Assembly: GCF_037042905.1 (NCBI RefSeq)
Contig: NC_087251.1
Span: forward strand, 41,542,001 to 41,606,000
Direction of reading: 5' to 3'
From: Lytechinus pictus
Taxonomy: Eukaryota
DNA: 64,000 nt
A model generated the notes under the pieces. The model ran no database searches. It was not told where the DNA came from and saw only the letters and a list, made by a program, of their open reading frames with translations. How positions within the stretch are numbered: the first letter of the stretch is position 1; the number at the start of each line of letters is the position of its first letter. A program made the translations under genes and the position numbers. Shown here piece after piece: positions 1-64,000 of this stretch.

Positions 1-213
1 ATGCTTAAGGTCGTAAAATTTTCAGCTGATCGAGTCTACCAATGCATCTTTTTCGACGTTAAATTTTCCTCGGAATCATGATTAGAAAGACATTTACTTT
101 TAGGACCGTGAATGGAGGACATTGAAAACATCCTTTGTTTCTCATTATATCCACGTTTCGTAATCACGTTTCATGTTGCCGTTTAAATTGGGAAACCGAC
201 ATTGAACACACCC
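1..213. mobile_element. Ends of MITE family with GACATTGAACACACCC terminus (same family as 17213-17616)
   Basis: 1-128 is a diverged reverse complement of 17213-17337; ~160-213 matches ~17565-17616 directly. Confidence 0.6.
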
Positions 214-370
214 TGAGTATTCTCATATCAATGCTGATGTTGCTTCTTGTTGCATTTTTGTGTAGACTCTAGAATTGATAGGTCGAAGTGAGACATCCGA
301 GGTCTATTTATAAAGAGACAATTTACAGTATGATTTGAGATTGTAGATATTTAGTGGGTAAATGTGCATG

Positions 371-590
371 TAGGGAAAGCGATTTTCCGCAATCGCGGAA
401 AACAGACGGAATTCATAGAATCAGCCTTTTGAAATGGAAAGTGGCTTTTCAAACGGAAAATCACGGAGAACATATTTTTTCTCAAAATGCACAGAATAGC
501 AACAGAAATTACACCTAAATCCTCAACGAAATACGAATATCAACTGGTAAAAAAAAACGATCTCACTTCGCTACAACAATCATGACAATC
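371..590 (-). mobile_element. Truncated copy of the hAT-like MITE at 16214-16960
   Basis: Close reverse complement of 16743-16960. Confidence 0.75.
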
Positions 591-859
591 CACACATCAT
601 GTCTGCGCTCAAGCCCCTCCATCACTCAATCGTATCAAAATTATCGTATAAAAAAGTATCGATTTCCAATAGAAAAATCGCAATATTGATAAAATTTTGT
701 AGTTTTTTCCATCATCAAAAAAATAGAATAGTAAATTGCAAAATGTAAAAAATTTGGCTATTTTTAAACAATTCATCTTTCCTGTGTCTACTAAAAGCAA
801 ACAAGGTCCCAGAGGTCTCTTTTAACTTTTGAATAGTTGATTAATGTTTAAATCAACAG

Positions 860-3097
860 AAAATCATTGTTAAATTTTATGCCATTCATCAATTTTAGAG
901 AAATCTCTCTTCAGATTTGTGTGATTTCTTTACCATTATCAGTGTCATGTCCGTTACGTTTTTCACTTAAAGTTTTCACAGCTTACAGGAAATTTGTCTA
1001 TTGGTACTGCAGATTCAGATTCTATGTTAGAATTAAACCCCCTACCATGTGTAGCAATCATTTTCCCTTACCACTTCTCATTTTCATAAAAATGGCGTAA
1101 CGGACATGACAATTCGCGTAACGGACATGACGCCTTATATATGACAAAAGGCAGCATTCACAAAAACAAAATATTAGGCTCAGTGTCACAGACTGAGGTC
1201 AGTCTCAATTGCTTGAGGATAGCTGGATGTAATAACTCCTAGAATCTGCATGTCATTCAAGCAATTTTTAGAACTGGTGAATGATGAAAGTTCAGCTCTT
1301 GTTCTGGTAGATTTTTCTGAGAATTAACGGTATGCCACATAATATTAGGATAAGATGCAGCTAGATCTGGCAACATACTCAGATCACAATCTGCATCATT
1401 TGTGTTTGAACAATATAATTGATTATCTTAGGTGTTTGCACTGACAGTTTGAAGCATGATAAAACTCCAACTTGTGAATTCATGAGATCATTGATGATAT
1501 TGCTTCAAAGTATCTGGCTTTCACCAACCTCTACTTCTGCAGTGATGGCATGGGCTCAAATTTAAAAACAAGTTTGTATTGATTCAGATATCTGTGTTAC
1601 ATGATGTAGCTCTATGAATCCAGGAATCTACAGTGGCACTTCTTTGCAATATCACAAAGCAAAGGGGCTGTGGAAGGAATGTGGCGCGATAAAAAATTAT
1701 GTCATAGTATTTTGGTCAGCCATAATCACAATTTGAATGATGTATCTTCATTTGTACACAAGCAGCCACATTTGTCCGCAAGCAAGATCGTAAGATTTAG
1801 AACATTCAAGATTTGATGAAAGGATGATTATACTCAGGATGATATTTATTTTGAATAAAAAATCATCTCAGAAGCGATTTAAAAACATTCCGATTACCTT
1901 TCAACTCATACAAAATCGATAATGAAAGACTGGTTTCCAGGTACTGCTATTAAATTTTGAAATACTTTTTGATATCATTTTTTTTAAACCTTAAAACTGA
2001 CATTAATACTAATATACATATTCTTTATCTTAAAATACATTTCATAATATGTTCATCTTGGATTTATACAGGTCTGGTACATTTTGTTTTCTTCTCACAA
2101 AAAATGAGATTTGGTCTTCTCAGTGTGCCGTAGTGGTACGATAAACATTGTATTCTATATAAAATTATCATGTAGGCTATAGCTATTAAATTAACGATAC
2201 CTGCCAATAATATCTACATATTTTTCTTAAGAATGTTAGTAAAGGTACTTTGCTGTTACATAATTACATTCATTATTCATATTTCTTTCATTTTGAAACT
2301 AAGAAGTGCTGATGAAGTTCACTTCGTAAGGGTGTCATGTCCGTTACGCTAGTGTATATTATCAAATAGTAAGCCATGAATAAAAAATAATCTTTACTAT
2401 CAACTATTTCTCCTTTAATTAGGTGTGGCCGATGGTAGTAACTGGAAAATACTCATTAACTGTTGTTAACTGGTGTAAAAGAAATTTTTCTTAATTTTTT
2501 TTGTTTTATAAATTATATTGTACGAAAAGCCCCCTTCTCAAATTGCAAAATAATAGGAGATATTACAGATTACCAGTTATGATGTGTGTCTCTAACCTCT
2601 AGCCTTAACACGTTAAGAATTAGACTTGTACCATATCTTGTAATAAAATTATTATATTCGCTTACAAAAAGTGGACGAAACTGTCATGTCCGTTACGCTT
2701 CGTGTGTCATGTCCGTTACGCTACATTTTGAGCTATGAATACAGATTGCACTGCATAACTGTTGTTAAACACCATTTTATGGATAGAGCATGATCTTAAG
2801 GTCAAATTAACACCAACATCGGGTGCATGCAATCTAAGAATTCACAGGAATTTTGATAAGCAATAGGAGGTAAACATGCTTCGTCCATTTCGTGTCATGT
2901 CCGTTAAGCTCACTAAAAGTGCAATTTCTCCGCAACTGTTCAACGAAACGATTTGAAATTTTATGTGTATGTAACTGATACTTAAATGTGTCTGATAAGC
3001 TTAGTAACAATTATCAAAAGACTGCTAATTCTACTGTATAAACCTTTGAATTACAAAAATTTGTCTGAACGTCATGTCCGTTACGCTGGAATTGACC
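860..3097 (+). mobile_element. Decayed Sola (Sola2-like) DNA transposon
   Basis: Eight copies of GTCATGTCCGTTACG (944, 1096rc, 1117rc, 2334, 2683, 2706, 2894 with one mismatch, 3071); right end GGAATTGACC; internal transposase remnant. The left boundary is uncertain. Confidence 0.7.
1259..1700 (+). pseudogene. Frameshifted DDD transposase remnant, Sola2-like
   Basis: Ordered motifs across frames: VLVDFSEN*, TDSLKHDK, FCSDGMG..FKNKF, QWHFFAISQSKGAVEG (compare WxFFATSHGKGxxDG). Confidence 0.7.
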
Positions 3098-5766
3098 ATA
3101 TGTAATTTGACCATGTACAGTGTTAATTCTGTGTCAATCTCAAAATTTCAGACTGCTAGATTAACCGTTTTCATTCTGGAGACACATGACACATGACTCA
3201 TCAAGAAGAAAAGGTGATGCTTTATCTCAGAAAGCCAGACACTGGATATGCCATTTGAGATGCTCAGTGATTCTGAAATGTGCCAATATTATTCAATGCT
3301 ATGAAATTACCCCAATTCATGGAGCTTGGCTTACTCCTAGGTGGAATGAGTAATTTTATGATTTTCTTACAGTGCTGTCAGATCAACCCTATCTAATCAT
3401 GCCCTAGGGAGACTGATGATTGGCATGTTGATATATATCTCCTTTAGAAATCTCATAATTTGAGGCGCTAGATGGGCAGTGAGGGAGAAAACCCCCGCTT
3501 GGGTTGGCTTGCAGACGTGTCTATCCCACCTTAGTCAGATCACGGACCTAGGTCCATGGTCAGATCCAGCCGTTGTGGATGGATGATGGTAGCAGGAATC
3601 TATGCAATCAATGCCATAATTGAAAAATAAAGATGAAAACATCCTCCTTCTACTAGAGTCCTCTCTGGAGTGATTCATTTCATGTACTGCAGCCTGGTTC
3701 ATGAAGCATCATGTCAGTGATTTTCACTGACTAATTCATTCTAAGCCAATCAAATACAAGGATTTCAGTAGCTTATAACTGATGTCAGTGAACAACAGCT
3801 GCTTTTTTGTTTCATGAGATGCTCCCCTGGAAATTGGTTCAGAGGGATCTGGGCATGACTGGAATTGTATAGTTGTCTCTTCTGCACTTGGAGTGGAGTG
3901 TGATCAATTCAGAAAATGGACTGCATCTTGTGTAATGATTCAGTGAGGGTCACGATCAAATAGTCGGAGATTTTGTGCCTTCATATTTTGCACCATGACC
4001 CTTGTGGAATGTTAATGGCTGTATGATTGAAAGTGAAGAAGCCTGGATTTACATGTATGGAACATATCAAAATCATTGGAATTGTTACTTGCTTTGCTCT
4101 ACTTCCATTAGCCCCAACACTGTTTTTTGTTTGTACTTGAAAAAAAAATCTAAACTTGAACACTTTGACTATATATTTAAGTTTTTGATGGAATTTCTTG
4201 AGAAAGGCAACATCAGTATGCAGAATTGAGTGGTACATGTCAGCACCACTATCTTAACATGTAAATCTGTTTCTGTATCGTTACATTTTTATTATTCAGT
4301 GGCCTGTGATGTCAAAGAACCAAGTAAAACAAGAAAAGTATGGACTGGAATTGGATTTAAAGGGTGGATTTAGTTTGAAAACATGATTTGAATGAAACAT
4401 TTGGGGGGGGGGGGGAAGAAAGATGAAAAAGGGAGATAATGTTTGTAAAAATGATGATGATGATGATGATGATGCTGATAATGACAGCAGTCAACAAGAT
4501 ACATGTTGCTTCTCAATGTGTGGTAACTGTTGTGGTTTATCATTTTATTAATTTGGCCATTTTCTACATATTACAAATTGAAAAATAAAAGCAATTGATT
4601 TATTGTTTCCGCAGAATGCATTATTTAGATACTATACAATATACATGCAAGCGATGTCTTGTTAATAATGATATCATAAGAATAGCCATGAGTATGATGG
4701 GATATTGTACTGATCAAAGACTCATTCTCTTTGAAAACAAATAAGCTTGAACCTTGAGACAATTGTTTACCTCAGAGATCAAAATCCCTTCAAACTATTA
4801 TGTTCTCTTGATGGGATTGTTTGCTTTTCTTCAAATGAATCACATTGTGTATATTAACCTTCACGATGGTATAGTTTGTCAATGATATTATGGCAAGGAC
4901 TATGAGACGTGTAGTTCAAATGGATTCGGTTTTTCAGGTTTTTATCATTTTGAAAGGATACTGACAAATGCAAGGTTCAAAATGTTGGATAGCAACCAAT
5001 AAAACTCACGTACATACATGTACTACAGCTATATTATTTAGATACGATGATGTGAAGTATGTACTAAGAGTCAGGGTTTCTTGGATTGAAATTATCTGAA
5101 CTTTGTACCCACTATTCATTCATCCAGTCTTTAATGTTTTGATCTACCACACACCTTTGTCTACCAGTAATAATAATATATTGATTAGTATTTTGGTAGC
5201 ACACATGATTGACTGTTGTTATGCATGCATGTACAGTACATTAATGATATTACTTGTATGAGTTGTATGTTGCCATAATAGGAAGAAATCACAATACCAA
5301 GTGTCCTGTTCATGGTAATATAATTTTCACTCTGTGTAGTTTAAAATATTTTTTTAAACTTGTATGGTGTTACAATACATCCTCCATGGTTAAAAAAAGA
5401 TATGATTCCGTGTGTGCTATTTTCCTGCTTCCATTTATTCTATATTTCATGTACATATTCATCCCGATGATATTACATGTAACTTAATGTACAGGAGCTG
5501 TTTCTCAACATACATCTTATTTTTCGTGAGATATTTAAGGCTGAATCAACCTCGTGTCTGTTTAACATTATCAGTTATTAGTAAGAATTTGTAATTGTAT
5601 TTATTTGAAGGCAAGACTATTATATTAAACTCTGATAATCCTGAAATATTTTCCCATAAATCATAATTGCTCTCCCCTGTCCTTTAATCGCATATTTCCA
5701 AATAAATACTCATACACCAGTATTGATCAATCATTTGTGGAAAAAAAAATACCAGAAGGAGTTTGT

Positions 5767-6217
5767 GAGGCTGTTCTCACTACGTTCCTAAAACTAGTTT
5801 ACTGGAAACTAGTTTAGTGGAAACTAGTTTAACGTGTAGTGAGAACGGTCGAAGCGGTCTTGGAAGCGATCTTCCAAACCAGTTTGGAAAACCACCTCGC
5901 GATGTAGTTTTTAAGACCGCTTTGCCTCGTTAAACTGGTTTTAGCGTAAGTGAGGACACAACCGTTCTTCGGGAAGCGATCTTCGCACATTTTGAGCGCG
6001 CTACTCCACACGACAGGTGTAGAATGCCCATGCTGCGGTTTCGAATTTCGCGCGAAACGTGTCACCCCACTGAGAGCGTTTCCTTAGCATCAAGAAGTGA
6101 TTTTGAAAACCACTTTCGTGTGATCAAGTGGGAACGCTAGCAAAGCGATCTTCCAAAGTGGTTTCCTGAATCGGTTTCCAGTTAACTAGTTTTAGAAAGC
6201 GTAATGAGAACGGCCTC
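5767..6217. mobile_element. MITE, PIF/Harbinger-like
   Basis: ~40-bp TIRs GAGGCTGTTCTCACTACG..TAAAACTAGTT / AACTAGTTTTAG..CGTAATGAGAACGGCCTC. Confidence 0.8.
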
Positions 6218-9054
6218 TATGGTACCTAGGATTTACATGTATAACCCACATGTCAGTTGTATGTCCCTGAATATAGTGTCAGCTGGTAATTAAAAACATC
6301 CAGGGGCAATGATGTTAGGATGCATGTATTTTGTTTGGGGTGTTGAGACCATAGAGTAATAGCTCTATGTTGAGACCTACATGTACAGTAATTGTGACAC
6401 GTACTTTTTTTCTTAATTGAATTTTAGGGTATTAAAGAGTTACAAGAACCAGAATTCTCATTTTTATATTCTTTTATTTTTTCTATTTTTGTCTTTTTTC
6501 ACAAGAAAATCATAGGATGGGCACCCCCCCCCCCATCCTGTGGCACTGCCCATGAAAACAACCATTTACCCTCTCTTGAACTATTGAAATAGGGCCAATA
6601 ACTGGTGAAACCCAAGTCATATAGGGCCTGATATCTAAGCCTCATTTCCTTTTCTAGTCTGTCTTTAATAGGTGATCATGTATCTGTGATATTAAAACCC
6701 CATGCCCTCCTTGACACAGAGCTCAGTATCAGTTGTCTAGCTCAAAACGATAGATGGGTCAAGCACAATTCATGGCCATCTAGCTACATTGTAGCTGCTC
6801 TATGTGTAATTTGCACAGAGTGTCCCCCCCCCCCCCCAATTTCACCCCTCCATATCAGTAATTGATTTTAAAGATGATCGAAGTCATTGTCACATTTCTG
6901 AATTTCGGCTAAAACTATCAGGCCTGCAATGTACTTCCATTTCATTGATTTCACATACAAAACCTCGCTAATGCAAGATGATTTTATAGAATACATGTTC
7001 TTGTATTTCATGTGACATACTTAAAAAAATTTTGTATTTGATGTAAATAGGGTTCGTTATGAGCTTATTGACAGGGGCATCAGGTGATGATATATTATAT
7101 TAAAACATTAAATGAATAATAGATGAATATAAAATTTCAGATGCTAAAGGTGAAAATGGGAACTTCATATCTAATGGAGATAGTTTTCCAAGTCACTGAC
7201 AAACATCAAAATCAATACACCATATCTATAAATTGGAAGTTATTTGTTGAAAATTTAAGAGCTTCTGTGGCCTTGATTTCTATTAGTTATTGAAGTCCCC
7301 CCCCCCCCCCATTTACTTGATGAACCAAGAGAGATGATGTTTATCTCAGTTGAAATTTTCCTCGGTTAACCCAGTTTCATCTTGCTAATGTGCTCAGAAA
7401 GGGAGGGAGATGTGTATCTTCTCAATGCTGTACATTCCAGATGATAGCTCTAGGCATCCAAGAACAGAACGTGTTGACCCACTGTGAGGGCATATAGAAG
7501 ATTGAAGGTTGCGTTGGCAACTGACAGAGAAACACATCTTCATCAATAATAACAACAACATTAAATATTTAGAATTAGACGGGGGGGGGGGGGTCTACGA
7601 ACGTGCATGTATCTCAAACTGTTGATTGTGTTATATGATAAAAGAAACATCACTTTGTACATGTAATTCATTTCAAAGTAGATATTGAGGGACGCCGAGA
7701 GAAAGCGAAAAAATTATTAAAGGATTCATATTAGTTTAAAAAAAACGAATAAAGAAATAATGGTATTCATTAAAAAAAAACGAATAAAGAAAGTTACACG
7801 CATTGATGTGTAACAACTCCTACATAACAAAAGTGAAGAAGATAATGTATATTGTACAGATACCTATCAAGTAAAGTTCTAATATGATTTAAGTCATTCT
7901 GCTGATCAATGTGCTTTTAAGTGGAAGTTTTATGAGCCATTGTTAGAAGAGTAGATACATGTACGTATGTATTTCAGTCAATAATGCTGTTGTGTACAGC
8001 GTCGGAACACTTGTACAGGATATGAATTCTGCTGTAGATGGATCCGAATTGTGGCAGTATATTTGGCTTTGCTGATAATTTCTTCTATTGTCACTGAAAT
8101 CTGATAATAAATATTCTTCACTGTGCAATTATTAAAGAAGCCAGGTTTGATATGATAATCATTTCTCCTTTCAATAGTTTCAATATATATTACTTTTTTT
8201 ATATTTGTCTTATAATGACTAATGATAATGGTTACAGCGATTCTTTTTTCCCATTCACTTTCAGTGTAATACTTTCTTCAGGCACCGTAGTTTCTCTGTA
8301 AGTACCGTTTCAACCACCTTCTAAATTGGCTGTTGTTGATAGACAAGGTATTTACAACCCAGATGCGTGTTTATGCTGGATAGGTTGAGTTCAGAGGTTA
8401 AGTTTGCATGATCGATAAAGTCAGATGAGTTTTTACCTTATTTGGTTTTCAAACCTGTTAGTTTTTCTTTGATTTAGGATGTACTTTTCTGCTAAACTGG
8501 GATGTGTGTCATAAAGGTGTCCATGTAATACACATGTAACACAGGTAACCTGTATTAAATGAGATACACCCCCTATTTAGTGGGAGTAATTTAAATTTCC
8601 AGTCACTCTAATGGTGGCAATATGGGGGGGTGGGGCACCTTGAAATTTGAATTTTGTAATTTTGTATTGCAGCCAATGAGAGAAGGTCATGTTGTTCCAC
8701 TCCAGAGGGACCAGATATCTCATGAAAATTACTGCGCGTCCAAAAGCATATCTTTAGCTTTAAAGGGTCAATAATTATACTCAAGTATCATCATACATTC
8801 AAATGTTAAAAACTCGTAGTAGCCGTTTGATCGTTTTTCAACGGCCGAATCTCTGTCAACATTTAAATATTCAAATCAATCATACCTAGCACCCTCTCTG
8901 TGTGGTTTGTTTATCATTTGTAAGTTACGAATTTTATAGGGATGTTATATTAAGAAGCTAATCAAATCAAAAAATATATTAAGAAGCTACAGGCAAATTG
9001 AATAAAAGAATTTTAAAGATAAAAAAAAACAATAATTAAAATGCAAACCCCCTA

Positions 9055-9900
9055 AAATGTGAAGGTTGATAACCACGTCCTTGAAAGAGTTCAAAATTTC
9101 AAATACTTGGGCAAGTGAATGGACTAGTCGCTCACCTGGCAAAAACAAGTTGATGCCATGAGCAAGAAAATAGGCTCACGCATAACCGGTAGACTGAGAA
9201 AGTACTTAAAGGTCAAGTCCACCTCAGAAAAAGGTTGATTTGAATCAATAAAGAAAAATCAGACAAGCACAATGCTGAAAATTTCATCAAAATTGGATGT
9301 AAAATAAGAAAGTTATGATATTTCAAAGTTTCGCTTATTTTTAACAAAATAGTTATATGAACGAGCCAGTTACATCCAAATGAGAGAGTTGATGATGTCA
9401 CTCACTCACTATTTCTTTTGTTTTTTATTGTTTGAATTATACAATGTTTCAATTTTTACAAATTTGACGATTAGGACCTCCTTGCCTGAAACACAAAATG
9501 TTAAAATAATGGAATTCCACGTGTTCAGGGAGGAATAAAACTTCATTTCACATGACAATGACGAGAAAATAAAAATATTTCATATTTCATATAATGAAAT
9601 ACAAAAGAAATAGTGAGTGAGTGATGTCATCAGTTTCTCATTTGCATACCGACCGAGATGTGCATATAACTGTTTTGTGACATGAAGCGAAACTTTAAAA
9701 TGCCATAACTTTCTTATTTTACATCCGATTTTGATGAAATTTTCAGTGTTATGCTTGTTGAATTTTTCTCTTTTTATTCAAATCAAGTTTTTGTTGGAGT
9801 GGACTTGTCCTTTAACTATTGATAGTGCTAAACTTCTACATGTAGCTAATATTTATAGCTAATGCCTTGATAACACCACACTTTAACTATTGCAGCCTTT
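9055..9900 (+). mobile_element. CR1/L2-like LINE RT C-terminal remnant, split by the MITE at 9210-9811
   Basis: Translates VLERVQNFKYLG..D.SLTWQKQV..MSKKI before the MITE and NALITPHFNYCS after it. Confidence 0.6.
9210..9811 (+). mobile_element. Kolobok-like non-autonomous element, TTAA TSD
   Basis: TTAA|AGGTCAAGTCCAC ... GTGGACTTGTCCT|TTAA with long internal inverted repeats; inverted copy at 45136-45729; related fragment at ~16980-17210. Confidence 0.85.
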
Positions 9901-9957
9901 CCTGAACATGACTGTTCACAATACAGTTCACCACTAATAAATTTCCATATAGATTTA

Positions 9958-10774
9958 GGCTGCGTTTATGCGTCCTCAAGCCAGAATCATGATTTGAATC
10001 ATGATTCAAAACACAAACATGAATCACAATATCGCAGAATCAGCGTTTAGACGACCTTCATTCCAATGCCGTTTCTCTTCAGTTTCGGGCCGATCCAGTG
10101 CGCATCACTAGTACGCAGTTAGAGGTGATATCTCCTTGGTTTGACAGAGGAAGTTTTTCGCAAGTGTTTCTGCTCTCGAAAAATCTTTTGCTTCCAGAAT
10201 CCAGTCTTTTATACCTTATTTTGTTAACTTCTATTCTATCATAGGATCCATGCTTATATTCATCTTGTCGGTTCATCGAAAATTGTGTTCGGATGTGAAT
10301 TTCAGCGTAGATCCAAATCAACAACAACTGAGATCATTGTCTGTCCAGTTAATTCATTTACTAGAACTTGAAGTTGAAGACATGACCAAAAAAAGAAAAG
10401 TAGTGGACGATGTGATGACCCACACAGAACTTTAACATGATAAGAAATGCATGCATAGCACATATTTATGTACATACACTGAGCATATAGAGTGCCTTGA
10501 GCTTGGCAAGAGTCAAAACGAACGTACTTCGACACAGTGACGTCATAGAATCATGATTCAAATCACGATTGCGTTTATACATCCTTTTTCGTTCGTGATT
10601 CTACAGAAACGTCTTTCTAAACGCCCCTTTTTCCGTGTTTCATGTTTGTGATTTGAAAGACGTTTATTTTCACTTTTGACTACGGTAAACGCAATCGTGA
10701 TTCTGCAGAATTATGATTTGAATCATGATTCAGATCATGATTCTAGGGTAAAAAAGTGGCGCATAAACGCACCC
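9958..10774 (-). mobile_element. PIF/Harbinger deletion derivative, TTA TSD, with Myb/SANT-like remnant
   Basis: TTA|GGCTGCGTTTATGCG ... CGCATAAACGCACCC|TTA; subterminal GAATCATGATT palindromes. Confidence 0.85.
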
Positions 10775-11124
10775 TTAGTTTCCTTATGACATTAGTATAA
10801 TTACAGTTTGTCTCTAGTGGAACAGTTTCATTTGACACCAGCAAACATGAATATAGATTGGTTTACAATGAGTCATTAATCATGTCATAACTTATCATAA
10901 TATCAGGCCTGCCTATCCCTTGCCTGACTATCCCTTGCCTGACAGCCTGCCAAACTGTCCCTTCGGTTATTTGCAAGGTGATACCATGGGATACCCATTT
11001 AAACTGAACGGTTGCCATGAATACGGACATCAGACGTAATCGTAGAGTCATAGCAAGTACACTCACTGTAATTCAATGAAATGCAATGTGATGGGGATCT
11101 GCCAGCCGTGATTATGTATGAACG

Positions 11125-14100
11125 TGAGGTTGGGTTTTCAAACTGAAGGATAGAGCGTAGTTTGATGTCTCTTACTCGGTGTACAGTGTGTATCATAAAA
11201 GAGTGACTTGGGTTGGGTTTACAAACCATGTAGGATAGAGCACAGTTATGTCTCTTGCACGGTGTACAGCGTGTATAATAAAAGAGTGACTTAGGTTAGG
11301 TTTACAAACCATGTAGGATAGAGCACAGTTATGTCTCTTGCTTGGTGTACAGTGTGTATCATAAAAGAGTGACTTAGGTTAGGTTTACAAACCATGTAGG
11401 ATAGAGCATAGTTATGTCTCTTGCACGGTGTACAGCGTGTATCATAAAAGAGTGACTTAGGTTAGGTTTACAAACCATGTAGGATAGAGCATAGTTATGT
11501 CTCTTGCTCGGAGTACAGTGTGTATCATAAAAGAGTGACTTAGGTTAGGTTTACAAACCATGTAGGATAGAGCACAGTTATGTCTCTTGCTCGGTGTACA
11601 GTGTGTATCATAAAAGAGTGACTTAGGTTAGGTTTACAAACCATGTAGGATAGAGCATAGTTATGTCTCTTGCACGGTGTACAGCGTGTATAATAAAAGA
11701 GTGACTGAGGTTAGGTTTACAAACCATGTAGGATAGAGCATAGTTATGTCTCTCGCTCGGTGTACAGTGTGTATCATAAAAGAGTGACTTAGGTTAGGTT
11801 TACAAACCATGTAGGATAGAGCACAGTTATGTCTCTTGCTCGGTGTACAGTGTGTATCATAAAAGAGTGACTTAGGTTAGGTTTACAAACCATGTAGGAT
11901 AGAGCACAGTTATGTCTCTTGCACGGTGTACAGTGTGTATCATAAAAGAGTGACTTAGGTTAGGTTTACAAACCATGTAGGATAGAGCATAGTTATGTCT
12001 CTCGCTCGGTGTACAGTGTGTATCATAAAAGAGTGACTTAGGTTAGGTTTACAAACCATGTAGGATAGAGCATAGTTATGTCTCTTACTCGGTGTACAGT
12101 GTGTATAATAAAAGAGTGACTTAGGTTAGGTTTACAAACCATGTAGGATAGAGCATAGTTATGTCTCTCGCTCGGTGTACAGTGTGTATCATAAAAGAGT
12201 GACTGAGGTTAGGTTTACAAACCATGTAGGATAGAGCATAGTTATGTCTCTCGCTCGGTGTACAGTGTGTATCATAAAAGAGTGACTTAGGTTAGGTTTA
12301 CAAACCATGTAGGATAGAGCATAGTTATGTCTCTCGCTCGGTGTACAGTGTGTATCATAAAAGAGTGACTTAGGTTAGGTTTACAAACCATGTAGGATAG
12401 AGCATAGTTATGTCTCTTGCTTGGTGTACAGTGTGTATCATAAAAGAGTGACTGAGGTTAGGTTTACAAACCATGTAGGATAGAGCATAGTTATGTCTCT
12501 TGCTCGATGTACAGTGTGTATCATAAAAGAGTGACTTGGGTTGGGTTTACAAACCATGTAGGATAGAGCACAGGCTCGATGTACAGCGTGTATCATAAAA
12601 GAGTGACTAAGGTTAGGTTTACAAACCATGTAGGATAGAGCACAGTTATGTCTCTTGCTCGGAGTACAGTGTGTATCATAAAAGAGTGACTTAGGTTAGG
12701 TTTACAAACCATGTAGGATAGAGCACAGTTATGTCTCTTGCTCGGTGTACAGTGTGTATCATAAAAGAGTGACTTAGGTTAGGTTTACAAACCATGTAGG
12801 ATAGAGCATAGTTATGTCTCTTGCACGGTGTACAGCGTGTATAATAAAAGAGTGACTGAGGTTAGGTTTACAAACCATGTAGGATAGAGCATAGTTATGT
12901 CTCTCGCTCGGTGTACAGTGTGTATCATAAAAGAGTGACTTAGGTTAGGTTTACAAACCATGTAGGATAGAGCACAGTTATGTCTCTTGCTCGGTGTACA
13001 GTGTGTATCATAAAAGAGTGACTTAGGTTAGGTTTACAAACCATGTAGGATAGAGCATAGTTATGTCTCTCGCTCGGTGTACAGTGTGTATCATAAAAGA
13101 GTGACTGAGGTTAGGTTTACAAACCATGTAGGATAGAGCATAGTTATGTCTCTCGCTCGGTGTACAGTGTGTATCATAAAAGAGTGACTTAGGTTAGGTT
13201 TACAAACCATGTAGGATAGAGCATAGTTATGTCTCTCGCTCGGTGTACAGTGTGTATCATAAAAGAGTGACTTAGGTTAGGTTTACAAACCATGTAGGAT
13301 AGAGCACAGTTATGTCTCTTGCTCGGTGTACAGTGTGTATCATAAAAGAGTGACTTAGGTTAGGTTTACAAACCATGTAGGATAGAGCATAGTTATGTCT
13401 CTCGCTCGGTGTACAGTGTGTATCATAAAAGAGTGACTGAGGTTAGGTTTACAAACCATGTAGGATAGAGCATAGTTATGTCTCTCGCTCGGTGTACAGT
13501 GTGTATCATAAAAGAGTGACTTAGGTTAGGTTTACAAACCATGTAGGATAGAGCATAGTTATGTCTCTCGCTCGGTGTACAGTGTGTATCATAAAAGAGT
13601 GACTTAGGTTAGGTTTACAAACCATGTAGGATAGAGCATAGTTATGTCTCTTGCTTGGTGTACAGTGTGTATCATAAAAGAGTGACTGAGGTTAGGTTTA
13701 CAAACCATGTAGGATAGAGCATAGTTATGTCTCTTGCTCGATGTACAGTGTGTATCATAAAAGAGTGACTTAGGTTAGGTTTACAAACCATGTAGGATAG
13801 AGCATAGTTATGTCTCTTGCTTGGTGTACAGTGTGTATCATAAAAGAGTGACTGAGGTTAGGTTTACAAACCATGTAGGATAGAGCATAGTTATGTCTCT
13901 TGCTCGATGTACAGTGTGTATCATAAAAGAGTGACTTAGGTTAGGTTTACAAACCATGTAGGATAGAGCATAGTTATGTCTCTTGCACGGTGTACAGCGT
14001 GTATAATAAAAGAGTGACTGAGGTTAGGTTTACAAACCATGTAGGATAGAGCATAGTTATGTCTCTTGCTCGGAGTACAGCGTGTATCATAAAAGAGTGA

Positions 14101-15623
14101 CTAAGGTTAGGTTTACAAACCATGTAGGATAGAGCACAGTTATGTCTCTTGCACGGTGTACAGCGTGTATAATAAAAGAGTGACTTAGGTTAGGTTTACA
14201 AACCATGTAGGATAGCGCACAGTTATGTCTCTTGCTCGATGTACAGTGTGTATCATAAAAGAGTGACTTAGGTTAGGTTTACAAACCATGTAGGATAGAG
14301 CATAGTTATGTCCCTTGCTCGGTGTACAGTGTGTATCATAAAAGAGTGACTTGGGTTAGGTTTACAAACCATGTAGGATAGAGCACAGTTATGTCTCTTG
14401 CACGGTGTACATGTACAGCGTGTATAATAAAAGAGTGACTTAGGTTAGGTTTACAAACCATGTAGGATAGAGCACAGTTATGTCTCTTGCACGGTGTACA
14501 TGTACAGCGTGTATAATAAAAGAGTGACTTAGGTTAGGTTTACAAACCATGTAGGATAGAGCACAGTTATGTCTCTTGCTCGATGTACAGTGTGTATCAT
14601 AAAAGAGTGACTTAGGTTAGGTTTACAAACCATGTAGGATAGAGCACAGGCTCGATGTACAGTGTGTATCATAAAAGAGTGACTTAGGTTAGGTTTACAA
14701 ACCATGTAGGATAGAGCACAGTTATGTCTCTTGCACGGTGTACATGTACAGCGTGTATAATAAAAGAGTGACTTAGGTTAGGTTTACAAACCATGTAGGA
14801 TAGAGCACAGTTATGTCTCTTGCTCGATGTACAGTGTGTATCATAAAAGAGTGACTTAGGTTAGGTTTACAAACCATGTAGGATAGAGCACAGGCTCGAT
14901 GTACAGTGTGTATCATAAAAGAGTGACTTAGGTTAGGTTTACAAACCATGTAGGATAGAGCACAGTTATGTCTCTTGCACGGTGTACAGCGTGTATAATA
15001 AAAGAGTGACTGAGGTTAGGTTTACAAACCATGTAGGATAGAGCACAGTTATGTCTCTTGCTCGATGTACAGTGTGTATCATAAAAGAGTGACTTAGGTT
15101 AGGTTTACAAACCATGTAGGATAGAGCACAGTTATGTCTCTTGCTCGGTGTACAGTGTGTATCATAAAAGAGTGACTTAGGTTAGGTTTACAAACCATGT
15201 AGGATAGAGCATAGTTATGTCTCTTGCACGGTGTACAGCGTGTATAATAAAAGAGTGACTTAGGTTAGGTTTACAAACCATGTAGGATAGAGCACAGTTA
15301 TGTCTCTTGCTCGGTGTACAGTGTGTATCATAAAAGAGTGACTTAGGTTAGGTTTACAAACCATGTAGGATAGAGCATAGTTATGTCTCTTGCTCGGTGT
15401 ACAGTGTGTATCATAAAAGAGTGACTTAGGTTGGGTTTACAAACCATGTAGGATAGAGCATAGTTATGTCTCTTGCTCGGTGTACAGTGTGTATCATAAA
15501 AGAGTGACTTAGGTTGGGTTTACAATCCATGTAGGATAGAGCATAGTTATGTCTCTTGCTCGGTGTACAGTGTGTATCATAAAAGAGTGACTTAGGTTGG
15601 GTTTACAATCCATGTAGGATAGA
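11125..15623. repeat. 83-bp tandem satellite, about 54 copies; about 2 more diverged units at 16032-16190
   Basis: Unit GGATAGAGCAYAGTTATGTCTCTTGCTCGGTGTACAGTGTGTATCATAAAAGAGTGACTTAGGTTAGGTTTACAAACCATGTA; period checked at 11233->11316. Confidence 0.98.
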
Positions 15624-16031
15624 CAGCGCGCGACACTTGCACCAGTCCGACGGTCCCAGACTAATAAAAATTGCTGTTGGGCCAGTAACTTTTCAGAAAT
15701 AGCCACATTTACTGGTCCGTCATGACCAATAAAAAAATATATCAAACTGATACAAATGATATTTGTTTCTCTTTTGTAAATCATAAATGGCTCCCACAAA
15801 TTTTATCTTGTGTGTGTTTGTGTACCGTTTGTTTAATGATTTTTTTTTTTTTTGGGGGGGGGCAATAAAAGCAATAAAAGAAAGCAAAATAATCTCAATT
15901 CTTTTTTTAAATGTTTTTTTCGTTATTTTTTTTTGGGGGGACCAGTAAAAAATTGAAAAACTGGGTACCTACTGGTTTGACATAGACAGGTTGGACCAGT
16001 AGAAAAAAAGGTTAGTGACTGTGGAGCCCTG
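15624..16031. mobile_element. hAT-like MITE inserted in the satellite
   Basis: Imperfect termini CAGCGCGCGACA / TGTGGAGCCCTG; flanking duplication GGATAGA; internal CCAGT repeats. Confidence 0.7.
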
Positions 16032-16213
16032 GGATAGAGCACAGTTCTGTCTCTTGCTCGATGTACAGTGTGTATCATAAAAGAGTGACTGAGGTTGGGT
16101 TTTCAAACCGTGAAGCATAGAGTGTAGTTTGATGTCTCTTGCTCGGTGTACAGTGTGTATCATAAAAGAGTGACTGAGGTTGTGGATAGATTTCAAATTC
16201 CTGTGCCTTTCTT

Positions 16214-16960
16214 AGGGACAGTGATTTTCCGTTTCTAAAAATTGCCTTTTCCGTTTCAGAAAATCTTAAATTCCGTTTCAGCATGTCTGAAAACGGAAAT
16301 TCTGTTTCCCCATAGACATTCTGTACATGAAAAAGTGACAGTTCTGTTTACATAGAAATGAGTAGCGATGTCAAAATGCTTGCGCTGGTCAAAATTTGCA
16401 TCTGCCACTGTACTAACATTGCTTTAAAATCCATTTTAATCGAAGAGATTAGAGTACAAAAACTATTTAAAAAAACATAGTCAACATGAATACATCCTCA
16501 CCTTTCACATTATTAGCATTAGTTTATGGTTAAATGAGATTTTATTGCTGATTTGGGAACTTTTTGGACATCGTTTTGAGCAGTTGATGACTACCGCCTA
16601 TCTGCCATTTTGGATTTGTTGAATCACCGCGATCATGATATGACCGCAGAGGGCAGACTTATATGCGGACTTGAGTGTAAACTAATTTAGATACGATCGA
16701 GTGATGATCAATGGAGGGGCTCGAGTGCAGTTACAATGTGTTGATTGTCATGATTGTTGTAGCGAAGTGAGATCGTGTTTTTTTTCCAGTTGATATTCGT
16801 ATTTTGTTGAGGATTTGGGAGTAATTTCTGTTGCTATTCTGTGCATTTTGAGAAAAAATATGTTTTCTGTGATTTTCCGTTTGAAAAGCCACTTTCAGTT
16901 TCAAAAGGCTGATTCCGTGAATTCCGTCCGTTTCTGTGATCGCAGAAGATCACTGTCCCT
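16214..16960 (+). mobile_element. hAT-like MITE
   Basis: TIRs AGGGACAGTGATTTTC / GAAGATCACTGTCCCT; degenerate 8-bp flanks CCTTTCTT / TCTTTCTG; TTCCGT subterminal repeats. Confidence 0.8.
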
Positions 16961-17212
16961 TCTTTCTGTAAACCATATAAGGTAAAGTTCACCCCAGAAA
17001 AATGAGGAATTGAATAAATAGAGAAAATCTAACTCATAACGCTGAAAATTTCATTAAAAAAAATCATCGGATGTAAAATAAGACAGTTATGACATTTAAA
17101 AGTTTCGCTTATTTTTCACAAAACAGTGACATGCACAACTCAGGAACATGCAAATGAGACTTTTAGATGATGTCCCTCACTCATTATTTCTTTTGTTTTT
17201 TATTGTTTGAAT

Positions 17213-17616
17213 GTTCAATGTCCTCCATTCCCAGTCGTAAAAGTAAACGTCTTTCAAATCATGATTTGGAGGAAAATTTAAACGTCAAATAAAATGCGTT
17301 TGGAAATGTGATCAGGTAAGATTTTATGACCTTCAGACTAGTGAATGCGACATTGACCACGATTGAGTTTTGAAACGTCTTTAAATTTGCTCTCGCAGTG
17401 GAAGCCTACGCAAGCAGGTGCCAAATTGACCTTTCTTGTGATGGGTCAAACTGCGTGCTAAAGCTGCGCTAACGAGAGTGCGAAATCGACAAATAATCAG
17501 CTTTATATTTTCGACACTGAATAGTGCACCGCTTATCGTGTTTGTGTTTTTTGATTGAGTTTTCAATCATGATTTATGTTGCTATTTCAATTTGAGAACC
17601 GACATTGAACACACCC
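17213..17616 (+). mobile_element. MITE with GTTCAATGTC / GACATTGAACACACCC termini
   Basis: Terminal inverted repeat; related pieces at 1-213; abuts and truncates the Kolobok-like fragment. Confidence 0.65.
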
Positions 17617-18280
17617 GTAGGCAAATAAGACATCCAATTCTGTGCAGATAATTACAGAAGGAATTTGTATGCACTTTCGTACTGTACACAATAAATATTC
17701 ACAATTATTGTGATTATCGTCATTATTACGATTGTTTTTTTAATTATCATTATTATTATTTAATATTCTGCCATTGATTTCCATCTGATTATGTACATGT
17801 ATATTTTCATTTCCCCTCTTCACTCTATAATTGCCTATGTGGTTGAAAAATACTGTTCTCATTGGTTTCTTATTATTTTCAATCTTTATGTTTTATTATT
17901 ATTTGTACATTACTACACATGTATGTGTTATTTTTTTATAATTAGTAATTAATTTATGGGATCATTAAATTCACCCTTGTTTCCTTAATTCCTTAATATA
18001 AAGTCAGGCTCTCTGGGGTTTCAATAAACATACAAAAATTTATTTTAATTGATTGGCAAAATAAGAGGTACATGGATTTTTTGAGTGCATTCATTGATGC
18101 AAGTTGTATATTAATCTAATATTGTGAATGCGTTCAATGACACTATTGATTTACCCTGAGGAATGGCCCTCATGCAGCCTCACTAATCTCCATTCATATC
18201 ATCTCCCAATGCATGCGGGCTCTGTTGTATTAACCAATAACAAATTTTTCATTTGACTCCCATCTCGTGTATGCATACAG

Positions 18281-18540
18281 GACTGGGTTTGACTGAGAGG
18301 TTGGTGCTTATTGCGCAGTCGACGCCGCATACTTTCAATTCATCCTCGTAGTCCACACGAGGAGCTAATTAAGTGTGTGATCACAGCGGAGAGCCGTCAC
18401 AGGTGTCCCGTCGCTTCACACGCTACCTGTGATAAAGACATGAGAGGGGTCATCGAGTGACCTGGTCATCTCTTGACGTATTGTGAGCCTCTTTGAGTCA
18501 CCGCAGAGGAGGCCGGTCAGTCCAGTTCTCACACGTACAG
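18281..18540 (+). other. Candidate non-coding 5'UTR exon of EHBP1
   Basis: GC-richer, apparently unique stretch bounded by ...atgcatacag and CAG|GTAAGG. The first coding exon has its own acceptor, so an upstream exon is required. Confidence 0.4.
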
Positions 18541-19838
18541 GTAAGGGGTGCAGGGCAAGGAGTTTGTAACAAACATGTAGATTTATGCATGGTGTTACAC
18601 TAGCCATGCGTTGAATCGTACTATGTAATTAGGTGTGGACACTGTTCAGTATTGATCTATTGCATACCTACATGTTGGAAAGCTCCCCGATGTTATCCTG
18701 GAATAATGAGTTTGATGAATTGCAGCAGTTACATTCTGTTGCCTTTGAGATTATCAGTTGAATGTATCGAAGACAATTTGTGGTTAGAAAAAATATAATT
18801 GATGATGTTGTGATCTGATGAAAAACAAATTTTTGTCTCCAGGCTCAAGTGAAGATATATTCAATGATCCAATATTCCCCCAAACTTGGCTCCCTCTGCA
18901 GAGCATGTTAAGCCCAGCGCACAAACATGATCCAACAATTTTTAACAAATCGCATTTTGTATTAAATATTAAAGTTCAAGAAGTAAAATCATTTAATTTG
19001 AGGTTCAGCTTAGTACTATTAAAATCAGAATACTGCTTTGCTGCAAGCCTCATGGTCGAAGCAAATCCTAAACAGCTTTAAGACATATCCGATCAGGACA
19101 TCATTATGTTTTTGAATTAATTTTGCTTTTATAACACATAGAGAGACTAGAGAGAAACTTGAGATTTTATTTCAATATTCGTACTACAGTGTATGAGGAG
19201 CTTTGGTTGTTAGGTTAGAAGTTTTGTACCAAATGTTATTACAATTTCTTTGAAAATTGCATCGCTGGGCTTATAAATCGAATTTGGCGCCATTGCACAT
19301 CACCACGCGCCAGTTGGGAGGCAGTTTGAGCCACTGCACACCACTAGGCACCTTATTGGCGACACTGGGCGCCACAGTCACCTTGCATTGGCACGAAATG
19401 GTGCCGGCCCAGTGGAACCAAGAATGGAATATGCAATAATGGTGTAAAGGGAAGGGAGACGGACATTTGGGAATGGGTTTATCCCAGACAAGATCAGGAC
19501 AGGATAGGTTTGTCCTCAAGCCAGAAAAGCACAGGAAGTGGTTATTTCTACAGGACATACTTTCAGATTAGTCTTAATTACTTGTGAAAGGGATGAGGTA
19601 GAGCAATCCATAATGTACCATCAGTCTGTGACCCTGATATCATCGGTGTGGATAGTGATTGGGATGTCCATGGACCATGATTTTGTGAGATATTTCGTCG
19701 GGGGGGGGGGGGGGAGGGTGTGATTAGACTCCATTCTCCCATAGGCTGCAGTAGATTCCCCCCCCCCCCTGTTTGCTCATTCTACAGGCGCACTAACATA
19801 AATGACTCCAAATGATGGATGGTTACATGTATGTCATT

Positions 19839-20061
19839 GGGTGATTCAAGTTCGGTGTTGGTGTTGGTGTTAGAAGCACAATTTGGATTGTGTTTCCTAA
19901 CTCCAAAACCTAGTTTCAGATTACACAAATGATCCAGACAGCTCGACACCCAGAGAATGTCTCTTTAAAAGCAACTCCATTTTATGTTTGGTGCAATGCT
20001 CATGTAAAACTTGGCCTAACACCAACACCGAAAGGTCAACACACCAAACTTGAAATCACTC
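19839..20061. mobile_element. Harbinger-like MITE, ATT TSD
   Basis: ATT|GGGTGATTCAAGTT ... AACTTGAAATCACTC|ATT; GGTGTT/AACACC repeats. Confidence 0.75.
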
Positions 20062-21216
20062 ATTGGAAAGAACGCTTTAGCTTAGGTGGGATTGGATTTT
20101 TTTTTTTTGAGACTGTAGTACATGTATTACACCTCTCAGATAGCATAGCATGTTTACTGTAATATTGTTTGAGTTTTCATTGCTCAAGGAACAACAATTC
20201 TGGTTGCACGTTAGTATGACTGGTTGTCTAACTGTTCCATTACGAAACTAGAGAAATGCAGGCTATGTATTTTGGATTTATTTCATGTGTAATTCCTGAC
20301 TTTTTTATGTAAAATGTCCATTTATATTATATCCATTTTCATACTTCATTACATTACTTTGATGCAAAGTCATGTTACTTGAATCTCCCAAGTTAAATTA
20401 TACTACATAGTGTACCTAAGGCATATTCAAGGGTAATGTGAATCTTAAAGCTTACTCCAGCAACAAACAAGGAAGTCTACAACATTTCATTTGCTGGCAG
20501 TGATTATAAAATTGAACTGCACTAAAACACATCAAAACATAGATTTCTTGTATTTGTGGAACTTTTTTTGCAGATTTTTAAAAATGTTTGATGTGCAAGT
20601 AAGTAAACAAGAAAAGTAGGGGGGAAAAGCGGAAACATAGGATATGGGTATTCTGGACTGATTTTCAAAATATATTTCTGAATTGAAGAGTTGTAAATAT
20701 ATTGAAATGAGTTATGTTCGTCATTTTATCAAGGGAGAATCATTTGCCATATAGATTTTAACCAGTTCTATTAATGAGAAGGTCTTTTACACGTAAACTG
20801 TAAAGAAAGTGTCATATCTGTTTTTTTTAATTTGTACAAGTACATCTGTGTCTGAGACAGAATAGTGAAACCAATGGCATCGGCTATGCTGGAGTGTGTG
20901 GTGAGGGTGCAAGTTGCAGTTTCATTCAATTGAAACCAAGTTATACATGTAGTTGAATAATAAGTGAATATTTTATTGGTTTAGAAGAACTATACTTTCA
21001 TTTTCATTATATATAGTTGCACTAACAGCTTGATTATTTTCATGTCGAGCATTAAACTGTATTCATCTTATTCTAGAGTTTTTAATGATTTTTTTTTCTT
21101 TTATTACCATTTTGTAGTCTGAGGACAACATATCTTCGATTGAGACTGAATTTCTCTCTTTTTGCCTGCTTGGCAATAAAAAGACTCTGTAAAGGACACC
21201 TAAGAATCAACTCATA

Positions 21217-21320
21217 ATGGCCTCTGTGTGGAAGAGACTTCAGAGGGTCGGCAAGAGAGCTGCCAAGTTCAAGTTCACTGGTTCGCTCCACGAGTTGGCC
21301 GTGGAAGCTACCAAAAAGTG
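21217..21320 (+). CDS. EHBP1: EHBP1 coding exon 1 (MASVWKRLQRVGKRAAKFKFTGSLHELAVEATKKW), NT-C2 start; exon probably begins at 21118 in the 5'UTR
   Basis: ATG in ATAATGG context; donor GTAAGT at 21321 (phase 2); acceptor ttttgtag ending 21117. Confidence 0.95.
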
Positions 21321-21602
21321 GTAAGTAATTCTAGGATGGAAGGCAAGATAATAGGGAGGTTTGGATCACATATCAGACATGTCAGCATGGAGTTGACTTC
21401 TCCATCATCTGCTTAATATTGATAGCGTATTAAAATGGTGGAGCAGAGCACCGCAAGACACAGAGCTTACAAAAGCAGGACGGTCATTTTGCCTTATTTC
21501 CTTCCTTGATAATCTGGGGATTTCCATGTTCTCATGAATAGTGACTGTAACAGTTGGTATTAGTCCTGCTTGCACATGCACAAGAGACACTGCAAGACAT
21601 AA

Positions 21603-21892
21603 AGGTCCTGTCACATCGTTCCATGCAAGCCTTGAGTGTGACTTCTTTCGCAACCTGCAGGTCACCCACATTGAGAGTATCTCACACATGCGACTGCCCG
21701 CAGGAGAACACGCAAGTCTGATTTCCCTGCAGACAAGTTTTGAACATACTTGAAACTGTGTTGGTTGGTTGAGTTTAGTGTGTGGAGGTGGCGCTATCCA
21801 TCGATATCCGATGATTTCTGTTGCTGGTGAGTTGCAGGAGATTGCCCGCAAATCACCCACAAGGCTCGCACGGAAACGATGTGACCGGACCT
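21603..21892. mobile_element. Harbinger-like MITE, TAA TSD
   Basis: TAA|AGGTCCTGTCACATCGTT ... AACGATGTGACCGGACCT|TAA. Confidence 0.8.
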
Positions 21893-23290
21893 TAAGAAGC
21901 AAGCTTGTCAGGGTTTGATCATGTGGTTCTGTTCTACAGCATCACAAAAACTGTGGTACAGGGTACTTTGGAATGTTGGAGCTGTTGTAGACAAAAAAAG
22001 AGTTGGTGATAGGGGGGAGGTGGGGAGGAACGCAAATCAGCAATACCACTCATCCCAACCATCCGTTGAAATTAGGGATGACATGGGATGGTTTAGTGAA
22101 CCAGTATAAGCTTATTCACTACAAGGAGAAAGATGTACATTACATTCCATCTGTGCGTACGCCAGGGGGTAGGCACAGTGAGCTTCAGTCAGCTGTAAAG
22201 CCGATTTTTTCCATGGGCATGCCTGTCTAGATGTACCCACACCCATCGACGAGAGTTCCAAAGAAAGATTTAAATTTTTTTGTCATAATATTTAGAGTTT
22301 GTAGTGTCTCATGTTAAGTGTGCACTTGTTTCTATTTATGTACTGTACATAAAATAACCCAAGTGTCTAATTTTTTTTTTAATTGAAGTTTATTAACTTA
22401 CCGAGTTTGCAATTTTCTGTATGTCTCCTTGACTCAGATGCTGATCTGGTAAGAGTAAGAGGAAGAGAGGGAGGGAGGCGCGGTGGTGGTCTGGGCACCC
22501 TCTCTGCTGCAGTAGCTCTAGAGCAGCTTTGGGCATAACAAAACAATACAATGCATAAAAATGCCAAAAAATACCAGTGACCTCATGGCCAAGTAACCTT
22601 TGACCTTCCCCAGGCATAGAGATGATACCATGGGTGTATGCTTGTGTCGTGTTGTGCGTGGCACCCGTTTCCTTTTGTTGGAGGATAGCAATCAACAAAA
22701 TAAGAAAAATTCATTCAATGAAATATAAATTTGAAGAATGTTGGATTGATTCAAAAGACAAGATTATTCAATGTTTTATTGAATTATAATCTACTTGTGT
22801 GTTGACAATTGCATGATTTAAGAATTCAACATTCCGTATTGGCTCATGGTTGTGTAAACAGATTTTTATGATATTTAATTCTTTCTGTTTTGCTCTAGAA
22901 TATAAGGACAGTATTCAATCCAACTCCCAAGTAATTTGTGAACCAGATTACCCTTAATGTTTTCTAGTTCTGTCAAGAGGGAAAAATTTTCTCTGAGATT
23001 GGATTGGCATTACTATTTTTCCCCGAGGTGCGAAGATCCGAGGGAAAAATACAGGACTTTGCCAGTACAACCAAGGATGAATATTTCCCTCTATACTTTT
23101 GAAATAAAGGCCTGGTATATTTGTTTTATATATTTTACTTTTAATAAGTTAGAACAATAGATCTTGATGATCTGAACCAAAATATAGATAATGTGCTGCG
23201 CTGACTGACCTATTTTTCCTGAAGCCACACGCTCGGCGGAACGCGGATGAGTGCCCGCACCGTCCCTTCACGGGACTTGCCTGGTAGAGA

Positions 23291-23867
23291 CCCGGGGGGG
23301 GGGGGGGGCACTTCCATTGACGAGTGGATACCATGCGCGACCATGGGGTCTCGAAAAGCACCTAAACACGTATTTTCCATATTCTGAAAATGCACCCCTT
23401 AACAAGTATTGGCATGTGAAACCCTACCCTTAACAAGTATTGGAAACAAAACGATACTCTTGGCAAGTATTCCCTGAATTGACCCCTAAACAAGTAACAG
23501 TTACAACAATATTTTTATTGTTATGTCACTGTTGTCGGTTTTACCTTTACCTGATTAGGTTGAGTACAGCCCCATCTCCCACATCTCGCGCAGAATCGTA
23601 CTCTAAACACGTAGTGTCGACTCTTGGGGCAAAAAGTACATCCTTTATAAAAACGTTTTAGTCTTAATTTTTTACACCCTCGCAAATTTGACCCTAAACA
23701 CGTTGCTTTCCTAGCGAAAATAGATACGCTTTTTTATTATTTTAGTGTTTTTGACACCCTTATTACGGTACGTACGTAACGTGCCCTATCTTGAAAAAGA
23801 CATCTTTTTTATGTGTTTTTTTGGTCGCGCATGGTATCCACTCGTCAATGTAAGTGGCCCCTCCGGG
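23291..23867. mobile_element. MITE with CCCGGG(G)n termini, 7-8 bp TSD (G)GTAGAGA
   Basis: Near-perfect TIR CACTTCCATTGACGAGTGGATACCATGCGCGACCA and its reverse complement at ~23822-23856. Confidence 0.9.
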
Positions 23868-26133
23868 GTAGAGACACCTCACTGACTGGTGCGTCCGAGA
23901 GATTGCTTGATCTGTGACGTCAGTGATGGAATATTGTGCTATTCCATCATTGTAGAATATTTGAAAAAAATGTTTTGTTGATATTTTATATGCATGTACA
24001 TTTTAATTGGAGAGTGGGAAATCTAGGACATCAGACAGTTCTGGTGACTCATGAATGCAGCACAGTAAAAACTTGTAAAATCTCTTTATAGATTATTCAA
24101 TTCTATCCAATTAAGAAATGAAATATCCTACCCAGATATTATTTGAAGGAAAATGCAACTGTAAATGTTATTGTAATGGCCTGATTCATCAAAAGAAATA
24201 CTGCTAACAGATATGTAATTGTACCACAGTATATATGTAGAATATACACATTTTGTTGAGTAGATCTCTGTCTTGCACTGTGTTTGACATTTATGCAAGC
24301 TTTTGGAGTGATAGAGATCAACGATTTCCTGAACAAGAATGCTCCATAGTTCCTATGTACTATAAATAAGCCCAGCATCATCCTAATATAGCTCTCTGTT
24401 CTTTTCTATGATGTGAGTAAGTTGGCTCTCAATCAGCTGACTATACTCAATAATAATATTCCCAAAATAAACCTGTCCAATCATTAGATTGCTCCCTCTG
24501 GTGTTTAAGATTGTTATTTCTGAAGTTTTTTATATCTAGTCAGCACAGCCATTCAGTGACTTTTCTCTTGAAGTTCCAAATGACTGGGGTGAAATATGTT
24601 GTTGTTTTTTGTGGTAGTGGTGGTAGGCTAGATGGAGTGGGGGCTTTTTTTTTTTCTTTCTTTTTTTTTTGAAGATCCTGAATTTAGAATTATCTTTATT
24701 TTATTGTAAAAATCATATCCATGGCATTACAAGTTTTTATTGAAATTAGTTTTGTTTTTTATTTAACTATTTTTGCTTTCATGTTTTATCAAGTAGCTCT
24801 AGAATTTTATCTTCATATCGAACTGACATTGCAGATTTTGAGGCAATGGATTTTGTAGAGTTTGTTTGAAAATCTAATATTTGTTCATATAATATTAGAC
24901 ATACCTTTGAGAAAAAAATAAAGGAAAATGGGAAAGTTGTATTTTTTTTCTTAACTTATTTATGGAATACAATGAAAGCATTGATTGAACCCACTGGAAG
25001 AATTGTATACCACTGAATTGGCTAGCTGCCTTAAATGAGTTCATATTTCATTCCTCAATTCACAAAACAACCATCAATCAAATATACAATAGAATGCTCA
25101 TCAAGATGAGTAAGAAGCAAGTTGGGTTTTAGCAGCAGGTTTATGATAGTTAAAATCATGAGTAGCAAGAGCTACCCCATTGACCCTCTATAGCCTCAGC
25201 TATTTTGAAATTGCGCTGCCCGAGGGGGGGGGGGGCTTATTTGCCGCCCTCCCCCCCCCCCAGATTCCGGTATATTGTCATGACAAAAATTGGCACACGC
25301 ATCACCATGATGTAATCTCCAAAATTGGAAAGTTAATTGTCCTATTAAAAATAATGTGACAAAAACTACATGTACCATACAAAAGTAGATGAAAGGAACT
25401 CTCAGCAAGAGTACCCCGGTTTGTAGAAGATTGCCCTCTTGTGTTCAGATTATAGACAGTCTCCAACACAGTGCTCATTGTACACAATATCTATCCAACA
25501 GGCTCTCCTCTTGTTGACGAATTGGAACCATTTGATTTAGGAGAAGACTGACCTCTAGTGTCTGTAACTGAGAAGTCTAGTACATTGCAGTGAAATTAGG
25601 TTAAAAAATTATCTAGTTCAGAATAATTGATGCCCTTTCTTGTGATTCTTTTAGCAGTAGTTAATTTAAAATAAAAGTTTACAAAAAAATCACGGTCAGG
25701 TTAACACATGTCATTCTTTAGTTCATTTTAATATTTGTTTATTCTTGTTTTCCTCCTACAGTTTGTTCAACACTCTTGTTTTTTTTTTTATACAATTATA
25801 ACACTTTAAGTTCAGGCCAAGTATGTTTTCATCTACTGGTAGCAATTTTTATGTATACATGATAAAATGAACAGTCATTGACATTTATTGTTCAAACAAA
25901 ATTTTTTTCCCCCTCTCTTCAGTAATGAAGTGGAGGCTTCTGCAAATGAGACACATATTTGGGAATTCTATTAAAAGTCTTTCCTCCATTATACTGCAGA
26001 GTATGAAATGAAAAGTGGATACTATTGATTGAACTGCTAAGTCTTTGATAGTCATGGTTATTACCTTAATCCCGTTTAATGTCCCCAATCCCTGGCATTA
26101 AAGATCTTGTCAACTACTGGGTATTTCATCAAA

Positions 26134-26616
26134 AGGTGGTTTCAAACCGCCTCGATCATAAGAATCCCCGTTAAATTACGAGAACTTTTTTAGGCTAAAA
26201 AATACCCGTTAATTATTCCTGCATTAACACCGCCCCGAAACATACCCTTCGGGATAAATTCCTGAAGTTAGGAGCATGCGCAGTATGGTCTGATAAGCAG
26301 GCAAGGCGCGAGATTCAAAACCACTAGCTCAGCAGCCACCCACGGCGCCCGCGCCCAACTACACGCTGGGCTAAAAGTTCCCGTAAATTGCTTTCACATT
26401 GCCAAAATACCTGCGACCTTGGACCTTGGAAAAATCCCCGCGAAAGTTATTGTAATTTTGCCGAGTACCTACTATTTAGTGGGTATTTTCTTTCGGGGAT
26501 ATTACGCGTAATTTGCTTTCATATTGCCAATATTACCTGGTATTTTCTGATCGGGTAAATTTCCCGATCAGAAAATACCTGGAACTGACGAACTTCGAGG
26601 CGGTCTGAAACCACCT
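26134..26616. mobile_element. Harbinger-like MITE, AAA TSD
   Basis: AAA|AGGTGGTTTCAAACCGCCTCGA ... TCGAGGCGGTCTGAAACCACCT|AAA. Confidence 0.85.
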
Positions 26617-27149
26617 AAAGAGAACACACCTTTGGGATGAGTAGGGGTGAGAGGTTGTTAAAGATTTCAAGCAAAATCATTTTATGATCCATTCACAATT
26701 CTTTCACATCATTTTTTTCTCCCCTTTCTCTCTCACCATCTCTAGCTTTCTCTATTTTTTTTAGAGTCGTGGTAAGATGCAGAGGGTGTTTAAGAAACAA
26801 GTGCGCTAATCTGAACGAACAAATAAAAATAAGAGTTATCCGCTTCACCCTATCAGCTCACTCACTTCCTTGATGCACCATCCAGCACCCTTTTAGCTTC
26901 CCTCTCGCCCTTGGGAGATGAGATTCACAATGGCTGCTCCATTGCCTGGGGAATTCAAATGACGTTTCCCTGCACCGCAAGAGATCTTTATTCTTTTCCC
27001 TTTCTATTGTGTCATCTTCTCCTTCATGAAGACCATCAACTACCCCTATTGTAGGGGCTAATAACCACTTCTCACACCAGCAGGGACTGTGCGTGGAGAC
27101 GAGATGGGTAATTGCTGAAAGAAGAGTCCTTTGCATTCAAGTCTCCTTT

Positions 27150-27465
27150 TTCCTCTTCCTCCTCCTTCTCCTTCTTCTTCTTCTTCTATTCCTTCTTCTT
27201 CTTCTCCTTCTCCTTCTCCTTCTTCTTCTTCTTCTACTTCTTCTTCTTTGTCTTCTCCTCCTTCTCTTCTCCTCCTCCTTCTTCTACTTCTTCTACTTCT
27301 TCTTCTTCTACTTCTTCTTCTTCTTCGTTGTCGTCTCCTCCTCCTCCGTCGTCGTCTTCTCCTCCTCCTCCTCCGTCGTCGTCTTCTCCTCCTCCGTCGT
27401 CGTCTTCTCCTCCTCCGTCGTTGTCTTCTTCTCCTTCTCCTTCTTCTTCTTCTACTTCTTTTTTC
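27150..27465. repeat. Compound (CTT/CCT/CGT)n microsatellite
   Basis: Pyrimidine-rich triplet repeats; explains the three overlapping low-complexity ORFs. Confidence 0.95.
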
Positions 27466-30204
27466 CCTTACTTTATCTCCCTTCTGTCTTTTTTTGTTAT
27501 CTTACCAGTCAGCTCATCTTTTTTTCAGATGTTAAAGCTCATCTCAGCAGAAACATAATTTCTCTGAAGCATTTCACGAAACAAGTGATTATATACTACT
27601 GAAATCCTTGCATGTGATTGGCTGAGATCAAATTTGTCAGTGAAAAATCAACTGACAAGATGCTCCATGAAACCGTGGACCTACTAAGGTCCATGATGAA
27701 ACACACCACACAGAATATGAATAAGCCCTTCACCCTTTCCTATCTGTAATATCCTCCATTAACATATTGACAATGAATAAAGATAATGAAAACATTGATA
27801 AAAGAGACATTTCTCTTCTTCCACAGTTTCTCCAAATATACATGGCTCTGGTTTGGTATAGGTTTCATGTTTGAGATATTTGTTCTAGTTCAGAATAATA
27901 AGGGAATATAAGCTAGAGATTTACTAGAGAGCAGTAATTGCTGATGTAATTGCCATATCTGATATGTCTATTATCAATTTATTTCAGCCGCCATCACTAA
28001 CATGGATTTAGTGGATTCCAAAGCACAATAAATTTATTACCTATTTTGACTGCTTTCACAGACATTATCCATCCCTTCCAAATTTCGCTATTAGATTTGT
28101 TTTGATTGGATTCTGTTGCCTTTTTCTTATATTGTCATGCAACTCAATCACAGCACATTGAAACAAAAATGACCTGGGGCAAGTGTAGGCCTACAGTTTG
28201 AACGACATTCTTTGATAAATAATTTACGACCATTTATCTATTGATCCCTTGTGAGTACTAGAGATGCTTGTGGCTTTCATCCATATAATTAATATCTGAC
28301 ATATTTTGATTGATAATGTGTTGAAATTATGGGTATTCATGTAATTTTGTCCTTATCCGATTTCCACCTGTAAAGTCCTATTCAGTGCATTAGATTCACT
28401 CGTCTTAATACAATGGAGATAATTGAAGGGGATGACCATCGATATACTGATCCCATCAATTTAATGAAGACCTCTTGTATTGTTAACATGAGATCAAGGA
28501 TTTTCTATCAATAAAAACAGGATGTAAACAACTTCAGTACAAATAGAAAAATAGATTTCGATTCAGTTCAGCCAGAGTACAGCACTTATCTTCTCAACGA
28601 ATCCGAATATTTTAGTTTTCATTGGTTTTATAAAGTGGACAGAGGTAAAATTAAAAACATACAAGTTTCTTCTATCCCTAAAACAATAAATGATTTGGAG
28701 TTATTATGATTGTTTTTCTATTTGGATAGATGTGGATAGTAAAAAATATAGTTTTTAAAATGTACTTTAATTTTGAGAATTAATATTGTGGAATCTGTAA
28801 TTGAATATTTTTTGGGGTAGCATTGCATCATGATGACTGTTTGGCATACTAGATGTTTGAATCACCCATCCATTTCTTACCAGGGTTGGGGCTTTAAAGA
28901 ATCTTGTAGGAATCTTAAAAGGAAGGAAGAAGACCTCATTGTGAAGGAATGTAGTAGCCATTGTCCAGTTTTTTGGTGAGTGACCATCAAGTGGACAAAG
29001 AACGATACACATGACAGCTCATCTAGCTCTCAGAGGTATCGATTGGCTACTGGCTCCTTTCATTTCTTCATGCTGCAATGCCCGTTCATCAAACCCCCTT
29101 CTATTCTTTGTTTCTATCTTCCTTTGTGATGGAAGGAGGGATGGTCTACTGATGATGCCCAACCAAGAAGGGTATGGGGGGAGAAACCCACAAGCCACAA
29201 TAAAAGGGTTATAATCAATTGCACAAAAGTCCCGTGAATAGATCTGAATAGGGATCATAAAAGGAAAGCAAATAAAAGAAGGTTGGTTTCATCTGGCTTC
29301 CTGAAGAATGCTGGCCCTACAATCTTGGTTTGATTCACAGGATTAATGCCTAAGCCGATGTACAATGCAGATTAGCAGTCTTAAAAAAAAAATGAAAGCT
29401 GAGATTGTAAGTCGGCGAAGAGAAATGAGTGATGGAAAGCTGCGGTAATGTCTGATTGGCCTCTAAAAAGTGTCTCTCCTTCTAACAGGTGTGTGGATTT
29501 TAGCCGCTGGCCTGGGCCCCGGGGATGATTTACACCTCTATCTGCTTTATATCGAATAAAGTTACCTTTTCTTTTGCAAGGTGACTCATCCCTTTAAATT
29601 CTAAAATCCTTTCCTTAAAGATGTTACGCTACAAGGTCATAAGATAGTGATGTCTTCAGAATGTTACATCCCCATTATTATGACCACTAGCAAGAGTTGA
29701 TAGAAATAAAGTTTACTCACCCTAAATTATTAAAACCATATTAATTTTGCCGTAAATGTAGTTATTTCATCTCTGAATTAATGGAGAATGAGAAAGGGAA
29801 CATTGCAGTGATGAAACCATTAATTCATTTTCTTCATAGTACCGCAGGCAGTATCACTGAATTTTCATACTGTAGTAGCTTTAATAGAAAGGATCTTCAC
29901 AATGTCCCTTTCTTGTGAACTAGATATCATTTAATGAAAACTATTATTAAAAGTTTAATATTAAAGCATTAATGCAGACTCGAATTCAGGGGCACTCTTT
30001 TAGCATAAAAAATGATTAAACAATTTTGATCATTCAGTGGACGTCTATTGCTCCAAGTTTGATTTTCTTTAAAAAGATGACCAGACAATATTTGTTCATT
30101 CTACCTTATTGAGCGGAGGATCCAACTCATGAGCACTTCATGTCTTTCATATTCCAGCCAATCTCTTTCCTTTCTTGATAATTATAGTACTAAGTTTTTA
30201 TATA

Positions 30205-30264
30205 AGAAAGTCAAAAAGGGGCCTAAGCTTTCGATCCTAGCAGAATCTTCGTCGGAGGCAAAAA
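30205..30264 (-). mobile_element. Penelope-like retroelement fragment with 13-bp TSD
   Basis: AAGTTTTTATATA at 30192-30204 and 30265-30277; the insert carries a minimal hammerhead. Confidence 0.7.
30221..30259 (-). ncRNA. Minimal type I hammerhead ribozyme (U4C variant)
   Basis: Minus strand GCCU-CCGACGA-A-GAUUC-UGCUA-GGAUC-GAAA-GC-UU-AGGC. Confidence 0.7.
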
Positions 30265-30594
30265 AAGTTTTTATATAGTGCAAATTACTGTTAAGTCTAA
30301 TAGCATTCTAAAAAGAAGGAATGAGAGCAAGAAAGAAAAATAAAATATTGAACCTGTATATGTCATCACCTTTTATTTCTCTATTTTTATTTTAAATTCC
30401 AAAAGTTCTTTTTCAGGACTCTCCATGTTCTTTTTCAGGACTCTCCATATGGTGATGTGTTAAACCTCACTTACATTTAAACCTTCTTGTGTGTTCATCA
30501 TGTTTTTGTTTTGTTTTGATTTTTTGTGAAGTGCACACCTAGTTACCAATAATACATATAGCATTTCCATTTATTTGAATGCAGTATGAAATAA

Positions 30595-30712
30595 AAAGAG
30601 CATTGTCGATTAAATGCCTTGCTCACAGGGATAGGTGCTGCAGCCGGGGATCGAACCTCGGACTCTCCATGTACATGTATAGCCAGACGCCTTAGACCAC
30701 TCCGCTTCCGCA
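30595..30712 (-). mobile_element. tRNA-derived SINE fragment
   Basis: Minus strand has A-box-like GAGTGGTCTAAGG and B box GGTTCGATCC followed by GAGCAAGGCATTTA. Confidence 0.75.
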
Positions 30713-33700
30713 CCTTCATGTCAAGAAGTGACTGGAAGACAAACGGGAGAGGATTTCAGGAAGAGTTTTGTCAGTGATTTTTACTGACAAATTAGCTCTT
30801 GGCCAATCGGATGCGAGGTGCTCCAGTTGCTTATAACATCTGTCACTGACAAAAATCTTCGTGAAATGCTCGCAATGACCACTTTCTGTTCTCTACATTG
30901 TTAATTCTGATGCTCAAACAATTCCAAATTTAATGAAGTCTGATTCCATGAACTTCTTGCAAAATTTGGGAACATTTTTAGTTTACAAGAAGTTGTAGTT
31001 TATGACTGTTCCCCAGGCCGGTAGATTTGAAATATTCATACTGCAAAATTGCAAATCTAGGGCAAACAAGTCTATTGGACTTGATGAGTGTTCATTATAT
31101 TCATAGAAAACATCAAGTATGAAACTCACTCTTTATTGTTTCTTTTCTAGGACTTGGGAAACGTTTCATGGAAGGATTTGTGAGATATTTTATCTGATAA
31201 ATATCTGTTTTATCAAATAAAAATGTGTTTTATCTGACAGTTACCTAGGAACTGTGCTTATCAGCCAATTATAATCTATGAAAATTGTCAGATCTGACAA
31301 CTTGTCGGACAACAAACATTGATGAACTGATCCCCTGAAATCAGTTCAGTAATGAACCAAATCAGTAGTCAATAATATCTTTAGTTTCAAGCAGAAAAGT
31401 GTTTGCATCACAACATTACATTTTGATTAATCTGGACAGCTAACATTCTTCAGAAAAATTAATTAGGCCTATAGATAAAAACACATTGATTACTTCCTGT
31501 TGCTCTAGTGTGCTCTATTATAGTTATATCCCGATTTCAAGAAAAGAGATTTCTCAATTGTTCAGGTTCAAGACCGTGGGTTTTATTTTGAAAAGACTTC
31601 TAATTTGTGAGTCTCTCTCTCTCCCTCCGCCCGCTGGGTCTGAACAATTAGCAATCAAGGTCCTACTTCAAGATCATCAGCATGAATAGTAGGATCAGAA
31701 TTGCCTTCATTAGGGTTCAGATTATTGCTGGGAAAACCTCAAAATAATACTTAATTTAGAAGTAAGAATAGAATCCATACCTCAACGTATCTAGCATCCT
31801 TTATATTTTTCATTTCCTTCTATACGTTTTTTTAAGTGTTTTCTCTTGTACAATTGAAACCCCTCACATTCTCATGGTGTTTGAAATAATTTATGAAATC
31901 ATTTCATGGAAAATATCTTGTATCTTGACTTTGGAGTCTTGAATTTGTTTCTTATTTCTATAGTTGAATTCAAGCCAATTGCAGGGATAGTACCCCTTTT
32001 TTAGCTAATCATTTAAAAATTTTAAATAAAAATATATATGATTGACATTTCCAATGGATAATTAATTTGTTAAACATGATAGACTTACTGTTACAATCAA
32101 ATCTTGCAATTTATTTGTTATGTTACCAAAGTATGGGGTCTCATTAATTCCAATCATAAATTGATACAAAAGAAAAAATGACTCAAAGCGAGAGCAAATA
32201 TTGCTCCTGACATTGCAGCTATAGAGTGAGTCTTTTTAGGTCAGAGCCTGTGGGATCATTTAGAGGCCCTCTGTATGTGATTTACGGTCTGTTTTCAACA
32301 GTTGTTCTGGCTAACAACCTGGTGTGCCTACACAAGAACAGTGAGGATTACCATTGTAAAAGGTGAATACTTTCTAAACCAGCCCCAGGGTACACGCGGC
32401 ATGGAAGGTCCCATGTGCTCTTATACAGCAGCAGCACCCTTTCATAATCACTAACGCAGCAATGAGTAGGTAGATCTAGGGGGGAAGGAAGGGGAAGGGG
32501 AGGGGGTTACAACTAATGCATGAAATATCAAACCCTACATTTTTTTTCTCCATCAGGTGAGAATCAATCTGACCAATTATTTCCAACAATTATTCCATGG
32601 AAGTTTATCGGCCGAGAACACTAGTTTGTAATACTGCACGCCTGCTAGAAATGTATCCGCTTCTGCATTGTACCTAAGTGTCAGAAACCCAGTGTACTAT
32701 TGCAAAAGATCGTGACGCTGGCCAAAAAATCCCCATCACCCGTTGTACGTCAGTGGGCCTTGTGTCAACACCGAAGTAGTTTTCATGCGGAATGTCGGAA
32801 ACAGCTTGTCAATTTGTCAATCAATCTTGCAATTGGCAACACCTGGGCTTATCTAGACCAGTCACTATTGTGGCATTGACCAAATCTATAGGTGTCATGA
32901 CGTTTGAAAATTCAATCGATGGCGGCAACTCTTTGAAATTTAAGTACCTGTGCTCAGTTATTACTGACTTAATTGTACCCGTATTCATTCCAGAAAAGTT
33001 CTTTTGACTGGACAGAAAATAAAATTCACACTCTGTGACTGTATGAAACCATAAAAATGTTTATTGTATTCATTAACCATTTCAATTTTAAAAAGAAATA
33101 TATTCTTTTTTTCTTGCATTAATCTCCTAATAGTATTACCCATTTGAATAAATCTTTCTTGAATACTATCAATACTTTCCATGTTGTTTTCCTTCTTTAT
33201 ACTTTGTATCTGACCTGTGACTCTCTTAAAAAGAAATTGTTACAATATAATATGACCACTGTTCCAGAATAAAGTTTTATGGTATCCCTCAAATATGGTT
33301 AGTTTTGATCAAATCCTGTTTTTTTTTAAGGTTATGGCTCTATTGAATCGAGGTATTGAGTATATGTAACTGTTAACAGCAACTGAAAGCATTCTAAATC
33401 ATTCAGCTTTGGATAGTGTAATGATTTTGCTTGTATCTACAATTGTGATTTCCCTTCAGATCTTCCTTGTATAGACATTTGAAACCAAACAATACCTAAA
33501 ATAGTGAAATGGGACTAAGCAGATAAGAAGGTTCTTATTGCTTTCTTTTCTCCTCAAAATTTTGCATTATCTGTTTTAATCAGATGATCTCATATTGTGC
33601 AGAAACATATCCCCATAAGACAAGCTAATCACCATTGTCCGCATTAGAATTGGAGCTTAGTGCTAAGGATCAAGAAAAGAATTAGTCCAGATCTTCAAAT

Positions 33701-35504
33701 CCTCATTGTCCACTTCAAATACTTGTATATGAACCCTTCTGTTAAAGGTTTAGGACCTTTCTCTGTGAAAATCGTTGAAATGGAGACATCATTGTACTGT
33801 GAAAATTTGGTTCATTATAAGTTCCAAACTGTATCAGTTTGATCCATGGAGAAAAATTACACAGGAGCTTGGGGTGATTTTGCCTCCATAATGCTCTAAA
33901 GAGGCCAGGAAATAAATACATTTTGAAAAAAATGGAAAATCCACATTAACCTCAATGTTAAAGCTTAGCAGATGAAGGCAGTAAGTCGTGGAAAGTAACC
34001 CCCGAAAATAAAATGAAAAATTTTGCCTGGTTTGATATCAACCAAACATTATTCTTTCTCAAAATCGTGTTCTGTTAGTTGTTATTTTGTCATATTTGCA
34101 GTCCATCACAAACATTTGTTGTCTTAATGTAAGGTTGTTAGCATTTTGTAAAATCCTAATGAATGTATAAAAACTGCATGATGAAATCTCTCTCCGAAGT
34201 CGATTGGTGAGTGCATGAAAGTGGGTGTCAGTAAAGAGATAGAATGAAAAGAAAAAGATGCATTCATGATTTGTTTGGGGTTGATTTTTTTTTTTTGGGG
34301 GGGGGAGGGGGTCTAATTGGTATAAAATGAGAAAATCTCTACCTTGCAATCTCATTAGAAATGTAAGCATCTTTTTTTGATATTGACACCAGATATTAAC
34401 AGTCTCATCCCCCATTGACTTCAACATCCTCTTACTCTTGGATGAGATCTTAGGGTTGTAATAGGATTCTGGGTGTTTGATATCAAACCCACCAGCTAGT
34501 ACTGACTCTGTTAGGATCCTAATCCTATCAAAGTTTTAGACAATTTAAGATGATTGCCTTCCCTCATCAACCGCTTTTAACACTATCCCTCCTGCAATTG
34601 TTTGCAAACATGGGAATTAGCACCAAATTAGAGATGTCTGTGGTAATAAGCACATTTTTATTGAGACTGAAGTGTTTAAGGCTGTATTAGCCAAGTATTA
34701 GATGTCAAATAGGATATGTGTTGACTTAACACCCTCACCTGCAGGGTGTAACACCAAAGCAGCTTGGGTTATATAAACAAGCCTTTACTCTGGTTTTATT
34801 CCAAAGATGGCTTTATTCCGTTTATCTTCAAGATTACTGATGTCCGCTATTGTATTGTGCTGCATTTAGATACCGTATAACATGTTCTTCAACTGGTTTA
34901 TCTCAATTTGATGTAATGAGCTTTATGTTATTGGCAGTTGTTACCTGGGTGGTTTTGCCCTTTTCAACAAACTTGTGTTAATGATTACAACTACTTATAT
35001 GTTATAGTGACTGGTTGATATTTAGTTGTCATTGTTGTGAGCTCATTGAAAAACTGGTAAATCTGATGAATGATATTTAAATCAACTGAATCAAGTGTCC
35101 CTTCTGTCAGAGTTAAGTCTGGACCTATACTCTGGTATAGTTCTAAGAAATGCAGTCAGAATTGATAATTACTATATGAATTATATTGAATTTTAGATGG
35201 TCAAATACTGTTAAAGGTTTTATGATTTTTCTTGATTATATATGTTTTTAATGACTCTGACATTTGAAGTTTGTCAGTTTATCAATTTTCAGTTGATAAA
35301 TTCAGAAAATTAAAATCATTTCCATCCTGATGAGTATCCAAAGTCGTCACTTTTCTGTCATAAGTAGCAATTCTTACATTTTCACCTTGGTTTTTTTTTA
35401 CCAAAGAATATTAATTTTCAAGATGTGGATTCTTCTCTTAAGAAAGTGAAATTCCTTTTATTCTTATTTTTCCTTGTTTTTATTCTGAATACTCTCTGTT
35501 TCAG

Positions 35505-35562
35505 GCAACCAGATAGATTGTGTGTAATATGGACAAGAAGGGGCAGGAAGGAATCCACTGAG
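35505..35562 (+). CDS. EHBP1: EHBP1 coding exon 2 (QPDRLCVIWTRRGRKESTE)
   Basis: Acceptor tttcag, donor GTGAGT, 58 nt, phase 2->0; WTRR motif of NT-C2. Confidence 0.95.
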
Positions 35563-35798
35563 GTGAGTATATATTATATTATCACATATTTTGTCTGTTT
35601 TTTTCTTCACTTAATATATATTAACTGTTGTCTATTATGGGTATTTTGCATTATTTGTATACTTGATTGATCTTATAATAGATTTGATAAATGGATTGTA
35701 TTCGCTGATAAATCAAAACATATGGAGATATAAACATGATCATTGGGAATCTGTTTGAGATAAAAATCTTATTATCAAACATCGGGTTTAGATGTTAA

Positions 35799-36189
35799 AG
35801 GTTAATGCTAGTTTTGGTAACGATATCAAAATGAGTTCATACAGAATCCAATGAAATGACCACCAAAGTGTCTGTATAAATAAAACGCATGTGCCAAAGG
35901 ATTCTGGAAGAAATTGTGTAATTGCTGAGAAATCAGCAAATAAGCACAGGATTCGGGTAGAGCGTCGGGCCCGACGCTCAAAGCAATAATTATACACTGT
36001 CCCACGTGCGCTTATCTGTGTTGGGGAAGTTCAGTCTGAACATTTTTCGGCGTAGATTTCAAGATTTCACAAAGTTCAGTTTATGTAACTGTACCAGATC
36101 TAGATCCTCGATGATATACTGACAATTAAGCCTGGTTTTACAGACTTTCTCATGAAATCAGTGTTTACTGCAACTACTGGAATTTCTCT
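35799..36189. mobile_element. Kolobok-like MITE, TTAA TSD
   Basis: TTAA|AGGTTAATGCTAGTTTTG ... CAACTACTGGAATTTCTCT|TTAA. Confidence 0.7.
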
Positions 36190-36742
36190 TTAACTTGCTT
36201 TAAATCTGATACTGTAGAGTACATAGAGATCAGTAGTGCCCTCAAATAAGATTGTGATTTGTTTTTCTTATTATGTGATCGTTACAATCGATTCCTGCTC
36301 AATAGATGTTGTCTTCAATGAATGACTGTTGCAATGGATGCGAAATAATTCATTTTAAACCTCCATAAGATTATACACTGTGGAATCGACAGAATCGTAC
36401 TCATATTAAGAAAACAAATCCTTTAAAGCCTGCCTCCACACTACATGGGAGGCTCAAAATAGACTTAGATTTTGATTTTAGTATTAATTAATACCACTAT
36501 TCAGAACTTTGTTAGAATTTTATGGGTTGTAGTATTCATATCAAATGATATTTCAGTTTCTTTGAAAATCAACTCTCAATAGATCATGTACTGTGTGCTA
36601 TAAAGCTTCAGAGATTTTGCCCCGTGATTTCTAATGGGTGTGAGTAGAAATAATGATTGTTTGTTTTTGTTTTCATTTCTTTATGTCTATTTATGAATTC
36701 TTTCATATTCTTAACTTTTTTTTTCTGGTGTTTATTTTGCAG

Positions 36743-36838
36743 CTTCACAAATGGGTACCCGGAATCAAAGACCCATACAAAGGCACAGTAACATGGACAG
36801 TACCAGAGAATTTGGAAATCACCGTTACATTATTCAGA
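36743..36838 (+). CDS. EHBP1: EHBP1 coding exon 3 (LHKWVPGIKDPYKGTVTWTVPENLEITVTLFR)
   Basis: Acceptor tttgcag, donor GTAAGT, 96 nt, phase 0->0. Confidence 0.95.
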
Positions 36839-36897
36839 GTAAGTTCATATTATTTACTTCATATAAATGATGACAATAATTATAATAATAATAGCAT

Positions 36898-37100
36898 GGA
36901 GCGTTGTGGCCCAGTGGATTGGTCTACCGACTTTGAAACAGAGGGTCGTGGGTTCAAATCCCAGCCATGGCGCAGTTTCCATCAGCAAGGAATTCATCCA
37001 CAGTGTGCTGCACTCAACCCAGGTGGGGTAAAGGGGCACCCGGTAGGAATTAATTCCTTGAAATGCATGTGCGCTGTAAGTAATTACGGCCGCCAAGCTT
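36898..37100 (+). mobile_element. tRNA-derived SINE
   Basis: TGGCCCAGTGG (A box), GGTTCAAATCC (B box), body TGTGCTGCACTCAACCCAGGTG shared with the 40250 copy. Confidence 0.85.
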
Positions 37101-37219
37101 GATACAAAGAATTATAAGGGTAAGTTTTTTAGTTCAAGGTAGCAAGTTTACCACTTAATCAGAATCTCTAAGCATCCTACTATAATGCAACATTATTATC
37201 CTGTCTATTTTTCAAGGAG

Positions 37220-37296
37220 TTAGGTCCTACCAGGTACCCATTTACCTCACCTGGGTAGAGTGAAGCACACTGTAGATGAATTCCTTGCTGAAGGGA
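37220..37296 (-). mobile_element. Partial SINE of the same family, inverted
   Basis: Reverse complement of the body of the 36898 and 40250 copies. Confidence 0.75.
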
Positions 37297-37428
37297 CAAT
37301 TTTGTAGCTTTTATTCACTTTTGACCATTTGAAGATTCAACCGAGACTGTCTAGCTGCGTATGTATTGTCCCATTATATTGTTTTGAAAGTGATGTTTAA
37401 TATCTATTTTTTGTTGTTGTGATTTCAG

Positions 37429-37485
37429 GAAAATCGAGCCGATGCTCTGTTTGAGGACAAAGAATGGCTCTTTGTTTTAGAAGAT
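37429..37485 (+). CDS. EHBP1: EHBP1 coding exon 4 (ENRADALFEDKEWLFVLED)
   Basis: Acceptor tttcag, donor GTAAGT, 57 nt; FEDKEW motif. Confidence 0.93.
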
Positions 37486-38666
37486 GTAAGTAACGTTGTG
37501 GTTCATGAAACAGAATTCATGTTTTTTGCTGGGTACATTTTTTTTATGACAAAACAGAATTTCCATTTAAGATCACAAGTTTGAAATGGAATTACAGGTT
37601 TTCAGAAATGGAAAAGGTCCTGAGCCACTAAGAGCTGAATTATATCATCGACTCTTTTAACGTGTTAATGTTGCCATTTGGCACTAGATAAGTCCATAGA
37701 TCTATGATAACTCTGCATTCAAGTTCCCGTCTGTCTGACGTATATGACCTGATTTTGAGTTGTTATGTACATGTAGGTCAACTCACAAGAATAGAATCTA
37801 GGTACATGGCATTGCTTGTATGTTTTCTATGGGTCATCAAATACTTTGTATTTCCATCTCAGTTGAGTAGAAATGATAAAAAGGGCTTCATTCCATCTAT
37901 ATCTTTCCTGTTTCATTTCTTCCAATGAGTTGAAGGATCATCTTAAAAACTTTGATAGATCAGTCCATCTTATTGGAAGTCATACAAAATGAGACCATTG
38001 TTTTTTTTATTAGTCTCATGTCCCTTATTTTGTTACTACCTTGTCTGGAAGTTGCCTTTAACCACCAGCAAAATCCATAAAGGATTGATTGGAACGTTTT
38101 TGTGACTAAATTGTACAAAATTATAAGATATTGTACGATCATACACAAATCATCAAATTTGTCCTTTTGTATTGATCATAAAATGCAAAAGGAGTATGGG
38201 TAAGCAATTCAAATTAGTAAAATAAAATTAATTTTTGGCAGTTCAAGGGGGATATTCTCACTTGATTCCAGTAATAAAGATGATTTCTAAAAACAATTGT
38301 TTTAAATTTTGCTGAAATAAATAAGTAGGTATATGCTGTAAAGATACCTCGGTGTAATCCTTGGGTAATACCACATTTGTGGTGATGAAGATGGTGAGGT
38401 CAAAGATCATCTAGGGGTCAAAAGATCAAATGATTAAACATATAAATTTTGTTTAAACTTCTAACAAATGATCATTGGGTATTGTCACGTATAGTCCTAC
38501 AAAGCTTAGGGTCAAAAGGTAATTTTGCATGTTTGTTTTTTTGATGGTGAAATCAGGTGAGACACGTGAACCACCTTGTTATTTAAAATTTTTGTCGAAG
38601 AATTATTAAAACAATTCTTCATCTTTCGAAAGAAAAATGATTTGACAACTTTTTCATGATATGCAG

Positions 38667-38848
38667 GAAGCAAAGAAAGGCAAGCGTCGCGTGTTAGCAC
38701 AAGGTGTAATCAACATGAAAGACTTTGCTAGTATGGTGCCAACGCAAGAAAGACAGAGGATTACATTAAAACCTGTGAGTAAGAAGATCGTCAGTGCATC
38801 CCTAGAGCTCACCGTTTCCTGCATGCTCCTCAGAGAAGGGGCCGCGAC
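38667..38848 (+). CDS. EHBP1: EHBP1 coding exon 5 (EAKKGKRRVLAQ...LLREGAAT), end of NT-C2
   Basis: Acceptor atgcag, donor GTAAGT, 182 nt, phase 0->2. Confidence 0.95.
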
Positions 38849-39565
38849 GTAAGTCTTCATCATTATTTGGGAGTTGGTTCTAGACTGAGGGTGCAACTTT
38901 TATGACACGCTTTATATTTGGCAGATATTGTTATTTCTCAGTCCTTGCAATCCCTCATTTCTTGTAACAGTTTTTTGGCCAATTCATCGTCCTTAACGCA
39001 TTTCCCTGAGCTGCACTACCCGGATGGTCGTGTTGTCATCATAATACTGGAAGTTAACTGTGTTCTGCTTATGAATTCATACACACTTGTAAAATAATGG
39101 TATCATATTCTCTCTTGATTAAGATAAGAGAACACTTTAGTCATACTTGACATAAGATTACGTGTCATTAAAGTTACTTTGCAGATTTAAAGCTGTTTAT
39201 TATCTAATCTAATATATATCAGTTATAAGAACTATCCCTAATTTACGAGCAATGCTCATGAAATTCAGTAACCTTGTTTGAGATCTATAGCTTGATGCAT
39301 TTTTGCTCCTTGAAAACTGTTTCTGTTTGTTGAAAGTGATAATCTTTGTATGCCAAAGATAGTACTTTTCCCCAGAATAATGTTGAATTAGAGACTTTAA
39401 AACCTATTTTAAAATGTATATGTTCATGGTATGAGAATGCTGCCTTCATGGAATAATATACAACTAATGCATGACACCAAAGGTTTTTAGGATTATTTGC
39501 CCAAAGGTGACTTTGTAATTCAGAAAATCAATATCAAAATCACAATCCTCATCATTAACAGCAAC

Positions 39566-39567
<2 letters not shown>

Positions 39568-39615
<48 letters not shown>
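39568..39615. repeat. (CAT)n microsatellite
   Basis: About 16 CAT units. Confidence 0.95.
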
Positions 39616-39988
39616 GAAGATCTGAAACACACAAGGCAAAACCAAGTTTGTTTTGGACCGTTCTAAATTTAAAGAGAGTAGCTACTTTACTCATGTCCAA
39701 TTGACGTATGCTTATCATTTTATAATATAATAAAATTCATAAAGTTTTTGTGGTCAAAGTACTTCTTACCAGTAACTCTCGTACTTCTGAATGCTCTTGT
39801 TGATCATTGGAATGTTGATTTTGCTGGTAGCCAAAAAAAAGGGCTAGTCATGTGCTTCAACAAATCATTTGATTAAAATCCATATTACCATCTTATAATT
39901 ATCCATATTTTCCAATTGACTCCTTACTACCCATGATACAGAGAACATTGCCTGTAAGTATCCCAACTTTTTATCCATCTACTTTCAG

Positions 39989-40209
39989 TGATGATGATAT
40001 GCAGAGTCTTGCCAGTATTCTTAGCTTTCACCAACCGGACATTGCCGATCTCAATGATTTCGATGACGAGGACGACGAGTTCGATCGCGAGATCCTTACA
40101 TCGGAGAAGATCTCTAAATTGGCAAGTCAGTACACCTTCATGGGACCGGATGATAATACAGAGGATCCTTTCAGCGCTTTAGATGCTTTAGAAGAGGAAG
40201 AATATACAG
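39989..40209 (+). CDS. EHBP1: EHBP1 coding exon 6 (DDDMQSLASILS...EDPFSAL...EEEEYT)
   Basis: Acceptor tttcag, donor GTAAAT, 221 nt, phase 2->1; TDDDMQSLAS motif typical of EHBP1. Confidence 0.92.
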
Positions 40210-40249
40210 GTAAATAAGATGAGATGATGATTGTAATGGTGGCAGTGTT

Positions 40250-40530
40250 GGGCCTTCATGGTCTAGTGGTTATGACTCTCGTCTTTCAATCTGGGGGACG
40301 TGAGTTCGATTCCTAGCCATGGCGTGTTTTCCTTCAGCAAGAAATTGACCCACATTGTGCTGCACTCAACCCAGGTGAGATGAATGAGTACCAGGTAGGA
40401 AGAAATTCCTTGAATGCTTGAATGCCTAGGTAGCCAAGCTGAAGCCTGGGAAATAATAGCAGGGTCCACTGGGAGAACAGTTTTCAGAACTGAAGCGGCT
40501 ACCCGGGGTAAACATACCGTTATTATTAGT
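40250..40530 (+). mobile_element. Near full-length tRNA-derived SINE
   Basis: TGGTCTAGTGG A box, AGTTCGATTCC B box, conserved body, (TTA)n tail. Confidence 0.88.
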
Positions 40531-41028
40531 AGTAGTAGAAGTATATAAGTGGGGGATGGGCTTTGTGGTATATCATTTATTCATTTCCACAAAATTAAAC
40601 TATGTACAAATTAATACACAAATTCAGAATGAACTTGGTGGTGGACCAATAAAAATCTTGTCAGGCGTGTTATGATGGCCCAAATTGACTATTGATTCTA
40701 AAAAGAAGACAAAAGAGATTGATCTAACTACAGTTAACTTTAGGCCTACATATTAAAGCCAAATCTGTCTAGACCACCCCAAAAAAATAGTTAAACTTAC
40801 GCAAAGATGTATTAGAAAGTACAATTTACATATACTTTTCATTGTTTTACAACTTTTGTTTGCATTTGATATGTATACACACACATTTTGTTAAATTCTT
40901 ACTACTTTTTACTATGCAATTTACTTAGTTTTCTTTTTAGACAAGGTACTGTATTAGTTTTATGTTTTGGTTAAAATATTGATTTGACTTTCGTGAAGTT
41001 AGACTTATGTGACTTCAAGTAAGGCCAG

Positions 41029-41184
41029 AGGAGCATTTCATCAACATTTTTGTTCGAGTTGTTGTTGGATCTGACATCTTTCCTTGATTTTGATTGGCTT
41101 AGAAGCATTGTTACTATGGTAACTGTCGGATAAATTGGGACTTGGGGATGAAACGTCCAACAAGTCCTTAAATGAAATGCTCCC
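41029..41184 (-). mobile_element. ~160-bp Harbinger-like MITE (CWG flanks); family also at 31155-31337 and 52563-52719; related subfamily at 3693-3830, 27565-27710, 30745-30873
   Basis: Termini GGAGCRTTTCAT / ATGAAAYGCTCCC, shared CCAATCA core. Confidence 0.75.
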
Positions 41185-42893
41185 CTGGTTAACTTTATAT
41201 TAAGACTAATAATAGTTACAAGAATTAAAGCATTGTTTGGCCTATGATATTTTAATATAGACCTTCTGTAGATGTTGTTATATGAAAAAACATGAGGTTT
41301 GGAGATGCTTATCAGAGGGCTGATTGAGTAAATGCTACTGGCTATGATGGGGTTGAGTGTAAAGATGACATCTGTGATGATAGTTATGATTATGGTGGCG
41401 ATAGTGTTGGTGGTGGTGATGAAGATGGCAAAGAAGAAGAACAAGATGATGATGTTGCTGTTGATAATGATGGAGATTGTGATTTTGATAGTGATATTGA
41501 TTTTCTGAATTGCATTTAAATGTTCTATACTCCTTAGAACTGGGTAATATCCGGCAATACTACATGTATATCTGGCTATATAGCACGTACGTAGAATTTC
41601 TCAGTCTTGTCTTTCCCCTCTTTCCAAAATCTTCATTAGAAATTGAGAATCAATACATGTACTGATTTCATGTGTGAACTCCTTTTATTCCATAAGTGAC
41701 TACTTTTTGTGTTTTTTCTATATATTTTTATATATTTTATGATTGAAATTCAATTCTTTCATGTTTTGATTTCAAACCTCTGATTAAAACTGGTGCTCTC
41801 GTCTGTATTAATCTTTTATTCACTTGTGTTAGCAGACATCATTATATTTGTATTGGAATAGAAGTAATTTCTGAGTCGGATCTTGGTATTGTTCTCCAGT
41901 GATCAGGGTTTACATACAGGCTGTGTCTGACTGCCGTCCAGAAATCCATATTGATCTGTTGTTATGAAAGCCTAAATCGGTGCCTACTGCTGTTTAGCAC
42001 TCGGATGCAAAGCCGCTATGAATTATTAATGAGTTTTCTGGAACGGGTCTCGCAGATTTCAATAAGCAGTGCTAATTCTGAGAGGCACGCCAGCTATGTT
42101 TCCTTGTTTGAATTCAAAAATTGTATTTGTTTAGATCGTTTTGTCGATTGCCCATCTGAGGAAAAGGAGTCTGTCATAAAGGTGGCAAAAATTGGCAAGA
42201 TTGAATCTCCTCCTTTAATCTACTTTAATTCAATTTTCAACCAATTACTAAAAGCGTTAATCAGTGTTTACGTAGAGGTCTGCCATTTGAAATGGATTAA
42301 GATTTATTTGAATTAATTGTGACTAAAGGCAAAGTTATTGTAATGCGAAGAAATAATTCATGAATGATAAAGTAGCTGAATTGATATTGATTATTAAAAA
42401 AGAACAAAATTAGAATTTAATTGACTACCACCTCTGTGACTGAGGTGGAAGTCAATTAAATTAAAATAAATTTCTAATACCTTCCCCTGAAAATTCATCA
42501 GTCATAGGTATAAAAAGGACTTTAAATACATGATATTTAACTGCATAAAAGGGGTTGAATAATGTCTGTAATTGTTTATATATTATTTTGGATACCGTTC
42601 AGTTTAAGGTATAAAACTTTTATAAGATATTATAATAAAATAATATTTTATTTGATATGATATCTTTTCTATACATTGCTACATTGCTGCCTCGGCATTT
42701 AATCACAAATCCAACTTCTTGTTTGTATTTATTCTTGTTTATCTATGAAAACTGATTTACTTATGAAATACATACAGGTGGCCCCCCCCTCCAAAAAAAA
42801 AAAATTAATAATGAGAAGGAGAAATCATTTTTTGAACCACACCCACTGACCTTCACCACTATTTCTTTTTGTCATTTTTGCTTGAAATCTTAG

Positions 42894-42908
42894 GATCTGG
42901 GTACACAG
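42894..42908 (+). CDS. EHBP1: Candidate 15-nt microexon (adds GSGYT)
   Basis: Branch-like CACTGAC, pyrimidine tract, TTAG|GATCTGGGTACACAG|GTATGT; phase 1->1 matches the flanking intron. Confidence 0.55.
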
Positions 42909-45135
42909 GTATGTTGTAAAATTCAGGGCGCTCTGATTAATGATACTTTAATTTGAACATTCCGAAACAGATATAAGACATTTGTAATGATCTCCCTATG
43001 TAGGTCTTACAGATCTCTAAATCCTGAATTTCTAAGGCATGTTTGCTGTTGTGTAAGGACAATGCATTTTTCATGTAACATAATTGATGTATATAATTCC
43101 CGACTCATTTATTAGGATTTGCTGGCATATTCCTTGTGATTTTTAAGTTCAAATGAGTTTGGCTGTCAGTTAACAGACTGTTGGACTGCTTGTTATAGCT
43201 ATTTATTTTGTCTGATTTGATGGAAAGGTAAGAGGATTTGGTCAGATCAATTCTTTCTCATCTAATTCTTCATACTTAAGAAGTATGCTTCATTGCTCTT
43301 GTCCTCCCATTTATTTCCCCCCATTTACTCTCCTTCGCTTTCTCTCTTCACTCTCCATCTCTTTATCTTCCTTTCACACCATCACTCTTTCGTTCGTTCA
43401 CTCTCTCATGTAATGTCACTCTCCGTATTATCTTTTTATTTCTTATTAACTCTTTTTTTTTGCTTTCTGAATATAAACTCATTCTTATATCATAGTTGAA
43501 CTGATTTCTTTCTGCCTCTTTCCATTTTTTTTCAATTGCTGTCATTTATGAGAATTATCACTGTCTATCCTTGTATTTCCCCCTCTGAGTCTTAAAAAAA
43601 ATCTATATTTTCTTGTAAGTTAGACTAGCACATGGAGATCTGTCTTTCACCCCTTTCTGTACTTTCTCTTTATTATTTGGGGGAGTATAGAGTCTAAAAG
43701 AGAGGGAAAAAAAGAACATAAAATTTATTTGAGAGTGGAAAGATCAAAAGGGTGAAAAAAGAGGGTGCATGCAGTGAATGGAAGAGATTTAGTCAGTGGC
43801 ACACAATAGTATGAGAGGCATTATGTAATCAGCCCTAGATCTATCTTATTCATATTGGGGCTTCCTATTCAATCAGAGTACTTTTCAATAGATGCCTGAA
43901 TGAAAAGATGGGGAGGCGTTGGCCTCATCACTTTCTTCTATCCCCCCCCCCCCACTCCCATCAGAATCACTTTTCCCCCTTCTTTTTCTAATTTCTCAAG
44001 TAGAGTTACATCTGAGTGGACAAAGCATACAATGTGTCAGATCGTGTTCTTTGTCTCTTGACTTGAGTTTGGTGATTGTAGTGACCATAGAGTGACCATT
44101 ACAATAGATGATCCCCACTCCTAAAGCGGCTTTACACCCCACATTACCCTGCATGCTAGGGCTGCTGCCAACTAGATCCTATTGTCCGAGTCATCTTGAA
44201 AGGTTTTGATTGAAACTTTACAATTCACTTTTTATTATAACCTCTCGACACCCCTCCTATCCTTCCTTCTTTCTCTCTCTCTCTCCCTCATCTTGTAAAA
44301 AAATAATGGGGAAGAGGTGAAAAAAACTATCATGAAATAAAAAAAAAGCTTAAGGCACTTGCAACACTGTCAGTTTATATGCTTTCACCCTCCACGTCTT
44401 GTGTGTATCTAAATTGATTATTTTCAGATTTAGTGCATTATAGATGCTGATGATTGTTGGTCATTATATCATAATCTTTTTCTCCCTCAGGGGGGATGAA
44501 AAGAAAAGGGTTGCTAACATCTTTCCCCACTCTCCCTTGTCCTCTGTCACCTGCTTTTTAAGTTTTTAAGTACAAAATGGAAACCATGGAAATTAGTAAA
44601 ACCATCATGGCCCCCATTAGTTTAGAAGAATAGAGAAATGAACAGATGCACGTTTTTAAATCTGGGATTTTATCCGTGAAATGAAGAAAGTTGAATTCTA
44701 ATGTTCATTATGTAAGTTAATCCCTACTCTGGAAACAAAATGACATTTTAAACTTGGTAAGAAGACTAATTGAAAGGGGGGAATAGAAGTGCTTGTTACT
44801 TTTTTCTCTCAACTTATATGGCAAAACTAACCCTTTTGGTCACTAGATGTGTAACCATTAATTCTGAAGAAAAATTGATTTAACATCAGTGGATTTTTTC
44901 CCCTCTTTAGTCAATACATTTTTGATTTAGAATGACTGAATTAAAGAATCTAATGTCTGTAACCAATTGATGGAATTAAGCCTTGCTATTAATCCTTTTC
45001 ACCACAAAACCAGTTTATGAAGGGATTAGTAAGCATGTGGTCTAAATATTGGTTTGGTCTATTTTTCTAAAATAAAATAGAAAGCGCTGTATTTGTCTGG
45101 TAATTTGGGGGTCTTTTAGTGCTGAAAGAAATTAA

Positions 45136-45729
45136 AGGACAAGTCCACCCCAACAAAAACTTGATTTGAATGAAAAGAGAAAAATTCAACAAGCATAACA
45201 CTGAAAAATTCATCAAAATCGGATGTAAAATAAGAAAGTTATGACATTTTAAAGTTTCGCGTCATTTCACAAAGCAGTTATATGCACATCTCAGACAGTA
45301 TGCAAATGAGGGAACTGATGACATCACTCACTCACTATTTCTTTTGTATTTTATTATATGAAATATTTTGATTTTCTCGTCATTGTCATGTGAAATGAAG
45401 TTTCATTCCTCCCTGAACACATGGAATTCCATTATTTTAACATTTTGTGGTTCAGGCAAGGAGGTCCTAATTGTCAAATTCGTAAAAATTGAAATATTGT
45501 ATAATTCAAACAATAAAAAACAAAAGAAATAGTGAGTGAGTGACATCATAGACTCTCTCATTTGGATGTAACTGGCTCGTTCATATAACTATTTTGTTAA
45601 AAATAAGCGAAACTGAAATGTCATGACTTTCTTATTTTACATCCGATTTTGATGAAATTTTCAGCATTGTGCTTGTCTGATTTTTCTCTATTGATTCAAA
45701 TCAACATTTTTCTGAGGTGGACTTGACTT
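45136..45729 (-). mobile_element. Kolobok-like element, inverted copy of 9210-9811
   Basis: TTAA|AGGACAAGTCCAC ... GTGGACTTGACTT|TTAA; high identity to the reverse complement of the 9210 copy. Confidence 0.88.
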
Positions 45730-46316
45730 TTAAATGAATTTCATGCTCTAATGAAGTATCAACTTAAAAGTTTTATTTTAATATACACTGTACATTATAC
45801 TAACTCTAAAAACTACTAAAAAAGACTTTCTGAAAAAATATGCAGAAATTTGCACCCAATGAGCTCCTCTTCAACCCTCGAAATAAATTCATATGGTCTT
45901 GCCTTAACAAATTTAATGTAATGCTTATACTGTACACTGAAGCTTCTATTTTATTGAGAGAAGGTGCCCTTATTGTTATATTGTTTAGTTCATGTTTGCT
46001 GGTGGCTTTTGTTCTTTTTCAAGGACATTTTTTTCTATCTCGTAATATGATAAACAGTGAAAGTTAACAAATATTGTGGTATATCAGATCCCATTAAAAA
46101 AGGTTTTAATGTGCATTTGTGTGCTCTTTCAATTGGTGATTTTGAAAAGTTAGTACTACTTGAGTTGTCTGTGTCTTTCTCTCACTGTAAAGTTATTTCA
46201 TCCATACTTTCTCCCTATTGTACTATTGTTCACTTTTGTACTGTTTTTTTCTTCATGGAACTCCCTTTAACTGCATCTCCCCATTTCTGGTGATAATCCA
46301 TTCCCTTCCCCCTACT

Positions 46317-46580
46317 TCATCTTACGTCCTTACTGCACTGCTAAAAGGTTCCCTCAAAGTGCGATATTTCATGCTGGTTCCCCCATCGTACGTCCTTACT
46401 GCACTGCTGAAAGGTTCCCTCAAAGTGCAATATTTCATTCTGGTTCTCTCATCTTACGTCCTTACTGCACTGCTGAAAGGTTCCCTCAAAGTGCAACATT
46501 TCATGCTGATTCCCTCATCTTACGTCCTTACTGCACTGCTGAAATGTTCCCTCAAAGTGCAACATTTCATGCTGGTTTTC
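46317..46580. repeat. 66-bp minisatellite, 4 copies
   Basis: CGTCCTTACTGCACTGCT at 46325, 46391, 46457, 46523. Confidence 0.95.
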
Positions 46581-47278
46581 ACTTTACACCGACTAGCCAC
46601 ACAAACACCACTAAGCAGTGAAACAGTAGCACTAGATTGAAATGTAGCTGGTTTCCCCAAGAATCTGGTCACAGGGTCTCGGGTTTCCATCAGGGGTGGA
46701 ATAACAAGTGGCCAAAAGTACAACTCACTCTTGGAGGGGTAGAAACTAAAGGGTTAGATTCTGCATTCAAGGTTGCAGATGAATTCTCATGACCATATGA
46801 ATATGAAATGCAAAGAGAAGAAGTTGAGGGAAGAGAATTTGAGAGTTACTAGTATTTTTGTTTTTGTTTAAAGAAAAATCATGAGCTGTGTGTATGTATG
46901 AATGAATGCGTGGATGGATGGATGGATGGATGAGGGCTGCAAACACTCACACATTGAGCGTGAGACTCACGCATTTCACTCATTTCTCACGGTCTCACGC
47001 TAATGAAGAAATTTATCATGCATGAATCTGAAATGATTAAATAAAAATGAAAAATAAGCATTTTTAATAAAAAGGCGACCAACCCCAAAACCCTGGAACT
47101 GCTGAAAGACTTGTGAAGGTTTTCACGCCTTTTGTGGAAAGCCTTCGATCTCATTTTGAGCGCGTGAGGGAGGGAGGGATTAAGAAAATTACATACTTTA
47201 TTTATCAATCATCAGTCATATAATAATCGGTAAAGCACAATTTCATTAATTTCGTCACATTTAATCTCATCGATCTAG

Positions 47279-47570
47279 GTGACCCGTTCCTAAAATGTGA
47301 CTCTCGCGGTCGACCGACACGTCTGGATGCCTCTTTCAACAGTGACTCCGCTGATGCTTTAGGAGAATCCTACGAACATGGTGAAGGTTTCGATGATTTT
47401 GAGTATGATGGAGGAGCTAACTACCAACAGGAACTAAGAGAAAGAGATGAGGATATATCGCCCTCATCGGATTCTACCACTCCCACTGTTTCATTAACCC
47501 CTAGTACACCTGTAGCATCAACAGATTTTGGAACTCCTTATATGGTAGCCGATGCAGCAGATTTTGATGA
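47279..47570 (+). CDS. EHBP1: EHBP1 coding exon 7 (GDPFLKCDSRG...AADFDD), acidic linker
   Basis: Acceptor tctag, donor GTGAGT, 292 nt open, phase 1->2 bridging exons 6 and 8. Confidence 0.85.
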
Positions 47571-47810
47571 GTGAGTTTCACAATTCATTTCTGTCATGAA
47601 GCTAAACCACAAATAATTCCTGTCATTTTATTATAATTTTTTTTTTGAATGTTATGCGACACTTTCAATGAGATAATCTTTCATTATACCAGCTAATATA
47701 ACTTATCTCTTGAATCGGCCTGAAGTTCGCAATGACTTCATTTTCAATACATATTTATTAACAGAGTAACAATGTTCTTTGTTTGTTTCTCATGGCTCTT
47801 TTTCGAGCAG

Positions 47811-48081
47811 TGCAGACAAGAAGCAGCGGAAACGAAAAGCACCTCAACCTCCAAACGACGGCGGCACCAACTCGTCCCCATCCTCCCCCCAACCCCCCAA
47901 GCAGAAAGACGGTGGATGGGCTACTGCGGGAACCACTGAACCTGTAAGTAGCCGCTCTCCATCCCCCACTCACTCTACGTCCTCGATCGTGGCAGCCTCC
48001 AGACAGTCTCCCATTCCAATGGAGGGAGACAATGAAGAAGAAGAAGTCCGGGAGAAACCAATCCCCAGCCCTAGATCTTGG
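47811..48081 (+). CDS. EHBP1: EHBP1 coding exon 8 (ADKKQRKRKAPQPP...KPIPSPRSW); alternative in-frame donor after 47943
   Basis: Acceptor gagcag (phase 2); KRKAPQPP motif; donors GTAAGT at 47944 and GTAACA at 48082, both phase 0. Confidence 0.8.
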
Positions 48082-48692
48082 GTAACATACTTGCACATAA
48101 ACGCACAGCATGTGCATGGAGTTGTCCACCTTATTTTCATTTTCTTGTCTGCACATTTTTTGGAGTTTTATATCGGTTGGTGTATGGTATTTCTTTCTTT
48201 TTTTGGATCATCAGGTTCTTAGCATGTTTTTATTTTTGTCAGCTTCGCCTTGTAGGAAGTTTATCTCCTTTTCTGTTTACCCATCCCTCTTTTATTTATG
48301 TCAATTATTCAGATTAAAAAAAAGTAATTTAATCACATAGATTTGTGTTTTGTCTCATGTTTCTTGAAAACATAAATAAAAACAAGATGTAATATTTCAA
48401 AGAACCTCAACAATAATCGCTAGAGGGTATTCATTTGTCTCGCAATCTACTATGGTCAACAAGAAAATTCGTGATCACTCAACAATATTATAAAAAGTTA
48501 ATTGAAAGTTCTTTCAAATATTACATCTTGTCTTGGGGTTGTAACATATGACATTGTTCGGGTGTCTTACATGTATATTCATTGTTTGCACAAGGTTCTT
48601 TGATTTATATATTATAAAATCATTATACTAGTCATCTTGCTCTTAATATGGATAACTCCTATTATATCAAATTGTAAATTCATCATCTTTAA

Positions 48693-49409
48693 CCCATAAT
48701 GGACTGGGGCTATTTGAATAATACTGGTTACGTGGAGGGTAGGTGGGGGGCATAGTGTCCTTCTCTTCTCATCCCGGCTGCCTTTCGTGCGATTGCAAAT
48801 TCTTTTCATCGCAAAAACTTCAAGCCAATTTTTTTAGATCCAAAATGATTTTTTTTCAATCATGATGATTAAAATATGCAAAATTATGGGTGATAAACAT
48901 TAGTTGCATAATTAACACCCTTTATTACTTAAGAATTTATTGATTTTTTTGTTTGCAGATGTCATCTTTGTTCTCTCATAGATTTTCACAAAGAAAAATT
49001 GCGAAAACCACATTTTTTCCCAAAGTATTTCTTTGATTTGAAAATGTCTTAAATATTTCTCTTAAATTTTTTTTTTTTTGGTCATTTATTTTCTTTATAA
49101 AAATGATCACTGACCAAACAACTAAATTAAACCCTAAATTATATAAGCATTAGAATTAAAGTATAATCAACCCTTTAAGAAATTCATCTCTTATTGACTT
49201 TGTACCCAAATTATAAAAATTAGCTATTTTCTACATGAAATCATATTGTTAAAAACCGTGTGATGATTTGTCGCAAAGTTGGTGTCGATAGTTTTGCGAG
49301 ACTTAAAGCCATGAAATATTTCGGCACTATCTTTGTGCGTTCCGACAATGGAAGAAGCTTTGAGGGGGCCAATTATTCCCCCCCCCCCTGTCAGGTAGTC
49401 CTATTAGGA
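48693..49409. mobile_element. piggyBac-like MITE, TTAA TSD
   Basis: TTAA|CCCATAATGGACT ... AGTCCTATTAGGA|TTAA, subterminal G/C runs. Confidence 0.6.
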
Positions 49410-49413
49410 TTAA

Positions 49414-50356
49414 AGGGATGCTCCAGGCTGAAATATAGCTTTGTGGTGATGTAGATATCTTTTAAGCTCAAAATAAAAAGTTTTGCACAATTTGCAAAAG
49501 AAAACAGGAAGAAAATTCAGTTTTGATGCACATTTTCAGGCATGAAATTCATGTATTTACCAAAATATTTTATACAAAATAAATGACCAATATGAAAGAG
49601 AAACATCTGTTCTGTTCAATTTTGCAAAGATATTTGATTTGACTTGAGGATAAAGTAGGTAAATTTTTAGAGAAAGAAAATCTCATGGATCAAGAAATTC
49701 TGCAAGTAGGAGGATTCAGCCACGAGAGGATTCGGATGAATCTGGCCCATTCGCTTATTTAGCATAGGGACCTGCTGTGTGACTGAGTATAATATGAACA
49801 GATAAAGAAAAATCAGACAAACAAAACAATGGAAATTTGATCAAAATCGGACAAGGAATAACAATGTTATGGTATAGGAAAGATTTGCATTATTCCGGCG
49901 AAACAGTTCTAGGCATGTCTTTATGAATATTCAAAGAGCAAATTGATGATGTCATATCCCCACTTGTTCTTTTGTATTTTATTATATGAAATTAGGTTTA
50001 TTATTGTTGTTTCCTTCAAGAATTGAATATGTTGGATTGACAACTGATTGAGTGCATTAGATATTTATTGCTGCAACTTATTTCATAAGAAGGGAGACAT
50101 ACATTCACACATGTATGAAAAAATCAAACAATTATGATTTCATGTATAACATAAGAAAAAGGAAAGTGGGGATGTGACATCGTCAGCCCACTTAATGAAT
50201 ATTCATGATGGTGTGCATATAACTGTTTCCACGATATATTGCTAACCTCTAAAATGCAATAACTTTGCTAGTTGTTACCAGATTTAGATGGAATTTTCTT
50301 CTGTGAATTTTGCTCTATTTATTTACATATAAATATTTTCAGCCCGGAGTATTCCT
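49414..50356. mobile_element. Kolobok-like element (second family)
   Basis: TTAA|AGGGATGCTCCAGGCTGAAA ... TTTCAGCCCGGAGTATTCCT|TTTA; internal GATGTCA/TGACATC inverted blocks like the 9210 family. Confidence 0.7.
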
Positions 50357-51289
50357 TTTAGTATACTAGTATCTCACATCATTCTTTATCTATGTCGAAC
50401 ACAGTTCGTTGTGATATTCAGTGTTCACTATATAGTTTCTTTCTATCAATTAGTATAAATGCGATAACAGTTTAGGTCAAGAAATATTATCTGAGAATTA
50501 TCAGTTACCAGATAAAAATTATCTTGAAACTTGAATTTGTGTGAAATTATGGCACTTTAGAACTTTGCCTATAACTACAAGAATCATGAGATTCATTTTA
50601 TGGCCTTGAAAAAATAATTTGATATGGCAATGACATATTGCACACAATAAGCTATTCATTTCAATTTTGTACCCACAGTACTGTATTATCATCTGATCAC
50701 ACACATAAAAACACACCAAAATAATAATTCAAGTCTTGATTTTTTTTTCTTAGACTGTGATCTTAGTCTACTTTCATAGTATTTCATGTAATATGTTCTA
50801 GATATGAACGCAGAAAGTGTTTTCCATTGTTTTATTTAGATGTTATGAATTTATGAAATTTGCATGTGATATAACTTTAATTTTCCAACTGGAGCAGACC
50901 TCCACATGTTTTTGTTTATGTTTTGTATTTGTTTCTTTTTATAATGAGATAAAAAAAACATTCCTTGAAATCTATTCCATTACCGGACAGATATAAACCA
51001 AATCAAATTTGTATTGATTTCATTCAACCCATTGCCATTTTTTTTTCTTTGGATAACTGCTGACTGCATTTTGTAATAAGAAATAAGATTTCATATTTTT
51101 TCTTGATTTGTGTTGATCATGCTACCTCTCCAAGAATATCCATATGACTTGAATTCTGCTGAATATTATTTGTTATCAATTTATTGAATATCTATGTTTA
51201 CTCCATGCATACTTTTAATCTGTAAAGACATGGTAGAAATAAATGATTGATTTAAAGATAGAGAAACATAACGTATCAATCCCACACAG

Positions 51290-51498
51290 GCTTCTGCAAG
51301 TCCTAGCCGACGACGTTCTAGCGAAGGAAAAGAGAGTCCTTTAAAGTCCAACAAGAATGCACCAAGCCAGCAGCTGTTGCTATGGTGTCAAGAGGTCACC
51401 AAAGGTTATCGAGGGGTCAAGGTCACCAACCTGACAACCTCTTGGAGGAATGGTTTGGCTTTCTGTGCAATCATCCATCGTCATCGGCCAGACTTAAT
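51290..51498 (+). CDS. EHBP1: EHBP1 coding exon 9, CH domain N-half (...[44 protein letters not shown])
   Basis: Acceptor cacag, donor GTGAGT, 209 nt, phase 0->2; type-2 CH consensus. Confidence 0.95.
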
Positions 51499-51639
51499 GT
51501 GAGTTGATGGGGGTACTCTTTCACGAGCCAGTATAGAATCTCGGCTTTCTTTTCAAATTCATGATCTTCCTACTTTCTTTATGTCTTTTCAGGGAATAAT
51601 TTTGGTTATCAAATTCGATTAGCTTTTTCGGTAGTTGAG

Positions 51640-51790
51640 AAAACATTCAACGAAGGGCTGTCCTGTGTAAAAGTCTGCCAAAGTCTTGTTGTGTTGCTCA
51701 GACTTGAAGAAAACGTGGTGCAAGTTGTGTTGCGATACCAAGAAAATAATTCCTTGGTCATAGAAATTTTGTTGTTATTGTAGGTGATGA
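51640..51790 (-). mobile_element. LINE ORF2 3'-end remnant
   Basis: TFSSSLSNTTRLWQTF..SPSLNVF resembles the SFFPxTxRLWNxL..SLxxFK tail of LINE ORF2. Confidence 0.4.
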
Positions 51791-52562
51791 TGTCTGGTAT
51801 CAGTGGTATGTGTGGAGAAAATATTTGTTTCAAATAGATGAGTTTATTATTTTTATCAATAAAGGTAAAGTAAATGGTGTAATATCATGCATGATATTAG
51901 GCAGCCTTTCATGATGATTATTATTATTTCATTGTGTTGAGGTAAGGTGTGCCTCCAAGAGCAAAGTATTAAGAAAGGCAGAAGTCATTTTCAAAATCTT
52001 TGTGGTATGCTCCAGAGATTGAAAATGGTTTCTTTTATAGAGCTATGAGTGTTGGATATTATTGAGAGTTATTATTTCATTTTTAATAGTATTTGTAATA
52101 ATACTGTGGTGTTTATGTTCTTTTTACTTGTTAAGGGTTTGAATTCAAACACTCTGTGTGATGGGTTGTTATAGCAGTAGTTTGAAATTGTAGTTTTATA
52201 ACCAATCACTGTCATAGATATTTATAGTTCTTGAGCAGGTTTTCAGGAATACATGACATGATACCCTTTTTCTTTTTAATAAATTTTGTATGGTTGCTGT
52301 AGTCATTAAAGAACCGTGCACCTTACAATCGTACTGTGACCTGATTGAAAGTGGGAGTTTTTGTTTTTTTGTTTAATTGTATGAAGGAAATTCATACAGG
52401 GAAGTCTTACATTTATTCCTATAAGGTTTCCACTTATATAGCAACTAGCTGATCTTCAAGTGGGTCCTGCTTAGAATAATCCAGATGGGGATTGACCCTA
52501 TCATCTTCTGTCCGTGAAAAAGGCACTCTACCACTGAGCCAACAAATGAAACTTGATTTCTG

Positions 52563-52719
52563 GGGGGCGTTTCATGAAAGGACTTGTCGGACATTTTATC
52601 CGACAAGTACCAGTTTATCGGACAGTTACCATAGGAACAGTGCCTCTCAGCCAATCAGAATCAAAGAAAGATGTCAGATCTGACAACTTGTCGGATGAAA
52701 ATATTGATGAAACGCTCCC
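52563..52719 (+). mobile_element. ~160-bp Harbinger-like MITE
   Basis: CTG|GGGGGCGTTTCAT ... ATGAAACGCTCCC|CAG. Confidence 0.8.
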
Positions 52720-53472
52720 CAGATCTTCATGATATCATAACAATTAATGGTTGGCTGGCATATGAAACTGATAGGACTTTATTCAAAACTAAAAGCAGGC
52801 AAATCGCTCCTATTTTGAATATAGCGTTCCTTTACTAAAAACCTGAAATGAGATGATCCTAATGTAAGATACTTAATGGTATTTGTTTCAAAAAGAGATG
52901 AGAGTGAGTGTAAGGTATGTAGTAGGCTACTTTATCATTAGGTAGACAGGATGAAACTGATTGATTTCTTGATAAATAGCCTTATAAGTGAGGGCACGAG
53001 TAGCATGATTGTGATGTGATGAGCTACTTAATGAAGTCCTTTTAACTGTACCAATACCTCGGGGGATCCCCCCTATCCGGTTACAGTGACCGAGATGTCA
53101 TAATGGCAGCGAATTGTATCCTCCCAGATCAGCAAATCGGCGGGCGAAGGAGCGCCGAGTCTCCGCAGCCAAGCCTGGGAAGTCAGCGCCGAGCCAGTGC
53201 CAGGGGGGCGTGAAAGATGATCCCTCCCCAAAAATGATTTTGCTGATGAGTTGGTATTGACTGCGGCTGGTGGAATAACACTTGCACTTTGTGTATTCCA
53301 CCCAGCTGCCAAACAAGTAGGAGGCGCCGGGGGCGTGCTTCAACATTAACAAAGAATACAGCTCAGTACGGTGTTTGCAAGATTTACCAAAATTAATTGA
53401 TATTTAACCGTTCGTCCTTTTTCCTCCCCCTCTCTCCTCTTCTCCCTTTTTTTTTTGCTTGTCTCATTGCAG

Positions 53473-53521
53473 AGAGTTTTCATCACTGTCACCACATGAT
53501 ATAAAGGGCAATAACAAGAAG
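53473..53521 (+). CDS. EHBP1: EHBP1 coding exon 10 (EFSSLSPHDIKGNNKK), CH domain
   Basis: Long pyrimidine tract plus ttgcag, donor GTTTGT, 49 nt, phase 2->0. Confidence 0.92.
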
Positions 53522-54559
53522 GTTTGTTTTTACAAGTCAAGTTTTATTGTAGCAGCGTAATATTGCATGTGCGGTTTCAGGGCTTGGGTTCCGTTCAACT
53601 CTGACATTATAAACACCAGAGCTGCTCTACTCGATGTCCTAGAAATACCCTTTCCATTAAAGTTGTTTTTCTTTCTTGCCTCTGAAATATTATTTTATGC
53701 TTTTAACAATGTGGAGTTAGTGCTCCGAGCAGTGAACAACAGCATTTCCTCTCATGTGTTATTTTACAGTTTACTGCTTAATGTCCTTACACCGTTAGTT
53801 GTCACTTCAAATCTTGTATCATCAACTTTGTTTATCAATTATTAGAACAAATATTAAACATAGAAGTAGAAACATCAAACAAAGAAAGGATGATCATATT
53901 TAGTGAAATACTGCAACATAAAACTGTCACAATTTTCTCACAATGATAATTTGTTATTGTTGCTGTTAAATTGAGATTAATATATACATAGCTGATAGTT
54001 TTATTGTATTTATTTTGTACCTTGAAGTATGGACTCTAATCACAAGTCATTGATTGCAATTTTTTGTTATTTTGGATTATTATGTAAACCAGGAAACAGA
54101 GTTATTATTATCTTCCCCCGTACCTTTTTGTGTAACCCACATGAAAGCTACACAGGGTGTTAATTATTATATATTGAAACAATGGTGGGCTCATCAGACA
54201 ATGACAGAAGAAAGGGAATACATACATTTATACATATTGAATCTGTTGTACTACCCACTTGTATTCATTTCTTTTATCATACTTTTCATGGTTATAATAT
54301 CTCAGTCTTAGAGGACAGTAGCTTCTTATGAATCAAGATTCTATGAATTGTTTTTGTTCTGTCCTTGATAGATAATTATAATAAACTCCTGTGAACATGC
54401 AATGTACATTTAAATGGGGAGAAACAGAATATTACTAAGATATTATTACAATGAAATGATAGTCCCAAAATATTTGAGAATTAACAAATGACAAGTTTTG
54501 CCTAAAAAAGTTCCAATTATCCTAACTAAACTGCCAAATTTAAACATTAAATCCTGTAG

Positions 54560-55240
54560 GCTTTTGATGCCGCTGCTGCCTGTGGCATTCCAAGACTTCT
54601 TGACCCTCAAGACATGGTCCTTTTGGCCGTACCGGACAAACTTGCCGTTATGACTTATCTCTTTCAACTGAGGGCGCACTTTACCGGCCATGAACTGGAA
54701 GTCAAAAGGATTGGTCGTACAACGAAAAAGAGCACGTACATTGTTGGGAACTACTCATCAGACAAATCCATGCCAGAAGATGTATTTGCACAGGAAACAA
54801 ATGTCATCCATGACAACAGGGTTGTAGCAAATGGAGAGAGGACAGAAAATGGAGAAGAGGTTGTTTCAAATGGAGTTCCAAAGAGCCCAGGCTCACCAAC
54901 TAAATCAGGACCCAATAGCGGGAAGAACTCCCAAAAGAATGGTGAAGACAAGGTGGAAGGAGTGGACAACATGAACATTAAGAACTCGGACAGCAACGGG
55001 CATACGGACCTGTCAAGAAGTGCTACCAGTAGCAATGTGGAAATGAGACTCCCAAAACAAACATCAAAAGATAAAGAAGCAGAATCAAATGGTGTTGACT
55101 CTGATAAGAGCAGGACTCCTGCAGATACTCCTGCAGAGAATGGGAGGAGCCCTGTAGGAGCTGGTGGAGACCAGGTGTGGATCAGAGCTCCTGCAGGTGC
55201 CAAGAAAGACACTAAAGGGGATCTGGAAGCCAGTCAGAAG
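54560..55240 (+). CDS. EHBP1: EHBP1 coding exon 11 ([38 protein letters not shown]...ASQK), CH C-half plus disordered region
   Basis: Acceptor ctgtag, donor GTAGGC, 681 nt open (contains the body of the 211-aa ORF in the track), phase 0->0. Confidence 0.93.
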
Positions 55241-55934
55241 GTAGGCTAAATTCACCAACTACATCTGAATGATTTGCCGTGTGAATATTACAATGTTAAA
55301 GTCATCCATGTTCCACTATTAGACCTCGATACTCTGCTCCATAGTGTTAAATAGTTAGTTTGTTATGTTTGATCATTCATTAGATTTTATGATCTTCTCA
55401 GGTTTATTAGACAGTTCAATAGTTTGCAATGTTCTGATCAATGTTAGCTAGCTTTTTGCTGTTTGCAATGTCCTTTTCTATAAATTCAGACAATGGACAA
55501 GATTGATTACAGGCTTTCCGGGAAGAAAACCATTTTTTAATTGTCCCTTTCCTTTTTCTTCTTACAGATTTGCTTATCAGGGTATTGTTTCACAAGTATT
55601 TAAGGATGTCTTATGGCACTTATCATATCACCATGTTGGTCAGCTTATGCTTATATGACATGCACCATTGTGCAGTCACCAACGAAGCTATGGCATTATA
55701 GTCACACTTTAATCTTTGTGAAACACCCCTGCCCCTCTTGAACCTATGTATCTCTCAATGATTCCCAGTTTGCAGGACTTAACTTTCTTTTCTCTCTTCC
55801 TCTGTATACCCATGATCTGTCAAGAGTCAGAAAGGCGTTACTCAACCTTCTTGATTTAATGCCCTTTTGACTCTTAACAGATGTTGTGTTTGCTGATGTT
55901 TCCCTTGTACTTCTTGTCTTACTTGTACATGTAG

Positions 55935-56054
55935 TCTAAACAGGAGGATTTGAAGGAGCGAGCTAAACGATTACTAGAGCTAGCTCGGAAGGAGGCAGCA
56001 GTTAAAAGAGCAACTCTGAAGAGAGAACAGTCGCGAGATGGAGATGCTAATGAG
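55935..56054 (+). CDS. EHBP1: EHBP1 coding exon 12 (SKQEDLKERAKRLLELARKEAA...DANE)
   Basis: Acceptor tgtag (alternative CAG 9 nt downstream), donor GTAAAG, 120 nt; coiled-coil motif resembling vertebrate RQEELKERARxLLE. Confidence 0.88.
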
Positions 56055-56104
56055 GTAAAGGCTCATACCTACATTCAGAAAGGCATGTAACCCATTGCCT
56101 TCTG

Positions 56105-56385
56105 GAGGTCCATGTATAAAACCTTTGAAACTACAGATAGTGGTTGGAACTATCTGGAATCAGTAGGTCCATGAATAAAAGCTATGAAACTACAGATAGT
56201 GGTTGGAACTGTCTGAAATTGGTAGGTCTATTAATTATACCTATGAAACTACAGAAATTGGTTGGAACTGTCTCAAATTCGTAGGTCCATGTATAAATTA
56301 CAACCTATGAAAATAGAGAAAGTTGGTGGGTGGAACCATACGGAATCTGAAGGTACACGTACAAAATGCATGGAAGTACAGAATT
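56105..56385. repeat. 59-bp minisatellite, ~4.5 diverged copies
   Basis: GGTCC/GGTCT anchors at 56107, 56166, 56225, 56284. Confidence 0.9.
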
Positions 56386-56609
56386 AAAAGTCAATGGAGG
56401 TTATCTTGATTTCCACCTCAGATATGGGATTGAAACTTAAACGAAAAGCAGATAGGGCAAGGCATATCTGGTTGTTGGAGAAAAGCTTTCAACTGTGTTC
56501 TGTACAGTCCCATGTAAAAAAAAATTGCTAGGTAAAAAACATTTTGTCGTAGAAAAATGTGGAGCAAATTACCATACAATAGCTGAATAGGGTAAGTGGT
56601 GCATTGGAA

Positions 56610-57336
56610 CATGGACCTATTAGAGATGGACTCTCATTGAATTGTTAATGAATTTACTGACATGTGACCGTCATTGTGCTATGAATAGCATTCTCTTGAT
56701 TTTTTTTCTACTTTCATCCTCCCGTGTTCGGCCGTCAATTCGACCATGAGTTGAAAGATGCAGTTCGTGATTAGACATTGATATTGCACAAACTGTATGT
56801 GCAGAAGATGATAAATCACTTAAATCCTGGAAAATTGATGTGCAGATCTGATTCTTTGGCAATCTTAGTTCCAAATGTTTTATTATGAAAAATGTATGCA
56901 TGTTTTAAGATAGAGGCAATATTGCGTTTGATTGTCTTATTTATAATCCTATTTTTCCAATTTTCCTTCTAATATTCCGGAGATACATGGCTCATATCGT
57001 GTAGAGAGCGTTTATCTCTTAATGTTATTGAGGTCATTATGTGCGTGCGGAAGTGTGCGGATCAAATAATAACATATTCATGTCACAAAATCGTCTGCTT
57101 CGTAATTTTGCTGCTTCAAATCTAAAGCGTGTTGATTGAAAAGCATTTTGTAACACAGGGCATCAACCAACGAAATCAGACCAGGAAAGCTGTGCTTTTG
57201 TAAATAACCAGATGCGCCTTGGTATTCGCTATGTATGTACATACACCTGTATGTTCTCATTAAGATGCACATGGTGGCGGATCTCGTTCAATTAAAGAAA
57301 TGATAGCGTTGAATGTCCATCTCTAATAGGTCCATT
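56610..57336. mobile_element. P-element-like MITE, ~7-bp TSD
   Basis: TIR CATGGACCTATTAGAGATGGAC / GTCCATCTCTAATAGGTCCAT(T); flanks ATTGGAA / ATTGGAC. Confidence 0.8.
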
Positions 57337-58812
57337 ATTGGACTAAAACATTAAAAAGGGTGAGGACAGGGTAAAATGATAAATTATAAATTTGAAATAT
57401 TGAATATAATGTGATGAGAGAGGGGAAGCAAGGAGCGAGTCAATGAGAGAGAGGGAGAGAGAGAATGACGGGGGGGGGGGGGCATCATGAGTGATTAAAT
57501 TTGATTTATTTCTCACTGAGAAAGAAAGAAATAATCTGACTGAACGGCAGGCTAAATGAGTACAGGATCTCAAACACAAACAGCTGCGTTAATTGTGGGT
57601 TAACAGATAGAAAGATAGAAATATGATAATATAGGTCAAACGGATTTTGATATCCTTAAGATCGCAGCGATTACCTTTTTAATTATCATCAGTATGACCT
57701 TCACTTTACTCGTATCTCGCTATTCAAGATGATAGAATGTGTACAGCAATGTATTTTTTTTCCCCTTAATAGTGATGAATGCAGTATCCTAAAAGTTGTG
57801 GAATATAGGGGATCTTCTCTCATTTTTCCTTCTCTGCACAATTTTGAGTCATTCAGGATTTTAAAGACATATTGTGTCTAGCCAGGAGACTTGATATCTG
57901 GAATTTGTTATTTTTTAAATTTCTTTCAATGTTATTGAATGGTTTGCACCCGATTCTGGTATGTAATCGCTTCATATACATCAGTGATATTAGTATATTA
58001 AGCCCATGATGGAAGAAGATATTAGGTACATGTACTGTGTAAAATGGTTATGTTTACATCATTTAACTAAATGGATGATCAACCAATAACTCTAAGATTA
58101 CATGCATGGGTGACATATGGATTGATATAAGATATTGCACTGATTTGATATTGCTTCTGATGGTTGACATGTATATTAGTTGTGTTCTGTGGTGTTATTT
58201 TCATGCTTTTTATTGTTTGTAGACTTTTGTTTACCTGTGATTTAGGAATAGGGAGATTTTTTATGAGTAATTGCCATTTCAGTGTTTTTTATCCTTTCCT
58301 ATTATTATTTTATCCCAGAGTGGTATCTTGGTTGCCTGCTGTATGTATGTGTGTGTGAATAATCTTAAAGCATATAAATATATATATTTTTTCTATTACT
58401 TTCTTAGCCAATAAATCAATCCTGACATTTCCATGCTATTCCAATATTTATGATTTAATTTTTGCCTCTCTCTGTTTCTTTTCCTTTCTCTTGCTCTCTC
58501 TTGCTCTATAGATCTCTCTATTTTGCTTTCTCTCTTTTCTCTTTCTTCCTTTCTTCTCTCTTTTGTTTTTTCCTCCCTTTATCTTTATCTTGTTAAAGAA
58601 GAGGATGATTTTGATTCAAACCGAAATGAATAGTACAAAATATATAATTATTTGTTATCATATAAATATGTTGAATCATACTGATATAACCCATAATGTT
58701 AAAGTTATATCATTGAGTTATTGCCTTGAACTGTGATATCAATGATATAAAATGTTCAAACACTTTATTAGTGAATGTCTGAAATATTAATTCTCTCTGT
58801 TTGATTAAGCAG

Positions 58813-58948
58813 GAGGAAGAGAAGCGGAAAGAAGAGTTGAAAATAAGAGCCAGAAAATTGATAGCAGAAGCCCGCGGTAGCATTAATAAACCTCAAATAG
58901 AAGGGATTGATGAAATGACTGAAGCCGTCAAGGAACAAGCTACAATAG
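58813..58948 (+). CDS. EHBP1: EHBP1 coding exon 13 (EEEKRKEELKIRARKLIAEARG...EQATI)
   Basis: Tandem AAG/CAG acceptors, donor GTAAGA, 136 nt, phase 0->1; RARxLIAEAR motif. Confidence 0.88.
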
Positions 58949-59187
58949 GTAAGATACCCCCCCCCCTTTTTCATTTACTTTCATTTGCTTTATACGCTAT
59001 GCACTTATCATCTAAATATTATTTTGTGCAAACCAAATTTATTTATATGATATGGATAGTGGCTTTATTCAAAATTTAATTTAATTTTCTCCTTGTTGAA
59101 CACATTTCTTTTTATTTGTATAGTATTATTCTTAATTCCAGAAACCATAAAAATATATGAATGGAAGGAAATACTGTCAACAACAAA

Positions 59188-59599
59188 CAGGGTACTACAT
59201 ATCTTTTTAGAAGCACTTGCCCAGTCGGGCAAGTAAATTTTTTGATGGTTGAAATATACTTGCCCAAAAATCTATTTCACTTGCCCAAAAAAATCCTTGA
59301 AAAAAAATAGTTTTACCTCTTCAAAAGAAAGTTTTGCGGTTTAATAAACCATTGACCTTTTCTCTCTTTTGACATGAACTGATCTACCTTGTTATTGCAT
59401 TTCTTTTTCCAAAGTGATTTTATCTTGCCTGCCATGACCAAAATTAGGGTCAATATCATATCATATATCCTAATTTTGGTCATTCTACTGTGAAAATTTC
59501 GCTTGCCCAATTCAGGCAAGTAGTTTTGGTCTTTACTTCAAAACACTTGCCAGACTCTAACTTTTACTTGCCCTGGGCAAGTGCTTGTGTAGCACCCTG
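59188..59599. mobile_element. hAT MITE with perfect 8-bp TSD
   Basis: ACAACAAA|CAGGGTACTACA ... TGTAGCACCCTG|ACAACAAA; internal CTTGCCC/GGGCAAG repeats. Confidence 0.9.
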
Positions 59600-61612
59600 A
59601 CAACAAATAGAACATCAATGTCAGCCTCAAAATATACTACTTTTATGTATTTATATCTCACGCTTGAAAACTTAAATTCATAGATTAAATCTGGGGAAAA
59701 TAGAGTTATCCTGTAATGAAGGAAGTTACTATCACCAAAAAGAAATTGAAAATGAGAATAGTTTGGTGGAAGTGAAGCACTACAATTAGGCAAACAAACA
59801 AAAATATTTACTATTGTGTTATATATAAATGATCACTTGATTGTGAAGGTGAAATGATTCTGGAATATTTGGGGTTTTTTCACATTAGCTTGTATATCTC
59901 AAGAAATTTTGAAATAAAATTAAGGTAGAATTAAGATATTTTTTCAGAAAAATCTTACTGAATTAGTGATATTTTCTAGCATTTGTAAGCTTCAACACCC
60001 TCTTTTGGGCAGTTTTAAAGTCAATTTGAACATTCTAAAAATGACCATAGTATCAAGAATTCTAGCATAATTCTCTTGTGAAAACTTGGAACACGAATGA
60101 AGACTACATGCATGTGAAGGATTTTGTCAATGGGGTGAATTGCTATAGAGTGAAGAGCCTCCCCTGGGGATTTGAATTGCATGGAGTGTGCTAGAAAAGT
60201 AGTTCTAACTGCCACTTTACAATAGTGGAGCTTCACATAACCAGCATTAGCCTCTCAAAATCGTACAAATCTTATCAGATTTACTGGGGAGAATAGATTA
60301 ATTCTCTTTGAAGAGAGAGATACATTGTTGGATTTCTACATTCCAACAAGATTTCTTCCTTCATTCACAAAATAGGACATAAACTTATAGTGGAAGAAGG
60401 AAGAATAAGATGAGGAGAAAAGAACAGAGACTATACAGTGTTATCCGCACTTTCAGATGTTGAATTTTCGTACCTTTTTCTTTTGTTTGCTTGGCGTTGC
60501 TGGGGAGTTGTACAAGCTACTTATATGGGGTTTTTTTTTTTGGCCTTACAAAAGAGTAAAAGGTGGACCAGGTAGTGGATATGAATGGAGATTAGTTGGA
60601 CTAGTGAGTTGAGAAGCTCCCGTAGTACTATCCCCGATTCCCAGGTCATTCCGTTTATTTCATGTTTCACGCAAGATGTATAGAATATTCCCATGGGATA
60701 TGAGACAAGGTGTCTTGAAAAATCACTACCTGTTAAAATTCCCATTTATGTTTTATCTTGTATGAATTTATCATGTCTCCTCCCCCTTTCTTTTATTTTA
60801 AAAAAGAGATAATTATGTATTTTTTCAAATAAAGAATGCAGAGAGAAAATATGACAATGTTTAAAATCATTTTTGGGGGATGGGTCAATTACACGATTAT
60901 TTACATTATATTTATATATTGTATATACATGCCTGATCTATTCCCCATAAATTTAAAAAGTGTACTAATGGAGCATTCTAAATGAAATGCTGCACTTTGG
61001 TAGTTGATGAATGATAGAAAAAAATCATCATTGACACAACTTTTCATGTGTATAATGCAGCTTTTAATTCTGAAGATATGTTAATTAATTTTTTTTTGGG
61101 GGGGGGGTAGTATTCATATTTTGTCAGTACATGTATATAAACATTACTCTGTCAGATATTTTATAAGAACTTTTTTTTTATAAAGTGAGATTCAATTCTT
61201 CTATTTTACACTAGTTGCTCTATTTCATTGCATGTCATCTCAGATTTTATCTACACATGACACTCCATAACTATTTATTAACGAGTGTGATTATAGTTTA
61301 TTTGATTTCATGAATAGATAGATTTTAATTTGAATTTTTCATTCTATGTTTGCTCTATTTGATCAATATAATATTTACTCATGTCAGTTTGAATTCATGT
61401 TTATTTTGTTTTCATGTTATGCTGACACTATTATTAACTTAATATTAAACTCATAAGTTGTTTTTCACTCAACCTTCTAGAAGTCTTTTCTAATCTATTC
61501 ATATATCTCTTTATTTTCTTTATTTTTCAACTCTTTGATTTTGTTTATTTTTTGTTGTTTTGATGAAATCAATTTGGACCTTTCTGTTATCCCTATGCCC
61601 TGCTTGCCTTAG

Positions 61613-61651
61613 GTCTTGGTTACAACTTTTATCAATATGGTGGTCAGTGTG
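61613..61651 (+). CDS. EHBP1: Candidate 39-nt small exon (GLGYNFYQYGGQC)
   Basis: Acceptor ccctgcttgccttag, donor GTAAGA (alternative GTCAGT at 61643), phase 1->1 compatible with exon 13. Confidence 0.55.
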
Positions 61652-64000
61652 GTAAGAGATATTTATTAACATGGCATGTGCTCATATATATTTTTTTGGT
61701 TCATATTTGCTTCAGCATTTATCAATTATCAGTTATGTCAGTGTAGCGTATTCACTAAAGCCCTTGTGCAGAATCCTGTCACGCTGTGATCATTATGGAA
61801 AGCAGTATATATATATATAGTCCCGCAACATAGTCTGTCAGAATGATAATTCTAGAAATTAATTATAAGTGGTCATTAGCTAGCATGGATTGATTGGGAG
61901 TATTAACCTATAAAGTGCCTTTGTCACGTAATGTTGCAAAGAGAATGCCCTTTTTTTCTATGATTATCGAACAAAAAAAATATGTGTAGGGATAAAATTG
62001 TATCGAACTTAAGAGGATCATTCTACACATGGTATTCAAAATATGCTACCAAACAATTTTTGGTGGGAAATTGCAGATTTTGGTGCCAAATCGGTACAAG
62101 TAACAAAACAATTGGTGGAAAGCATTTCCATTGTTATAGCTTACCAAAAAAAGAAAAAAATATTTCAAACTTGAATCAATTCCTTTGTCATCATTTTATT
62201 AATTTCTTATGCATTGCACTTCTTTATTTCTAGATATTATATTGTTTTATGACTAGGTGTTCCTGGATTTAATTTTGATCGATTTGAAATGAGAAAATGC
62301 TATTCAAGTGGCTGAAGATGTCAAATAAGCAGTGTTTAGTAGTAGCTTGTGAAAAATCAATATTTTCCATATGTCTCCAGTCCACACAAATTACATGCTG
62401 TTAGTTTTAGCCCTACTAACAAATTTTGTTGGTTCAGGGTTAAATATCACCTTCATGAATGCAGTTTAATCTTTGGCACATACGTCATTGCATACATGTA
62501 CAAAGAAAGTTGCCAAAAGTAACTTGTGTATGTCATTTGGTGATAAAAAAGGGAAAGTTTATCAGAGGAAATGCAAGTTAAATATAACAAAGGATAAATC
62601 TTGGTTGTAATATCATTAAACATGGTTGTAATATCAGTAAACTTGATTTCAGAATGCTAATTTACCTAAACAGACTTATAACAGAGATATGATGATCAGA
62701 TAATCAACCAATAGAAGTTGAATTAATGTTGAAAGTTGAATGATTTTTTTTTTTTTGGGGGGGGGATAGTCTGTTTACTCATTTTAGGCATTGATTTTTT
62801 GTACAATTTGTAGTAGTATAAATATTCAAATATTTTCTCTAATTAATTTGTAAGAATTGAAATTAAAATGTACTGTACATTTCAAATCTAGCATTGCCAT
62901 TCTAAAAACTTTTGACTGAGCCTCATTATAATAGAGAGTCACTGTTTAAAATCTTTACAAAAATATGTATATATAGTTTAATTCCATATGGTACCTGTAC
63001 CTGAGTGAGAAAACATACTGTGAATATTCATTTTGGTTTTCTTCAGTTATATTTCTATTCATTTTGTGTAGATGACTAGAGAACATTTACATTCTGTATA
63101 TGTTTCATATTTGAGGTCCCGTTAAGAAATTATTTTGTAGCCATATTATACCTGAATTCTAGGCATTGTATCCCCCAAAAGACTATACTCTTTTCATACC
63201 ATAGGAGACAAGGGGGCTGATTCCGTACCTAAGAATCATCGCGGAAAGTTGACTTGCATCATGAAAATATGTAATAACTCTGCAAATGCTCATCTGATTA
63301 TTTAAAGAATACTTCAAAAATATGTGCAAGATCTGAAACAAAACAGTTGTGATGTTTGGAGGGAAAAAATTGATGTAAAGTTATGTTAGAAAAATCAGCC
63401 CTCCCCACCCCCTTCACATTTATCTCTTTGAGTCCTGTCGTTTTAGGGTTGAATTCAAACTATATATATGTACACCCTACAGAATGATTATGTAGATTAA
63501 TTACCATTAAAAAATCAAGTATATATCCCCTCCGCCTCTCTTTCACGATATGACGCAAATGTATGAATCCATGATCAAGTTTATTCTCCATGTTAGCCTG
63601 TAAACCAACACTCTTTCATCATGACATTTCCCTAATGTCATTTGTTCTTCAAATTGAGAAAAATGAATTTACATACCCTAGTGCTAGCTCAAAATCTTCT
63701 TGTATTTATATTTCAAATGTGTGTATCATATTTTATAAACCATGACTACAGAATCATGGTGGTTATTGTTGTGGGGGGATATTGCATAACAGATTTTTTA
63801 GTTCTGCCTGAATAATAAACTCTGTTCACTGTGTATTTTTTTTTTCCATTATATCAAATGAGATAAATGACACAAAACATTTATGAGGGGTTTATTTTTC
63901 TTGATTTTATTGCACTTTTATTCACTTTGTACCTAGAAGTGTTAATTTCTGTGGGTTTTTGTGAAATTAATGAGAAAAAATAAAACCACTCTTAAATTAA

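Follow-up and report, generated by a model that had tools for sequence, protein, structure and literature searches.

When the Drosophila P transposase excises its element, it cuts one strand at the 3' end of the element and the other 17 bp inside the terminal inverted repeat (TIR) (PMC7776569), and end joining then leaves the overhang sequence between the two copies of the target-site duplication (TSD) (PMC3878927, PMC3408717). The long P stagger is called atypical and, in the text consulted, is given for the Drosophila enzyme only (PMC7776569, PMC10983969). 1360 and Galileo, which belong to the P superfamily, have 7-bp TSDs (PMC3698922), with the palindromic consensus GTAGTAC in Galileo (PMC2775673); the word 'footprint' has 0 occurrences in PMC2775673 and PMC3698922, and no stagger data were seen for Galileo or 1360. 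In zebrafish, the P-like element Pdre2, whose TIR starts with CAT, is excised by P-type transposases (PMC10983969). Here, we describe an 18-nt insert at 3541-3558 of a 64-kb window (the whole stretch of DNA that was analyzed), which is probably a footprint left by end joining after a P-superfamily-type element was excised. Footprints formed in this way are already known from Drosophila P, and what is new here is an empty allele and a caution on the stagger. Staveley et al. 1995 reportedly described P footprints with roughly 16-bp retained ends. A search covering mainly open-access papers showed none that describes P-type scars as a natural class across a genome.

The insert lies between two identical 7-mers, the whole spanning 32 nt (3534-3565), and is a near-perfect palindrome, self-complementary save for one mismatched pair. 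Its left 10 nt are 9/10 identical to the TIR of a 727-bp element at 56610, its right 10 nt, read inward, are 10/10 identical to the same TIR tip, and the two tips share the central TA. The original prediction had described a palindromic 18-bp insert with a perfect 7-bp TSD, made of the outer tips of the 56610 TIR placed head to head, and both points hold: the repeats match at 7/7 positions, the insert is as written and the tip identities are those just given. The features of the locus and its putative partner are:

3534..3540, no strand: left copy of the 7-bp target-site duplication (7-mer identity; a single 7-mer in the empty allele)
3541..3550, plus strand: left TIR, outer 10 nt kept (9/10 to 56610-56619; one substitution, at position 3)
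3549..3558, minus strand: right TIR, outer 10 nt kept (10/10 to the TIR tip; TA overlap at 3549-3550)
3559..3565, no strand: right copy of the 7-bp target-site duplication (7-mer identity)
56610..57336, no strand: non-coding TIR element of 727 bp that shares the tip of the focal insert (TIRs at 56610-56631 and 57315-57336)

As in Drosophila P footprints, both TSD copies are kept with only outer TIR tips between them (PMC7776569, PMC3878927, PMC3408717), the join falls at a short self-complementary stretch and the termini are of the CAT type. The TSD is 7 bp here versus 8 bp in Drosophila P and the tips are 9-13 nt versus approximately 17; moreover, the scars here are natural and sit in an animal genome, whereas the Drosophila P footprints come from excision assays. 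Galileo and 1360/Hoppel share with this locus the 7-bp TSD and a palindromic target (T2 and A6 in 4/5 targets here) (PMC2775673, PMC3698922), but they have long foldback arms where the 56610 element has short 22-bp TIRs. Short TIRs starting with CAT are also found in zebrafish Pdre2 (the Pdre2/THAP9 system), a deuterostome P-like element, although its 8-bp TSD and 13-bp TIR differ from the 7 bp and 22 bp seen here (PMC10983969). Footprints of Tc1/mariner and hAT elements are likewise cut-and-paste excision scars repaired by end joining; however, Tc1/mariner has a TA target and 2-3 retained bases, in contrast to the 7-bp duplication and 18-nt insert here, and hAT forms hairpins on the flanks and leaves flank-derived bases with no TIR tips kept, whereas the insert here is TIR-derived (PMC3878927). 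The TIR-derived 18-nt insert and the 7-bp duplication at 3541 match neither a hAT-type nor a Tc1/mariner footprint.

The 56610-57336 element has 22-bp TIRs with 21/22 bases paired (the element ends in T instead of G), flanked by a 7-bp duplication (56603-56609 and 57337-57343) with one mismatch. It contains no long reading frame, and a Pfam scan of 5 among its 12 short frames gave no transposase domain, a sub-threshold DUF3447 being the only match. BLAST of the element against the window gave self-matches consisting only of the TIR and one internal 14-nt palindrome, and among longer CAT...ATG elements with 7-bp repeats in the window it is the sole convincing case. Judging from the shared tip, it may serve as a model of the element formerly at 3541. 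Approximately 300 bp upstream lies a 59-bp tandem array of 3.3 copies (56106-56297), the unit of which includes a 9-10-nt TIR tip in right-end orientation.

The alleles of other sequenced samples bear on the origin of the insert. Contigs of four runs (X1, X4, X5 and X15; 18 listed), taken from the species of the window or a close relative, were aligned to 3100-6700. Two of them, X4 record 17 (1213 nt) and X5 record 25 (773 nt), come from two samples of two studies and span 3100-3727. Both lack 21 nt at 3535 and 4 nt at 3557, a net 25 nt that equals the 18-nt insert plus one 7-mer, while the other letter differences over 3100-3727 number 24 (X4) and 26 (X5), or about 4%. The empty allele keeps one target, which is one letter (at the second position) off the expected empty site, depending on gap placement. 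Informative runs at 3541 are thus 2/4, as X15 has no cover and no spanning X1 piece is among those listed. Because the site lacks exactly the insert and one 7-mer in two runs, the 7-bp repeat is a true target duplication and an empty allele exists; the empty orthologous site that the original prediction had proposed to look for is therefore present. The insert is composed only of TIR tips, and the target site exists without the insert elsewhere. No full element at 3541 was found among the contigs listed in the four-run comparison. The allele with one target could alternatively have originated by precise loss through slippage.

The same alignments hold further observations. In X1, X4 and X5, extra depth of 71-127 is limited to the insert (3535-3557), and for the latter two runs the bin means point to records covering only ~31-33 nt, which by this depth arithmetic are likely similar scars elsewhere. 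Over 5748-6406, X5 record 30 falls short of the window by 483 nt, a length close to that of a 451-bp repeat (5767-6217) plus its small duplication plus 27 nt of a second scar-like insert at 6350; by this length arithmetic on one contig, there are hints that the 6350 scar is absent from X5 too. The 451-bp repeat is a high-copy TIR repeat that is likely missing from the orthologous X5 contig. An X5 record aligned on this repeat carries a 25-letter insert, the first 24 letters of which read CATGGA...TCCATG, with a 6-place step back, and this micro-insert is likely a further scar at another locus.

Within the window, the focal insert is accompanied by three comparable candidates:

27667..27702, no strand: putative sister scar of the same tip family (22-nt insert 27674-27695, exact 7-bp repeats)
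6343..6376, no strand: putative scar with the CATAGA tip, the second family (exact 7-bp repeats around a 20-nt insert, 6350-6369)
37688..37713, no strand: weaker candidate with the CATAGA tip (12-nt perfect palindrome 37695-37706, 7-bp repeats with one mismatch)

The four inserts are all different and range from 12 to 22 nt. They fall into two tip families, with 3541 and 27674 carrying the CATGGACC-type tip and 6350 and 37695 the CATAGA tip, for which no full-length partner was found within the 64-kb window. All four start with CA- or CG- and end with -TG, and single substitutions in the CA(T)...(A)TG termini are present at 3541, at 27674 and at the right end of the 56610 element. The left side of the 27674 insert follows the 56610 TIR for 13 nt with 2 mismatches, and its junction is unlike the focal one, being either 13 + 9 nt or 10 + 9 nt with filler. 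Within the left CATG, both same-family inserts (3541-3544 and 27674-27677) show one transition that creates a CpG, on opposite strands, a change that runs counter to the usual CpG decay and could be accidental.

Whether such structures exceed chance was assessed with a tip-free scan for 14-30-nt inserts with arms of at least 7 nt and an exact flanking repeat, against 60 block-wise dinucleotide shuffles. For 7-bp repeats the scan gave 3 matches (3534, 6343 and 27667) versus 0.22 on average and at most 1 in the shuffles. The counts at shorter repeats were 4 versus 6.37 (4 bp), 4 versus 2.22 with a maximum of 5 (5 bp) and 0 versus 0.78 (6 bp), and at longer repeats 0 versus 0.05 (8 bp), 0 versus 0 (9 bp) and 0 versus 0.02 (10 bp). 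No repeat length from 4 to 10 other than 7 bp is clearly enriched. A tip-constrained scan gave 3 versus 0.005 and 4 versus 0.040, with 0/200 shuffles reaching either, but it is circular, as the motif was derived from the same inserts, and the tip-free scan is the fair test. The other 7 of 12 relaxed matches of the tip-free scan fell outside the tip-constrained scan and were dropped. The strict tip pattern first proposed fared poorly on the window: it catches 6343 alone and misses the focal insert, because both same-family inserts have one substitution in the left tip. Likewise, the count of four scars in 64 kb holds if the one-mismatch repeat at 37695 is included, whereas exact repeats leave 3541, 6350 and 27674. 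Extrapolated from this one window, 3-4 scars per 64 kb would correspond to ~50-60 per Mb, if the window is typical. Hairpin folding is no evidence for the scars, with z values against shuffles of -0.56 for the focal 32 nt, 0.64 for 37688 and about -5 for the other two. A further scar candidate at 37557 was rejected, given its full-length alignment to a repeat near 16245-16307 and its poor TIR-tip match, and paralogous repeat copies were rejected as an empty site for 27674, as their alignments end at 27671-27672.

The features of the scars fit the P superfamily in TSD length, termini and target symmetry but do not prove membership. These features are the 7-bp TSD, the CAT...ATG ends and the T..A symmetry of the target: a T at the second position is combined with an A at the sixth in 4/5 targets (37688 lacks the A) against a background of 0.100, or ~5e-4 by a hand-calculated binomial on a small sample of 5 sites. 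The superfamily is defined by a THAP-RNase H (DDE) transposase with a GTP-binding insertion, and none linked to these ends came out of scans of metagenome and viral sequence. Metagenome matches to the first 18 nt of the TIR fall at 10 loci, all of them isolated 18-mers lacking a second TIR; they do not resemble the 727-bp element beyond the match and were treated as chance. In viral sequence, the scar and 21 nt of the TIR had 0 matches each.

A footprint at 3541 would have arisen in a few steps. A full CATGGACCTA-family element would have inserted at 3541, generating the 7-bp duplication. On excision, by analogy with Drosophila P, the cut would fall at the element end on one strand and at some distance inside the TIR on the other, a geometry in which the TIR tip would stay on each flank as a 3' single strand. 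These overhangs may then have paired at TIR positions 9-10, where the TA is self-complementary, and filling and ligation of the paired tips would give 10 + 10 - 2 = 18 nt. The product is predicted to be inert, as it has no room for internal transposase-binding sites. Different junctions in the two same-tip inserts, 18 nt and 22 nt, are expected of separate repair events. The excision-scar reading of the original prediction is thus borne out as far as TIR tips between a true 7-bp TSD are concerned, the empty allele being the evidence, whereas the P membership that it also asserted is no more than probable. Scars of this kind record past transposition at sites now without an element, and they are small presence/absence variants likely to be missed by repeat annotation.

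The length of the join may also carry information on where the transposase cut. On the 56610 TIR, overhangs ending in self-complementary bases are 10, 11, 13, 14 and 18 nt long (8 imperfectly), and 10 nt is the only overhang length from 6 to 22 that gives a flap-free 18-nt join. As the simplest fit to the 18-nt join, a 10-nt stagger is modestly favored, an argument which assumes that the 3541 element shared the 56610 TIR past position 10. Trimming of a 17-nt overhang as far as the TA would yield the same 18-mer. For overhangs reaching position 14, a TIR register of 21 nt pairs 6/7 bases at positions 8-14, and this register is accessible from overhangs of 13-14 nt upward. In all four inserts, at most 13 nt are retained per tip, and to account for the 22-nt insert at 27674, one has to assume a longer overhang, a sister subfamily or filler of 2-3 bases. 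The shorter stagger suggested in the original prediction is therefore tentative: 18 nt fits an overhang of 10, but this is a single junction, and the 22-nt insert at 27674 speaks in part against it. The broader proposal, that a 7-bp-TSD family of the P superfamily cuts ~10 nt inside its TIR, not 17, and that its scars abound in this genome to the point where their length spectrum reads the cleavage depth, is tentative and in our view somewhat doubtful. If true, very common scars in a genome would show the cleavage depth of each unstudied P-like transposase from sequence, and natural scars could show how the stagger varies across the superfamily without biochemistry.

Internal collapse is the main rival to the footprint reading. 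It holds that the interior of the element was lost by aborted homologous gap repair after excision or by transposase-free slippage across the TIR stem, the latter resembling the 'nearly precise excision' of Tn10. Such a product would be indistinguishable in appearance, but the cleavage stagger could not be read from its length. Internal deletions of P do arise during transposition (PMC6404463), and the uneven 13 + 9 nt kept at 27674 and the variation in insert length from 12 to 22 nt would suit such a process. However, in an intact 22-nt TIR the 18-nt register is a 2-base match only and is not among the better registers, the 21-nt register with its 6/7 paired bases being a better one; moreover, no tip in the four inserts exceeds 13 nt, and there is one convincing longer element (727 bp). 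We consider internal collapse unlikely.

The excision footprint could also belong to a 7-bp-TSD transposon of another superfamily that cuts inside its TIR. The 7-bp TSD is shared beyond the P superfamily, and the hATw group, for example, has 7-bp TSDs (Repbase). No mention of hATw was found in the literature searched, and no transposase is linked to the ends seen here, which leaves room for such an origin; yet neither hAT nor Tc1/mariner leaves 10-nt TIR tips (PMC3878927), and we regard an origin outside the P superfamily as highly improbable.

Hardly credible is the idea that the 18-mer is itself mobile, an ends-only micro-MITE moved in trans and inserted straight into the empty site. The empty allele fits direct insertion just as well, and the contigs listed include no filled allele, but P transposase acts on a pair of ends and depends on internal binding sites in both of them (PMC7776569, PMC10983969), for which 18 bp would be too short, and the two same-tip inserts differ and are not copies of one master. 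A chance palindrome between chance repeats has next to no probability: single 7-bp-repeat matches do occur in shuffles (mean 0.22 per window) and the focal 32 nt folds no better than shuffles, but the reading is refuted in practice because of the empty allele, an exact 25-nt absence in two independent runs, and it runs against both the tip identity with the full element at 56610 and the 3 matches versus a maximum of 1 in 60 shuffles.

Nothing points to a function of the single scar at 3541. It lies ~17.7 kb upstream of the first coding exon detected (near 21220) for what is presumably an EHBP1-like gene, the exons of which extend over 21220-56054 on the + strand; a CH-domain piece of this gene at 54560, with an E value of 0.0007, does not reach the Pfam cut-off. 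The scars at 27674 and 37695 sit between exons of the same gene. The window also contains an 83-bp satellite array of ~4.5 kb (11127-15623) with a related piece at 16032-16182, and ordinary MITE-like TIR repeats of other families at 9203-9818, 23301-23864, 36979-37294 and 45132-45733.

Follow-up and report, generated by a model that had tools for sequence, protein, structure and literature searches.

The pLTRs of metazoan Penelope-like elements (PLEs) contain minimal hammerhead ribozymes (min-HHRs), as defined by Cervera and De la Pena (2014; PMC4209133), who describe thousands of such motifs in each genome, dispersed and single, and ascribe them to truncated elements. Their alignment includes two Strongylocentrotus purpuratus families and one from a starfish, with CUGACGA cores in the three echinoderm rows, and the cleavage data given there report no cleavage for monomers and a low level for dimers; a review (PMC6765202) restates the dimer model. 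According to Frangieh et al. (2024; PMC11167929), the protein of the Anolis carolinensis PLE Poseidon cuts AT-rich DNA and begins reverse transcription at an internal position, 3' of the hammerhead, using unprocessed RNA; the hammerhead depends on the protein, and insertion in vitro does not require the hammerhead. Copies that are heavily truncated at the 5' end, pLTRs that stand alone, duplications of 8-10 bp and junctions with microhomology are reported by Craig et al. (2021; PMC8557442) and Arkhipova et al. (2013; PMC3846280), the microhomology lying at the 5' junctions in the latter account, and solo PLE pieces are common in the literature.

A 60-nt Insertion in the First Coding Intron of EHBP1

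The locus compared here with these systems lies in a stretch of 64,000 nucleotides (64 kb) from Lytechinus pictus, which we call the window. A plus-strand frame at 54560-55249 is 94% identical to EHBP1 of Lytechinus variegatus and 82% identical to EHBP1 of S. purpuratus, and tblastn with the L. variegatus protein (P0001) placed residues 1-35 at 21217-21321 and residues 36-55 at 35506-35565; a Pfam search with four single small exons gave nothing useful. The intron between these first two coding exons has approximate bounds of 21322-35503 on the plus strand, taken from the tblastn matches, with GT and AG at its ends. The insert sits in this intron with its hammerhead on the minus strand and the gene on the plus strand, so the exon mapping bears out the antisense orientation relative to the EHBP1 pre-mRNA that an earlier, sequence-only reading of the window had proposed.

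The insert (30205-30264, minus strand) is flanked by an exact 13-nt direct repeat, whose left copy (30192-30204) adjoins the 3' end of the element and whose right copy (30265-30277) adjoins its truncated 5' end, leaving 60 nt in between. The coordinates and letters that had been given for the whole of 30192-30277 were correct on re-check. When the surrounding 5 kb were shuffled 500 times, 11 of the shuffles contained an exact repeat of at least 13 nt at a spacing of 40-150 nt. Contigs assembled from four of 14 public runs (X1, X2, X13 and X14) were aligned to positions 29000-30560, and one contig of run X2 (contig 30), from a related organism (organism B), covers 29815-30191 and 30265-30388 with position 30191 joined to 30265. 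At this joint 73 nt are skipped and 13 letters are ambiguous, and the 13-mer is present in a single copy. The insertion into the EHBP1 intron, with a 13-nt target-site duplication as earlier proposed, is thus confirmed by an exact repeat and an empty site. Run X1 carries the filled left junction with no differences over 1231 nt and is possibly the source sample, and the X13 and X14 contigs gave no coverage of the insert flanks. The neighborhood of the target has an AT content of 76%, compared with 64% for the window.

Organism B is ∼8% diverged from the window at this locus, and a gain of the insert would be likelier than its precise loss in organism B, which would place the insertion after the split from that organism or make it polymorphic across the split. 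The identity of the two 13-nt copies adds little on age, because both would be unchanged with a 34% chance even at 8% divergence. The description of the insertion as fairly young therefore holds only loosely, resting on the site being empty in a relative of this divergence and gaining little from the repeat.

Several other repeats lie in the window. Some 300 nt from the insert, at 30580-30714 on the minus strand, a tRNA-like head (16.4 bits, below threshold) is followed by a short body, and the element looks like a tRNA-derived SINE. An exact 22-nt tandem duplication occupies 30405-30448, and by eye 13 letters of it (30416-30428) recur exactly at 30660-30672, inside the SINE-like element. Two copies of one ∼630-nt repeat, 91-98% alike and with long terminal inverted arms (MITE-like), lie in opposite orientation at 9203-9832 and 45115-45733, with fragments at 17066-17212 and 49792-49893, and a pair of 43-nt inverted arms (23301-23343 and 23822-23864, 93% complementary, 478 nt apart) probably marks another MITE. 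Tandem repeats comprise a young 83-bp array at 11127-15623 (∼54 units with 91-96% matches and a few 72-nt deletion units) with a further remnant at ∼16050-16170, a 66-bp repeat in four copies (46317-46577) and a 59-bp repeat in 3.3 copies (56106-56297).

A Minimal Type I Hammerhead with C at Position 4

Read along the minus strand, the insert consists of five U, GCCU, CCGACGA, an extra A, helix II, GAAA-GC-UU, the cut site, AGGC and a 16-nt tail. The hammerhead motif itself spans 30221-30259. Helix I has 4 bp, formed by GCCU (30259-30256) and AGGC (30224-30221), and encloses the core C3 C4 G5 A6 C7 G8 A9 at 30255-30249 with the extra A at 30248. Helix II has 6 bp, one more than had been counted when the stem was first described; it opens with the pair G10.1-C11.1 (G30247-C30233), includes one U-G pair and closes on a 3-nt loop. 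Downstream of it, 30232-30225 read G12 A13 A14 A15.1, G, C, U16.1 and U17, which puts the predicted cut site between 30225 and 30224, with 40 nt of the insert before it and 20 nt after it. The 16-nt tail 3' of helix I (30205-30220) ends at the 3' terminus of the repeat family, as judged from the loose ends listed (see below). A palindromic AAGCUU had been noted in the place of stem III, and the palindrome is indeed present, but the helix III that a dimer could form is the 4-nt AGCU; the 6-nt form includes A14 and U17, both of which are unpaired in the active hammerhead fold.

This layout matches the consensus in the supplement to PMC4209133 except at position 4. As in the min-HHRs described there, the motif is of type I, with a short 4-bp helix I, a long helix II, an extra base between positions 9 and 10.1, G10.1-C11.1, a palindromic 15.2-16.2 without a helix III loop and a U-rich 5' flank, and the GAAA, the A15.1-U16.1 pair and an NUH cut site are all present. 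An S. purpuratus row of that alignment has CUGACGAA, and a turtle row ends G-C-U-U as the insert does, although the helix sequences of the insert are unlike those of the two S. purpuratus families. In contrast to the C found here, position 4 is U in 44/44 of the rows compared, although the descriptor used there demanded the core. The earlier reading of the minus strand as a minimal, PLE-like type I hammerhead is hence upheld for the helices, core layout and palindrome, with position 4 as the exception.

Position 4 (30254) is the only one of the seven positions of the C3-U4-G5-A6-N7-G8-A9 core that does not fit, and given this C we class the copy as a decayed or variant min-HHR and not as an intact one. 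The same core change, U4C, has been met in a viroid ribozyme that is a canonical viroid hammerhead. There it is reported to have lowered activity considerably in vitro while infectivity was kept (cited in Perreault et al., 2011; PMC3088659). A loss of this kind is less likely to be offset in the motif of the insert, since it has no helix III and no evident tertiary contacts.

A relaxed descriptor that allows C or U at position 4 has a single match in the window and 5 matches in 200 shuffled windows (0.025/window), and 0/5 of the latter have a flanking direct repeat of at least 10 nt. With a covariance model built from 14 unrelated loci, drawn from the 19 stem-forming ones described below and with the window excluded, the site scored 38.1 bits (E ∼1e-8), a score that is partly circular because those loci had been found with a pattern taken from the window motif. 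The next best match in the 64-kb window reached 16.6 bits and lacks helix II, so this search gave no second copy of the motif. Known hammerhead models did not recognize the site: Rfam gave 0 matches at gathering score over the 64 kb, and a search up to E 10 over 2.5 kb returned no hammerhead and four weak unrelated matches. The folding energy is no better than that of shuffles (z of 0.53, 0.26 and -0.37). The AGCU duplex has a predicted free energy of -2.5 kcal/mol, and in the two-strand minimum-energy fold the helix II strands pair across molecules, which leaves the palindrome unused and gives no active dimer.

The Motif Class Is Tied to the 3' Ends of Penelope-like Elements

Our search pattern for further loci combined GAAAGCUU with the core (either C or U being accepted at position 4) and the initial three pairs of helix II, and it matched 58 metagenome and 19 viral loci (77 in total). 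A stem filter (helix II of at least 5 bp and helix I of at least 2 bp) was passed by 19/77, all from metagenomes; the 19/19 viral and 39/58 metagenome matches that failed it were treated as chance. The stem-forming loci have U at position 4 in 19/19 cases compared with 29/58 for the others (Fisher p 2.5e-5), although the 19 are not independent, several being from the same assemblies. Similarity to RT/GIY-YIG proteins, sought by tblastn with four of the loci's own proteins and with self matches removed, lies upstream on the same strand in 6/19 stem-forming loci and in 0/58 others. Of the five frames tested with Pfam, all gave GIY-YIG (four above the cut-off and one below) and two gave RVT_1. 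Among the 13/19 stem-forming loci without a PLE match, five have less than 140 nt of upstream sequence.

An alignment of the six PLE-linked loci and the window shows compensatory change in 7/7 of the pairs that the pattern does not fix, with 92.9% of cells paired, a level reached in 0/500 shuffles; a separate 12-row version is partly circular in that its rows were selected on stems. The six (L007, L038, L026, L046, L058 and L025) are metagenome contigs in which a PLE RT/GIY-YIG is followed by a minimal hammerhead ending GAAAGCUU, and the frames in PLE-linked contigs end 158, 106, 111, 3 and 741 nt upstream of the motif. Eukaryote-like metagenome contigs also contain two further multi-copy minimal-hammerhead families, each with a common tail of ∼40 nt past the cut site, one in L006, L009, L012, L016, L036 and L055 and a second in L008, L025, L048, L056 and L057. 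Exact family patterns matched once each in prokaryotic genomes and in viral contigs, and neither match was a hammerhead on inspection.

Together these data tie the motif class to the 3' ends of PLEs. The loci share the motif class with the insert and not its family, and the tie of the insert's own family to a PLE ORF would follow only by extension from the class. The PLE origin put forward in the sequence-only reading accordingly stands for the class, where RT/GIY-YIG similarity lies upstream of the motif in 6/19 loci, and would be an extension from it for the family itself, of which 30 letters of a majority line are visible upstream of 30263. Four PLE proteins showed no similarity to the 64-kb window at E 0.1.

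An Abundant Family with a Fixed 3' End

Over the bin 30219-30271 the contig depths sum to 55,004 in run X1 against 4.2 in the left flank, a ratio of ∼13,000, and 304,008 in run X2 against 28-41 in the flank, a ratio of 7,400-10,700; these are ratios of summed contig depth and not of copy number. They would imply thousands of family copies in both organisms. For X1, X13 and X14, whose library type is unrecorded, depth is no guide to transcription. Within the window itself the motif is not repeated: a 12-mer of it has 3 matches with up to 2 mismatches compared with 3.14 expected, the upstream 17-mer has 0 matches, and the insert locus shows no tandem or inverted pLTR arrangement.

The ends of family copies were read from the loose ends of contigs, of which 24 of 125 rows are listed; copies under ∼31 nt cannot be aligned. 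Among the rows listed, the largest group of upstream loose ends in each run is at 30263 (13, 9, 9 and 42 contigs), and the majority lines of these 73 contigs have the same first 15 letters past 30263 in 4/4 runs. The family therefore continues upstream, and the A-run at 30260-30263 (plus strand) is templated and is not a poly(A) tail. The U-run at the truncation point (30260-30264, minus strand) thus comprises four letters templated by the family and one extra, and it adjoins two T of the target. On the 3' side the loose ends listed, at 30201-30217, agree for at most ∼2 nt past 30205, beyond which the runs diverge. A fixed 3' end with frequent 5' truncation, in the hammerhead sense, is hence present among the rows listed, and it is the pattern of target-primed reverse transcription with truncation. 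The extreme 5' truncation that had been proposed for the insert is borne out by these copies, which share the 3' end and often extend upstream. Apart from the 30263 rows, 24 contigs in the rows listed end at 30259-30266, compared with 2 that stop within the core; family copies of the short length of the 60-nt insert thus recur among these rows.

No differences inside the insert are among the rows listed for the four runs, probably because the high-depth contigs are too short to show changes away from their ends. The longer family pieces listed differ from the window by 1-6 letters and never by 0, and in two pieces that span position 4 there is just one differing letter, as would fit a shared C4 and a U4 subfamily neighbor alike. 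Weighing the U4 of 19/19 outside loci against these near matches, we put the odds between private decay and a family or subfamily variant at about even. As a separate observation, read by eye, the first four letters of the family past 30263 are the reverse complement of 30210-30213, so that full-length copies could close a distal helix I (four pairs) beyond a pyrimidine-rich internal loop; the 60-nt copy has lost that strand.

Alternative Origins of the Insert

The same enzyme could have acted on another parent RNA, the insert then being a truncated copy of a PLE-mobilized non-coding element such as an animal retrozyme or a pLTR-only derivative. No ORF is linked to the family of the insert, and the very high depth suits a short non-autonomous repeat. 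The animal non-LTR retrozymes described by Cervera and de la Pena (2020; PMC7229834) and by Li, Clavereau and Pollet (2026 preprint; 10.64898/2026.07.22.740005) are likewise non-coding, with a type I hammerhead, long target duplications and a probable origin, as proposed there, from PLE pLTRs. Retrozymes are, however, tandem units of 150-450 nt with mostly canonical hammerheads (PMC7229834), whereas here the piece is single, 60 nt long and carries a minimal motif, and the loose ends listed share nothing beyond the 3' end, unlike those of a tandem unit. On this evidence we consider a non-coding parent unlikely, and the retrozyme named beside a PLE in the sequence-only reading was not borne out.

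The excess of ends at 30259-30266 over those in the core (24 contigs against 2, without the 30263 rows) might instead point to a 5' boundary that is favored where helix I begins and make the ∼60-nt ribozyme-only unit the mobile element itself. We hold this to be very unlikely: the 73 contigs of the 30263 rows continue into common family sequence, the end points are scattered over 30248-30266 with neither end at the cut site, 60 nt is a unit without a promoter, and A/T microhomology explains the pile-up at the U-run, which is itself seen among 24 of 125 rows and with copies below ∼31 nt beyond alignment. Another candidate is a LINE-type retrocopy with a poly(A) tail, inserted in plus orientation, in which case the RNA would carry the complement of the hammerhead. 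The plus strand of the insert ends AAAAA and the duplication begins AA, 7 X2 contigs run on from 30266 with an A-rich majority line, and 13 nt is a usual length for a LINE duplication. Yet the A-run is family sequence with no untemplated poly(A) tail, 4/5 of its A being templated; the largest loose-end group listed for each run goes on beyond 30263 into family sequence other than A, the family is fixed at its opposite end, on the 30205 side, and the motif lies on the ORF strand in 6/6 PLE-linked loci, all of which makes a LINE-type origin highly improbable. There is, finally, a negligible chance that the hammerhead likeness arose by accident within an unrelated repeat. The lack of an Rfam match, the unremarkable folding energy and the core mismatch would all be expected of such a likeness, but against it stand the 0.025 descriptor matches per shuffled window, the 38.1 bits scored with a model from outside the window, and the agreement of the extra base, G10.1-C11.1, the palindrome and the U-rich flank with the published consensus (PMC4209133).

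A Probable Truncated Penelope-like Tail with a Hammerhead That Is Likely Inert

We conclude, with good confidence, that the insert is the 5'-truncated 3' tail of a PLE whose hammerhead is probably inert at this site. In the mechanism that we propose, the RT/GIY-YIG protein of a PLE would nick an AT-rich site with a 13-nt stagger, and reverse transcription would be primed on uncleaved RNA, 20 nt downstream of the cut site of the hammerhead. Synthesis of the cDNA would pass through the motif and end 60 nt on, at the U-run that precedes helix I; there the terminal TT of the target could pair with the cDNA A-run as a possible microhomology. Cleavage by the motif in the parent element would involve dimers joined through the AGCU palindrome or would be assisted by the protein. 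The inserted copies of Poseidon likewise run through the cut site and have an AT-rich target (PMC11167929), and the 40 nt before and 20 nt after the cut site in the insert fit the priming on unprocessed RNA described there. Against this explanation count the departure at position 4, the lack of an Rfam match, the 13/19 stem-forming loci with no PLE match and the lack of PLE protein similarity in the window, and further two differences from described elements. The 3' end of the anole element lies 111-118 nt into the ORF and ∼85-92 nt past the cut (PMC11167929), whereas here it lies 20 nt past the cut, far shorter, in a piece with no ORF, and the duplications described for rotifer PLEs, at 8-10 bp (PMC3846280), are shorter than the 13 nt found here.

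The copy itself is probably inert given that it is antisense to the pre-mRNA, finds no partner within the 64 kb for a 4-nt helix III, bears the C4 change and is missing the upstream strand with which helix I could be extended, and it would cleave poorly even with the minus strand transcribed. Taken alone the locus matters little, as dispersed minimal hammerheads from truncated PLEs have been known since 2014, sea urchin included. It is nevertheless a clean example, in which the empty site and both junctions are readable and the inserted cDNA runs through the cut site, in line with the in vitro result for the anole element.

A C4 shared by the whole family would matter more for the role of the PLE hammerhead, because the great success of a family with so impaired a core would speak against a need for cleavage. 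It is a doubtful reading that a family with such a nearly dead core has been amplified to thousands of copies that stop preferentially at the base of helix I. If it were true, the folded motif would be a structural landmark for the PLE reverse transcriptase that sets the ends of the short copies, and cleavage would be dispensable for the spread of the family.
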